This document shows, in pieces, positions 1 to 64,000 of a DNA stretch of 64,000 nucleotides; within the stretch, counting starts at the first letter, position 1; every line of letters begins with the position of its first letter. The translations under genes were made by a program, and so were the position numbers. The stretch lies in assembly GCF_024223415.1 (NCBI RefSeq), contig NZ_CP100500.1. The stretch is one strand, 5' to 3'. The notes under the pieces were generated by a model. It did no database searches. It was not told the DNA's origin and saw only the letters and a list, made by a program, of their open reading frames with translations. Origin of the DNA: Escherichia coli. GTDB lineage: Bacteria; Pseudomonadota; Gammaproteobacteria; Enterobacterales; Enterobacteriaceae.

Positions 1-37983: not shown

Positions 37984-39234
37984 TTACATATTTTTGATGA
38001 TCGCATCACCAAACTCTGAACATTTCAGCAGTTTAGCGCCTTCCATCAGACGTTCGAAGTCATAGGTTACGGTCTTCGCATTGATTGCGCCTTCCATACC
38101 TTTAACAATCAGGTCTGCGGCTTCGGTCCAACCCATGTGGCGTAACATCATCTCAGCAGAGAGAATAATAGAACCTGGGTTAACTTTGTCCTGACCGGCA
38201 TATTTCGGCGCAGTACCGTGGGTGGCTTCAAACAGGGCGCATTCGTCACCGATGTTTGCACCAGGGGCGATACCGATACCGCCAACCTGCGCTGCCAGGG
38301 CGTCAGAAATGTAGTCACCGTTCAGGTTCATACAGGCGATAACATCATATTCAGCCGGACGCAGCAGGATCTGTTGCAGGAATGCATCAGCAATCACGTC
38401 TTTAATGACGATCTCTTTGCCGGTATTCGGGTTTTTAACTTTCAGCCACGGGCCGCCGTCGATCAGTTCACCGCCAAATTCTTCACGCGCCAGCTGGTAG
38501 CCCCAGTCTTTAAACGCGCCTTCGGTGAACTTCATGATGTTGCCTTTGTGCACCAGGGTCACAGAGTCACGATCGTTAGCAATTGCGTATTCGATCGCTG
38601 CACGAACCAGACGTTTGGTGCCTTCTTCAGAACACGGCTTAATACCGATACCGCAATGTTCCGGGAAGCGAATTTTCTTCACGCCCATCTCTTCACGCAG
38701 GAATTTAATCACTTTCTCGGCGTCGGCAGAGTCTGCTTTCCATTCGATACCCGCATAAATGTCTTCCGAGTTTTCACGGAAGATAACCATATCGGTCAGT
38801 TCAGGGTGTTTAACCGGGCTTGGAGTGCCCTGATAGTAACGTACCGGACGCAGGCAGATGTAGAGATCCAGTTCCTGGCGCAGGGCAACGTTCAGAGAGC
38901 GAATACCGCCACCAACAGGAGTGGTCAGCGGACCTTTAATGGCAACGCGATATTCACGAATCAGATCAAGGGTTTCAGCAGGCAGCCAGACATCCTGACC
39001 ATAAACCTGTGTGGATTTTTCACCGGTGTAAATTTCCATCCAGGAGATTTTACGCTCGCCTTTATAGGCTTTCTCGACTGCAGCGTCGACCACTTTCAGC
39101 ATGGCTGGGGTTACATCTACACCGATTCCATCACCTTCAATGTAAGGGATAATCGGATTTTCAGGAACGTTGAGTTTGCCGTTTTGCAGGGTGATCTTCT
39201 TGCCTTGTGCCGGAACAACTACTTTACTTTCCAT
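37984..39234 (-). CDS. icd: NADP-dependent isocitrate dehydrogenase
   Basis: 416-aa [41 protein letters not shown]... matching K-12 Icd end to end. No e14 prophage follows the 3' end. Confidence 0.97.
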
Positions 39235-39405
39235 TCACCTCTCCTTCGAGCGCTACTGGTTTGCTCGTCTGCCACCACGTTGCATATGCGTTTGCGTCCT
39301 GCGATACGGATGCTTTAGAGCAATTTTTTGTTAATGATTTGTAATTGGCTTGTCAATACTACCCTATTGTTTGCCGTCATGAAAGATGCGCGTTATTAGG
39401 CTATA

Positions 39406-40059
39406 ATGCGGCAATTCATAATCTCTGAAAATACCATGCAAAAAACTTCTTTTAGAAATCACCAGGTTAAGCGATTCAGCTCGCAACGTTCTACCAGGCG
39501 TAAACCTGAAAACCAGCCCACGCGTGTGATCCTGTTCAATAAACCCTACGATGTTCTTCCGCAGTTCACCGATGAAGCCGGACGCAAAACATTAAAAGAA
39601 TTCATCCCGGTTCAGGGCGTTTATGCAGCAGGTCGTCTTGACAGAGATAGCGAAGGGTTATTGGTGCTGACCAATAATGGTGCACTACAGGCGCGTTTAA
39701 CCCAGCCAGGCAAACGCACTGGAAAAATCTATTATGTGCAGGTGGAAGGCATTCCCACACAAGACGCACTTGAAGCCTTGCGCAATGGCGTAACCTTAAA
39801 TGATGGCCCTACCCTGCCCGCCGGCGCGGAGCTGGTTGACGAACCCGCGTGGTTATGGCCGCGGAATCCACCAATTCGTGAACGCAAAAGTATTCCCACC
39901 AGCTGGCTGAAAATCACCTTATATGAAGGACGTAATCGCCAGGTGCGCCGCATGACCGCCCATGTTGGTTTCCCCACGCTGCGACTGATTCGTTATGCGA
40001 TGGGTGATTACACTTTGGATAATCTTGCTAATGGCGAATGGCGAGAAGTGACAGATTAA
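39406..40059 (+). CDS. rluE: 23S rRNA pseudouridine(2457) synthase RluE
   Basis: 217-aa ORF with RsuA-family motifs ([17 protein letters not shown]). Confidence 0.9.
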
Positions 40060-40069
40060 GGATGCAAAA

Positions 40070-41691
<1,622 letters not shown>

Positions 41692-41726
41692 TTATTATCT
41701 TTACTTAAAACAAGGAAGCAGTGAAC

Positions 41727-42368
41727 GTGGCAAAGAATTACTATGACATCACCCTCGCCCTGGCCGGTATTTGTCAGTCGGCACGCCTGGTGCAACAACT
41801 CGCTCACCAGGGGCATTGTGATGCCGATGCGCTACACGTCTCACTCAACAGTATTATTGATATGAACCCCAGCTCGACGCTGGCGGTTTTTGGCGGTAGC
41901 GAAGCCAACCTGCGCGTCGGGCTGGAAACCCTGCTCGGCGTGCTCAATGCCAGCAGTCGCCAGGGCTTAAACGCCGAATTAACCCGCTACACACTCAGCC
42001 TGATGGTGCTTGAGCGCAAACTCTCCTCAGCGAAAGGTGCGCTCGACACTCTGGGCAACCGGATCAACGGCCTGCAACGCCAGCTCGAACACTTCGATTT
42101 ACAGTCCGAAACGCTGATGAGCGCGATGGCTGCTATCTATGTTGATGTGATTAGCCCGCTTGGCCCGCGCATTCAGGTCACCGGCTCCCCTGCTGTACTG
42201 CAAAGCCCACAAGTGCAGGCGAAAGTTCGCGCAACCCTGCTGGCAGGCATTCGCGCCGCCGTGCTCTGGCACCAGGTCGGCGGCGGACGTCTGCAACTGA
42301 TGTTTTCTCGTAATCGCCTGACCACTCAGGCAAAACAAATTCTTGCTCATTTAACCCCGGAGTTGTGA
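41727..42368 (+). CDS. hflD: High-frequency lysogenization protein HflD
   Basis: 213-aa product starting at GTG ([21 protein letters not shown]...) matches K-12 HflD. Confidence 0.9.
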
Positions 42369-43742
<1,374 letters not shown>

Positions 43743-43754
43743 ACTCATATCAGT

Positions 43755-43777
43755 GCCGGATGGCGATGCTGTCCGGC
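43755..43777 (+). terminator. REP-like hairpin downstream of purB
   Basis: GCCGGA-tggcgatgctg-TCCGGC palindrome immediately after the purB stop. Confidence 0.5.
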
Positions 43778-43832
43778 CTGCTTATTAAGATTATCCGCTT
43801 TTTATTTTTTCACTTTACCTCCCCTCCCCGCT

Positions 43833-43849
43833 GGTTTATTTAATGTTTA
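43833..43849 (+). promoter_or_regulatory. PhoP box of the autoregulated phoPQ promoter
   Basis: GGTTTA-tttaa-TGTTTA direct repeat with 5-bp spacer about 60 bp upstream of the phoP start, matching the (T/G)GTTTA-N5-(T/G)GTTTA consensus. Confidence 0.8.
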
Positions 43850-43909
43850 CCCCCATAACCACATAATCGCGTTACACTATTTTAATAATTAAGACAGGGA
43901 GAAATAAAA

Positions 43910-44581
43910 ATGCGCGTACTGGTTGTTGAAGACAATGCGTTGTTACGTCACCACCTTAAAGTTCAGATTCAGGATGCTGGTCATCAGGTCGATGACGCAG
44001 AAGATGCCAAAGAAGCCGATTATTATCTCAATGAACATTTACCGGATATTGCGATTGTCGATCTCGGATTGCCAGACGAGGACGGTCTGTCACTGATTCG
44101 CCGCTGGCGTAGCAATGATGTTTCACTGCCGATTCTGGTATTAACCGCCCGTGAAAGCTGGCAGGACAAAGTCGAAGTATTAAGTGCTGGTGCTGATGAT
44201 TACGTGACTAAACCATTTCATATTGAAGAGGTGATGGCGCGAATGCAGGCATTAATGCGGCGTAATAGCGGTCTGGCTTCACAGGTCATTTCGCTACCAC
44301 CGTTTCAGGTTGATCTCTCTCGCCGTGAATTATCTATTAATGACGAAGTGATCAAACTGACCGCGTTCGAATACACCATTATGGAAACGTTGATACGCAA
44401 TAATGGCAAAGTGGTGAGCAAAGATTCGTTAATGCTCCAACTCTATCCGGATGCGGAGCTGCGGGAAAGCCATACCATTGATGTACTGATGGGACGTCTG
44501 CGCAAAAAAATTCAGGCACAATATCCGCAAGAAGTGATTACTACCGTTCGCGGCCAGGGCTATTTGTTCGAATTGCGCTGA
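43910..44581 (+). CDS. phoP: Response regulator PhoP
   Basis: 223-aa OmpR-family regulator [40 protein letters not shown]... Confidence 0.97.
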
Positions 44582-46041
44582 TGAAAAAATTACTGCGTCT
44601 TTTTTTCCCGCTCTCGCTGCGGGTACGTTTTCTGTTGGCAACGGCAGCGGTAGTACTGGTGCTTTCGCTTGCCTACGGAATGGTCGCGCTGATCGGTTAT
44701 AGCGTCAGTTTCGATAAAACTACGTTTCGGCTGTTACGTGGCGAGAGCAATCTGTTCTATACCCTTGCGAAGTGGGAAAACAATAAGTTGCATGTCGAGT
44801 TACCCGAAAATATCGACAAGCAAAGCCCCACCATGACGCTAATTTATGATGAGAACGGGCAGCTTTTATGGGCGCAACGTGACGTGCCCTGGCTGATGAA
44901 GATGATCCAGCCTGACTGGCTGAAATCGAATGGTTTTCATGAAATTGAAGCGGATGTTAACGATACCAGCCTCTTGCTGAGTGGAGATCATTCAATACAG
45001 CAACAGTTGCAGGAAGTGCGGGAAGATGATGACGACGCGGAGATGACCCACTCGGTGGCGGTAAACGTCTACCCGGCAACATCGCGGATGCCAAAGTTAA
45101 CCATTGTGGTGGTGGATACCATTCCGGTGGAGCTAAAAAGTTCCTATATGGTCTGGAGCTGGTTTATCTATGTGCTCTCAGCCAATCTGCTGTTAGTGAT
45201 CCCGCTGCTGTGGGTCGCCGCCTGGTGGAGTTTACGCCCCATCGAAGCCCTGGCAAAAGAAGTCCGCGAACTGGAAGAACATAACCGCGAATTGCTCAAT
45301 CCAGCCACAACGCGAGAACTGACCAGTCTGGTACGAAACCTGAACCGATTGTTAAAAAGCGAACGCGAACGTTACGACAAATACCGTACAACGCTCACCG
45401 ACCTGACCCATAGTCTGAAAACGCCACTGGCGGTGCTGCAAAGTACGCTGCGTTCTCTGCGTAGTGAAAAGATGAGCGTCAGTGATGCTGAACCGGTAAT
45501 GCTGGAGCAAATCAGCCGCATTTCACAGCAAATTGGCTACTACCTGCATCGTGCCAGTATGCGCGGCGGGACATTGCTCAGCCGCGAGCTGCATCCGGTC
45601 GCCCCACTGCTGGACAATCTCACCTCGGCGCTGAACAAAGTGTATCAACGCAAAGGGGTCAATATCTCTCTCGATATTTCGCCAGAGATCAGCTTTGTCG
45701 GTGAGCAGAACGATTTTGTCGAGGTGATGGGCAATGTGCTGGATAATGCCTGTAAATATTGCCTCGAGTTTGTCGAAATTTCTGCAAGGCAAACCGACGA
45801 GCATCTCTATATTGTGGTCGAGGATGATGGACCCGGTATTCCATTAAGCAAGCGAGAGGTCATTTTCGACCGTGGTCAACGGGTTGATACTTTACGCCCT
45901 GGGCAAGGTGTGGGGCTGGCGGTAGCCCGCGAAATCACCGAGCAATATGAGGGTAAAATCGTCGCCGGAGAGAGCATGCTGGGCGGTGCGCGGATGGAGG
46001 TGATTTTTGGTCGCCAGCATTCTGCGCCGAAAGATGAATAA
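44581..46041 (+). CDS. phoQ: Sensor histidine kinase PhoQ
   Basis: 486-aa ORF overlapping the phoP stop; two TM segments, periplasmic sensor, HAMP and HisKA/HATPase domains. Confidence 0.97.
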
Positions 46042-46121
46042 ATATGTCCTTTTATCACCGATATTAGTTAATATATTGATTTAATTAAAAATATACACAA
46101 ACAAAAGTGCCAAAAATCGCA

Positions 46122-46147
46122 AATTAACTACACCATTAACTACACCG
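46122..46147. repeat. attL core: 26-bp direct repeat AATTAACTACACCATTAACTACACCG
   Basis: Identical to 61252-61277; internally two tandem ATTAACTACACC 12-mers. About 50 bp beyond each copy are imperfectly similar. Confidence 0.8.
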
Positions 46148-46987
46148 TTCGGCGCACTGTATGAAACAACGTGGAACAAATAGGCACAAGAAATATAAAG
46201 GCGGGTAATTTTAAGGGGGCGTTGCTGTCGATATGGGGATCCACATAACGGGGCTACCTGGCTTTTTTTCCGGTTAAATGTCAATCAGGCTGGTGGGCTT
46301 TACCTGTTCGGTAGGTGTTATGATTATCGTAATACCTTTCCCCCAATGGGGTAAAAGCATCAACCGTAACGAAAGTCGTTATGGTTGCCACCGATACTCC
46401 AAATTTGGGTATCACGAGTAAGCCCCAAAATCTGGGTGTTACTCTTACTACCCAAACTACGGGTAGTTTCCGTAGTTTCATGGTCGAGTTGCAGATCTGC
46501 AACTCCCCCATCAACCACAGGCGAATTTCCGCCTTCGGTCATTCCTTAATCATCTGCGTAATCATAATGATTATTCAGCCAGCTCAATTTTGAGCTTTGC
46601 TTTAAGTTCAGCGAGTTACCGCGCCGACTTCCTCAAATTGAGGTTTCCGAAAATATCAGTGGGTTAGCGATTAAGCAGATGGATAATTAACCTGCGAAAA
46701 TTTCGCAGGTTACATCAGCGACGTAATTCTCGCTGTTCCTGCCCGGAGGTGTCGACGAATTTCGTCGGAACCTAAGCCTGCCGGGAAGTCCGTACGTTAA
46801 ACGTACGGAGTTAATTCGACATCACACACTACGTTGTCAATTTGCAAAGGAGGGGCGGAAATCACCATACCTGCCACCCTGTCATACAGAAAGGGATTAC
46901 GATAATCGTAACAGGATACAACGCCGCCTGTAATCGTAACCAATTGATTTTTATGATGACGCAAATCTGCGTTATCAGTCCTCAAAG
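46148..46987. other. 840-bp non-coding arm of the island, rich in hairpins and short repeats
   Basis: No convincing ORF. Contains palindromes CCAAATTTGG, GTTGCAGATCTGCAAC, AACCTGCGAAAATTTCGCAGGTT, CGACGAATTTCGTCG, CCGTACGTTAAACGTACGG and TTACGATAATCGTAA, plus three ATCGTAA motifs. Confidence 0.4.
46163..46189 (+). repeat. Phased heptamer array 1 (GAAACAA, GGAACAA, GGCACAA at exact 10-bp spacing)
   Basis: Read directly; lies just inside attL. Confidence 0.7.
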
Positions 46988-47278
46988 TTACCGCCGCAAC
47001 CGTTCCGGCTTCTTCCACTGATAAGTGTTTTTCGCGCTCTCCTGATACATCGCCACGCGTCGACGGTATGCCAGCAACTCTAGTACTCTGATTCGTATGT
47101 CGCGCATATCCACGCCGTTAAGCTCAATACCGTCACGGCGCATCACCTCCGCCACAACACGCACATAATTTTCGGCGGTCACGCTGTCCGGCTGCGTGGC
47201 CTGTTCGTCATGCTGCTGGCTGATTCCGGTAACGCGGCGGATTAATCCCAGTAGTTCGGCTTCGCTCATTCTCGTCAT
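46988..47278 (-). CDS. Hypothetical protein (96 aa), last gene of the packaging operon
   Basis: ORF whose start overlaps the terL stop; no recognisable motif. Confidence 0.6.
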   Translation of the reverse strand: MTRMSEAELLGLIRRVTGISQQHDEQATQPDSVTAENYVRVVAEVMRRDGIELNGVDMRDIRIRVLELLAYRRRVAMYQESAKNTYQWKKPERLRR

Positions 47279-48936
47279 ACCCCATCAAACGCCGCAAGCC
47301 GCTCTTTGTGGCTGTCGCTCATATCGAATGCAAATTCCTCATGCTCTGCCTGGAATGTGCCAAACGCCATCAGCGCCGCAACGCTCGGGTCTATCTTGTT
47401 GGATGATTTTTTCTTGTTCGGCTTGATATTGGCGTTCGCGTCACTCTGCATCACAACATTACTCATTGACCAGGCCAGCACCGGATCACCACGATGCACA
47501 ATCACCTTCCGGTTAACAAAAACTTCGAACGATTTCGCCGCCGGACTGAAACGAAGGTATGTTTGCGGGAACGGCTCCACCTCAAATCCTGCGCCCTGTA
47601 GCTGCGTCATCAGGTGCGTGGCGTTCCATGTATCGAAGCCCACCAGCCGGATATTAAAATTTTCCGCGTCCTTCATGATGTCATCCCTGATACGGTCGTA
47701 ATCAATACAGTCGCCTGGCGTTGTGCGTATCCAGCCCGATTTTGCCCACTGGCGATAGATGGCGCGGTTTTTATTGGCGGGATTCTGTAGCTGCTGCTCC
47801 GGCAGATAATGACGGGAAACCAGCATGATGGTTTTACCAACCGGAAAGGCATAACACACGCTTGAAATATCATTTGTTGATGATAAATCCAGCCCCGCAT
47901 AGCACTCCTGCCCGTGTAAATCTTCCTCCGTGAACGTTCCGGCACACTCAGCCCATGCACCGTTACCCATCCACGGCGTAGCCCCCTGACACCAGATATT
48001 AAAGCGCTTTGTCATCATCTCCACCCACTGCGACGGAATACCCCGCGCTTTCTGGATGGTTGAGGCAAGTTTTTCACGATCGACGGAAACATCGATATTG
48101 GGATTCGCCTTTATCCACATCGCCGGATCGTCAACCTCGCTTTCATCATCCAGCTCGTAAATCATCACGAACATGGATTCATTAACCTCTTCACCATCCA
48201 GTATCTGACAGCAATAATCATAGTGCTGCTTACAGGCAGAAATAACGTTGCTTCCCGATGTGGTAATGGCGAATAACAGCCCGTCAGGACGCGCACCCAT
48301 CCCAAGTTCAAGCGCGGAATATACGCCGTTATCGGGGTGTAAATGGTATTCATCCACAATGGCAAGACTCGGGTTTGTCCCCTCAATGGTCGCCGCCTTT
48401 GCCGCCAGTGGCTTTAACAGGCTGTTGGTTTTCGGGTGTATCACCTTGTGCGCCTGAATATTTACCCGCTTTCGTAACGGTCGGGATAAAAGGCACATCT
48501 GACGCGCATCATCAAACACGATCCGCGCCTGATCACGACTCACGGCGGCGGTGTAAATATCCTGCTGCCCGTTTTCCATAACCAGAAACCAGTTAGCCAG
48601 GATAGCGGCGACCGTGGATTTGGCATTTTTTCGCGGTACTTCAATGAATGCGCTGGTGTATTTGCGCCGTCCGGTGGACTTAACCTTAAAGCCCAGGATG
48701 CACGCAAAGGCGAACTGCTGCCACGGCTCCAGTTCAATGGGGCTACCGCGCATTGCACCTTTTACGTGCGGGCACACCCTGGAAAAGGCAATAAACCGCT
48801 CCACGACCTCCGGATCGAACGTGTAAAGGGGGTTTTCAAGGTCAGAAAAATACCGTTTAACAGCCTGTTTCAGTCGTTTACAGGCCGTAATTTTGCCGTT
48901 TTTTACGCCTTCTGCGTACTCATGCCAGGCGGTCAA
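47275..48936 (-). CDS. Terminase large subunit
   Basis: 553-aa ORF with ATPase N-terminus and nuclease C-terminus typical of Terminase_1 family TerL; overlaps terS. Confidence 0.9.
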   Translation of the reverse strand: MTAWHEYAEGVKNGKITACKRLKQAVKRYFSDLENPLYTFDPEVVERFIAFSRVCPHVKGAMRGSPIELEPWQQFAFACILGFKVKSTGRRKYTSAFIEVPRKNAKSTVAAILANWFLVMENGQQDIYTAAVSRDQARIVFDDARQMCLLSRPLRKRVNIQAHKVIHPKTNSLLKPLAAKAATIEGTNPSLAIVDEYHLHPDNGVYSALELGMGARPDGLLFAITTSGSNVISACKQHYDYCCQILDGEEVNESMFVMIYELDDESEVDDPAMWIKANPNIDVSVDREKLASTIQKARGIPSQWVEMMTKRFNIWCQGATPWMGNGAWAECAGTFTEEDLHGQECYAGLDLSSTNDISSVCYAFPVGKTIMLVSRHYLPEQQLQNPANKNRAIYRQWAKSGWIRTTPGDCIDYDRIRDDIMKDAENFNIRLVGFDTWNATHLMTQLQGAGFEVEPFPQTYLRFSPAAKSFEVFVNRKVIVHRGDPVLAWSMSNVVMQSDANANIKPNKKKSSNKIDPSVAALMAFGTFQAEHEEFAFDMSDSHKERLAAFDGV

Positions 48937-49321
48937 GCTCGTCCTCTTCCTCTGTTTCCGGTGGATTTCTGCGTCGGCTTACCGGGTCAAAACCCAGCAA
49001 AGAAGCCATTTTGATCATTATTCTTTCTGCGTCAGCCTTTGCGCTCAGGGCGGGGTTTCTGCTCTCGCTGCCCTGACTGTTAACAATGCTGAACCCGCGC
49101 GTCGCAAGGTCTTCGACGGCTTTGCGGTATAGGGAGTAGTTAACGCAATACAGCTCAAGATTGCTCCAGTCGGCGGGGGTAAGGTCTTCCCGCCCGGAAA
49201 GCTGGCGCGATTTTTCCTTCCATTGCCTGACGGCAATTTCATCCAGGTAAGCGGGGGCTTTTGGTGGTCTTGCCATGTTCTTTTTTCGCCCAATTATTTT
49301 CAAAAAAATTCCCGTGCACAA
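48920..49321 (-). CDS. Terminase small subunit (P27 family)
   Basis: 133-aa ORF MARPPKAPAYLDEIAVRQWKEKSRQLSGREDLTPADWSNLELYCVNYSLYRKA... resembles P27-family TerS. Confidence 0.8.
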   Translation of the reverse strand: MCTGIFLKIIGRKKNMARPPKAPAYLDEIAVRQWKEKSRQLSGREDLTPADWSNLELYCVNYSLYRKAVEDLATRGFSIVNSQGSESRNPALSAKADAERIMIKMASLLGFDPVSRRRNPPETEEEDELDRLA

Positions 49322-49565
49322 AAATTTGAGCAGGCGGTCGGTTCTGGGCAGGGTCGGGTTCGTCCTGAAAACTCCCCCCCACCCCGTCCGGCTGCCTCAT
49401 CAGCGATTGCGAAAACATTCCATGACCTCGCGGTCACGGTCGGTTAATCGCTTCGCTGTGGTGCGTTTTGTGCGCCCTGTCCTGTTGGCTTTGTGCTCTG
49501 TCTCCTGTGTCTTCCATGTGTCACGCTGCCTTATCAGTCCACGTATCAGCCTGGTTTGCTCCTGT
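49322..49565. other. Predicted cos/packaging-site region between HNH and terS
   Basis: 244-bp GC-rich non-coding gap containing CCCCCCCACCCC (49373-49384). In HK97-type genomes cos lies between the HNH endonuclease gene and terS. Confidence 0.35.
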
Positions 49566-50006
49566 TCAGTCATCATCGCCATACATCCAGTCGTTACGGT
49601 GTGCCGCCCGTTCTTCCTGCTCGCGATACATGCCCGCTTTACGGTTTGCTTTCGTGGCTGGATCTTCCCGTGTGGTCTTACGGTTGTGGCACGTCTGGCA
49701 CAATGCCTGGTGATTCCACTCAGGCCAGAAGAGAACATCATTACCGCCATCGATGGGGATAATGTGATCCACCACCACGGCGGGCGTGTATATTCCTTTT
49801 TCCAGGCAATGCGCACATAACGGGTTTTTACTCAGGTACATAGCGCGGTATTTCTCCCACTGCCTCGTATACCCTCGCTCCCTGCTGCTGCCTCTCCGGC
49901 TGTCCTGCTGCTGGCGTGCGCTGCGTCTGTGCTCCTCACACTTCCCGGACTTCACGCGCCTGTTGCAGCCTGGTTGTGTGCATCGTCTCAATGGTTGCCA
50001 CGGCAT
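49566..50006 (-). CDS. HNH endonuclease (terminase-associated)
   Basis: 146-aa ORF with Cys-rich zinc finger and HNH motif (CAHC...DHIIP...NHQALCQTCHNRK). Confidence 0.85.
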   Translation of the reverse strand: MPWQPLRRCTQPGCNRRVKSGKCEEHRRSARQQQDSRRGSSRERGYTRQWEKYRAMYLSKNPLCAHCLEKGIYTPAVVVDHIIPIDGGNDVLFWPEWNHQALCQTCHNRKTTREDPATKANRKAGMYREQEERAAHRNDWMYGDDD

Positions 50007-50302
50007 CAGTACACCCCCACATCACGATAAACCGACCAGAGCGCGGAAATCGTCAGGGGAATTTCTTTTGTATCGGTATCGCCAAGCGTTGTCCGGTACT
50101 CGTACAGTTGCGAGATGTACATCAGGCAACCAATTTTTATTGCAGGGGTAAATTCCAGGCCGTCATCAAAACGCCTGCCAATATGCTTCTGGCATACCTC
50201 CAGCGCCGCGCTTATGTATGCCTGAATCAGTGTGTCTTCTGTGTTACCATCTATGCGGCAGTGAAGTTTGGCCTCTTCCAGGGTTATTTTTTCTGCTGTC
50301 AT
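50006..50302 (-). CDS. Head-tail connector protein (phage gp6-like)
   Basis: 98-aa ORF MTAEKITLEEAKLHCRIDGNTEDTLIQAYISAALEVCQKHIGRRF... typical of the gp6-like connector family. Confidence 0.7.
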   Translation of the reverse strand: MTAEKITLEEAKLHCRIDGNTEDTLIQAYISAALEVCQKHIGRRFDDGLEFTPAIKIGCLMYISQLYEYRTTLGDTDTKEIPLTISALWSVYRDVGVY

Positions 50303-50637
50303 TTTTCTGTACCCACCTTTGCCAGAATTTCCAGCCGGGTTCTTTTCGCATCAGGTAAGGGGATCCCGATGATATTAAGCGTGCTCCCGGCAAAAGCGCC
50401 GGTAAGCACTTTCAGGCGACTGGCGGCGGATATGTCGCCACGATAGCGAACCCATACCCGAATCGTTGCAGGTGCGGTTTCTGCGCCTGCGGTCAGTAAT
50501 TCCCGTCCGCTGATCCCCTTGACCTCTGCCCAGATGGTTTCCCCTTCCGTCCATATCTGCTGGATCGCACCTGACGGCAGGCGCTGTGTGGTAAATGTCA
50601 TAATCGTCACCCGGTCCCGCATCTTTCCGGCTATCAT
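50299..50637 (-). CDS. Head closure / head-tail adaptor protein
   Basis: 112-aa ORF between portal and gp6-like gene with overlapping start and stop. Confidence 0.65.
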   Translation of the reverse strand: MIAGKMRDRVTIMTFTTQRLPSGAIQQIWTEGETIWAEVKGISGRELLTAGAETAPATIRVWVRYRGDISAASRLKVLTGAFAGSTLNIIGIPLPDAKRTRLEILAKVGTEK

Positions 50638-51851
50638 TCGTCACCGCCCTTACTGTTCTTGCTGATTGTCACTTCCTGCTTCCATGCCTGGCTGAACTCG
50701 TCGCCACCTTCACGCGGCGGCATTCCCTCACGCTCACGGGCTTCGTTCGGATTGATGATCCCGTTCTTAATCCCTTTCTCATACGTGGCGTAACGTTCGG
50801 TAGGGGTGGCGCGTAATAAATCGGCTGAATCAAACTCAACCAGATAACGGGTACCAGGTACGGGAGAAGCCACCAGCAAAGCAGCCTTGATTTGCTGTTC
50901 GAAGTTCGCCAGCCACGGGCGCATTGTCATGGTCAGAAACGCGCGGCTTGCCTCACTGAAATTGCTGTAGGTGCTGTTGCTGTATTCCTGCAAAAAAATC
51001 GGCGAGACGTTGAACATTCGGGCGATGTCTTCAATGGTAAAGCGACGGGAGGCCAGCCATTCAGCATCCTGATTACTCATGCCCAGCTGCTGATAGCTCA
51101 TACCCCCTTCAAGGATGGGCGTTTTTCCGGCGTTTCTGGCCCCTTTGTAGCGTTCCAGTGCGGCTAATGCCTGTTTGCCCTTCACGCCGTCCAGCCATTC
51201 GCCTGACGTGATAACCCCTGCCGCCATCATGCCATCACGCATCACGCTCGCGCCGTGGCGTTGTTGGGCCAGCCCAAGCCCCAGCGATTCGCGGCAGATG
51301 GTTACAGGTGAGCGCCCCATAAAGCCGTCATCCGTGGAGTAACGAAGGTGGAGAACCTCCCACGGTAAATAGTTGCGGGTGTTTCCGGTGTAGGCGTCAG
51401 TGATGCAGTAGCGCCAGTTATGCTCACCTGTCTGCTCCACGTTCACCGACTGCGGCGGGTAAGGATGTAAAGCCACCGGAAAACCATCACGCCCCCACTG
51501 AATAACCGCATAAGCATTACCGTTTAACAGGCAGTGGCGGATCATCATTCGCTTAAACTGGTAGGGGGTTTGCCATGCGTTCGGGCGCTCGTTGAGGATG
51601 TGATCGACCGGATGAGAATCAAGCCACTCGCGGGCCTCCTTCCCCTTCTCATTGCGTACCAGGTACAGGTAACACGGCATGGTAGCCACCGCCTCAGAGA
51701 TGACCGTCACGGCGTTCATGACGGCGGGCAGTGATTCCGCTGTCCCCGATGATACGTACTCACCCGCCCCCGTGTTCGATGTGCCCGCCAGCGCCATAAA
51801 TTCATCAAGCGTCATGCTGCGCTGCTCTTTTTTTCTTCTGAAAAGCCACAT
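50634..51851 (-). CDS. Portal protein (HK97 family)
   Basis: 405-aa ORF; alternative start MTLDEFMALAG at 51815. Confidence 0.85.
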   Translation of the reverse strand: MWLFRRKKEQRSMTLDEFMALAGTSNTGAGEYVSSGTAESLPAVMNAVTVISEAVATMPCYLYLVRNEKGKEAREWLDSHPVDHILNERPNAWQTPYQFKRMMIRHCLLNGNAYAVIQWGRDGFPVALHPYPPQSVNVEQTGEHNWRYCITDAYTGNTRNYLPWEVLHLRYSTDDGFMGRSPVTICRESLGLGLAQQRHGASVMRDGMMAAGVITSGEWLDGVKGKQALAALERYKGARNAGKTPILEGGMSYQQLGMSNQDAEWLASRRFTIEDIARMFNVSPIFLQEYSNSTYSNFSEASRAFLTMTMRPWLANFEQQIKAALLVASPVPGTRYLVEFDSADLLRATPTERYATYEKGIKNGIINPNEAREREGMPPREGGDEFSQAWKQEVTISKNSKGGDE

Positions 51852-51852
51852 A

Positions 51853-52425
51853 TCACACCCCCGCTAAATCCACCCACCAGCGGCGATTATCCGCACGCGG
51901 CATTTTTTCGGGGTGCTGCTCATACAGGGAACGGCGGGCCAGCTCCACGCCGGAATCGGGGTAAGCCGGTACCGATGTAACGGTAATTTCGTACAGTTCC
52001 GCCACCAGCACGGTACGAACGCATGGATCTGTTGTGGTATCCCATACATCCTTACGGGAGCGAAAGCCAAAGCTCATGCCGGATATATCACCGCGTTTAA
52101 CCAGTTCGATAACGTCGCGCCCTGTACTGGTATCCGGTGGGGTCAGTTCAAAGCGTAACCCTGTTTCGTCCTCTTCCAGTTTCAGCGTGCCGGAACGGGT
52201 GCGCCCCAGTAACATGCTGTGGTCATGCTCATACAGGCCGCGAACGTCATTACCCGCCGCAAGCCATTCAGTAAACGCCCCCCGCTGGAATTTTTCGTAA
52301 AACTCACCCCATAACAGTTCTGAAAGCTTATCCCAGCGAACAACGTAGCCCGTCAGCGTACCGGCTCCGCTCGTGGTGATTTCCGATGACCGGATTTCCA
52401 TACTCTTCATAATTTTTTCACCCAT
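51853..52425 (-). CDS. Prohead protease (HK97 family)
   Basis: 190-aa ORF between capsid and portal genes; resembles HK97-type prohead protease. Confidence 0.8.
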   Translation of the reverse strand: MGEKIMKSMEIRSSEITTSGAGTLTGYVVRWDKLSELLWGEFYEKFQRGAFTEWLAAGNDVRGLYEHDHSMLLGRTRSGTLKLEEDETGLRFELTPPDTSTGRDVIELVKRGDISGMSFGFRSRKDVWDTTTDPCVRTVLVAELYEITVTSVPAYPDSGVELARRSLYEQHPEKMPRADNRRWWVDLAGV

Positions 52426-52464
52426 AAAACACTAAAGGGGCTTTTAAGCCCCTTCTGTATGCTG

Positions 52465-53622
52465 TTAATCGTCGTCCTGTGGCAGTTCCAGAATCTTGAT
52501 CGCGTTCGAATCCACCACGCCACCGCCTAAATATTTCTGCGTGAAAATTTTGATGAAGCCCGGCTCTGTGATGTTGTCCGGTCTGGTGCGAACACCTGTT
52601 TCGTGATCAACAATGTAGTAACCGCGTTTGAAGTCACCCAGGGCAATAACGTTATCAGGCATAAACTCCAGATATTCGACCGGAAGGCCCAGCAACGTAT
52701 CAGGATCACCCGCCTGTAAACGGTCGCGCCAGATGTAATCACCGTTCGCGTTCTTCACCTTCTGAAGTTTTGCCGCCGTTGTGGAGTTAACCACCCATAC
52801 CGCGTTCTTGCGGTATTTTTTACGCAATGCAAATTTCAGGTCGATCAGCGGGTCCGCAGATGTCCACGCCAGACCGTGAGCGGGCTTGATAACCTGCAAC
52901 GTTCCGAAGTCGCGTTCTTTGTCGCTCTTCTCTGCACGGGGGACGGATAAAAAGCCTTTTGCTTTTTTGTCACCGTCGCCCACAACCAGATCGCTTTCTT
53001 CGGTTTCCGTGAAGGTGTCGCCAATCTCGGCCGTCAGCCATGAAAGGATGTCCACATCGGAAAAATCCACGATTTCCTGTGTGGTGCGCGGGTACGCATA
53101 GACCGGATACAGCTTAATGCTCACCTCGTTAATCTGCGGGGTGCTGGTCTGTTCGCGTGCCTTACCCTCTTCACCGTGGTTAACGGTCGCACCGCCAGCG
53201 GAAACAAGCTGCTTAAACTCGTTGCTGCTGATTTTCTTCACGGTACAGATGCGGCGCATGGTGGATTCATCCGCCAGCATTCGCATGATTTCGGTGTTCA
53301 GTTCGGGGATAACGGTATAACCACCATCAGCGGGAACGCCTGTACTTAATGCGCGGGTTTCACCTGTCAGAATGTAGTTGCGTAGTTCTGCGGGGTCAGT
53401 GGTCTGACTGCTTTTACCTGGCTTGCTGCGCTCTTCGTCTGCAATGGCTTCAAGGCGGGAAATGTCTTTATCGAGGGATTCAGCTTTAGCGCGTAATTCA
53501 TCAAATTTTGCGCCCTCAGCATCGTTAAGACTGCGGTTTTCTTTTTCCGCGTTCTCCAGCATGTCGCGCATCTGATTTTTAATGGCGGTTTTCTGCTGGC
53601 GTAATTCGATTATTCTCGGCAT
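52465..53622 (-). CDS. Major capsid protein (HK97 fold)
   Basis: 385-aa product from MPRIIELRQQKTAIKNQMRDMLENAEK (ATG at 53622): N-terminal delta/scaffold-like coiled coil then capsid domain. The track ORF extends to a TTG at 53667. Confidence 0.85.
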   Translation of the reverse strand: MPRIIELRQQKTAIKNQMRDMLENAEKENRSLNDAEGAKFDELRAKAESLDKDISRLEAIADEERSKPGKSSQTTDPAELRNYILTGETRALSTGVPADGGYTVIPELNTEIMRMLADESTMRRICTVKKISSNEFKQLVSAGGATVNHGEEGKAREQTSTPQINEVSIKLYPVYAYPRTTQEIVDFSDVDILSWLTAEIGDTFTETEESDLVVGDGDKKAKGFLSVPRAEKSDKERDFGTLQVIKPAHGLAWTSADPLIDLKFALRKKYRKNAVWVVNSTTAAKLQKVKNANGDYIWRDRLQAGDPDTLLGLPVEYLEFMPDNVIALGDFKRGYYIVDHETGVRTRPDNITEPGFIKIFTQKYLGGGVVDSNAIKILELPQDDD

Positions 53623-53836
53623 AAAAAAAAGTCCTGGGGTTAAGTAAGGAACTCCAGGACGCGGCAAAAACTCAACCGTTTTTCATAAGGAAATCAGCAA
53701 TCGCACCGATCGTTTTCCCGCCTGGTAATGAATATTGGCGAGCACATTAACAGGCGGGAAAGTGGCCCCAGCGTCCTGGCACCACGGGCGAGAATAATCA
53801 TGATTCAGTTCGAGTAAAATATGCCGATCCGCTCAG

Positions 53837-53863
53837 TGAACAACCTGGAACAACCACGAACAA
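53837..53863 (+). repeat. Phased heptamer array 2 (TGAACAA, GGAACAA, CGAACAA at exact 10-bp spacing)
   Basis: Read directly; lies in the divergent region between the capsid gene and the moron. Confidence 0.7.
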
Positions 53864-53937
53864 ATAATTTACAAAACCTGAAAAAATAAATAAACTGTTC
53901 CGTACATTTTCTGCTCGTTAATCAGGAGGAACGAACT

Positions 53938-54411
53938 ATGTCAGAAAATGAACTGAAAAAAGCAATGTTCATTCAGCAACGATTGCAGATTCTCCACCTT
54001 GGTAAACACTATGATGAGTTCAGTGATTCTTACGTGTATGCCTGGGAGGCAGATGTTTATCCTTTCTTGCAGGATGGCGACGGAAGTATTCCTGCTCGCC
54101 CACATGAAATTTACGAAGAGTTTTTCGGCACATCTAAAAACAAAGCCAAAAAGATATACGATCGTCTGTGCAAAGCCTGGCACGACCAGGAGGCACTCAC
54201 ATTCTATAAACTAGAAAGTGAATATGGTGTAACAAGTAGCAGCATGCACAGATGGACACGAAGTGATTTACTTCACATCTGCCGCTATCTGTATCTTGAG
54301 GGGTGTTTCGATAAAGATTTCTGGGAAACATTACTGGAAAACGGAAAATGCCCAAGCGAAGCACTTTACCTTAGCGATGAATTTAATCGCGATACAGAGA
54401 TCGACTTCTAA
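53938..54411 (+). CDS. Hypothetical protein (157 aa), moron cargo gene
   Basis: Only + strand gene in the island interior; strong SD (CAGGAGGAACGAACTATG); own hairpin terminator; visibly lower GC than flanking genes; acidic C-terminus; no recognisable motif. Confidence 0.7.
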   Translation: MSENELKKAMFIQQRLQILHLGKHYDEFSDSYVYAWEADVYPFLQDGDGSIPARPHEIYEEFFGTSKNKAKKIYDRLCKAWHDQEALTFYKLESEYGVTSSSMHRWTRSDLLHICRYLYLEGCFDKDFWETLLENGKCPSEALYLSDEFNRDTEIDF

Positions 54412-54416
54412 AAAAA

Positions 54417-54446
54417 TGGCCTGGAAAATACCAGGCCATTATTATT
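54417..54446. terminator. Bidirectional terminator after the moron
   Basis: TGGCCTGG-aaaata-CCAGGCCA hairpin flanked by an A-run and a T-rich tract. Confidence 0.8.
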
Positions 54447-54734
54447 CTACCGTTTCACGGGATCACGCATTCTGCGCCTTATTTTCCACAGATATTCGAT
54501 CATCGCTTCCACCTGCTCACGGTTGGTTGCGAAAATTTCCCCGGTCAGTGAGCTACGCAGAAAATCATGATGATCCACAAAAAATAACGCATCGGAAGAA
54601 AGCAGCCGGAGATATTTTTTTGCTGTCGTGCTTTCCAGATCATCAAAATCATGAAGCTTTTTATGTTGCTGGACTTCTTCAAATGTCACTGGCATGTTTC
54701 CTCCTGCTACCACGATACCAGAAACAGTTAACAA
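54447..54734 (-). CDS. Hypothetical protein (95 aa)
   Basis: ORF at the distal end of the leftward replication operon; no motif recognised. Confidence 0.55.
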   Translation of the reverse strand: MLTVSGIVVAGGNMPVTFEEVQQHKKLHDFDDLESTTAKKYLRLLSSDALFFVDHHDFLRSSLTGEIFATNREQVEAMIEYLWKIRRRMRDPVKR

Positions 54735-54740
54735 CCGTTA

Positions 54741-55022
54741 TCAATTATCCCCTTTTTTAGGGTAGTTCCTGAACATCTCACCGCCAGGCTTCTGTAAGCC
54801 CATCCCGGTATGTGTGCGGTTTATGGCCTCTTTCAGTATTCCGAAATTATCCGGTATGACTGGTGGGCGTGCTGCCTTACGGATACATTCCGCGCGACGC
54901 TTTGCCACTTGTTCGCGCTCCTTGTCAGTGCTCACCAGCCACATAACATCAGCCCATCGCGCGGCCGCCCTCCGGTAAAATCCTTTCGCCTCCAGTTCCT
55001 CCGCTATCCGGTCATGTACCAT
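54741..55022 (-). CDS. Hypothetical protein (93 aa)
   Basis: Start placed at ATG 55022, 10 nt after the ssb stop (the track ORF extends into ssb); MVHDRIAEELEAKGFYRRAAARWADVMWLVSTDKEREQVAKRRAECIRKA... Possible small regulator; unverified. Confidence 0.5.
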   Translation of the reverse strand: MVHDRIAEELEAKGFYRRAAARWADVMWLVSTDKEREQVAKRRAECIRKAARPPVIPDNFGILKEAINRTHTGMGLQKPGGEMFRNYPKKGDN

Positions 55023-55032
55023 CGTCACCCCC

Positions 55033-55443
55033 TCAGAACGGAATATCATCACCGTAAGGGTCATCGCCTCCCGCTGGTGGCTGATTACCCTGTGTGCCTG
55101 TGGTTTTGCGTCTGTTCCCACCAGGACGTGCCGCACGCGCACTGATTACGCTGTCTGCGATAACCTGCCAGCCCTGCCGCGTTTCCCCGTTCTGTCCGGT
55201 CCACTGGCTGACCTGCATCGTGCCGGATACGCTGGCAACGTCGCCTTTTTGATGTTTAGCCAGAAAGTCGGCCTGTTTGCCAAATGCGATGACCGATAAC
55301 CATAACGTCGCCTGTCCGTCCTGTGCCTGGCCGCATGGTAAAGATACCGCCATACGCGCCAGCGTCATCGGTGTACCCTTACTGGTCTGTTTTACCTGCG
55401 GGTCGTCCACCAGCCGCCCGTAAGCTGCAATTTGTGCTGTCAT
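55033..55443 (-). CDS. ssb: Single-stranded DNA-binding protein
   Basis: 136-aa ORF with OB-fold-like core resembling E. coli SSB and the C-terminal acidic tail ...DDPYGDDIPF. Confidence 0.85.
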   Translation of the reverse strand: MTAQIAAYGRLVDDPQVKQTSKGTPMTLARMAVSLPCGQAQDGQATLWLSVIAFGKQADFLAKHQKGDVASVSGTMQVSQWTGQNGETRQGWQVIADSVISARAARPGGNRRKTTGTQGNQPPAGGDDPYGDDIPF

Positions 55444-55452
55444 ATTGCCACC

Positions 55453-55758
55453 TCAGTGAAGCGATCCGGCGTTGTTCTTTTTCATCTCTTCCATCATTTT
55501 TTCAGTGAGCATTACGCACTGAAAACCCATGTTTTTGATGTCTACGGGTTTCATGCCTTTGTCAGTGGATATCACAGGCAGAATATCCTGATACACATCG
55601 CCGCCAGGGTAACTAAGCACACAAAGCGCCCATGATGCCACGGGTGAGGATCCTTGGTCTGTTTCAACCCACCAGCCTGGTGTAGCTGCGCTTATTTGCA
55701 GAATCGTGATCCGTCCGTTGTGCTTGTAAAATTTTTCACCACATTTTGGTTCGCTCAT
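55453..55758 (-). CDS. Hypothetical protein (101 aa)
   Basis: ORF between ssb and the origin. Confidence 0.55.
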   Translation of the reverse strand: MSEPKCGEKFYKHNGRITILQISAATPGWWVETDQGSSPVASWALCVLSYPGGDVYQDILPVISTDKGMKPVDIKNMGFQCVMLTEKMMEEMKKNNAGSLH

Positions 55759-56036
55759 GCTTCCACCTCTCCGGTTTTAACGTTGATGGTTGTCACCTGT
55801 TCCGCTCCGGCAATCTCCCGTTCTGTCAGCGTGGCAAAATTTGCCGCTACCGTTGTCATGAATGCGCTTATCAGTTCGGGATGTGCTTTCGCGTATCCTT
55901 CTCCCGCGTGGCGGTCTATCGTTCTGATTGCCACCTTTAAGGCGTGCTCTGTCATGTCTAACGCTTTATATTTTGGCGCTGTCTTATCTCTGGTTTTTCT
56001 GTTCATTCCCCACCACTCCCCACTTTTGCTCCCCAC
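55755..56036 (-). CDS. Hypothetical protein (about 83-93 aa)
   Basis: ORF immediately downstream of the iteron array; true start probably the internal MNRKTRDK (56006) because the upstream codons lie within the iterons. Confidence 0.45.
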   Translation of the reverse strand: MGSKSGEWWGMNRKTRDKTAPKYKALDMTEHALKVAIRTIDRHAGEGYAKAHPELISAFMTTVAANFATLTEREIAGAEQVTTINVKTGEVEA

Positions 56037-56221
56037 TTTTTAAATTCCCCACTTGCTCCCCACCTCGTTTTTTGAGTGAATCTAATGCTTTGTTTTTCAT
56101 TGCGTTTTTTGCTCCCCACTTTTTTGGATGTATACAGGTGGGAAAGTGGGGAATTATGTTTCAATTTTGTTAAATTCCCCACTCTCCCCACTTTTACTAC
56201 CCACTTTTTACAGTGGGTAAA
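56007..56221. repeat. Iteron array, putative replication origin of the island
   Basis: At least 9 direct copies of (C/T)TCCCCAC(TTTT) at irregular spacing plus 3 inverted copies (AGTGGGGAA, GGTGGGAAA, CAGTGGGTAAA) with A/T-rich spacers, directly 3' of the rep gene. Confidence 0.8.
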
Positions 56222-57614
56222 CATCATCCCCATCGACACAAATCACGCCGTCTTTTTCCAGCTTGTACAGCCAGCGCCGGAAGTGCTTCATCTCATACCC
56301 CAGCTTTTTCATATCGTCGCGGAGAAGGGCGATAGTGCATGGCTCTTTGTGTGCCGTCCGCGTTCTGATGCACTGCCATAGCGCGGCGTGATTCTCCGAT
56401 TTGTTGCCTGCTTCCTCGATGCGCTCCAGTTCAGCAGGGGCGCGGGGAACGTCAATCACCACCATAGACACAATCTCTTCGCCATCTGTATCGGTGAACA
56501 CCTCCACGCTTTTAAGGTCGTATGCACTCTCTTTTGGCTCCTCTGCGTCCTTCATCTTCGTACACGCCGCCACCAGTGCTGTAACGTCTGAATTTTCCCG
56601 GCTGATTCGGTACTCTGCATCAAGCGCGGCACGGAATGCGCTGGAACCACGCGCCCCCTTTGTTTCATCCTTGCCGGAATGGTGAACCACCAGCACCGTG
56701 GCCCCTGTGGCCTGCTTTATCGCGTCACACCCCTGGATAAATGCGCCCATATCACGGGAATCATTTTCATCATTCCCACCAAAGCAACGGGCCAGTGTGT
56801 CGATCACAATCAGCCGCACATTTTCGCCCGTTCTGCTCTTAACAAGTCCGGCAGTCCTGATAACCTGCTCCACATAGTCAGGCGATGCAGGGAAAACAGG
56901 CGCGTTAATGATGCACAAATCTGTAACCACCTTGTCGTGGGTTATCTCCCACGCCTTAACGCGGCGTTTTACGCCCATGCTGCCTTCACCAGCGATATAG
57001 ATAACCGCCCCCTTACTTACCCTGCGGCCTCCCCATGCCATACCTGTGGCAACATGGCACGACCAGGAAATGGCGAGGAACGATTTATAAGAACCGCTGG
57101 CCCCGTAGGTGCTGCATAATGACTCAGCCGGAATAAGCCCCTTAATTACGTAGCTTTGCTGCGCGTCGAATCCCTCAGAACCCCATGAGATGGGAAGCGT
57201 GATTTTTCGCTTTCCGCCATTCATGACCAGGCTTTCCCCTCTCTCCCATGTTTCCCGTAGTCGTGGTAGCTGGTCGCTCCAGTCCTCCAGCAGTTCGAAA
57301 TTTTCAGAAAGTAGCCGCGCCTCCTGGACTCCGGCGATCGCCAGTTTTGTGGCAATGGTCAGCATCTGCATATCGTCCAGGTTTCCGGCGCGTATGACCT
57401 TTGCCCTGTATCGTCCTTCATCAACAATCTGTAAGTTGTCCAGTTCGCTTAACTGATAACGGCCCAGGTAAACCGGAGGGATGGGATCGCCTGCTTTTTT
57501 GGCCTGTGCAATCATGTAATGTTCTGCAAAGGAGTGAGCATTATCACCCGCAAAAATAACCGCCTCAGTGTGTTTATCTTTCGGTAACAGTTTTACGTTC
57601 GGTGCAAGTTTCAT
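56208..57614 (-). CDS. Replication initiator / RepA-like P-loop ATPase (AAA_25-type helicase domain)
   Basis: 468-aa ORF with central P-loop-like segment (YGASGSYKS...LIVIDTLARCF...VLVVHHSGKDETKG), the pattern of RepA/DnaB-like helicases; N-terminal 150 aa unassigned. Confidence 0.7.
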   Translation of the reverse strand: MKLAPNVKLLPKDKHTEAVIFAGDNAHSFAEHYMIAQAKKAGDPIPPVYLGRYQLSELDNLQIVDEGRYRAKVIRAGNLDDMQMLTIATKLAIAGVQEARLLSENFELLEDWSDQLPRLRETWERGESLVMNGGKRKITLPISWGSEGFDAQQSYVIKGLIPAESLCSTYGASGSYKSFLAISWSCHVATGMAWGGRRVSKGAVIYIAGEGSMGVKRRVKAWEITHDKVVTDLCIINAPVFPASPDYVEQVIRTAGLVKSRTGENVRLIVIDTLARCFGGNDENDSRDMGAFIQGCDAIKQATGATVLVVHHSGKDETKGARGSSAFRAALDAEYRISRENSDVTALVAACTKMKDAEEPKESAYDLKSVEVFTDTDGEEIVSMVVIDVPRAPAELERIEEAGNKSENHAALWQCIRTRTAHKEPCTIALLRDDMKKLGYEMKHFRRWLYKLEKDGVICVDGDDVYPL

Positions 57615-57898
57615 TTCTTACCCCCTGCGACCAGCATTTCACGGATTTTGCGGATATAACTTGCAGCACGTTTCTGATTAACGGCTTTACGATGGCCCAC
57701 CAGCGTGAAATCACGCCGGAACTGATAAACAGGCATAACGCAGTCATATTCGTAGCCTTCACGGCGGTAAGTTACGCGACGTTCCTCCACGCTTTTAATT
57801 GTTACCGTGCCGCCGTAGTTATCTTTGAAAATATCGCCGGGGCGGATTTCAGGCCGAGCGGGGCCGCTGGCAGTAAAGCCAGAATATTTAAGTTTCAT
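57611..57898 (-). CDS. Hypothetical protein (95 aa), translationally coupled to rep
   Basis: Stop overlaps the rep start. Confidence 0.55.
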   Translation of the reverse strand: MKLKYSGFTASGPARPEIRPGDIFKDNYGGTVTIKSVEERRVTYRREGYEYDCVMPVYQFRRDFTLVGHRKAVNQKRAASYIRKIREMLVAGGKK

Positions 57899-57903
57899 TA
57901 TTT

Positions 57904-58137
57904 TTATTCTCCGGTGTGCTGTTCTTTATATCTGTCGTGCAATAGGTCTATTTCCTGCAACTCTGTTATTACAGGTTCAAGGAGAGTTATCAGAGATTTA
58001 ATAATCCGCGCATTCTTTACATCACGCTCATTATCGCCAAATGTATCTGGATACATTTGCAATATTTCGTACATACCTTCAGCGTAAGCAATGGCACTAA
58101 ATGCGCGGTCTATTGTTTCGAGGTAAATATCACGCAT
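57904..58137 (-). CDS. Hypothetical protein (77 aa)
   Basis: Tightly packed with flanking small ORFs on the same strand. Confidence 0.5.
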   Translation of the reverse strand: MRDIYLETIDRAFSAIAYAEGMYEILQMYPDTFGDNERDVKNARIIKSLITLLEPVITELQEIDLLHDRYKEQHTGE

Positions 58138-58138
58138 A

Positions 58139-58387
58139 TTAATCCCCGTCCGTCGTTTTTCTTAAAATAACCTCTGTCACGAAATCAGCATAATCGGCGG
58201 CGATATTCAGTACATCAAGCCCCGTTGATTTATATTCTCTCGTGGAAAGTAAGAAAAAAGCCGCTCTAATAAGCTCTGGCATTGACGAAAGCGCATCAGC
58301 CGCATCATCAGGAACGCCGGAAAATTCCTGTTTCAGGGAATTAAAACGATCATCACGCATAACCCCCCCCATTTTCACAATCAGCAA
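58139..58387 (-). CDS. Hypothetical protein (about 73-82 aa)
   Basis: Tightly packed small ORF; start may be the internal Met at 58360. Confidence 0.45.
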   Translation of the reverse strand: MLIVKMGGVMRDDRFNSLKQEFSGVPDDAADALSSMPELIRAAFFLLSTREYKSTGLDVLNIAADYADFVTEVILRKTTDGD

Positions 58388-58634
58388 TCAGGATGGCTTT
58401 GGCCTCATTCAGTGCCATATCAGCGGTAAGCTGTGCGTAGGCCAGCAAATGCGGGATTATTGCCCCTGTATATTCCGTCTCTCTGGTAATGTGTTTTTCT
58501 GCGGTTGCTGCCGTGCATGAAATATCAATCAGCGCGTGCATCAGCGTTTTGATGGCTTCGGCGGCTGCGTCCGGACGGGTGTTATTGCACATGGCACACC
58601 TCCTGACGGATACGGGCGGCGAATACAGCGACAC
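58353..58634 (-). CDS. Hypothetical protein (up to 93 aa), first gene of the leftward early operon
   Basis: ORF immediately downstream of the divergent promoter region; start uncertain. Confidence 0.4.
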   Translation of the reverse strand: MSLYSPPVSVRRCAMCNNTRPDAAAEAIKTLMHALIDISCTAATAEKHITRETEYTGAIIPHLLAYAQLTADMALNEAKAILIADCENGGGYA

Positions 58635-58872
58635 AACCGGACGGGCAACGGTTACGCGCTTCGCGTTCCGTCCAGGCGGTCACGTGGATAATTTGAGATT
58701 CTCCGGCACTCAGTGCCAGAAAACGCCACACAAAGGCGGTTTGTGTGTGCGCTAGTCGTGGGGTATGCTGTGTTCCAGCCATAATCGTTACTCCTGTTAA
58801 CGGTTTGGTTAGACGCCCTGCATGTGTTACAGCACTGCGGGGCGTTGTCTTTTTAACGGCTTTCGTGATAGG

Positions 58873-58914
58873 GTGTACACCTATCAAGCAAAAAAATAAC
58901 GCTATAGGTGTACA
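58873..58914. promoter_or_regulatory. Palindromic operator overlapping the RHH gene start
   Basis: Perfect 12-bp inverted repeat GTGTACACCTAT (58873-58884) and ATAGGTGTACAC (58903-58914), each half containing the self-complementary GTGTACAC; ends 1 bp before the RHH ATG. Confidence 0.7.
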
Positions 58915-58915
58915 C

Positions 58916-59110
58916 ATGTCAACAGTTATTAAGCGAGATAAAAAACCAAAGGGAACAGGAAAAGCCCCCCCATTCCATATGCGAATAGCTCCAGAACTGA
59001 AAGAGCAGTTTGATAATGAGGCCAGCAATGATGGGGTAAGCCTAGCCAACTGGCTTAAAGAGTTGGGACGCAGTGAACTGAAGCGGCGCGGTATAGAACC
59101 CAAAGGTTGA
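58916..59110 (+). CDS. Ribbon-helix-helix (Arc/MetJ-type) DNA-binding protein, candidate island repressor
   Basis: 64-aa product MSTVIKRDKKPKGTGKAPPFHMRIAPELKEQFDNEASNDGVSLANWLKELGRSELKRRGIEPKG fits a beta-strand plus two helices RHH fold; divergent from the early operon. The track ORF 58745..59110 is an upstream extension. Confidence 0.6.
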   Translation: MSTVIKRDKKPKGTGKAPPFHMRIAPELKEQFDNEASNDGVSLANWLKELGRSELKRRGIEPKG

Positions 59111-59267
59111 TAGCCCACCAGCAAGCCAGGACACTGATCACATTGGCCACCGTGACAGGTGGCCTTTTCTTTGCCCGTTATCCGGCAATTGTGGCGCTTC
59201 GCCACACGGTTGATATAATCCCACTGCTCATATTCATTTTTTGCGCAGCAGGTAAATTGTTCAGAAA

Positions 59268-59296
59268 GGCGGCTCCTTATCGGGGCCGCTTTTTTT
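59268..59296 (+). terminator. Rho-independent terminator downstream of the RHH gene
   Basis: GGCGGCTCC-ttatc-GGGGCCGC hairpin (one G-U wobble) followed by TTTTTTT. Confidence 0.7.
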
Positions 59297-59437
59297 ATGC
59301 CTGAAAAACCGCGATTTTGTTGTTTTTCAGTTTCACAAGGCCGAACGAAGCCCCGCCCCTGTTCCGGCGTATATCCAGTCTTCATGGTTAAATCTCTGTA
59401 TTAGTGGATGGGTGGCGGCTGTGTGCCGCCAGTCTTT

Positions 59438-59626
59438 TTAGTGAACTGCCTCGCAGCTTTCCTTCCATGCCAGAACTTCGGATAAAGACCAGCCAACGGA
59501 ACGACCGCCCAGCTTACGCCGTGATGGGAATTGTCCGGCCTTTTCCAGGCGGTAGCGGCATGAGCGGCTAAGCCCTGTTAGCTTTTCGCATTCTTTTTCA
59601 CGTATAAAACGATCAGTGCTTAACAC
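59438..59626 (-). CDS. alpA: AlpA-family transcriptional regulator
   Basis: 62-aa ORF MLSTDRFIREKECEKLTGLSRSCRYRLEKAGQFPSRRKLGGRSVGWSLSEVLAWKE with the AlpA/MerR-like HTH pattern; sits next to the integrase as in P4-like elements and PICIs. Confidence 0.8.
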   Translation of the reverse strand: MLSTDRFIREKECEKLTGLSRSCRYRLEKAGQFPSRRKLGGRSVGWSLSEVLAWKESCEAVH

Positions 59627-59908
59627 TATTGCCCCCTTTCGTTTCTTAAAGAGTTATTTCGTGTTCTATTGCGTTGGTATGTGTCTGATTGTGTCAGGGT
59701 GATTCAGAGTTGGCAAATGTTGATGGCGGGTATTTTACAGAAACGGGGTGATTTTAATAAAAAACATTTTAATTCAGTATTATGCAAAGGCATAAAATCT
59801 CGTTTCATGCCTTTTTTCTCACTATTTAAAGCGTTATTCGCTAATGTATAAAAAACCAGTTGAGCATTAAAAATCAGCAACTTATAAATCTGTATATTTT
59901 TTGGCCTC

Positions 59909-59955
59909 TTGTTCGTGGTTGTTTCACGTTGTTGCGTATTGTTGCACGTTGTATC
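59909..59955 (-). repeat. Phased heptamer array 3 (five copies at exact 10-bp spacing, opposite orientation)
   Basis: Plus strand reads TTGTTCG, TTGTTTC, TTGTTGC, TTGTTGC, TTGTATC, the reverse complements of CGAACAA, GAAACAA, GCAACAA, GCAACAA, GATACAA; lies between the int stop and alpA. Confidence 0.7.
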
Positions 59956-60000
59956 TGTGCACTTATCCAGTATGCGCATACTGAAAAAACACGAAAAAAA

Positions 60001-64000: not shown

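Follow-up and report, generated by a model that had tools for sequence, protein, structure and literature searches.

A hairpin-rich, mosaic 3' tail in a capsid-forming PICI adjoining phoQ of Escherichia coli

Capsid-forming PICIs (cf-PICIs) are satellites whose architecture has been described for EcCIEDL933 (bioRxiv 10.1101/2022.09.08.507074, Alqurainy et al.). PICIs and cf-PICIs transfer virulence and anti-phage genes from one bacterium to another and carry such cargo at their 3' ends; immune systems have been reported at the 5' or 3' ends of PICIs (PMC11364771). In Rpp-type PICIs, cos is located directly upstream of rpp (PMC9026076). The non-coding tail and the conserved modules that are the subject of this report are not described in the papers on cf-PICIs, on Rpp and cos, on helper-embedded satellites or on EcCIMP1.

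Island context and attachment site

The window, that is, the whole 64-kb stretch of DNA analyzed here, has the gene order purB-phoP-phoQ, insert, roxA-pepT of an E. coli-type chromosome, and every gene of the insert is on the minus strand. The island spans 15.4 kb between its terminal repeats, which we count as agreeing with the 10-15 kb expected of a cf-PICI. PHROG searches matched an integrase, a primase-helicase, a major head protein, a protease, a portal, an HNH protein, TerS and TerL, with E-values of 1e-38 to 1e-181 for the cf-PICI head and packaging set, while neither the ORF list nor the PHROG search revealed tail or lysis genes in the island, and the 91-aa ORF adjoining int had no counterpart among the PHROG families. 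The nucleotide identity of the packaging module to that of the O157:H7 island at the same site is 87%, and the RefSeq annotation of that island lists the same genes. Like EcCIEDL933, the island runs in the order int, primase, capsid, protease, portal, connectors, HNH, TerS, TerL, and its size and its insertion site are those found in O157:H7. Judged by gene content and synteny, it is an EcCIEDL933-like cf-PICI adjoining phoQ, and the O157:H7 island is presumably the mobilisable prototype EcCIEDL933 itself. The satellite context assumed in the initial annotation was correct, the element having its own HK97-type head and packaging set, int at one end and flanking repeats. Its landmarks are as follows.

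46040-46049, unstranded: junction repeat AAATATGTCC of the true attL, which overlaps the stop codon of phoQ, with its partner at 61402-61411 (comparison with the empty K-12 phoQ-roxA site)
46069-46081, minus strand: IHF-consensus site AATCAATATATTA between core and arm repeats (a match to the consensus pattern WATCAANNNNTTR only)
46123-46146, plus strand: two tandem arm-type repeats ATTAACTACACC, with the same pair at 61253-61276
46988-47278, minus strand: orf96, 96 aa, the last late gene, a member of the 93-aa (orf93) family phrog_1561 (function unknown)
47275-48936, minus strand: TerL (PHROG)
48920-49321, minus strand: TerS (PHROG)
56208-57614, minus strand: primase-helicase (PHROG)
60001-61251, minus strand: integrase, int (PHROG)

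The initial annotation had taken 46122-46147 as attL and the 840 bp that follow (46148-46987) as a possible location of integrase arm and IHF sites. The empty K-12 site, taken for comparison, places the junction repeat at AAATATGTCC, so that 46122-46147 is not the crossover site; the 26-bp direct repeat formed by 46122-46147 and 61252-61277 consists of two tandem copies of ATTAACTACACC, lies inside the element on both arms and, on the right-hand side, abuts the int start codon. The tandem ATTAACTACACC motif is also present near the end of 31 other PICI tails, and two loci (L100 and L140) have a further copy of this type of motif about 10 kb off, as two arms would predict. Direct repeats on both arms, with an IHF-consensus site between core and arm sites, are found at 46040-46147, and the classical P' arm (core, IHF site and arm repeats) is 46050-46147, ending just before the 840-bp region. 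The short core repeat, the IHF-consensus site and the tandem direct repeats on both arms are reminiscent of a lambda-type attP; unlike what the initial annotation had supposed, these elements are placed at 46040-46147 and 61253-61411. Arm and IHF sites of the proposed kind do exist, then, but to the left of the 840 bp. Inside this region the only candidate accessory-protein sites are a pair of TTAYGATNATCRTAA palindromes at 46318 and 46897, which are part of a 25-nt inverted repeat and the only exact occurrences of TTAYGATNATCRTAA in the 64 kb; a second IHF-consensus match lies at 46937-46949. The region as a whole does not co-vary with the integrase and the att site. The att site is tracked by its leftmost segment alone (module A, below), whereas the other segments (modules B to E) turn up at phoQ, tqsA, ileX, hpt and thiM and within a prophage. 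The corrected att map should be useful to anyone mapping this island.

Hairpin density and mosaic composition of the tail

With perfect hairpins and palindromes counted at a stem of at least 7 and a loop of at most 8, the 840 bp contain 10, compared to 0.46 +/- 0.71 in 300 dinucleotide shuffles (maximum 3), and rank first for hairpins among the 840-bp stretches of the 64 kb (median 0, 95th percentile 2). Fold z-scores in the tail range from -6.0 to -7.7 on both strands, and seven of the ten palindromes have loops of at most 2 nt and are perfect through an A/T center. The dense structure pointed out in the initial annotation is far above chance, and the elements it had listed were all recovered: three hairpins at 46688-46815 (palindromes 46688-46712, 46753-46767 and 46789-46809, with arms of 12, 7 and 10 bp, respectively), further palindromes near 46398, 46484 and 46895 (CCAAATTTGG at 46398, GAGTTGCAGATCTGCAACTC at 46486-46505, TTACGATAATCGTAA at 46897-46911), overlapping stems around 46447-46480 (found at 46447-46467 and 46454-46478) and three ATCGTAA motifs (46326, 46905 and 46933). 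A fourth ATCGTAA is found on the minus strand at 46897, bringing to 4 of the window's 12 copies the number held by the 840 bp. The statement that no plausible ORF lies here holds as well, all six frames being full of stops and the small ORFs lacking both family matches and conserved start codons; six-frame translation, NCBIfam searches and tblastn with orf96 identified no gene or pseudogene in the 840 bp. No excess of sigma-70 promoters over chance was found in the tail.

The composition of the region became apparent from a comparison of 148 loci from complete genomes, IMG/VR and metagenomes, among which the five segments listed below, modules A to E, have independent distributions. None of 5426 complete E. 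coli genomes contains the whole 840-bp stretch, 1358 contain parts of it, and a comparison with 50,697 phage records gave no match. By these alignments the tail is mosaic, its modules combining independently of one another in E. coli PICIs and irrespective of the integrase or packaging type of the island.

46148-46387, unstranded: module A, att-proximal, 80-99% identical to PICIs at the phoQ and tqsA sites
46351-46387, minus strand: terminator-like hairpin CAACCAUAACGA-CUU-UCGUUACGGUUG followed by AUGCUUUUAC, conserved in A-type tails including that of O157:H7
46388-46518, minus strand: module B, conserved, about 130 nt long and comprising four hairpins
46392-46414, 46417-46449, 46454-46478 and 46486-46505: hairpins H1, H2, H3 and H4 of module B, H3 with an alternative, overlapping stem at 46447-46467
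46520-46533, unstranded: hairpin GGCGAATTTCCGCC flanking B, replaced at this position in other lineages by hairpins of unrelated sequence
46544-46622, minus strand: module C, aligning at 73-93% with post-stop sequences of four other loci (L025, L045, L059, L073)
46623-46711, minus strand: module D, present (80-96% identity) in numerous PICI tails, frequently as more than one copy
46712-46987, unstranded: module E, a rare insert, full-length in 2 of 5426 complete genomes

Module A, which PICIs at the ileX, hpt and thiM sites lack, contains a Chi site (46289-46296, plus strand), the palindrome TTATGATTATCGTAA (46318-46332) and CCCCAATGGGG. At the other end of the tail, the two full-length genomic copies of module E are 100% identical to it and belong to a TerS-type PICI at thiM, where E again abuts the 93-aa gene; a partial copy is present in one more complete genome and another copy in an IMG/VR contig (L077). 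Module E includes the palindromes 46753-46767, 46789-46809 and 46897-46911, the IHF-consensus match and a post-stop hairpin (46955-46976). A 31-base segment of it (46745-46775), which takes in the palindrome CGACGAATTTCGTCG, matches a portion of an ORF6N/Bro-N gene without a single difference and there encodes GSDEIRRHL, so that at least one of the hairpins listed in the initial annotation is a gene fragment.

The constant partner of the tail modules is the orf96 family. A PDB sequence search, PHROG, NCBIfam, the AlphaFold model (helical, pLDDT 70) and a BFVD fold search yielded no lead to the function of orf96. In most of 38 distinct tails a hairpin occupies a fixed position, about 21-37 nt past the stop codon of the 93-aa gene, with an AAAAUU-type A/U loop and at least 10 unrelated stem sequences, among them ACGCAA, GTGCA, GCCCA, TTCGCC, GCGCAA, GCTCAA, CCACG and CTCCTCA. 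These post-stop hairpins lack a U tract on either strand. Two copies are present here, one at 46955-46976 and a displaced one in module C (46581-46596), whose plus-strand reading is terminator-like. Module C also includes the palindrome TAATCATAATGATTA (46559-46573). In many islands it starts at the orf93 stop codon, which here lies about 365 bp away; alignments to these other islands, as opposed to alignment within the window, identify C as a displaced copy of the unit usually found to begin at this codon, and both C and D are copies of the hairpin unit normally found after the orf93 stop. Module D has two hairpins, CCTCAATTTGAGG and 46688-46712, the second of which, like the copy in C, has no U tract on the late-operon strand.

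Alignment of homologous islands for compensatory base changes, a check proposed in the initial annotation, revealed such changes in three hairpins. The stem of module C reads GCUC/GAGC here and GCGC/GCGC elsewhere, the 46688-46712 stem of module D has two compensated pairs (CCTGCG/CGCAGG, CCTACG/CGTAGG and ACTACG/CGTAGT), and the post-stop hairpin is the third. As judged from these substitutions, the post-stop, C and D hairpins have been maintained by compensatory change.

Chi sites are frequent throughout the island, with 12 in its 15.4 kb, 10 of them on the gene strand, compared to 6 in the remaining 48.6 kb of the window. Over 70 distinct tails the average is 1.8 Chi per kb, a value inflated by shared modules. 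One tail (L146) has three tandem units of stop, hairpin and Chi, and three others (L076, L113, L127) have two direct copies of B around an iteron-containing segment of about 320 bp. In another locus (L087) an Abi gene lies between module B and the att site. The Chi sites, the double-B loci, this Abi gene and the reported location of PICI immune systems (PMC11364771) together point to a cargo slot subject to frequent recombination. The 840 bp are the 3' tail of the satellite, occupying the same 3' position as the accessory region of Gram-negative PICIs, and in our reading represent an accessory or immunity-gene slot that is empty here.

Module B and its linkage to orf93

Module B is an undescribed, highly conserved element of 130 bases. 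It is present in 708 of 5426 complete E. coli genomes (13%), with a median of one place per genome. Thirty-six distinct flanked copies were collected and 35 of them aligned; they are 93-100% identical and have sharp borders at which the flanks change abruptly, with at least five different 5' flank types and at least three different 3' types in many combinations. The neighboring 93-aa gene is less conserved (78-92% identity). The islands that carry B sit at phoQ, tqsA, ileX, hpt and thiM as well as inside a lambdoid prophage capsid gene, and B is found with three unrelated head and packaging (terminase plus capsid) modules. In 83 of 85 copies B lies 48-792 nt downstream of a co-oriented orf93, which argues against a free mobile repeat. 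A dispersed repeat of the MITE, REP or ERIC kind was rejected on account of the single place per genome, the fixed orientation relative to orf93 and the lack of terminal repeats at the borders. The O157:H7 island, inserted at the same site, has neither B nor E. The exact B pattern was not found in species-representative genomes, nhmmer searches for remote homologues matched B only with its own reverse complement, and the B sequence was not found in any paper.

Within B, H4 is a perfect 20-bp palindrome, H3 is a 9-nt tandem repeat forming two alternative stems, and H2 and H1 make up an imperfect long palindrome of about 70 nt that matches its own reverse complement. Fold z-scores for B are -7.7 and -6.8. 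Covariation is weak. Forty pairs are 94% paired and five changed on both sides, three of these in the flanking hairpin, and the RNAalifold covariation term is -0.25, most pairs being invariant. Two pairs of H1 are changed on both sides, with a C-G, U.G, U-A series that fits RNA pairing on the minus strand. In the one diverged lineage (L087 and L136 types) H4 is kept by a double change from G-C to A-T, while H2 and part of H1 are broken and not compensated. Counted over the C, D and B alignments, G.U-type intermediates favor the minus strand by about 9 to 4, a difference that is not significant.

The Rfam check suggested for the 840 bp in the initial annotation was run and gave no family at the curated threshold. 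A full-length sub-threshold alignment to manA RNA (RF01745) was obtained on the minus strand at 46427-46596 (21.6 bits, E = 0.004), compared to 18.2 bits in L023, none in L006 and a gathering threshold of 55.2. This candidate was rejected because the match relies on a juxtaposition of C and B that is not conserved and is lost where B stands without C, as in L006; it spans two modules that are unlinked in other PICIs, and, unlike in the manA motif, the pseudoknot is not matched. Other candidates were discarded as well. Three frames are open across B, with starts that are not conserved and, in two of them, a stop or truncation in the diverged copy. A relic of the orf93 3' end within the window scored 18 by direct alignment, not significantly above the 16 +/- 2 of shuffles. 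A sigma-54-like match adjoining B is, on inspection only, not conserved.

Possible roles of the tail

The explanation we favor, tentatively and at somewhat below an even chance, is that the tail serves the late operon as a long, structured 3' UTR with a terminator-like end past B and, at the same time, acts as a Chi-rich recombination joint. According to this proposal, minus-strand transcription of the packaging operon would continue into the tail and yield a 3' UTR of about 630 nt studded with hairpins, ending at the terminator-like hairpin 46387-46351 just past B. The hairpins would stabilize the mRNA at its 3' end and fix where that end lies; they would also curb read-through, which in the excised circle would run into attP and int and in the integrated state into phoQ antisense. 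The conserved modules and the Chi sites near them may serve as homologous crossover points for the swapping of tails and cargo, and the tail may have been assembled by serial recombination from modules circulating among E. coli PICIs. Linkage to the late-operon strand is suggested by the co-orientation of B with orf93, by the U-tract hairpin after B and by the C-G, U.G, U-A series of H1. The hairpin at 46351-46387 has a predicted energy of -10.6 kcal/mol alone and -20.3 kcal/mol with its context (z = -3.5), and is the best candidate for the 3' end of the late-operon transcript. A lenient terminator scan reports it as 46387-46361 followed by AUGCUUUUA, and in type-ii tails the homologous hairpin after B passes the strict scan. 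On the other side of the ledger, the strict scan finds no terminator on the minus strand of the window, 46351-46387 being missed through one stem mismatch, and the post-stop hairpins have no U tract, both of which speak against this explanation. So do the palindromes that are perfect through an A/T center, the strand-symmetric fold z-scores, the non-significant count of G.U-type intermediates, the broken stems of the diverged B lineage and, as regards Chi, the inflated average of the tails. We note that the conservation of B above that of its neighboring gene is explained neither by a mere UTR or recombination anchor nor by any of the models offered here.

An RNA role for B is possible. B, alone or with the terminator, may be a satellite-specific structured RNA, either an sRNA derived from the 3' UTR or a cis-acting element, with functions such as helper-satellite interplay, host regulation or retroregulation of the RNase III type; we regard this as unlikely, if worth retaining. 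The same low probability attaches to the more specific proposal of a new satellite-specific RNA released from the 3' end of the late operon upon helper induction and acting in cis or in trans on satellite, helper or host. Such an RNA would explain both why B is more conserved than the adjacent gene and why it accompanies that gene across unrelated integrases and capsid modules, and it would suit a discrete element with sharp borders present in 13% of complete genomes, in fixed orientation downstream of orf93, followed by terminator-like hairpins in two flank types, with a very stable predicted fold (z = -7.7) and with the two doubly changed pairs of H1, one of them via a U.G intermediate. It has to be set against the lack of an Rfam match, a covariation term of only -0.25 with most pairs never varying, the stems broken in the diverged lineage, a conserved promoter that was looked for and not found, and the absence of the sequence from papers. 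A reading of the tail purely in terms of RNA further meets with palindromes that are perfect through their A/T centers, a pattern that fits DNA symmetry better, with fold z-scores equally strong on both strands, and with the breakage of H2 and, in part, of H1 in the lineage where B has diverged. Alternatively, the palindromes may act as DNA, B being a site-specific or hotspot recombination joint for tail and cargo cassettes and the others sites for dimeric proteins or cruciforms. This, too, appears improbable but deserving of consideration. Besides their strand symmetry, it would account for the many combinations of 5' and 3' flank types joined by B, for the double-B loci (L076, L113, L127), which are the product expected of the integration of a circle at B, for the perfect Chi site that abuts B in many tails, and for the restriction of TTAYGATNATCRTAA to its two copies here, as part of the 25-nt inverted repeat. 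However, all the palindromes differ in sequence, so that no single protein would bind all of them, and no recombinase emerged as a candidate. The shuffling of flanks is accounted for equally well by homologous recombination over the 130 conserved bases, and the fixed orientation of B relative to orf93 would not be required.

Should the 840 bp be mostly functionless debris, in other words scars of cargo gain and loss and of gene decay, then the rarity of E with its 31-bp ORF6N fragment and one of the "hairpins" within it, the displaced post-stop segment in C and the lack of B and E in the prototype O157 island would all find a simple explanation. Neutral decay, however, would erode perfect palindromes, the stems of which are instead kept by compensatory change, and it would not leave B more strongly conserved than the flanking gene; we find this reading quite doubtful. 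Still less probable is the version given in the initial annotation, an extended P' arm with integrase arm-type and IHF sites for excision and integration. The association of module A with particular att sites (phoQ, tqsA), the recurrence in reverse complement of GAAACAACGTGGAACAA (about 46164-46180) and ACAACGTGAAACAA (beside attR) downstream of int at 59919-59952, and the IHF-consensus match at 46937-46949 are compatible with it, but the core, the IHF site and the arm repeats are all outside the 840 bp, modules B, C, D and E are found with unrelated att sites and integrases, and a P' arm exceeding 900 bp would be unusual in length. As for a packaging site (cos or pac) or a replication origin, also put forward in the initial annotation, we consider it very remote. 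A hairpin-rich non-coding stretch adjoining terminase genes, and the iteron and AT-rich segment in the L076 tail, might evoke such a role. The iterons of the island (TTGCTCCCCAC) are nonetheless at 55997-56210, directly downstream of the primase gene, with none in the tail, which led to the rejection of the tail as origin, and no match to a lambda-like cosN (GGGCGGCGACCT) with up to two mismatches was found in 46000-47300. HNH-dependent phages are expected to have cos upstream of terS, and in this island we would expect cos at 49322-49565. B and E, moreover, are lacking in the O157:H7 island, B is found with three unrelated terminase and capsid modules, and in Rpp-type PICIs cos is placed upstream of rpp (PMC9026076).

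Whatever the role of its individual elements, the cargo slot of these satellites has a conserved non-coding grammar made of a post-stop hairpin, Chi sites, a 130-nt module and terminator-like hairpins, and the 130-nt module is found in about one in eight complete E. coli genomes. These features are landmarks that can help to delimit satellites, to predict the points of cargo exchange and to design synthetic PICIs. Should B turn out to be a functional RNA or a recombination site, it would be a cis element not yet described for this widespread satellite class; if it is neither, the region is an ordinary, if striking, mosaic tail.

In contrast to the 3' accessory region of Gram-negative PICIs, the tail studied here holds no gene, and it carries modules B and E, which the O157:H7 island lacks. 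Lambdoid phages have conserved boundary or linker sequences at their module junctions, and B resembles these linkers in joining interchangeable modules with sharp borders and in many combinations; it differs from them in being longer, strongly palindromic and always located downstream of one particular gene. Further parallels are the lambda sib and other 3' hairpin retroregulators and the REP-like 3' stabilizers. Unlike in these systems, integration and excision leave the link between tail and late operon intact, and the hairpins are PICI-specific rather than dispersed over the genome, the transcript and an RNase III site being putative here. What the tail shares with these systems is a set of hairpins downstream of an operon and adjoining attP, a position in which they would be well placed to influence the fate of the mRNA and read-through across attP.

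Module B and tail-like units in other loci

Module B, the conserved element of about 130 nt with four hairpins, recurs in several of the compared loci in arrangements of its own. At L076 4629-5194, and likewise in L113 and L127, a segment of ~320 bp lies between two direct copies of the module; its AT-rich core is set amid TGCGGGTTA repeats, three direct and three inverted, and the segment resembles either an origin or a cassette that has integrated. In L087 (E. coli PK8261; 4153-6542), a lambdoid prophage has its major capsid gene interrupted by a TerS-type PICI, in which an abortive-infection gene sits between module B and the junction; the insertion makes this PICI a helper-embedded satellite. 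In L146 (E. coli A34), three tandem units, each made up of a hairpin with an AATTTT loop and a Chi site, directly follow the 93-aa gene at about 2700-2880.

Within the non-coding tail of the island, 31 bp (46745-46775) are 100% identical to part of the coding region of ORF6N/Bro-N genes that other islands carry (L147 2501-2531); the DNA surrounding this shared stretch is unrelated between the tail and the ORF6N/Bro-N islands.

Other structured and repeated elements of the window

Perfect palindromes reach their second-highest density in the window at 58381-59600 (5 per 840 bp), a cluster within the regulatory region of the island, near a repressor-like gene (58582-59385). The only above-threshold Rfam match in the window is an sRNA bearing no relation to the island:

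18832-18910, minus strand: C0299 sRNA (Rfam, 111.9 bits)

The motif ACAACGTG(A/C)AACAA / GAAACAACGTGGAACAA stands next to each arm-type repeat pair, at 46164-46180 and about 61295-61320, and its reverse-complement form is present at 59919-59952, in the interval separating int from its neighbouring gene. A regulator or an excisionase may bind this motif.

Chi sites, likely replication origin and candidate cos position

Chi (GCTGGTGG) is strongly enriched in the island, where 12 sites are found in 15.4 kb (span 46289-60346); the remaining 48.6 kb of the window carry 6, and the expectation from shuffles of the whole window is 1.5. Ten of the 12 island sites are on the minus strand, which is that of the genes. 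In this orientation they would be active against RecBCD that enters from a cos end lying towards HNH, and this suggests that the satellite DNA is protected during replication or once packaged.

Two intervals of the island may bear on these processes:

55997-56210: iteron array, at least 5 copies of TTGCTCCCCAC / CCCCACTTTTT, directly downstream of the primase-helicase gene
49322-49565: gap of 244 bp between HNH and terS

The iteron array is likely the replication origin of the island. The HNH-terS gap is a candidate position for cos, this being where we would presume the site to lie in HNH-dependent packaging systems.

Follow-up and report, generated by a model that had tools for sequence, protein, structure and literature searches.

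A chromosomal island of the capsid-forming PICI (cf-PICI) type in Escherichia coli very probably has its own cohesive-end (cos) site, of the HNH-dependent type with a 10-nt 3' overhang, located within 49277-49399 of the window, the 64,000-nt stretch of DNA that was analysed. The head and packaging genes of the island lie on the minus strand of the window, and alignment with the mapped cos sites of phages places the gene-strand nick at 49331|49330 and the complementary-strand nick at 49341|49340, with an uncertainty of about 3 nt. Such a cut would leave the cohesive end CGACCGCCTG. The island's site would thus be an ordinary member of a known cos type, its exact cut being predicted from relatives.

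The island and its gene content

The island is delimited by the 26-bp direct repeat AATTAACTACACCATTAACTACACCG at 46122-46147 and 61252-61277, and its predicted packaged unit is about 15.13 kb. Its chromosomal neighbours are phoQ on one side and, on the other, a JmjC/ROXA-like gene, which we take to be roxA/ycfD. The genes of the island comprise an integrase (61251-60001), an AAA_25 replication protein and an SSB, together with a PerC-like gene and a full module for head formation and DNA packaging. In the latter, the order on the minus strand is capsid (53667-52465), prohead protease, portal, head-closure, connector, HNH endonuclease, the interval under study, terS and terL, and each head or packaging gene from capsid through terL has a clear Pfam match. 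No tail genes were found among the island ORFs scanned. Judged by its genes, the island would be classed as a capsid-forming PICI according to He et al., and the published cf-PICI organisation (Alqurainy et al., He et al.) corresponds to its gene order, its size and its integrase/replication module. Packaging by cos with the element's own HNH, TerS and TerL has already been published for the cf-PICI family, and in two bioRxiv preprints on these elements the cos site was assumed, not mapped.

Of 5,426 complete E. coli genomes, 512 contain the interval that would carry the site. Its DNA identity to the copies of the O157 type is about 85%, and a copy at an identity of at least 99% occurs in one of the 5,426.

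A PerC-family activator gene (54741-55142, minus strand; PF06069, E = 6e-37) lies directly after the SSB gene. In EPEC and EHEC, the LEE pathogenicity island is under the control of PerC/Pch-type regulators, and the gene in the present island may be cargo of regulatory interest. A 96-aa ORF (46988-47278, minus strand), which overlaps terL by 4 nt and matches phrog_1561, a family of unknown function (E = 5e-55), is the final gene of the packaging operon ahead of the att end. In one chromosomal relative (L221), an extra gene of 187 aa with a weak HNH_3 match (1880-2443) is found between the capsid and protease genes, and resembles the insertion of a homing endonuclease into the head module.

The interval between the HNH gene and terS

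A sequence-only reading of the window had proposed a cos site in a GC-rich, non-coding gap of 244 bp (49322-49565) containing a G/C tract, between the HNH gene and terS. The stretch is flanked by the stop codon of the HNH gene (49566-49568, minus strand) and by the longest ORF for terS, and its location between these two genes is borne out by the coordinates and by Pfam (PF01844 and PF05119). It is not, however, non-coding throughout, since 49400-49582 is a conserved 60-aa ORF of the family phrog_3173, and about half of the supposed gap is therefore a gene. On the other side, the start of terS is most likely the ATG at 49276, which yields the 118 aa annotated in homologues, rather than the TTG at 49321, because the indels found in relatives upstream of the ATG are not multiples of three. 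With the small ORF on one side and this start codon on the other, the real non-coding gap is 49277-49399 (Table 1), and the functional core lies partly (49294-49321) outside the interval first proposed. The description as GC-rich stands to the extent that the GC content of 49322-49565 is 57.4% against 50.6% for the island, but the excess is modest and close to the 53-59% of the neighbouring coding sequence. The tract CCCCCCCACCCC was correctly located, and occurs only once in the window, at 49374-49385 on the plus strand. When one mismatch is allowed, shuffled sequences contain a mean of 0.17 matches and at least one match is seen in 15 of 100 shuffles; the tract alone is therefore weak evidence.

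Table 1. Features of the island and of its predicted cos region, in window coordinates; identity is the mean pairwise identity among eight divergent representatives.
Feature	Position	Strand	Identity	Remarks
Whole cf-PICI-type island, 15.16 kb	46122..61277			Bounded by 26-bp direct repeat
terL, large terminase (ATPase and nuclease domains)	47275..48936	-		PF03354, PF20441
terS, P27-family small terminase, 118 aa	48920..49276	-		PF05119 Terminase_4; TIGR01558 sm_term_P27 above curated cut-off
terS N-terminus			0.83	
Non-coding gap, 123 bp	49277-49399			Between small ORF and terS
Block B, CTCAAATTTTT..GCACGG..ATTTTTTTGAAAATAA	49294..49330	-	0.89	Highest of the region; left genome end CTCAAATTTTTGTGCACGGGAATTTTTTTGAAAATAA; holds predicted TerS-binding site
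Candidate TerS recognition site CACGGGAATTTTTTT	49302..49316	-		+15 to +29 from predicted nick; by analogy with HK97
Predicted 10-nt cohesive end CGACCGCCTG	49331..49340	-		3' overhang on gene strand; from alignment with mapped cos
Block A, GGGGTGGGGG..GTTTTCAGGAC	49362..49385	-	0.88	GGGGTGGGGGGG (49374-49385), one base, GTTTTCAGGAC (49362-49372); 22-55 nt before nick
Small basic arginine-rich ORF, 60 aa (MAMMTEQEQ...ECFRNR)	49400..49582	-	0.53	phrog_3173, E = 5.9e-27; function unknown
HNH endonuclease gene, 146 aa	49566..50006	-		PF01844, phrog_144; upstream neighbour of cos
HNH C-terminus			0.75	

The start of the small ORF overlaps the 3' end of the HNH gene by 17 nt, and its stop lies 14 nt ahead of the G-tract. 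In homologous loci it is called a hypothetical protein by the NCBI RefSeq annotation pipeline. The ORF is intact in 52 of the 58 unique relatives scored and frameshifted or truncated in the other six, and it is absent from both the L057 lineage and the Pasteurella element Pmp8. In its conserved C-terminus (ERDRExxECFRNR) the changes among relatives are mostly synonymous. It might correspond to the "hypothetical gene 1792", whose mutation severely reduced the transfer of EcCIEDL933. The phrog_3173 protein, found in most enterobacterial cf-PICIs, might also serve as an accessory factor that acts on the conserved block A, described below, and aids in discriminating between island and helper DNA.

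Conserved blocks of the gap

Alignment of 59 unique HNH-to-terS intervals, drawn from IMG/VR loci, two E. coli genomes, one phage record and the window, reveals two strongly conserved blocks within the gap (Table 1). Across relatives from E. coli, Klebsiella and Pasteurella, blocks A and B are more conserved than the flanking genes even though they are non-coding, which argues that they constitute a cis-acting site. The stretch adjoining the terS start codon is the least conserved part of the gap (0.58). Both blocks also occur in the Pasteurella cf-PICI Pmp8, the TerS of which is about 60% identical, and a G-tract is found at the equivalent place in HK97, HK106, phi1026b and SfII.

Block A of the window carries one G more than any aligned relative. 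Since the block is positioned just before the cut, where a packaging run ends, a role as a termination or nuclease-positioning signal is presumed; it could act as a signal for termination in the manner of cosQ, or provide HNH or TerL with a docking site. It is conceivable, albeit on balance doubtful, that the G-tract together with GTTTTCAGGAC represents a distinct and undescribed cis element of HNH-dependent cos sites.

Block B, at the left genome end, would hold the recognition site of TerS, for which CACGGGAATTTTTTT is proposed by analogy with HK97. This assignment is weak, because the TerS of HK97 is not related in sequence to that of the island; homology between the two proteins was accordingly dropped as support, and the assignment is retained as an analogy. 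Two other candidate elements were considered. An IHF consensus core (TCAANNNNTTR) that overlaps the left end was judged by eye, and no commitment is made to it, as it sits at the nick and not beside it. A palindrome around GTGCAC was rejected as a symmetric nicking site, being specific to the window copy and not conserved.

The two sides of the site also vary differently among relatives. Within loci L099-L230, contigs with an identical 60-nt left end, from block B to terS, display at least 17 different right ends over the 140 nt left of the nick, where the variation involves the C-terminus of the small ORF, the spacer and the overhang. This diversity of ends suggests that recombination breakpoints cluster at cos.

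Alignment with the mapped ends of phages

The cos site of HK97 is HNH-dependent and produces a 10-nt 3' overhang, and its minimal TerS site extends from +15 to +29 and is read via one G and the adjacent A-tract (PMC11331095). In the Burkholderia phages phiE125 and phi644-2, the right cohesive end is 5'-CGCCCGCTTC-3', a 10-base 3' extension (PMC2920897), and the database record of phi1026b terminates in CGCCCGCTTC. Ten sequences, namely seven cf-PICI gaps together with HK97, phi1026b and SfII, were aligned by MAFFT, and the alignment is nearly gap-free from the G-tract to the A/T tract. The two ends of the HK97 record (...GGGCAGGGGGGGGGATCAAATCTTCAAAACCTTTGCCCCAAATGACCGCCGCCAAA and GTTTGAATTTAACGCTAACCCGATTTTTTTAG...ATG of terS) and those of the phi1026b record (...GGTGGGGAGGGGGGGAGAAAAAGTCTGGAAGGCGCTGCCTTCGGGACCGCCCGCTTC and GTCAAATTTTCACGCCCGCGAAATTAAAAATT...GTG of terS) meet in one and the same column, which corresponds to 49331|49330 in the window. 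The columns of CGACCGCCTG are those of the mapped phiE125/phi1026b overhang and of the last 10 nt of the HK97 record.

The similarity to the Burkholderia phages extends to the sequence itself. A profile built by nhmmer from 42 unique cf-PICI gaps, with the database size set to 100 Mb for the calculation of E, matched the end-to-end junction of phi1026b only, in an alignment that spans the cut (19.7 bits, E = 0.034); the HK97 and SfII junctions were not matched by this profile. Block B aligns with the left end of phi1026b, GTCAAATTTTCACGCCCGCGAAATT. The proteins follow suit, the island TerS being 34% identical to that of phi1026b (E = 3e-16) and the HNH protein 38% identical (E = 7e-21).

For HK97, the HNH protein of the island is 36% identical to gp74 (E = 1e-16), and the two TerS proteins have no detectable relation (BLASTP E = 7.4). 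In HK97 the T7 tract begins at +24, in the window at +23. The alignment of HK97 with the window has a z of 5.1, a value inflated by shared homopolymer runs, and the resemblance to HK97 and SfII is, as far as the alignments indicate, one of layout. The helper phage HK106 has an HK97-type TerS and a cos almost identical to that of HK97. With its P27 TerS and its HNH gene, the island does not conform to the lambda type of cos (12-nt 5' overhang, cosQ-cosN-cosB, Nu1/A terminase).

Physical ends in relatives

When IMG/VR was scanned by pattern, it yielded a contig of 15,518 nt, IMGVR_UViG_3300022664_000095 (pieces L119 and L236). Its gene set is that of a complete cf-PICI, in the packaged permutation with terS first and the small ORF last. 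The contig starts exactly at CTCAAATTTTT, i.e., at the first base of block B, with the opening sequence CTCAAATTTTTACGCACGG, and its right end reads ...GTTTTCAGGACAAAACCCAAGCCGCAAGGCAC (terminal ...GCAAGGCAC). Integrated relatives have exactly 10 extra nt, CACCCGCCCC, between the two end points of the contig. The absence of 10 nt between the ends is what would be expected of a cos genome with a 10-nt 3' overhang that has been blunt-ended. A 5' overhang would be filled in, and hence present at both ends; that the 10 nt are missing at both ends of the contig rather than duplicated speaks against a filled-in 5' overhang. The 3' polarity assigned to the island's own overhang is deduced from these missing nucleotides and from the relatives. 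The chance that one of the approximately 200 cf-PICI contigs inspected would start at the predicted base is about 1%, ignoring the matching 10-nt gap. The exact-end evidence consists of a single contig, and a metagenome scan with the block B pattern produced 72 further contigs, none of which has an end at the site. Contig ends that lie 10 nt apart at the homologous position are seen in a relative and would be expected of this island, whose predicted overhang CGACCGCCTG differs from the Klebsiella-type CACCCGCCCC at about half of the positions.

Two assemblies from phage preparations are also interrupted in this region. The record of "Escherichia phage vB_KppS-Ant" (L001, LR881103.1) contains a full cf-PICI gene set. 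Its source was a phage preparation for which K. pneumoniae DSM 30104 served as host and which was sequenced with Nextera XT. It was described as a filamentous ssDNA prophage, and is more than 99% identical to a region of the host's genome (PMC8006926). The linear record is missing a stretch of about 69 nt around the predicted nick, some 37 nt to one side of it and some 32 nt to the other. He et al. probably describe this element under the name KpCIDSM30104, and they reported that KpCIDSM30104 DNA forms concatemer bands from cohesive ends. The record of Klebsiella phage P12620-1 (L087, PQ569648.1; 106.5 kb) is a chimeric assembly, in which a cf-PICI segment (90.6-106.5 kb) runs from codon 2 of terS to the small ORF, with the whole gap missing. 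The exact-end contig and both of these assemblies belong to the Klebsiella-type lineage, in which TerS shares about 85% identity with that of the island.

Other sequences were set aside. In a survey of contig ends among the first 80 IMG/VR loci, the ends near the gap (L064 and L070) fell at arbitrary positions; the contig ends of the surveyed loci are uninformative because these loci are mostly prophage predictions from isolate genomes. Metagenome contigs of 15.6 kb with high coverage look circularly assembled. The phage records of AbIPP1, ST64B, EPP-1 and Vibrio K303 either start at or near terS by convention or contain no similar motif, and are likewise uninformative. Salmonella As1 was rejected as a cf-PICI, being a partial ST64B-like scaffold.

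Alternative interpretations

The most conspicuous and nearly invariant motif of the gap is the poly-G/C tract (49374-49385), and cohesive ends in this phage group are known to be GC-rich (PMC2920897). It is nevertheless very improbable that the tract itself is the cohesive end or the cut site: the exact-end contig of the relative runs 32 nt past the G-tract at its right end and begins at CTCAAATTTTT at the other, the vB_KppS-Ant record reads through the tract, and in HK97 and phi1026b the G-tract is situated 42-56 nt before the record ends. In this respect the sequence-only reading requires correction, the tract being a conserved element 34-45 nt inside the right end. The blocks could instead be signals for the expression of terS and terL, whether promoter, operator or translational control, with the packaging site located elsewhere, as they lie immediately upstream of terS and an A/T-rich segment precedes the start codon. 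This too has very little likelihood, given that a consensus scan detected no sigma-70-like site on the gene strand of the non-coding gap, Rfam returned no meaningful match for the gap, and its RNA fold is no better than that of shuffles (z = -0.75). Moreover, the sequence nearest the start codon is the least conserved, while the blocks match mapped cos sites and the contig ends fall between them. A dual role of the blocks, in both packaging and expression, is possible. On the gene strand of the gap no terminator was found, and one terminator-like hairpin is located inside the small ORF. In the antisense direction, a sigma-70-like match (TTGCCA-16-AATTAT; 49270-49297, plus strand) extends over the terS start and block B; its mean in shuffles is 0.4, and it probably occurs by chance.

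Some PICIs and SaPIs employ headful (pac) packaging, under which the interval would be a mere intergenic spacer. Nothing specific to this island points that way, and such a mechanism is extremely unlikely in view of an HNH and P27-TerS gene set typical of cos phages, the cohesive-end concatemers reported for a relative (KpCIDSM30104; He et al.) and the relative's contig with defined ends and a 10-nt gap. A different kind of reservation is that the site is cos by descent, but that this copy, or the island as a whole, can no longer be mobilised. The additional G in block A and the single copy at an identity of at least 99% among the complete E. coli genomes are in keeping with such decay, yet every packaging gene is an intact ORF that matches its family over the full length, and the integrase is intact, as are the att repeats and the two cos blocks; loss of mobility is thus considered unlikely. 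A cos site in the HNH-terS interval, as originally proposed, is supported by conservation, by homology to mapped cos sites and by the contig ends of relatives. The accompanying conclusion, that an island with its own cos would be packaged independently of the helper terminase, holds as well and is already known for the family, in light of published mutants of the EDL933 relative, the unrelated TerS and the differing cos sequence.

Proposed course of packaging

With an active cos site of its own, the excised island (about 15.1 kb) would replicate to concatemers after induction, and its P27-family TerS would bind just downstream of the nick, probably to the G and A/T-tract at 49316-49302. TerL, helped by the HNH protein, would then introduce the two nicks, 10 nt apart, to generate the 3' overhang. 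Packaging would proceed from the terS side, taking in terS, terL, the att junction, int, the replication genes, the head genes, HNH and the small ORF in this order, and would end at the next cos, such that the G-tract/GTTTTCAGGAC block (49385-49362) would be taken in as the final conserved element ahead of the cut. The pairing of individual proteins with individual blocks is presumptive.

For a satellite family that is widespread, the present work predicts the packaging site to the base, and leaves the understanding of how such cos sites work unchanged. A defined cos of about 90 bp would ease the building of cos plasmids and cos-swap constructs, and such constructs could probe how cf-PICIs and HK97-like helpers stay mutually exclusive despite sharing one cos architecture.

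Comparison with known systems

The Burkholderia phages of the phi1026b group possess a site between the HNH gene and terS, a TerS of the same P27 family and a homologous HNH protein. They also share with the island the succession of a G-tract, a spacer of about 40 nt, an overhang of the ACCGCCCGC type and the arrangement (G/C)TCAAATTTT..CGC..A/T-tract, followed by terS. The overhangs themselves differ, being CGACCGCCTG in the island, CACCCGCCCC in the Klebsiella-type relatives and CGCCCGCTTC in the phage. The island, unlike the phiE125/phi1026b type, has the GTTTTCAGGAC half of block A and a small ORF between HNH and cos. The carriers are also dissimilar, since the island is a tail-less satellite of 15 kb and the phage measures 55 kb.

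In HK97 and HK106, too, an HNH-dependent cos separates the HNH gene from terS; the cut, which follows a G-tract by about 45-55 nt, leaves a 10-nt 3' overhang that includes ACCGCC. A T7 tract at +23/+24 is likewise shared, and in HK97 it belongs to the mapped TerS site (PMC11331095). The layout is thus common to the island and to the HK106/HK97 helper cos, whereas the sequences of the overhang and of the left end differ, the latter being GTTTGAATTTAACGC in the island and CTCAAATTTTTGTGC in HK97. HK106 is the experimental helper of EcCIEDL933, and published mutant analysis demonstrated that island and helper packaging genes are each needed solely for their own transfer. The differences in cos and TerS between the present island and the helper would fit this published, mutually exclusive packaging.

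Among the cf-PICIs, EcCIEDL933 has been reported to be induced by its helper and to form its own small capsids, with only the tails of the helper being needed. Compared with EcCIEDL933 and KpCIDSM30104, the present island represents a distinct variant, located at the phoQ-roxA junction.

Follow-up and report, generated by a model that had tools for sequence, protein, structure and literature searches.

Capsid-forming PICIs (cfPICIs) are satellites of ~14 kb that are defined by an integrase, AlpA, a primase or replicase, and capsid and packaging genes of their own (de Sousa et al. 2023, PMC10085698). In PICIs the region downstream of pri was shown experimentally to be an accessory immune region (He et al. 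2024, PMC11364771), and immune genes in the mid-island slot of PICI-type satellites were thereby demonstrated for the first time in 2024. The genes of this slot, Tai (tail assembly inhibition), are single, small, non-enzymatic and constitutively expressed, they are oriented opposite to the surrounding operon, and their products bind a phage structural protein and so block tail assembly of infecting phages (PMC11364771).

The gene analysed here, ORF157, lies in the corresponding slot of an Escherichia coli satellite, and profile searches identify it as a stand-alone copy of a large, unnamed, acidic all-alpha domain that we refer to as X. Like Tai, ORF157 is a single small gene without an enzymatic domain in the satellite accessory region downstream of the replication gene, and like phi80 orf63 (Tai), which is transcribed opposite to its surrounding operon, it is inverted. 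Expression in the resident state, a property of Tai in PICIs, P4-like satellites and prophages, is proposed for ORF157 as well, and just as Tai was recognised by neither PADLOC nor DefenseFinder at its discovery, ORF157 has no PADLOC match. Tai acts by binding a phage protein, whereas for ORF157 we infer binding. The two also differ in distribution and carrier: Tai homologues are found mostly in phages, whereas tblastn with ORF157 gave no match in 50,697 phage genomes, the phage collection searched including phi80, and the carrier of ORF157, unlike those of Tai, is a cfPICI, a type of element that depends on helper tails. Homology to Tai was rejected on an hhalign comparison of the 150-member family profile with TaiEcA/phi80 orf63, the only Tai sequence compared (probability 0.15%). 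The preliminary description had located the gene where satellites and prophages commonly carry defence or anti-defence genes, in agreement with the match between its slot and the PICI immune region downstream of pri (PMC11364771).

Further described systems resemble X in domain architecture. The DNA-binding folds of the type II antitoxins (RelB/ParD RHH, Phd/YefM, MazE/AbrB) are borne N-terminally by relatives of ORF157, the domain is acidic, and some of the relatives lie upstream of candidate toxins. In contrast to these antitoxins, ORF157 is the bare domain, with neither a DNA-binding domain nor a toxin neighbour, X is large and folded and not, like their C-terminal part, a short disordered tail, and most of the fused relatives are solitary. 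Some anti-CRISPR proteins, for example AcrIIA1, contain a built-in Aca-type HTH or RHH, and in such self-regulating inhibitor fusions the inhibitor domain is found either by itself or joined to a small DNA-binding domain, as X is. These fusions and P2 Tin (PMC11364771) are encoded by solitary genes of mobile elements, and their mode of action is stoichiometric binding, as it would be for ORF157; neither is homologous to ORF157, which differs from them in lacking a match in phage genomes. PanA/Panacea (DUF4065), finally, is an antitoxin domain with a GPV signature motif (Kurata et al. 2022, PMC8832971). X shares with it a compact helical domain of ~150 aa without a solved homologue, the frequent N-terminal DNA-binding domain and the occurrence on mobile elements, and one AFDB relative of ORF157 is auto-named 'SocA-like Panacea'. 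Membership was nevertheless rejected: neither ORF157 nor any of 150 family members matches DUF4065 (PF13274), and a GPV motif and a toxin neighbour are likewise lacking.

The window, by which we mean the whole 64,000-nt stretch of DNA that was analysed, contains E. coli chromosome up to the end of phoQ (46041) and again from the start of roxA/ycfD (61470), which is followed by pepT. Between them lies the carrier of ORF157, with the capsid gene and a small ORF as direct neighbours of the gene:

46122–61326, minus strand: carrier island of 15.1 kb, a capsid-forming PICI by its gene content, between phoQ and roxA/ycfD (direct repeat D1, gene content)
52465–53667, minus strand: HK97-type major capsid gene (TIGR01554, E 5.6e-88; RefSeq annotation of a homologous island)
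54447–54734, minus strand: small ORF matching phrog_1957 (E 9.6e-34), 82 aa in the RefSeq version, convergent with ORF157

The att direct repeats of the island span 46122–46196 and 61252–61326, their first 26 nt being identical. The island encodes an integrase at 60001–61251 (NCBIfam integrase matches), AlpA at 59438–59626 (phrog_2790, E 1.3e-17) and a RepA-family helicase at 56208–57614 (RefSeq name from a homologous island), and its other minus-strand genes are small early genes and genes for a DUF4222 protein, an SSB (TIGR00621) and a PerC-family regulator. The capsid gene is divergent from ORF157 and is the first gene of the packaging operon, and the packaging module further comprises a prohead protease, a portal, head-closure/head-tail connector and adaptor proteins, HNH, TerS and TerL; these non-capsid genes were named via RefSeq on the collinear module of a second island (L001), and the ORF sizes in the window match. 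No tail, holin or lysis gene was found among the island ORFs or annotations. An integrase/AlpA/replication module, packaging genes of its own, att repeats, a length of 15.1 kb and the lack of tail and lysis genes correspond to the defining features of cfPICIs, and from its gene content the carrier is a capsid-forming PICI.

The gene order at the locus is capsid< ORF157> small< SSB/PerC< RepA<. ORF157 thus sits between the RepA-SSB-PerC module and the capsid gene, that is, at the junction of the replication and capsid modules where the preliminary description had placed it. It had also been called the only plus-strand gene of the island interior, which is not the case, as an Arc-like repressor ORF at 58919–59107 (phrog_228, E 7.6e-6) is on the plus strand too. 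The phrog_1957 ORF was considered as a partner of ORF157 and rejected: it occurs in satellites without ORF157 (L002, L004) and is missing from Edwardsiella and Raoultella loci with an ORF157 homologue, so that it belongs to the backbone.

The gene and the signals around it are arranged as follows:

53838–53878, no strand assigned: conserved backbone control region (putative) in the cargo-to-capsid interval, with repeats, kept in satellites with and without cargo
53868–53896, plus strand: candidate σ70-type promoter (consensus scan)
53879–54411, plus strand: exchangeable cargo cassette, approximate limits (four-way DNA alignment A4)
53924–53929, plus strand: Shine-Dalgarno sequence AGGAGG (direct sequence reading)
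53938–54411, plus strand: ORF157 coding sequence, ATG start, 157 aa plus stop (ORF list, sequence)
54415–54440, no strand assigned: G+C-rich hairpin with a 10-bp stem and a 6-nt loop (dG -20.3 kcal/mol, z -5.6 versus shuffles)

ORF157 is 474 bp long, and an identical copy is annotated in RefSeq as hypothetical protein WP_112047269.1. The Shine-Dalgarno sequence, which had been noted before, lies 8 nt upstream of the ATG, and purine-rich equivalents are found in 15 aligned upstream regions. The candidate promoter consists of a -35 element (TTTACA, 53868–53873), a 17-nt spacer and a -10 element (TAAACT, 53891–53896); an alignment of 15 divergent cfPICI loci (A6) shows the -35 element, which lies within ATTTACAAAA, and a TAnnnT ~17 nt downstream of it to be kept in 14 of them, a conservation that extends across genera. 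The homologues hold their length at 156–158 aa, and pairwise comparison (19 pairs) gave a dN/dS of ~0.07. Because of this low ratio, the kept length, the conserved promoter elements and the confident AF2 model described below, ORF157 is a genuine and strongly constrained gene. An Rfam scan of the locus gave no match. Upstream, the interval 53838–53878 contains GAACAA-type repeats ~10 nt apart and the invariant GAACAAATAATTTACAAAA, and its sequence conservation suggests a role as a control region.

The hairpin downstream of ORF157, whose plus-strand side is ATTATTCTAC, resembles a terminator in either direction, but its good T-run (TTTTT) is on the minus-strand side. It had been taken for the gene's own bidirectional terminator. 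The hairpin is real, but it is not ORF157's own, because the right-hand backbone segment in which it lies is common to strain 2D, whose cargo gene differs (alignment A4); it is an element of the backbone. The low GC content that had been seen as a further mark of the gene requires a similar correction. At 42.0%, ORF157 is below both the capsid gene (51.3%) and the island (50.5%), and in 27 of 27 cfPICI loci the GC content of the homologue is lower than that of the capsid gene, by 4–16 points. It does not stand out from all its neighbours, however, as the low-GC block extends over ~53.6–54.8 kb and takes in the adjoining minus-strand phrog_1957 ORF (44.1% GC).

Homology to satellites that have no cargo or other cargo stops near 53878 and restarts at the ORF157 stop codon (alignment A4), and E. 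coli sequences that match the flanks only align with query positions 1–87 and 610–701 of 53800–54500. Among 5426 complete E. coli genomes ORF157 is present in 8, one or other flank in 455. The slot is empty on the plus strand in most of the related E. coli cfPICIs sampled, and in 51 genomes it is filled, in the same orientation, by an unrelated 168-aa gene (phrog_5789), which was rejected as a homologue of ORF157 (BLASTP E 4.7). While the E. coli copies of ORF157 are 98–99% identical, the capsid proteins of their host satellites are only 74–75% identical to that of the window and their RepA identity lies between 36 and 76%. Strain GF60 has an identical copy of the gene in an island inserted in tqsA and not beside phoQ. 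Homologues with 48–62% identity occupy the same slot in Serratia, Edwardsiella, Salmonella and >20 IMG/VR satellites, and the order capsid< X> small< rep< is shared by >25 satellites of several genera. With three single distant family members as queries no IMG/VR loci were retrieved, and tblastn with ORF157 yielded only four matches in 72,556 plasmids. The gene thus has the (candidate) promoter, the deviant GC content and the variable presence of a moron, with the caveat that the terminator hairpin belongs to the backbone. We conclude that ORF157 is an exchangeable cargo gene in a mid-island accessory slot. Its earlier designation as independently acquired cargo is supported by the discrete and replaceable cassette, its rarity among the E. 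coli genomes and the near-identical copies across diverged satellites.

ORF157 is acidic as a whole (pI 4.93, net charge -11), and the acidic C-terminus pointed out in the preliminary description is evident in the last 30 aa (net -6). The AF2 model (pLDDT 89.8, pTM 0.85) predicts an all-alpha fold of nine helices. Since a Foldseek search against AFDB50 yielded only ~30 unannotated relatives (TM 0.8–0.9), the fold is without a described neighbour, and according to the model domain X has a new fold of its own. PHROGs, PADLOC, NCBIfam and Pfam contain no match for ORF157, the core domains of 10 distant members are likewise without a match in such libraries, and none of 11 family members examined has a PHROG family; in PADLOC-DB 2.0.0 (2023 models) 0 families were found for ORF157 at E ≤0.1. 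Faint Pfam matches to Xre-MbcA-ParS_M (E 0.25) and Ham1p (E 0.3) were treated as noise. We also checked whether the protein resembles a housekeeping protein or a structural protein of phages, an outcome that had been named as refuting the cargo view, and found no confident match. No transmembrane segment, signal peptide or enzymatic domain match was detected.

The statement that the protein has no recognisable motif therefore stands as far as databases are concerned, but the protein belongs to a large family. When 1.84 billion representative proteins were searched with a family profile, 350 clusters were obtained at E ≤1e-3, 236 of them at E ≤1e-10, the family thus comprising at least 350 clusters, defined at 50% identity. 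The core domains have a median pI of 5.0, with 91% of them below pI 6. The near-invariant residues (A35, P42, F63, E93, L111, Y117, L120 and P139) look mostly structural rather than catalytic. A reading as HEPN RNase on the basis of R108-x4-H113 (Rx4-6H motif) was rejected as the His is not conserved, and with a net charge of -11 an HTH at residues 88–110 is unlikely, as are a winged-helix DNA binder and direct DNA binding by ORF157.

By eye, 28 of the 150 top clusters have an N-terminal extension, almost always a DNA-binding domain. Pfam and NCBIfam identify only part of these extensions. At E ≤0.1, Pfam assigned RHH_1 (n=8), PhdYeFM_antitox (n=3), MazE_antitoxin (n=2), HTH_43 (n=2) and Aca2/YdiL (n=1, a family member with E 2.9e-4), and in the fused members examined NCBIfam assigned the N-terminal portions to corresponding antitoxin-type families. 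A single RHH-X protein was modelled (pLDDT 89.3), and here the beta-alpha-alpha motif of the RHH runs into one long helix that leads to X. Neighbouring genes are variable: no conserved partner gene was found across >40 loci of the family, and the fused members are mostly solitary genes, among them chromosomal singletons (L010, L057) and a plasmid copy beside ParA (L058).

Defence genes are nevertheless found beside family members in 5 of ~15 contexts outside cfPICIs, which is not to be read as a statistic because only part of the neighbours was scanned. A solo member of Citrobacter adjoins a short pAgo with its Aga-REase partner (L018), and a second one adjoins PD-T4-10_B and a Piwi gene (L063). 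In a Raoultella satellite of a different kind a PDC-S31/DUF2971 candidate defence gene is located directly upstream of a solo member (L008). Of the fused members, one is divergent from a type II CBASS operon and lies beside a Tn7-like TniQ (L014), and another is followed on the same strand, 183 bp downstream, by a PD-T4-5/AbiD-like Abi gene, with DISARM genes alongside (L071). The 80-aa gene upstream of the L063 member was considered as an antitoxin but is not recognisable as one.

The reading that we prefer, tentatively and at somewhat under an even chance, is that ORF157 is a non-enzymatic protein binder that is expressed in the resident state and interferes with phages as a single gene. It ranks first because ORF157 has a Tai-type slot, a solitary inverted arrangement and a conserved candidate σ70 promoter. 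The acidic family cores, the mostly structural near-invariant residues and the missing enzymatic domain match are consistent with a binder, the defence-island company outside cfPICIs is consistent with a role in interference, and the lack of a match in the phage genomes and of a PHROG family suggests that it is not a phage gene. While the satellite is resident, ORF157 would be expressed from a σ70 promoter of its own and would act without catalysis, via stoichiometric binding of another protein, most probably a protein of an incoming non-helper phage, and hence as a single-gene interference or defence factor, as already demonstrated for Tai in this slot and for P2 Tin. As a cfPICI relies on the tails of its helper, any such interference would have to leave the helper unaffected. 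In roughly one in five clusters X is attached to a DNA-binding domain, either to RHH, by a continuous helix in the one model, or to Phd/YefM, MazE/AbrB or wHTH, and these fusions would be self-repressing or toxin-coupled forms of the same binder. Induction of the satellite could, speculatively, silence the inverted ORF157 through antisense read-through, although the minus-strand T-run of the hairpin argues against an easy read-through into the gene. Further observations weigh against phage interference: no PADLOC 2023 model recognises ORF157, the slot in E. coli is usually empty and thus not a rich hotspot, and the antitoxin-type fusions together with the acidity fit a neutraliser at least as well.

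Such a neutraliser, i.e. an orphan antitoxin or anti-defence protein with X as toxin- or effector-binding domain, is the main alternative, which we consider somewhat less probable than phage interference. The lone X would disarm a toxin or Abi effector of the host or of a rival element that would otherwise be lethal upon induction of helper and satellite. The fusions involve type II antitoxin DNA-binding folds and have X at the C-terminus, where antitoxins carry their neutralising part, acidity is a classic antitoxin trait, and several family members are named 'antitoxin MazE' by JGI. Candidate toxins are located downstream of two fused members, the Abi gene of L071 and, in L012, a 283-aa protein encoded on the same strand 17 bp downstream, and the surroundings of two further loci are rich in TA genes, a solo member being near PIN toxins (L062) and a plasmid with two paralogues having an adjoining RelE/ParE module (L069). 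However, the PemK/MazF match of the L012 protein is weak (E 0.012), the family has no conserved partner, as ORF157 and most fused members stand alone, and absence from 50,697 phage genomes would be unexpected for a general anti-defence gene. Membership in Panacea/DUF4065, moreover, fails every test run.

That the cargo has nothing to do with phage conflict, but serves host physiology or virulence modulation or is an immunity protein against a secreted toxin, appears improbable. Satellites and prophages bear many morons with host-directed effects, the island itself has a PerC-family regulator, and small acidic all-alpha orphan proteins are typical of immunity proteins. On the other hand, we detected neither a signal peptide nor a transmembrane segment and saw no toxin cluster in the neighbourhood, and the repeated defence and TA neighbourhoods as well as the antitoxin-type fusions point to intracellular conflict systems.

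We regard it as very improbable that ORF157 is a life-cycle regulator of the satellite, such as an anti-activator or anti-repressor, that controls the capsid/packaging operon or the change from residence to induction. ORF157 is divergent from the capsid gene, with which it has a common 270-bp control region with conserved repeats, and it occupies the same position in >25 satellites. Yet most of the sampled E. coli satellites with the same control region lack ORF157 and an unrelated gene can substitute for it, and family members are also found far from satellites, some of them beside pAgo or CBASS, others plasmid-borne or single on a chromosome, both of which make this role unlikely; the net charge of -11, moreover, speaks against direct DNA binding. 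Least probable of all is a toxin or abortive-infection effector, with a growth-inhibitory X that is held in cis by the fused antitoxin-type domains and stays silent in the satellite until infection: the position of X behind an antitoxin-type domain resembles the antitoxin-then-toxin order of type II operons, the solitary fused members are what self-contained fused TA proteins would look like and the family is in defence-island company, but this is hardly compatible with an acidic domain that has no catalytic motif or catalytic-looking invariant residues and with a solo gene that would be lethal under its constitutive-looking, conserved σ70 promoter with no antitoxin partner.

Phage interference by a protein binder remains our preferred reading, and ORF157 is, as judged from its sequence and context, a good candidate for a new phage-conflict gene. 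It is mainly in satellites and defence islands that new immune and counter-immune genes have been found, and ORF157 gives the immune slot a second occupant, here in a cfPICI, that is unrelated to Tai. The slot is now linked to a large family that has no name in the databases and that has been fused repeatedly to at least three antitoxin DNA-binding folds. Possibly, though with less than even confidence, X is a widespread protein-recognition domain with a previously unseen fold that serves in phage conflict, as a solo inhibitor of satellites or, when fused, as the part that senses or neutralises within self-regulating or toxin-coupled modules. If this is true, X would define a new protein family of defence or counter-defence, with ORF157 as its founding stand-alone member. 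If X binds a phage protein or a toxin, it would be a new modular recognition element in the TA and defence toolkit and would explain hundreds of 'hypothetical' genes beside pAgo, CBASS, DISARM and Abi.

The phage satellite island that carries the 157-aa cargo gene ORF157, a 15.1-kb capsid-forming PICI (cfPICI), contains the following elements:

46122-46196 and 61252-61326, direct repeats of 75 nt flanking the island, 79% identical overall
53714-53761, inverted repeat of 17 nt, 94% complementary with a 14-nt loop, in the capsid-operon leader
53838-53878, repeats of the GAACAA type at a spacing of about 10 nt, with the invariant GAACAAATAATTTACAAAA after them
54741-55142, minus strand, PerC-family transcriptional regulator (matches to phrog_994 and activator PHROGs; RefSeq name of the homologue)
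55997-56210, iteron-like repeats immediately downstream of the RepA gene
58919-59107, plus strand, Arc-like repressor ORF of 63 aa (phrog_228, E 7.6e-6; weak HicB match)

The direct repeats, whose first 26 nt (AATTAACTACACCATTAACTACACCG) are identical in both copies, probably represent attL and attR of the island, which has phoQ and roxA/ycfD as its neighbours. Strain GF60 has an island whose cargo region is identical, but there the insertion lies in tqsA.

Since the GAACAA-type repeats and GAACAAATAATTTACAAAA are kept in cfPICIs with and without cargo, they probably serve the capsid operon as an operator or activator site, and not only the cargo promoter as its -35 element. The inverted repeat in the leader belongs to a stretch of the left flank found also in the aligned cargo-less E. 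coli satellites. Among the regulators encoded on the island, the Arc-like protein may be the satellite's repressor; its ORF overlaps a long minus-strand ORF, which is probably spurious. PerC/Pch homologues regulate the LEE island of pathogenic E. coli. The iteron-like region, where TTTTGCTCCCCACTTTTT occurs three times at a spacing of 83-85 bp inside two longer 46-nt repeats, is probably the satellite's replication origin.

Homologues of ORF157 are found in other satellites. In Edwardsiella piscicida the cfPICI portal gene is split by an IS21-family element (IstA/IstB; L006 5690-7491), with the ORF157 homologue still intact. The Raoultella planticola satellite (L008) is of a different type, having a DUF927 primase, AntA as well as tail-fibre and tail-fibre-assembly genes, and its ORF157 homologue directly follows a PDC-S31/DUF2971 gene. 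This satellite appears to be inserted within a lambda-like prophage, with the portal gene on one side and the S49 protease gene on the other.

Relatives of domain X, the acidic all-alpha domain of which ORF157 is a stand-alone copy, also occur in other settings. A Pleionea plasmid of 35 kb (L069) carries two paralogues (6001-6456 and 8170-8637) about 2 kb apart. In L014 (2699-4618) a type II CBASS operon (patatin, CD-NTase, E1/E2) has a Phd/YefM-X fusion as its divergent neighbour, where CBASS loci usually have a regulator such as CapW or CapH/CapP. In L012 the gene 17 bp downstream of a MazE-X fusion encodes a protein of 283 aa that matches PemK/MazF weakly (E 0.012), and the locus (882-2340) may constitute a three-domain toxin-antitoxin module.

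The slot occupied by ORF157 holds alternative cargo in E. coli strain 2D:

L002 2497-3003, 168-aa protein, phrog_5789

This protein, present in strain 2D and 50 other genomes, has a hydrophobic C-terminal tail and gave no match in PADLOC; it is a second candidate alongside ORF157.

Follow-up and report, generated by a model that had tools for sequence, protein, structure and literature searches.

A putative iteron-type replication origin downstream of the RepA-type helicase gene of an Escherichia coli PICI

Directly downstream of the rep gene of an Escherichia coli island, which by its gene set is a capsid-forming PICI (cf-PICI), there is an array of short repeats (56007-56219, minus strand; delimited by repeat scans and by comparison of relatives) that we regard, with a probability of roughly 85%, as the vegetative replication origin of the island. 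All positions refer to the window, i.e., the whole stretch of 64,000 nucleotides that was analysed. The original prediction had already proposed an iteron origin of the PICI type, and the layout of the array fits the published definition of PICI origins (PMC6092414, PMC9371898). This reading is also backed by repeat positions which are fixed among the relatives, by a repeated word which changes between them and by the covariation of this word with the recognition helix of the replication protein Rep.

The island and its genes

The island spans positions 46122-61277 (~15.16 kb) between phoQ (44581-46041) and a roxA-like ORF (61470-62600) with pepT. It is flanked by a 26-bp direct repeat, AATTAACTACACCATTAACTACACCG, at 46122-46147 and 61252-61277, which likely represents attL and attR. 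The gene order is int, alpA, icd-like, DUF4222, rep, two small genes, ssb and perC, followed by the genes for capsid, protease, portal, connectors and HNH and by terS and terL; tail or lysis genes are not found in the gene content of the island. The gene calls rely on the RefSeq annotation of a 99.4% identical copy in E. coli GF60 and on the matching ORFs of the window. This copy of positions 55400-57700 belongs to an island of the same kind that is inserted in tqsA.

Int and AlpA share 94-100% identity with PICI proteins already known, and the island has the further hallmarks of a PICI, namely int and alpA, a one-directional operon, a size within ~10-18 kb, its own att site and no lysis or tail genes. 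Since it also carries its own capsid, protease, portal, connectors, HNH, TerS and TerL and no tail module, it is by its gene set a cf-PICI, the type of island for which this gene set has been described and which packages its own DNA with its own TerS, TerL and HNH (bioRxiv 10.1101/2022.09.08.507074). A megablast search with positions 55400-57700 against 50,697 phage records gave no match, so that the element is not a catalogued phage. The prototype cf-PICI is EcCIEDL933, and it is for this island only that HK106 is a known helper phage.

According to the gene calls, the gene next to the array codes for a protein of 83 aa (phrog_1231; 55755-56006, minus strand) and starts at the array edge, and the single-strand DNA-binding protein of the replication module is encoded at 55033-55443 (minus strand). 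The DUF4222 gene (57611-57898, minus strand) overlaps the rep start and is the upstream partner of rep in all relatives.

Within the 267-aa ORF at 58582-59385 (minus strand) the last ~65 residues match Icd-like/repressor families; GF60 and RM10042 have two or three short Icd-like genes at this place. Although the GF60 island is otherwise 99% identical, it differs in the regulatory segment that lies between alpA and DUF4222. Between the perC region and the capsid gene we find a 157-aa ORF on the plus strand (53938-54411), without family match and hypothetical in the GF60 annotation, which the island could carry as an accessory or cargo gene. Partial matches to the replication module occur in 1,644 of 5,426 complete E. 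coli genomes (~30%), at up to 6 places per genome, and most of the 2.3-kb query is carried by 83 complete E. coli genomes only. Few near-full matches among many partial ones are in keeping with extensive mosaicism.

The repeat array downstream of rep

Twelve TCCCCAC-type words lie within positions 56007-56219 of the window, and the predicted count of nine direct and three inverted copies was borne out by reading the sequence and by repeat scans. Eight copies on the plus strand are exact (TCCCCAC at 56007, 56017, 56030, 56046, 56057, 56113, 56176 and 56185), and the ninth reads TACCCAC (56198). The copies in the opposite orientation are GTGGGAA (56138-56144), GTGGGGA (56146-56152) and GTGGGTA (56213-56219). 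On the minus strand, which carries rep and every other gene of the region, the array word is AAAGTGGGGA.

The motif YCCCCAC has 20 matches in the 64-kb window, nine of them in the 185-bp stretch of the array, compared with a mean of 11 matches in dinucleotide shuffles of the whole window. Likewise, seven of the 12 AAGTGGG matches of the window fall in the array, and a search of the rest of the island gave no further AAGTGGG. This enrichment goes far beyond the shuffles and argues against a chance low-complexity repeat. A host-initiated origin built from a cluster of DnaA boxes could be suspected from the resemblance of AGTGGGGAA to the DnaA box complement TGTGGATAA, which match at 6 of 9 positions. 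However, neither a DnaA box (up to one mismatch) nor a GATC or Fis site was found when the array was scanned, with a single IHF-like match containing one mismatch, and in the relatives the words GTGAG and GTGCG are still further from the DnaA box while their positions are kept. We regard a DnaA-box cluster or a chance repeat as effectively refuted.

The origin that we favor, one read by Rep, occupies all 201 bp that separate the rep stop codon (56208-56210) from the ATG of the next gene (56004-56006) and extends 10 nt into the 3' end of rep. The claimed overlap with the rep stop is correct: TACCCAC (56198-56204) and GTGGGTA (56213-56219, plus strand, within the last rep codons; found by repeat scan) bracket the stop codon, and an 8-bp inverted repeat (56198-56205 with its copy at 56213-56219) reaches across it.

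We name the individual iterons by slot. The left cluster, on the minus strand, consists of the core slots +3 (AAAAGTGGGTA on the rep strand, 56198-56204), which holds the cognate word in 61 of 61 unique relatives, and +16 (AAAAGTGGGGA, 56185-56191), and of the auxiliary slot +25 (GAGAGTGGGGA, 56176-56182), where the word is often absent or non-cognate in relatives. An AT-rich spacer (56153-56175), a candidate unwinding region, separates this cluster from an inverted pair on the plus strand. The pair is made up of core slot -61 (GAAAGTGGGGA, 56146-56152; cognate in 58 of 61 relatives) and the degenerate slot -69 (GTGGGAA, 56138-56144), the latter assigned from the sequence and the relatives. 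The palindrome TGTATACA (56129-56136; TGTATA(C/T)A in E. coli relatives) stands between the inverted pair and core slot +88 (AAAAGTGGGGA, 56113-56119, minus strand; cognate in 58 of 61 relatives). A 49-bp spacer (56064-56112), which is A-rich on the rep strand and a second candidate unwinding region, leads to the right cluster (56007-56063, minus strand) with slots +144 (56057-56063), +155 (56046-56052), +171 (56030-56036, core), +184 (56017-56023, core) and +194 (56007-56013), the last of which shares sequence with the ribosome-binding region of the following gene.

The spacers are A/T-rich as predicted, with an AT content of 87% (56153-56175) and 67% (56064-56112) versus 49% for the island. 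In stability they are ~2 SD below the island mean, although they are not its least stable spot and the AT content is higher elsewhere in the island. A scan of the array against Rfam, with E-values up to 1, returned sub-threshold eukaryotic families only.

PICI origins are located immediately 3' of rep and have two iteron sets around an AT-rich region (PMC6092414). Both features are seen here, as the array begins in the last rep codons and has a left set (56176-56204) and a right set (56007-56063), between which lie the two AT-rich stretches together with the central direct and inverted copies.

The repeats might alternatively be Rep sites that serve mainly control, i.e., autoregulation of the operon, copy-number "handcuffing" or partition, and not firing. 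The array lies within an operon and the promoter/terminator scan detected neither element in the array or between rep and the 83-aa gene, the copy at slot +194 overlaps a ribosome-binding region, and iteron plasmids use the same sites for initiation and control. Nevertheless, two clusters with AT-rich DNA are the layout of an origin, the homologous position in EcCICFT073 acts as origin in a plasmid-maintenance test (PMC6092414), and a control role would add to initiation and not replace it. Control as the main function appears improbable to us, and we retain the origin reading.

Several ORFs run over the array (56003-56239 on the minus strand; 55928-56173, 56076-56381 and 55654-56043 on the plus strand). 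The original prediction took such ORFs to be artefacts of the repeats and our results agree with it. A PHROG search with these ORFs gave no match, they are unannotated in the 99.4% identical RefSeq copy of GF60, and the 78-codon frame over the array is not conserved, being open in just 16 of 63 unique relatives.

Fixed slots and a changing word in the relatives

For the comparison we used the loci of Rep homologues, 80 from IMG/VR and several from assemblies and RefSeq, and a second set of loci collected around a more distant Rep lineage. In every relative an array follows the rep stop in the same register, and in the 61 unique origins the copies occupy the fixed offsets +3, +16, +25, -61, -69, +88, ~144/155, +171, +184 and +194. 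The layout between the clusters is shared as well, with the inverted pair 61/69 adjoining the TGTATA(C/T)A palindrome and an A-rich stretch following the +88 copy. The word itself differs between loci: 50 have AAGTGGG and 30 have AAGTGAG, and Lelliottia and Yokenella carry AAGTGCG. Positions that are kept while the word changes are expected of sites that are read by a co-evolving protein.

The cognate word is found almost always at slots +3, +16, -61, +88, +171 and +184. Non-cognate words are confined to slots +25, -69, 154-155, +184 and +194, so that +184 is the sole core slot at which they occur (3 of 61 origins). Three origins (L058, L064 and L069) are mixed-class or truncated and therefore not every copy need be cognate.

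In the origins of the IMG/VR loci L064, L069 and L060 the left and central slots hold GTGAG words (the Asn444 type, see below), but GTGGGG occupies slots 155, 184 and 194. These origins have the look of recombinants and suggest that non-cognate words are tolerated at the right-hand auxiliary sites.

A different, non-iteron element, (A)AAGCCGCGCCATTACTGG, is located in the middle of the EcCICFT073 origin (L169:10185-10205) and also in the RepA-type origins of Lelliottia and Yokenella (L004 ~3995-4030, L005 ~3995-4025). It is common to these origins despite their differing initiators and iterons and may be a host-factor or priming signal; in the origin of the window it is absent.

The replication protein

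The rep gene (56208-57614, minus strand) codes for a protein of 468 aa with an N-terminal domain (1-125), a linker, a core (~155-390) and a C-terminal winged helix (405-468). The core matches the AAA_25/RepA-helicase family, and the sole solved relative by sequence is RSF1010 RepA (1g8y, E 4e-5). In the fold comparison of the core RSF1010 RepA again appears (TM 0.74), together with T7 gp4 and Twinkle. Rep is an RSF1010-RepA-type (RecA-fold) helicase. A domain search of Rep revealed no recognisable primase domain.

An AlphaFold2 model of Rep, computed from a 70-sequence alignment, reached a pLDDT of 88.6, and the C-terminal domain modelled alone 91.6. The model shows the N-terminal domain (1-125), a disordered linker, the RecA-fold core and a C-terminal domain of three helices and a hairpin, in the order helix 407-421, helix 428-437, helix 445-454 and a beta-hairpin wing. 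A Foldseek search with the C-terminal domain, which is predicted to bind DNA and is encoded by codons 405-468 (56211-56402, minus strand), returned winged-helix DNA-binding domains as every match, among them HrcA, MotA, ArsR, DtxR, Fur, BlaI and LexA (TM 0.6-0.7, probability 0.9-0.99, with the weak E-values that are expected for 73 residues). The recognition helix of this domain would be helix 3 (residues 445-454; 56253-56282, minus strand), of which residue 444 is the N-cap in the model. Rep is thus predicted to combine a helicase core and a winged helix on one polypeptide, the mark of the self-loading initiator-helicase class.

The alleles of Rep are mosaic, with N-terminal, core and C-terminal blocks in different combinations. 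The N-terminal domain (residues 1-126, 57237-57614) belongs to no Pfam family, in the distant relatives L174 and L175 it is replaced by a Zn-ribbon and a Toprim primase, and it may serve as adaptor to a partner from the host or the island.

Residue 444 of Rep and the iteron word

We compared the columns of the Rep alignment with the word class of the respective origin. Among 59 unique Reps a single column has a normalised mutual information of 1.0 to the word class, namely residue 444, which is His in 42 of 42 G-class Reps and Asn in 17 of 17 A-class Reps; the next-best columns score 0.57 and 0.56. At the nucleotide level, the first base of codon 444 (CAC for His in the window, 56283-56285, minus strand) is the only site of rep that is perfectly associated with the iteron class, C (His) going with GTGGG and A (Asn) with GTGAG, so that the two alleles are one nucleotide apart in this codon. 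About 15 polymorphic sites lie between this base and the origin and all score at most 0.5, and therefore simple physical linkage does not explain the pattern. A tree built from the 3'-terminal 270 nt of rep requires five or more changes of the word class, and one built from the whole Rep has nine. In two pairs (L056 and L060; L028 and L029) the C-termini are near-identical and differ by His or Asn, and the origins are of opposite classes.

The association extends to neighboring residues and to more distant lineages. The sixth base of the word tracks Rep residues 441, 442, 445, 446 and 450, which belong to the same helix. Gly, Ser or Ala at position 444 is found with GTGCG, a distant lineage bearing His has again GTGGG, and a homologue fused to a Toprim primase and carrying Asn has AAAAGTGAGGAG in the same layout. 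When the distant homologues were used as a blind test, L175 gave a clean confirmation and L172 and L174 a partial one, and L173 had no clean word. Taken from these sequences, the data suggest a specificity code in which His444 goes with G, Asn with A and Gly, Ser or Ala with C. We see even odds that residue 444 itself sets the iteron word via the fifth base, in which case ~10 iterons would have changed in concert at least five times among E. coli PICIs. The covariation could also be an indirect effect and not a direct base contact.

For an EMSA the original prediction named the N-terminal domain of Rep. This is probably the wrong domain, as the specificity signal is in the C-terminal winged helix. 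Because the word class tracks residue 444, which caps the recognition helix of the winged helix, the reader of the repeats is, judged by this covariation, probably the C-terminal and not the N-terminal domain. We considered the N-terminal domain as specificity determinant and rejected it, since it is common to initiators with unrelated helicase bodies and unrelated iterons and hence cannot set origin specificity; its types are also shuffled relative to the iteron class. A block at residues 409-422 (HAALWQCIRTRTAH versus HTALWGCIRSRTQN) was likewise discarded, as its columns score at most 0.33.

The same analysis bears on the possibility that the array is an operator for another DNA-binding protein of the island, be it the DUF4222 protein, the 83-aa protein, PerC or AlpA. 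Intergenic repeats beside small genes of unknown function would suit such a role, and the N-terminus of the downstream 83-aa protein is partly associated with the iteron class, its best column reaching 0.67. This partial association is, however, attributable to linkage, since the columns physically adjoin the array, and even the best of them have exceptions while the association is perfect for Rep residue 444 only. The DUF4222 protein scores at most 0.32, and no promoter consensus was found in the array scan. We consider an operator for these proteins very unlikely and hold to Rep as the protein for which the sites are made.

A role of the word classes in avoiding incompatibility of co-resident islands is not supported. 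Five source genomes have two or three copies of the replicon, and in three of them the copies are of the same class (2585427729 with L078-L080; 2529293138 with L038, L039 and L047; 2617271340 with L041 and L042). The two remaining genomes combine different classes (L013/L046 and L034/L044).

Comparison with known replicons

The closest described replicon is that of EcCI042, the PICI of E. coli 042. It has a Rep of the same family (a 466-aa helicase of the RepA family that shares the C-terminal motif), the same gene order of DUF4222, rep, array, 83-aa gene, ssb and perC, and the same iteron slots after the stop codon. EcCI042 has Asn444 and AAAGTGAGG iterons, whereas the window has His444 and AAAGTGGGGA. 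The islands differ in type as well: EcCI042 is a classical PICI, which lacks a terminase and has a capsid and decoration module of the lambda type, whereas the island of the window is capsid-forming. The EcCI042 protein (CBG34588) was listed as one of four "Pri-Rep" variants by Fillol-Salom et al. 2018 (PMC6092414 Fig. S10), and the replicon family is therefore already part of the PICI catalogue. In the literature on the EcCI042-type replicon we found no functional test and no account of its helicase class, reading domain or word classes.

This comparison is also relevant to the idea that the array is a packaging signal (cos or pac) for the small terminase of the island. Small terminases often bind repeats. 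The idea is also favored by the packaging of cf-PICI DNA, for which these islands use a TerS, TerL and HNH of their own (bioRxiv 10.1101/2022.09.08.507074). Yet terS is 7 kb away from the array, the word co-varies with Rep, and classical PICIs devoid of terminase genes (EcCI042, L003, L006 and L007) have this type of array behind the same rep. A packaging signal thus seems extremely unlikely, and an origin for Rep remains our interpretation.

EcCICFT073 shares the island backbone and the att site beside phoQ with the window (Int 94% and AlpA 95% identical), and its origin too is directly 3' of the initiator gene and has direct and inverted iterons around AT-rich DNA. Its rep-ori segment kept a plasmid at the restrictive temperature and deletion of the ori reduced maintenance (PMC6092414). 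The initiator of 584 aa occupies the same slot, and its first 131 residues (L169:8242-8634) are 46% identical to the N-terminal domain of the window Rep. Its body, however, consists of D5_N, DUF5906 (SF3-type) and a C-terminal Pox_D5 instead of a RecA-fold RepA helicase plus winged helix, and its iteron word, TGTCTACC / GGTAGA(C/T)A, differs from that of the window. This D5/SF3-type protein is the only functionally tested initiator of an E. coli PICI.

The logic of the window replicon resembles that of the SaPI Rep-ori modules (SaPI1, SaPIbov1 and SaPI5), in which a self-loading initiator-helicase reads the iterons via its C-terminal winged helix, and 6-12 short iterons, some of them inverted, closely follow rep and are divided equally between the two sides of an AT-rich centre (PMC9371898). 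In contrast to the window Rep, the SaPI Reps are AAA+ type helicases of 3'-5' polarity, their primase is either separate or fused and their host is Gram-positive. They are unrelated to it in sequence, and the window Rep with its RecA-fold core shows no homology to this AAA+ clade; it is analogous to SaPI Rep and not a member of the family.

With RSF1010 (IncQ) the window shares the helicase core, RepA being the closest solved relative of Rep, and an origin of the iteron type. In RSF1010, the iterons are read by a separate protein, RepC, and RepB' primes, whereas in the window Rep helicase and DNA-binding domain form one protein, with no evident primase. The alpha protein of P4, a satellite of E. 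coli phages, is a multidomain initiator as well and reads short repeats through an origin-binding winged helix at its C-terminus, but it comprises a primase and an SF3 helicase and needs two separate repeat regions, ori and crr. The island of the window has a single cluster and no AAGTGGG elsewhere. P4 has been compared with PICIs before (PMC6092414). Finally, the replicon does not conform to classical iteron plasmids, which have a Rep_3 (WH1-WH2) initiator, DnaA boxes and host DnaB recruitment: the array contains no DnaA box within one mismatch, and the initiator is a helicase and not Rep_3.

Proposed mechanism and implications

For Rep binding, melting, self-loading and replication itself we infer from the rep-ori modules of EcCICFT073 and the SaPIs, which have been tested. 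By analogy, Rep would be a hexameric RSF1010-RepA-type (RecA-fold, SF4-like) helicase that brings its own C-terminal winged helix, and this domain would bind the AAAGTGGGGA iterons (AAAGTGGGG sites), the fifth base of GTGGG most likely being read by His444, the N-cap residue of the recognition helix. The core sites +3, +16, -61, +88, +171 and +184 flank the two AT-rich stretches, and Rep assembled on them may melt the AT-rich DNA and load itself as the replicative helicase. The SSB of the island and the priming and polymerase machinery of the host would then copy the excised circle.

A full-text literature search for the iteron words retrieved unrelated primers only, and in the accessible texts of the cf-PICI literature (including bioRxiv 10.1101/2022.09.08.507074) origin and iterons are not mentioned. 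The general picture of PICI replication is unchanged by our results, as an origin is an expected feature of such islands. The origin does define, however, the replicon of E. coli satellites that are very common as a class, with thousands of Rep sequences in the protein clusters, and knowing the origin and the reading domain leads to a minimal rep-ori cassette with which these islands could be studied or engineered. The so-called "allelic variants" of PICI initiators would be swaps of whole modules of helicase and DNA-binding domain on a shared N-terminal domain. A testable prediction of the specificity code is a switch by H444N combined with a change of GGG to GAG, from which orthogonal replicons could be obtained. 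If true, the RecA-fold helicases with a winged helix would form an orthogonal and re-targetable set of self-loading initiators, a class distinct from the SF3 and AAA+ initiators studied in SaPIs, P4 and EcCICFT073.

Follow-up and report, generated by a model that had tools for sequence, protein, structure and literature searches.

Genes and features at the locus

The window, a stretch of 64,000 nucleotides of Escherichia coli DNA (contig NZ_CP100500.1 of assembly GCF_024223415.1), contains four small genes, ORF4 to ORF1, within the gene order alpA, Icd-like gene, ORF4, ORF3, ORF2, ORF1, RepA helicase gene (rep). The features are listed by position in the window, with the strand in parentheses.

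56208..57614 (−): rep, RepA-type helicase, 468 aa (Pfam AAA_25, E 6e-43; in relatives annotated as helicase RepA family protein); ATGA overlap with ORF1
57611..57898 (−): ORF1, 95 aa, basic (pI 10.1), assigned by sequence to the RgdR/DUF4222 family; stop overlaps the rep ATG (ATGA)
57904..58137 (−): ORF2, 77 aa, acidic (pI 4.6); phrog_2196 (E 3e-30)
58139..58360 (−): ORF3, 73 aa, acidic (pI 4.4), helical; phrog_24341 and positions 78–145 of phrog_2512
58353..58592 (−): ORF4, 79 aa, acidic (pI 4.9), modelled helical hairpin; phrog_5146 and positions 1–76 of phrog_2512
58363..58370 (−): G8 homopolymer at the ORF4/ORF3 junction; its length sets fused versus separate proteins
58582..58782 (−): Icd-like gene, 66 aa, first in the operon; stop overlaps the ORF4 start
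58893..58922 (−): candidate early promoter, TTGACA-18-TATTTT, 5′ of the Icd-like gene (consensus scan, 10 of 12 positions)
58916..59110 (+): RHH-like gene, 64 aa, divergent, candidate regulator (phrog_228, Arc-like repressor, E 8e-6)
59438..59626 (−): alpA, 5′ of the operon; activates the PICI cycle (Pfam Phage_AlpA, E 5e-18; role from PMC6092414)

The first-pass annotation had placed four tightly packed ORFs of 77–95 aa at 57611–58634, upstream of rep. The four ORFs exist, all on the minus strand, and they fill 57611–58592, with coding supported by dN/dS, homologues and Shine–Dalgarno sites. The lower edge of the span is kept and the upper edge moves to 58592; the lengths of 95 and 77 aa stand for ORF1 and ORF2, and those of ORF3 and ORF4 become 73 and 79 aa after correction of the starts. 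The likeliest start of ORF4 is the ATG at 58592 (with AGGAGG 6 nt upstream) in place of the GTG at 58634: the 79-aa sequence occurs on 37 contigs in the protein collection, and the 93-aa version beginning at the GTG is absent from it. With this start, the upper 42 nt of the original span belong to the Icd-like gene, which had been missed. For ORF3, the likeliest start is the ATG at 58360, the exact 73-aa sequence being found on at least 1000 contigs; the TTG at 58387 is not the start.

The packing is as tight as first described, with junctions that overlap or abut: an 11-nt overlap between the Icd-like gene and ORF4, an 8-nt overlap between ORF4 and ORF3, gaps of 1 nt (ORF3/ORF2) and 5 nt (ORF2/ORF1), and a 4-nt overlap between ORF1 and rep. 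The last is an ATGA at 57611–57614, in agreement with the translational coupling to rep already proposed.

All four ORFs are annotated by RefSeq in related islands, have homologues of conserved length in hundreds of E. coli islands, and carry each its own Shine–Dalgarno site. Median dN/dS against orthologues in 80 related loci is 0.27 for ORF1, 0.24 for ORF2, 0.31 for ORF3, and 0.27 for ORF4 (0.10 for RepA). Conservation and purifying selection are both present across related islands, and the doubt attached to the cluster at first, that it might lack conservation or coding signal there, can be set aside. All four are genuine and conserved, and they belong to the early genes of a capsid-forming E. 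coli satellite.

The island and its early operon

The host element is a capsid-forming PICI (cf-PICI) of ~15 kb. It occupies the phoQ/roxA interval, which is also the site of the O157 island OI-51/EcCIEDL933, and its genes between phoQ and roxA include int, alpA, RepA, SSB, PerC, major capsid, protease, portal, HNH, TerS, and TerL. The capsid and packaging genes (TerL, TerS, HNH, connector, head closure, portal, protease, and major capsid protein) are read from the ORFs and from the RefSeq annotation of islands that are 90%–96% identical. The identity as cf-PICI follows from this int-to-TerL gene set between phoQ and roxA, as in Sakai Sp7/OI-51, with which site and layout agree; int, alpA, and rep are combined with the island's own capsid and packaging genes over ~15 kb at a fixed chromosomal site. 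Only for EcCIEDL933 has it been shown that a helper phage induces the island and that the island is transferred in small capsids bearing helper tails (bioRxiv 10.1101/2022.09.08.507074).

The AlpA-activated early operons of the E. coli PICIs EcCICFT073 and EcCIEDL933 have the same order, int–alpA–small ORFs–rep. Such operons depend on AlpA, itself induced by the helper (PMC6092414), and the genes that follow alpA have been characterized as a variable region with no known function (bioRxiv 10.1101/2025.02.11.637232). The present cluster lies in the alpA-side operon of the cf-PICI, so that its placement in the early operon of a satellite in the first-pass annotation is upheld. It would form the middle of an early operon Icd-like > ORF4 > ORF3 > ORF2 > ORF1 > RepA. 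[quoted passage not shown] In the Sakai/EDL933 element, the cassettes ECs1578 and ECs1579 occupy the place of ORF4 and ORF3, and ECs1580 is only 30% identical to ORF2.

The promoter-like site at 58893..58922 is a candidate only, because the number of such sites in the sequence is not above the shuffle expectation. The start of the RHH-like gene falls within it; this gene also has a weak HicB match in Pfam and is named as YlcI/YnfO family by RefSeq in relatives. A P1-type C4 antisense RNA was sought 5′ of the Icd-like gene, but no Rfam match reached the threshold (symR, 24.7 bits vs. 61; isrD).

The explanation that we favor, with moderate confidence, is an early PICI operon in which ORF1 is a fixed transcription modulator, ORF2–4 are exchangeable accessory cassettes, and ORF4 and ORF3 are joined or parted by slippage of the G-tract.

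ORF1 and the RgdR/DUF4222 family

None of the four ORFs had been thought to show a recognizable motif. That does not hold for ORF1, the sequence of which places it in the RgdR/DUF4222 family of regulators. The match to Pfam PF13973 (DUF4222) scores 90.6 bits (cut-off 27, E 4.4e-26) and covers profile positions 1–52 of 53, and there is full-length similarity to RgdR of Sakai (ECs1581), with 61% identity over 99 columns. In an alignment of 26 members, 27 columns are invariant, mostly in the core (residues ∼20–68). The AF2 model of ORF1 has an SH3/Tudor-like barrel (core pLDDT 88–91) followed by a basic C-terminal helix. Against PDB sequences, ORF1 gave only chance-level matches (E > 0.3), and in BFVD the model matched DUF1653 and phage proteins that are uncharacterized, none of which points to a function.

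RgdR is encoded by Sp7/OI-51/CP-933C (EcCIEDL933), at the same roxA–phoQ site, and belongs to the same Pfam family. The slots are alike as well: RgdR and ORF1 (99 vs. 95 aa, both basic) are encoded directly 5′ of a replication gene and overlap it. The differences are in the C-terminal third, which diverges, in the partner (a RepA helicase for ORF1, a DUF927 primase-type protein for ECs1581), and at residues 20–22, where RgdR has RGD and ORF1 has PGD. Most sequences in the family alignment have P at residue 20, and the others have R, N, H, or L there. With PGD at 20–22, ORF1 is in the DUF4222 family but is not an "RGD" variant. Residue 20 of RgdR mattered for activation of the LEE (PMC3378721). 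The PGD of ORF1 speaks, as a separate observation, against the favored explanation.

RgdR is a DNA-binding protein with no sequence specificity that increases LEE1 transcription and reduces motility; activation of LEE1 and type III secretion together with repression of motility has been demonstrated only for ECs1581 and C1493 (PMC3378721). DUF4222/RgdR is reported to be present in all E. coli PICIs analyzed (PMC6092414). By analogy with this O157 orthologue, ORF1 would most likely be a low-specificity transcription modulator associated with DNA or RNA polymerase. As the fixed member of the operon, it would be produced in step with the replication protein through translational coupling. In the island itself, ORF1 probably serves to establish the early or replication phase, and its influence on host regulons would be incidental.

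The gene for DUF4222 abuts rep in 77 of 77 RepA-anchored loci and in 80 of 80 DUF4222-anchored loci, and the adjacency holds for AAA_25 helicase and DUF927 primase-type rep alike. It also abuts O-type replication genes in the phages e14, SfIV, and SfII. This universal coupling would fit a role in replication at least as well as one in transcription. ORF1, alone or with ORF2–4, could then be a replication accessory factor (a loader, an origin-binding partner, or a chaperone of the initiator), always coupled to rep because it serves the island initiator. We regard this as possible, although doubtful. The initiators adjoined by DUF4222 in every locus examined are of three unrelated types (AAA_25, DUF927, and lambda-O), ORF1 is basic and its orthologue binds DNA (PMC3378721), and an ORF2-like gene lies beside DUF4222 in 58 of 72 loci. 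However, rep proteins of different types, with shared N-terminal domains only 42%–47% identical, accompany one DUF4222 allele (92% identical), and the identities of ORF1 and RepA correlate weakly across loci (r = 0.45). In addition, RgdR alters host transcription alone, without the island rep, and many islands with the same rep lack ORF2–4. A DUF4222-like stretch in sb41 of ST64B (an Ash + Rha protein) was weak, was not confirmed by Pfam, and was dropped.

The Icd-like gene, e14 ymfM, and cell division

The Icd-like gene belongs to the family of NCBIfam NF033153 (64.9 bits, cut-off 25, E 5e-18) and is annotated by RefSeq in related islands. In e14, SfIV, and SfII, the DUF4222 ORF is concealed within the annotated ymfM, in another reading frame, and its 3′ end overlaps the beginning of the O-like replication gene. 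The phage form consists of the 59-aa barrel only, without the N-terminal 20 residues and the C-terminal helix of ORF1, and the cores are 50% identical. Of the 12 sites that vary at the ymfM locus of e14, 10 carry substitutions that are silent in the DUF4222 frame.

These genes suggest an alternative in which ORF1 and the Icd-like protein would be division inhibitors that hold the cell undivided during replication of the island, with ORF2–4 modulating them. An Icd-like gene does open the operon, and ymfM of e14, annotated as "cell division inhibitor", contains the conserved DUF4222 ORF in its other frame; the clone that caused filamentation held nearly all of that ORF. Against this, the two frames were not distinguished in the filamentation experiments, and the last six DUF4222 codons were missing from the clone. 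No filamentation was reported upon over-expression of RgdR (PMC3378721), and the Icd-like call is one of sequence family membership only. We consider this alternative unlikely.

ORF2–4 as exchangeable satellite cassettes

ORF2–4 are exchangeable, small, acidic, helical, satellite-restricted cassettes. All three are present in 36 of 68 related loci and all three are absent from 13; they are missing from many islands with the same rep. Their slot is shared by at least eight families of small proteins (single-linkage clustering with 70% mutual coverage required). Among 1.84 billion proteins, ORF2–4 account for only 51 clusters at 50% identity, and a tblastn search of 50,697 phage records with ORF2 and the fused ORF4–3 gave no match at E ≤ 0.01. 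Compared with strain Ch1, the identities are mosaic: 100% for ORF2 and ORF3, 77% for ORF1, and 84% for ORF4.

The ORF2 family is the commonest gene just 5′ of DUF4222 (58 of 72 related loci). It has 445 homologues, nearly all of exactly 77 aa and essentially all in Escherichia; the exact length is kept in most of the family members listed, down to 69% identity. We found no match to ORF2 in Pfam, NCBIfam, PADLOC, or the PDB, where its hits were at chance level (E > 0.3). That ORF2 could be a paralogue of ORF3 or ORF4 was rejected (hhalign probability 0.4%).

The profile and structure searches proposed in the first-pass annotation gave a family for ORF1, and for ORF2–4 no family or fold match. 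With Pfam, NCBIfam, and PADLOC profiles, ORF2–4 gave nothing, and with PHROGs only families of unknown function and one weak match of ORF4 to a small terminase family (E 0.0055). Nor did profiles or comparisons with PDB sequences and folds relate any of the three to described proteins of interference, packaging redirection, or defense.

The position of the small ORFs had been taken, from other satellites, to point to factors that interfere with the helper or redirect its capsids. The known interference genes of SaPIs and of EcCICFT073 (rpp) are downstream from rep and not upstream. The sole positional analogue known is P4 epsilon. Epsilon derepresses the helper by binding a helper protein and sits upstream of the alpha primase. 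The left operon of P4 (epsilon and orf151 upstream of alpha) likewise has small early proteins just 5′ of the replication gene, but it shows no sequence similarity to the cluster in Pfam and PHROG searches, and no DUF4222 gene was seen in P4 in the profile searches made. Beyond this analogy, interference or capsid-size redirection by ORF2–4 would be consistent with early, satellite-specific small proteins and with the small-terminase match of ORF4, which is far weaker than its matches to PHROGs of unknown function. The positional case is not supported: the island makes its own capsids with its own packaging module (major capsid protein, protease, portal, TerS/TerL), and 13 of the 68 relatives do without the ORF2–4 cassettes. 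The prototype cf-PICI, EcCIEDL933, does not reduce reproduction of its helper (bioRxiv 10.1101/2022.09.08.507074). With the lack of similarity to interference or defense proteins in Pfam, PHROG, NCBIfam, and PADLOC, we hold this function for ORF2–4 to be quite unlikely.

Under the favored explanation of an early operon with accessory cassettes, ORF2–4 would most likely bind a host or helper protein, as their size, charge, helicity, and operon position (the only basis for this) would suggest, and they would be dispensable for the core cycle of replication and packaging.

The G-tract between ORF4 and ORF3

ORF4 and ORF3 correspond to the N-terminal and C-terminal halves of 150-aa fused proteins found elsewhere. 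The G8 tract at the junction doubles as a Shine–Dalgarno-like stretch for ORF3. Tracts of G7 and G10 lead to a single 150-aa ORF4–ORF3 fusion (as in strain Ch1, with G7 and one 150-aa protein), and tracts of G8, G9, and G11 to separate ORFs. Among 85 distinct junctions from IMG/VR, the lengths are G8 (31), G9 (20), G7 (19), G10 (4), and G11 (2); the other 9 have interrupted 8-, 11-, or 12-mers, all in the separate-gene frame and none in the fused frame. G7, G8, and G9 each occur in complete E. coli genomes. Sequencing error in homopolymers could account for part of this variation. In O157 genomes, G7 is common to all and stable, which argues against fast switching.

A homopolymer of at least 7 in coding sequence, with frame-changing differences in length among close relatives (here G7–G11), likens the junction to the phase-variable homopolymer loci of bacteria. 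Unlike in on/off contingency loci, the outcome is fused versus separate proteins, since ORF3 keeps its own start in every state of the tract.

Distant relatives of both halves are separate proteins of ∼75 aa without a G run, and those of ORF3 stand alone in the same operon slot of other islands. An obligate pair of ORF4 and ORF3 was rejected, because distant ORF3-like genes occur without an ORF4-like neighbor. We infer that the two genes were ancestrally separate and that slippage of the G-tract may repeatedly fuse them (G7, G10) or separate them (G8, G9, G11).

In the AF2 model of ORF4, helices span residues 9–37 and 39–73 (pLDDT 70–83). The model of the fused ORF4–3 has a mean pLDDT of 67, with a low-confidence linker exactly at the junction. 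The fusion gave only chance-level matches to PDB sequences (E > 0.3), and in Foldseek against the PDB only generic helical hairpins (ATP synthase c subunits, E ≥ 0.6), discounted because ORF4 is not, by composition, a membrane protein.

The shortness of the ORFs, the missing domain match for three of them, and the resemblance of ORF4/ORF3 to a frameshifted version of the 150-aa form might suggest open frames that arose by chance, or else decayed pseudogenes left by a defective prophage. This reading is highly improbable and refuted as far as sequence evidence goes, given dN/dS of 0.24–0.31, lengths conserved over hundreds of genomes, a separate Shine–Dalgarno site for each ORF, distant relatives of both halves that are separate genes, and interrupted G-tracts, hard to slip, that are all in the separate-gene frame.

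Implications

A broader speculation, which we think rather unlikely, is that DUF4222, and not the annotated YmfM frame, would be the selected product at the ymfM locus of e14 and so perhaps the long-sought SfiC-type division inhibitor, that lambdoid phages and satellites would universally couple a DUF4222 host modulator to the onset of their replication, and that the G-tract would act as a population switch between the fused and separate states of ORF4/ORF3.

There is nothing exceptional about the cluster as such, which represents the early accessory genes of a satellite type well described in E. coli; the gene conserved best among them has already been named (RgdR). The constant adjacency of DUF4222 and an initiator, in satellites and phages, gives a clue to the native context of a regulator known so far only for its effect on virulence genes. 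The G-tract, which makes or breaks a two-domain protein in hundreds of genomes, offers a natural test of whether two small satellite proteins cooperate. Finally, because the "cell division inhibitor YmfM" of K-12 overlaps the better-conserved DUF4222 frame, the assignment of the phenotype merits a frame-specific re-examination.

Gene organization and coding status

The minus strand between 57611 and 58592 is filled by four small ORFs with nearly no intergenic DNA, and a fifth, Icd-like gene opens the chain upstream:

58582-58782, minus: Icd-like gene, 66 aa (NF033153, E 5e-18)
58353-58592, minus: ORF4, 79 aa
58139-58360, minus: ORF3, 73 aa
57904-58137, minus: ORF2, 77 aa
57611-57898, minus: ORF1, 95 aa

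The start of rep (56208-57614, 468 aa) is contained in the ATGA that ends ORF1. Shine–Dalgarno-like stretches are present for ORF4 (AGGAGG), ORF3 (the G run), ORF2 (GGGGA), and ORF1 (GGAG). The first-pass annotation, with tightly packed ORFs in a satellite early operon and the last one overlapping rep, is thus correct as to the cluster. Its boundaries, drawn from longest-ORF starts, are not. The ATG starts at 58592 for ORF4 and 58360 for ORF3 are backed by exact sequences on 37 and at least 1000 contigs, respectively, and no 93-aa version of ORF4 was found in database sequences. The uppermost 42 nt of its interval belong to the Icd-like gene, which it did not list and whose stop overlaps ORF4 at its corrected start. 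In related islands the number of Icd-like copies ranges from one to three.

All four ORFs are coding. RefSeq annotates each of them in related islands. The ORF2 family has 445 members; among those listed, which reach down to 69% identity, nearly all have a length of exactly 77 aa. Against orthologues from 80 related loci, the median dN/dS is 0.27 for ORF1, 0.24 for ORF2, 0.31 for ORF3, and 0.27 for ORF4; the Icd-like gene stands at 0.32 and RepA at 0.10. A lack of conservation or coding signal, named earlier as grounds for rejecting the cluster, is contradicted by these values together with the conserved lengths and the Shine–Dalgarno sites.

The cluster lies in an island of ~15 kb flanked by phoQ (44581-46041) and roxA (61470-62600), with int, alpA, small ORFs, a RepA helicase (AAA_25, E 6e-43), SSB, PerC, and a complete head and packaging module (major capsid protein, protease, portal, head closure, connector, HNH, TerS, and TerL). 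Insertion site and layout are those of Sakai Sp7 (OI-51, CP-933C), regarded in the literature as the prototype capsid-forming phage satellite (cf-PICI), EcCIEDL933 (including PMC6092414 and PMC3378721). Two elements upstream of the Icd-like gene form a possible autoregulated switch of the early operon:

58922-58893, minus: promoter-like site TTGACA-18-TATTTT
58916-59110, divergent: 64-aa Arc/ribbon-helix-helix-like gene (YlcI/YnfO family), its start codon overlapped by the promoter-like site

Between alpA and the small ORFs there are two terminator-like hairpins on the minus strand (58952-58976 and 58727-58747), one of them inside the Icd-like gene. Since AlpA proteins are reportedly antiterminators in another species, control of the small ORFs by read-through from alpA is conceivable. 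A sub-threshold Rfam match to the SymR antisense RNA (58777-58849, plus; 24.7 bits vs. a gathering score of 61, E 0.22) lies on the strand opposite the Icd-like gene, across its 5′ leader and start, and is probably due to chance.

ORF1 belongs to the DUF4222/RgdR family

The ORFs had been described as without recognizable motif. For ORF1 this does not hold: it matches Pfam DUF4222 with 90.6 bits and shares 61% full-length identity with RgdR (ECs1581), which occupies the same slot in the Sakai island and likewise overlaps its replication gene. Deletion and complementation show that RgdR increases both LEE1 transcription and type III secretion and reduces motility; its binding to DNA is of low affinity and non-specific, and residue 20 of its RGD motif is important (PMC3378721). 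RgdR is encoded in all E. coli PICIs analyzed by Fillol-Salom et al. (PMC6092414). Where RgdR has RGD, ORF1 has PGD, the majority state in a 26-member alignment. The AlphaFold model of ORF1 (mean pLDDT 75, core 88-91) has an SH3/Tudor-like barrel of five strands, with a long basic helix after it; this predicted fold, a very common one, is a lead only.

In each of the 80 IMG/VR loci found with ORF1 as query, the end of the DUF4222 gene coincides with the start of rep, be it of the RepA helicase type (35 loci) or the DUF927 primase type (45 loci). With RepA as anchor, tblastn places DUF4222 beside rep in 75 of 77 loci, and the other two have a diverged allele at the same place (77/77). The arrangement is kept in distant islands (ORF1 38%-44% identical), and in the temperate phages SfIV, SfII, mEp460, and e14 a DUF4222 ORF extends 11 nt into the O-like replication gene. 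An allele-specific partnership between ORF1 and Rep is unlikely, because a single ORF1 allele occurs with different rep types and the ORF1 and RepA identities correlate weakly (r = 0.45). The RepA helicase (region 56208-56590) and DUF927 primase-type proteins (L004:4601-5090 in a related island) have a homologous N-terminal ~125 aa (41%-47% identity), followed by C-terminal enzymes that are unrelated to each other, so that the replication gene itself is modular.

In e14 and SfIV, the DUF4222 ORF lies in another frame of ymfM:

L091:3323-3681: ymfM (b1148) of E. coli K-12 e14, annotated "cell division inhibitor YmfM," 112 aa
L089:2352-2710: ymfM-type ORF of phage SfIV

The e14 DUF4222 ORF (59 aa) begins with TTG, 8 nt after AAGGAG; the SfIV copy is longer (73 aa; Pfam DUF4222 E 3e-19). 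All six phages compared have an identical DUF4222 product. In the 3′ part, 10 of 12 variable sites fall at DUF4222 third (ymfM second) codon positions, where substitutions alter the ymfM product but leave the DUF4222 product unchanged; in the 5′ 150 nt, variation is solely at ymfM third positions. The ymfM frame looks to be under selection only over its first ~150 nt. In the filamentation study, the ymfM ORF was cloned with the two frames not separated, and therefore the division inhibitor may be either YmfM or the DUF4222 product. In phage ST64B, sb41 (L185:1337-2494), a 385-aa Ash + Rha regulatory protein, is encoded between a ymfL-like gene and the gene for replication; tblastn weakly matched its N terminus to the DUF4222 core, but Pfam did not confirm this and the match was rejected.

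ORF2-ORF4 as exchangeable cassettes

For ORF2-ORF4, profile and structure searches gave no Pfam, NCBIfam, PADLOC, or PDB relative, and PHROG matches only to families of unknown function. The three proteins are acidic (pI 4.4-4.9). Neither ORF2 nor the fused ORF4-3 form has a tblastn match (E ≤ 0.01) in 50,697 phage records, and a search with the fused query through 1.84 billion representative proteins yields only 51 clusters.

Comparison of related loci indicates that ORF2-ORF4 are exchangeable cassettes. Of the 68 loci with sufficient upstream DNA, the trio is complete in 36, wholly absent from 13, and partly present in the others. The slot is common to at least eight small-protein families, with an ORF2-like gene beside DUF4222 in 58 of 72 loci. 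Neighboring ORFs show discordant identities when compared with any single relative, and nucleotide conservation is higher at ORF boundaries (0.97-0.98) than in ORF bodies (0.73-0.90); both fit recombination at the junctions. A stretch of ~90 nt (58295-58385: the ORF4 end, the G tract, and the first ~20 ORF3 codons) is almost 100% identical over 26 distinct related islands, above every ORF body, and may represent a recombination joint or a signal at the RNA level.

A G tract at the ORF4/ORF3 junction

PHROG 2512 (154 aa) aligns by its first half with ORF4 and by its second with ORF3. Strain Ch1 has G7 at the junction and RefSeq annotates there a single 150-aa protein; the window and JNE120442 have G8, and the GF60 run is GGTGGGGG. 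G10 and G13 correspond to fused proteins with one or two additional glycines. The 85 distinct IMG/VR junctions include G8 (31), G9 (20), G7 (19), G10 (4), and G11 (2); nine have interrupted tracts, none in the fused frame. The junction is present in 907 of 5,426 complete genomes, where the numbers of near-exact matches (G7 461, G8 233, G9 135), which also take in perfect partial matches, are upper bounds.

Distant relatives of either half are stand-alone proteins of ~75 aa without a G run, and ORF3-like genes exist without an ORF4-like neighbor. We conclude from these comparisons that separate ORF4 and ORF3 are the ancestral state, with fusion arising repeatedly through slippage. With G9, the ORF4 stop would fall 33 nt beyond the ORF3 start, which should loosen their translational coupling. 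In the model of the fused protein both halves are helical, a low-confidence linker (residues 76-91) lies at the junction, and domain packing is uncertain (pTM 0.45). The variation in tract length may partly be sequencing error, and G7 is stable across O157 genomes, which speaks against rapid switching.

Role of the cluster

The position had been compared with slots for helper-interference or capsid-redirecting factors. That idea is weak, because this island type makes its own capsids, the prototype cf-PICI does not depress helper titers, and the cassettes are missing from many relatives. The earlier interpretation is partly supported: the genes share one orientation and form a tightly coupled early operon in a cf-PICI, with one member in a family of experimentally demonstrated regulatory activity and three under purifying selection yet dispensable at the family level. 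ORF1 would be produced in step with Rep and may act as a modulator of low specificity that associates with DNA or RNA polymerase; ORF2-ORF4 would act through binding of host or helper proteins. The type of element and the protein families are already known or catalogued; the universal DUF4222-rep pairing and the G-tract fusion switch are worth testing at the bench.

Follow-up and report, generated by a model that had tools for sequence, protein, structure and literature searches.

A predicted Arc-like repressor-operator module in the control region of a capsid-forming PICI of Escherichia coli

Introduction

Does a Gram-negative PICI possess a repressor of its own, besides the activator AlpA? 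In published work, AlpA is the master activator of Gram-negative PICIs. The role of a master repressor in these elements was called 'unclear' in a paper from 2018, and in later papers AlpA is presented as their sole master regulator. The question is raised by positions 58635–59110 of a stretch of 64,000 nucleotides from E. coli (contig NZ_CP100500.1), referred to below as the window. An earlier note on this DNA had described the region as a divergent control region, with a ribbon-helix-helix (RHH) gene and a perfect inverted repeat. According to the reading favored here, to which we assign a probability of about 0.6, it is the immunity or control region of a capsid-forming PICI, in which RHH dimers bound to two operators, O1 and O2, would repress the leftward promoter P_L, an antisense RNA would form a second layer, and induction would proceed through AlpA and an eta-like reading frame.

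The island and its relatives

The island measures approximately 15 kb and is located at the right end of the window, between phoQ (44581–46041) and roxA (61470–62600). The genes listed from integrase to terminase are all transcribed leftward. The integrase gene (61251–60001, minus strand) is followed by an alpA-like gene of 62 codons (59438–59626, minus strand), which is convergent with the RHH gene. Small ORFs and then a gene for a DUF4222 protein separate the alpA-like gene from a RepA-type helicase gene (57614–56208, minus strand). An SSB gene is next, with the capsid, portal and terminase genes of the island beyond it. Near-identical islands in RefSeq are annotated with the same functions, i.e., integrase, RepA helicase, SSB, major capsid, portal and terminase. 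With its size of about 15 kb, its int and alpA genes, a replication module, a capsid and terminase of its own and a specific att site, the island belongs to the capsid-forming PICIs, as does EcCIEDL933. The latter is the prototype of these elements, and alpA is required for its induction.

The homologous region was collected from 19 loci, found in E. coli, Edwardsiella, Enterobacter, Providencia, metagenomes and a 15-kb Pasteurella element. All 19 have the same layout of int, alpA, variable cargo, the RHH gene, a divergent Icd-like gene and a primase or helicase gene. Among 5426 complete E. coli genomes, a sequence similar to the RHH module is present in about 230, and one similar to the Icd-like end in 1147. 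In the O177 island, the same place is occupied by an unrelated small protein (named 'YlcI/YnfO family' in RefSeq) together with three GTGTAAGACAC sites, from which it follows that this slot holds interchangeable repressor-operator modules. EcCICFT073, the classical model PICI, was additionally sought in the 1.39–1.488 Mb interval of CFT073, which contained the lambdoid helper prophage and core genes only.

The region encodes an Arc-like protein

The RHH gene encodes 64 amino acids (58916–59110, plus strand, with the ATG at 58916). That it is a genuine gene, as had been assumed, is borne out by protein families, profile searches, structural comparison and codon-position statistics. The protein matches PHROG 228, an Arc-like repressor family, with an E-value of 8e-6. 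When a profile of 21 homologues was searched against the PDB, the Arc repressor came first (E 1e-3), with Mnt, AmrZ and MazE7 as weaker matches. In this alignment, residues P19-F20-H21-M22-R23 are placed opposite Q9-F10-N11-L12-R13 of Arc. The RHH part of the Pfam model HicB matches 14 of the 21 members, while RHH_1, RHH_5 and Arc match weakly. The AlphaFold model has a mean pLDDT of 78.5, with block means of 84–93 from residue 21 onward and helices at residues 26–38 and 43–57. A strand is predicted at approximately residues 19–24 (PPFHMRI), and is not assigned in the monomer model. The best Foldseek matches of the model are Arc structures (1myl, 1par and 1bdv, probability 0.97–1.0), with TM-scores of 0.75–0.86 when normalized to the target and 0.62 when normalized to the query, and with E-values of 0.22–0.47, none reaching E≤0.001. 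Both the strand-helix-helix fold of about 45 residues and the profile similarity that are characteristic of the Arc/MetJ type were thus found. Like other proteins of this type, the RHH dimer is predicted to read dyad sites by means of a two-stranded sheet placed in the major groove. Lastly, substitutions among 17 distinct homologues are mainly located at the third codon position (1388, 947 and 4208 for positions 1, 2 and 3, respectively).

The expression signals of the gene are close by. Its Shine–Dalgarno sequence, AGGTG at 58906–58910, lies inside O2, and 35 nt past the stop codon there is a hairpin resembling an intrinsic terminator (59145–59164), which with its T-run extends over 59145–59172 on the plus strand. 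A candidate extended −10 element, TGaTAGGGT (58866–58874, plus strand), was read by eye and is absent from the output of the promoter scan. Its pattern TGnTA(A/G/T)(G/T)GT is retained in most of the 19 loci, including the one from Pasteurella. As the element coincides with the left half of O1, this retention is not independent evidence and the promoter is tentative. It is weak by consensus, and read-through of the terminator of the antisense RNA discussed below could express the RHH gene instead.

Two dyad sites on a predicted leftward promoter

The perfect 12-bp inverted repeat described in the earlier note exists, and its arms, GTGTACACCTAT (58873–58884) and ATAGGTGTACAC (58904–58915), are 100% complementary with 19 nt between them. 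The end coordinate given there was one base short. The right arm extends to 58915 and directly adjoins the ATG at 58916, rather than ending 1 bp before it. A perfect inverted repeat of 12 nt with a loop of at most 60 nt occurred in 5 out of 5000 dinucleotide shuffles of 58635–59110 and, when the 133-nt intergenic stretch was shuffled, in 2 out of 5000 cases, while approximately 0.5 are expected per 64 kb. The 12-bp hairpin is not the meaningful unit. The repeat consists of two copies of a dyad site with the core GGTGTACAC(C), whose centers are 35 bp apart, and in five loci these copies are direct repeats. The first copy, candidate operator O1 (58866–58886), contains the left arm and has the dyad TGATAGG-GTGTACAC-CTATCA, with the 10-bp palindrome GGTGTACACC at 58872–58881. 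Relative to the leftward transcript it spans approximately +1 to +18, and it shares sequence with the candidate promoter of the RHH gene. The second, candidate operator O2 (58903–58919), contains the right arm, with the core GGTGTACAC at 58907–58915 and ATAGGTGTACACATGT at 58904–58919. It is located in the spacer of P_L and overlaps the −35 element of that promoter as well as the Shine–Dalgarno sequence and start codon of the RHH gene. At no more than one mismatch, no further operator matches besides O1 and O2 were found in the 64-kb window.

Other elements that had been suggested for the region fared less well. The two smaller palindromes are present (58699–58723, imperfect; 58727–58747, with an 8-bp stem), but they lie inside the coding sequence of an Icd/Kil-like gene instead of in intergenic DNA, and they are absent from other alleles. 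The part left of 58782 thus is this gene rather than control DNA, and an operator role of the small palindromes is therefore unsupported. The observation that a canonical LexA box is missing was correct, as no CTG-N10-CAG occurs within 58635–59110. One weak match to the LexA box is found at 59955, between alpA and int. A switch controlled by LexA was rejected, since the region itself is without a box.

P_L (58893–58922, minus strand), predicted to be a strong promoter, consists of a perfect −35 element TTGACA (58922–58917), a spacer of 18 nt and a −10 element TATTTT (58898–58893), with a transcription start inferred near 58886. The promoter scan therefore agrees with the proposal that the operators lie on the leftward promoter, O1 and O2 flanking the −10 element. 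The −35 element is the reverse complement of codons 1–3 of the RHH gene. The corresponding TGTCAA is invariant in 19 of 19 loci, while TCA makes up only 4 of the 48 other serine codons; this invariance indicates that P_L is under selection at exactly that place. In Pasteurella, a promoter at the same place (TTGACA, spacer of 17, TATAGT) agrees with the consensus at 11 of 12 positions. In the EDL933 class, the −10 element is poor (TAGCCT) and no promoter is called by the scan. With O2 in the spacer and on the −35 element, and O1 just downstream of the start, occupancy of either site must hinder RNA polymerase.

The same sites could also serve an autoregulator of a cargo or defense unit, i.e., the RHH protein might regulate only its own rightward unit and the overlap with the leftward promoter might be of little consequence. 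In related loci, the RHH gene is indeed followed by cargo on the same strand, such as abortive-infection and SWIM proteins, hypothetical proteins of 147–158 amino acids and a protein of 451 amino acids, and O1 and O2 do overlap the candidate promoter, the Shine–Dalgarno sequence and the start codon of the RHH gene. However, the island in the window has no cargo gene and a terminator right after the RHH gene, and yet its module is intact. Moreover, O2 lies between the −35 and −10 elements of P_L in every locus, so that its occupancy must affect P_L, and the invariance of TTGACA reflects selection on this promoter. Restriction of the protein to its own unit is therefore unlikely, although of the alternatives considered here it is the one that survives best.

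Both sites change together with the predicted DNA-reading strand

The two sites are present at the same positions in all 19 loci, and in 17 of these the 10-mer of O2 recurs perfectly in O1, either direct or inverted. When sites are paired across protein classes, the mean agreement is 7.5 out of 10. The core of the sites follows the predicted strand of the protein. The strand PPFHMRI is accompanied by the core GGTGTACACC (seven loci, including Edwardsiella), PQFRMRI by GGTGACCACC or, flipped, GGTGGTCACC (five loci, including Providencia), PQFKMRI by GGTGGCCACC (two metagenome loci), PAFQ(I/V)RI by GGTG(C/T)GTACC (four loci), PMFNVRI by GGTATAGACC (one locus) and PQYQMRL, in Pasteurella, by GGTA(AT/TA)TACC (one locus). 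The variable residues 19 and 21 align to Q9 and N11 of Arc, and the invariant R23 to R13. In the complex of Arc with its operator, Q9, N11 and R13 make base contacts. The repeat thus behaves as the operator pair of the RHH protein that it had been suspected to be, as both copies co-vary with the predicted DNA-reading strand across the 19 loci. This constitutes strong comparative evidence that the RHH protein and O1/O2 form a repressor-operator pair. Part of the correlation between protein and sites reflects linkage, because the gene lies next to the operators and is passed on with them. The stronger argument is that two sites 35 bp apart have changed in concert. At this spacing O1 and O2 are approximately 120 degrees out of phase, and cooperative binding is therefore not obvious.

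The orientation of the copies bears on the possibility that the repeat is an RNA or DNA hairpin, which for instance hides the Shine–Dalgarno sequence in the RHH mRNA or forms a 5′ stem on the leftward transcript. Perfectly complementary arms in the window, with AGGTG in the right arm, would suit such a hairpin, as would the inverted copies found in the Q and N classes. In the five loci of the PQFRMRI class, in contrast, the copies agree at 10 of 10 positions as direct repeats and at 8 of 10 as inverted repeats, and a hairpin would carry two central mismatches. Since these copies are identical as direct and not as inverted repeats, selection has kept two protein sites and not a hairpin. It is site identity that is preserved, while complementarity is not, and each copy is a dyad, which suits a protein that binds as a dimer. 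A hairpin function is accordingly improbable.

The Icd/Kil-like gene and a candidate antisense RNA

The leftward operon had been thought to start at 58634. It begins with a gene that had been missed, an Icd/Kil-like gene of 66 codons (58582–58782, minus strand; coding sequence 58585–58782) that matches NF033153 with an E-value of 5e-18, and this first gene is followed by the helicase, SSB and capsid genes. A BLASTP comparison of P4 Kil with the Icd-like protein gave no alignment; the link between the two is drawn because both match NF033153 and phrog_1743.

Opposite the start of this gene, a candidate cis-antisense RNA of about 80 nt was found (58764–58855, plus strand). The earlier note had noticed neither this candidate nor the long minus-strand frame described below, and both connect the region with immunity of the P4 type. 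It has a −10 element TATGCT (58764–58769), an inferred start near 58776, an invariant TGGTTAG (58806–58812), a terminator hairpin (58813–58845) and a T-run to 58854. The candidate RNA is complementary to the Shine–Dalgarno sequence and AUG of the Icd/Kil-like gene, and the loop of its 5′ hairpin presents CUCC, the complement of that Shine–Dalgarno sequence. When 16 loci were aligned, TAnnnT (58764–58769) and TGGTTAG alone proved invariant upstream, while the overlapping N-terminus of the Icd-like protein varies. Across 15 sequences, 93% of the cells are paired, with compensatory changes in 13 of 19 pairs; this was matched in none of 500 shuffles, and no slid control came near. The plus strand folds with −36.0 kcal/mol (z −5.7) and the minus strand with −22.5, and the plus strand has the more stable fold in 19 of 19 loci. 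The structure is strand-specific because of its G–U pairs. A covariance model of the RNA scored 66.5 bits in an island with a different regulator, which was outside the training set, and gave no match in P4. At E≤1, the only Rfam match within 52000–64000 was to symR (RF01809) at 58777–58849 and was sub-threshold, with 24.7 bits against a gathering threshold of 61 and an E-value of 0.43. The candidate RNA belongs to no Rfam family and is not a member of symR.

The vicinity of a gene from a family of cell-division inhibitors gives some appeal to the idea that the RHH protein is an autoregulatory antitoxin, of the HicB family according to RefSeq, that neutralizes the Icd/Kil-like inhibitor or an unseen toxin. 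PGAP does name homologues 'HicB family antitoxin', and Pfam HicB is found in 14 of 21. This name is given because the RHH part of the Pfam model alone matches, covering residues 20–48 only, and the N-terminal domain of HicB is missing from the protein. Neither HicA nor any other toxin is encoded in its transcription unit. Besides, the Icd-like gene points away from the RHH gene, at the head of an operon of 10 kb, and is not part of a two-gene cassette. Membership of HicAB was rejected separately, as the protein of 64 amino acids is encoded with neither hicA nor any other gene downstream, and a terminator follows instead. An antitoxin role is hence slightly less probable still than the hairpin.

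A long minus-strand frame that resembles P4 eta

A long open frame of 267 amino acids (58582–59385, minus strand) begins 53 nt past alpA. It crosses the RHH gene and both operators in antisense and leads, in frame, into the Icd/Kil-like gene. In six loci, among them those of Pasteurella and of O177, which has an unrelated and non-homologous module, it is more open than 1000 of 1000 shuffles. It is broken in 7 of the 19 loci, with stops within the RHH gene in five. The frame of EDL933 stops 25 nt short of the ATG of the Icd-like gene and is not in frame with it. The part outside the Icd-like gene has no PHROG or NCBIfam match. Within the RHH gene, a minus-strand hairpin resembling a terminator (58976–58952) could stop read-through from alpA.

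That the long frame is the real gene and the RHH frame its shadow, as the RefSeq annotation of EDL933 implies by calling an opposite-strand hypothetical CDS of 247 amino acids (PGAP) in place of the RHH gene, and as the openness of the frame far beyond chance in six loci might suggest, is very improbable, because the RHH frame shows fewer and milder amino-acid changes (24.8% of positions differing, mean BLOSUM62 +0.20) than the long frame (31.2%, −0.80), 5 of 19 loci have stops in the antisense frame within the RHH gene and its long product matches no family, while the RHH frame is backed by fold, profile, Shine–Dalgarno sequence and terminator. A genuine RHH gene and a translated long frame do not exclude each other, since ribosomes may read the long frame even if the sequence of its product is of no importance. 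If anything is selected in this frame, it would seem to be its openness and not its sequence.

We interpret the long frame, by analogy, as the counterpart of P4 eta. The arrangement of P4 is found here as well: a Kil/Icd-like first gene is nested in a longer frame, next to a homologue of alpA/vis, with the promoter inside that frame. P4 eta (214 amino acids) contains the NF033153 domain at residues 161–208. According to the summary in PMC10111431, kil of P4 lies within eta, as does a constitutive promoter whose transcripts are terminated via the CI RNA. Only the upstream late promoter leads to translation of full-length eta, in coupling with the alpA homologue, and this translation prevents termination (PMC10111431). 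The CI and seqA RNAs of P4 (Rfam C4, isrK and c4-a1b1) gave no match within 52000–64000 at E≤1, while all three were found in P4 itself as a control. Conversely, no RHH gene was found in the corresponding region of P4.

How the region may work

Put together, these elements allow the following scheme. In the silent island, RHH dimers on O1 and O2 would block RNA polymerase at P_L. The RHH protein would at the same time limit its own synthesis, because both sites also cover the candidate promoter, Shine–Dalgarno sequence and start codon of its gene. Transcripts that escape would be silenced by the antisense RNA of about 80 nt, pairing with the ribosome-binding site of the Icd/Kil-like gene. By analogy with satellite P4, the helper phage would, upon infection, turn on alpA, and the alpA transcript would run leftward. 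Ribosomes on the eta-like frame would take this transcript across the RHH gene and control region, and its translation would protect it from both termination and the antisense RNA. Finally, leftward transcription from alpA would interfere with expression and binding of the RHH protein, whereby P_L would be freed.

The RHH layer of control comes in addition to AlpA, as the earlier note had supposed. Its comparison with a repressor/anti-repressor switch holds in part: the repressor-operator pair is supported by co-variation, but there is no intact anti-repressor gene. Related islands have genes of the Bro-N or AntA anti-repressor type right after alpA, of which the O177 island and the window keep just the conserved 5′ end. 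A step involving an anti-repressor protein is therefore unsupported here, though it may exist in the related islands. When the upstream region of alpA was compared with the control region for a common motif that might be an AlpA site, only A-rich 9-mers were found in common.

A broader proposal can be made tentatively, with odds well short of even. Gram-negative PICIs of this lineage may have an Arc-like master repressor that is embedded antisense in a long eta-like frame, with the frame kept open not for its product but to let ribosomes take AlpA-driven transcripts past the repressor gene, its operators and the target of an antisense RNA. The module would then be a protein-based replacement of the CI-RNA immunity of P4 in an otherwise shared arrangement of nested genes, with a specificity code in which residues 19 and 21 read the center of the operator.

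Comparison with known systems

The immI region of phage P22 comprises the two RHH repressors Arc and Mnt, the overlapping promoters Pant and Pmnt, and the antisense RNA sar. The region described here resembles it in its Arc-type RHH protein, in dyad operators on closely opposed promoters and in a second layer of antisense RNA, which is a candidate here. It differs in having one RHH gene instead of two, and in that the predicted target is the replication and packaging operon of a satellite rather than an antirepressor gene. Furthermore, there are two sites 35 bp apart and not a single operator of 21 bp, and the similarity to Arc is weak (E 1e-3).

With P4, whose internal constitutive promoter is PLE and whose AlpA homologue is Vis, the island shares int, alpA/vis, a long frame with a nested Kil/Icd-like gene, a primase or helicase, and a promoter inside the long frame. 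P4 relies on the CI RNA of the same strand and on seqA, whereas here an RHH gene on the opposite strand, operators and a candidate cis-antisense RNA are found. Stl of the SaPIs and Rpr of Gram-positive PICIs are repressors whose genes likewise diverge from a replication-packaging operon, with the sites in between, an arrangement that is known here from sequence. Stl is a helix-turn-helix protein. The protein considered here has the RHH fold, its gene is placed after alpA and convergent with it, and derepression by a helper may not occur. SymR-like type I antitoxin RNAs are comparable to the candidate RNA as short structured RNAs that face the ribosome-binding site and start of a gene for a small growth inhibitor, but here the target heads a long operon and the score is far below threshold. 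EcCIEDL933 has the same roxA/pepT integration site and gene order, a control region that is 81% identical, an RHH homologue and two GGTGACCAC sites. It differs in having R instead of H at the variable strand residue and AC instead of TA at the center of the site.

In the literature searched, which covered few subscription journals and thus does not prove absence, nothing relevant was found on an RHH protein or a repressor in PICIs or capsid-forming PICIs. The parts are textbook elements, i.e., an Arc-type repressor, operators on promoters, an antisense RNA and nested genes as in P4; their combination is undescribed in that literature, where Gram-negative PICIs are presented as lacking a clear global repressor. 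The arrangement of the RHH gene and its operators suggests that these Gram-negative satellites, which were thought to be without a master repressor, would have one. As the RHH module is present in the prototype EcCIEDL933, the question is directly testable with existing strains. The natural variants of protein and operator would additionally represent a small specificity code for RHH proteins. Altogether, the module would tie the control of PICIs to immunity of the P4 type, and it would explain why the region has been mis-annotated recurrently.

Alternative Regulator Module

In E. coli O177:H21, the slot of the RHH gene, which encodes the 64-aa Arc-like ribbon-helix-helix protein (window 58916-59110, plus strand), is occupied by an alternative module (L003:4326-4408). 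The protein encoded there is different and small, and RefSeq names it as a member of the YlcI/YnfO family; it is not significantly similar to the RHH protein. Between its gene and the Icd-like gene, the first gene of the leftward operon, GTGTAAGACAC/GTGTCTTACAC occurs three times. In strain CM2, 126 extra bases follow the RHH gene (L001:9555-9680, compared to window 59110) in a region that is otherwise 97% identical to the window. These bases code for a 41-aa peptide, the C-terminal EIKRRQRRKAKEQE of which is common to the O177 YlcI/YnfO-like protein. The occurrence of EIKRRQRRKAKEQE in both may be the mark of a recombination joint between the modules.

Hairpins, Candidate Small RNA and Other Sites

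A terminator-like hairpin on the plus strand (59413-59440) directly abuts the stop codon of alpA and would protect alpA and int against rightward transcription. The block that contains it (59330-59440) is conserved in all four islands compared, also where the regulator module differs. On the minus strand, a second terminator-like hairpin, followed by a U-run, is located inside the RHH gene, in its 5′ portion (58976-58952), and EDL933 has a similar feature. This hairpin could act as a stop for alpA read-through just ahead of the leftward promoter, which would count against the model in which the alpA transcript runs leftward through the RHH gene and the control region.

Between the RHH gene and alpA, a candidate small RNA is encoded on the plus strand (59211-59297), antisense to the long open minus-strand frame of 267 aa. 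The stretch opens with a perfect extended -10 element, TGaTATAAT (59211-59219), after which approximately 72 nt follow with a strong terminator at the end (stem 59269-59276/59282-59289, then T7). The predicted fold has an energy of -24.6 kcal/mol (z -3.8). The candidate is kept in CM2 and O177 and in part in EDL933, and a search of Rfam gave no match for it.

The sole CTG-N10-CAG within 58300-60000, CTGTGCACTTATCCAG, is found at 59955-59970, in the stretch that separates alpA from the end of int; the 20-nt frame around it, starting at 59953, matches the LexA consensus at 13 of 20 positions. The window's other perfect inverted repeats of 12 nt are located at 30318-30356, 30574-30654, 35419-35456, 46688-46712 (close to the island's left end) and 62636-62678 (between roxA and pepT); by chance, approximately 0.5 would be expected.

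The Antisense Frame and Its Annotation

The conserved start of the long frame, MKTGYTPEQGRGFVRP (window 59300-59385, minus strand), is what is left of the 5′ end of a gene of the Bro-N/Ant type. Residues 50-81 in O177 (L003:4860-5108) still match anti-repressor Ant families, weakly, and an intact Bro-N, AntA or DUF2971 gene occupies this position in other islands. Opposite the RHH gene, RefSeq has a hypothetical protein of 247 aa, or else pseudogene fragments, in EDL933 (L002:4219-4962) and in the related loci L008, L009 and L010. The RHH gene itself (in EDL933, L002:4328-4519 with a TTG start) is left out by RefSeq. The annotation on the opposite strand is either a recurrent error or an overlapping gene.

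Cargo Downstream of the RHH Gene

In L004, L005, L007, L009, L010, L012 and L017, the next genes after the RHH gene on its strand are variable cargo: a putative abortive-infection protein, a SWIM zinc-finger protein, membrane-like proteins of 147-158 aa and a 451-aa protein. In the island of the window, this position is empty. The position may be a hotspot, possibly of defence genes.
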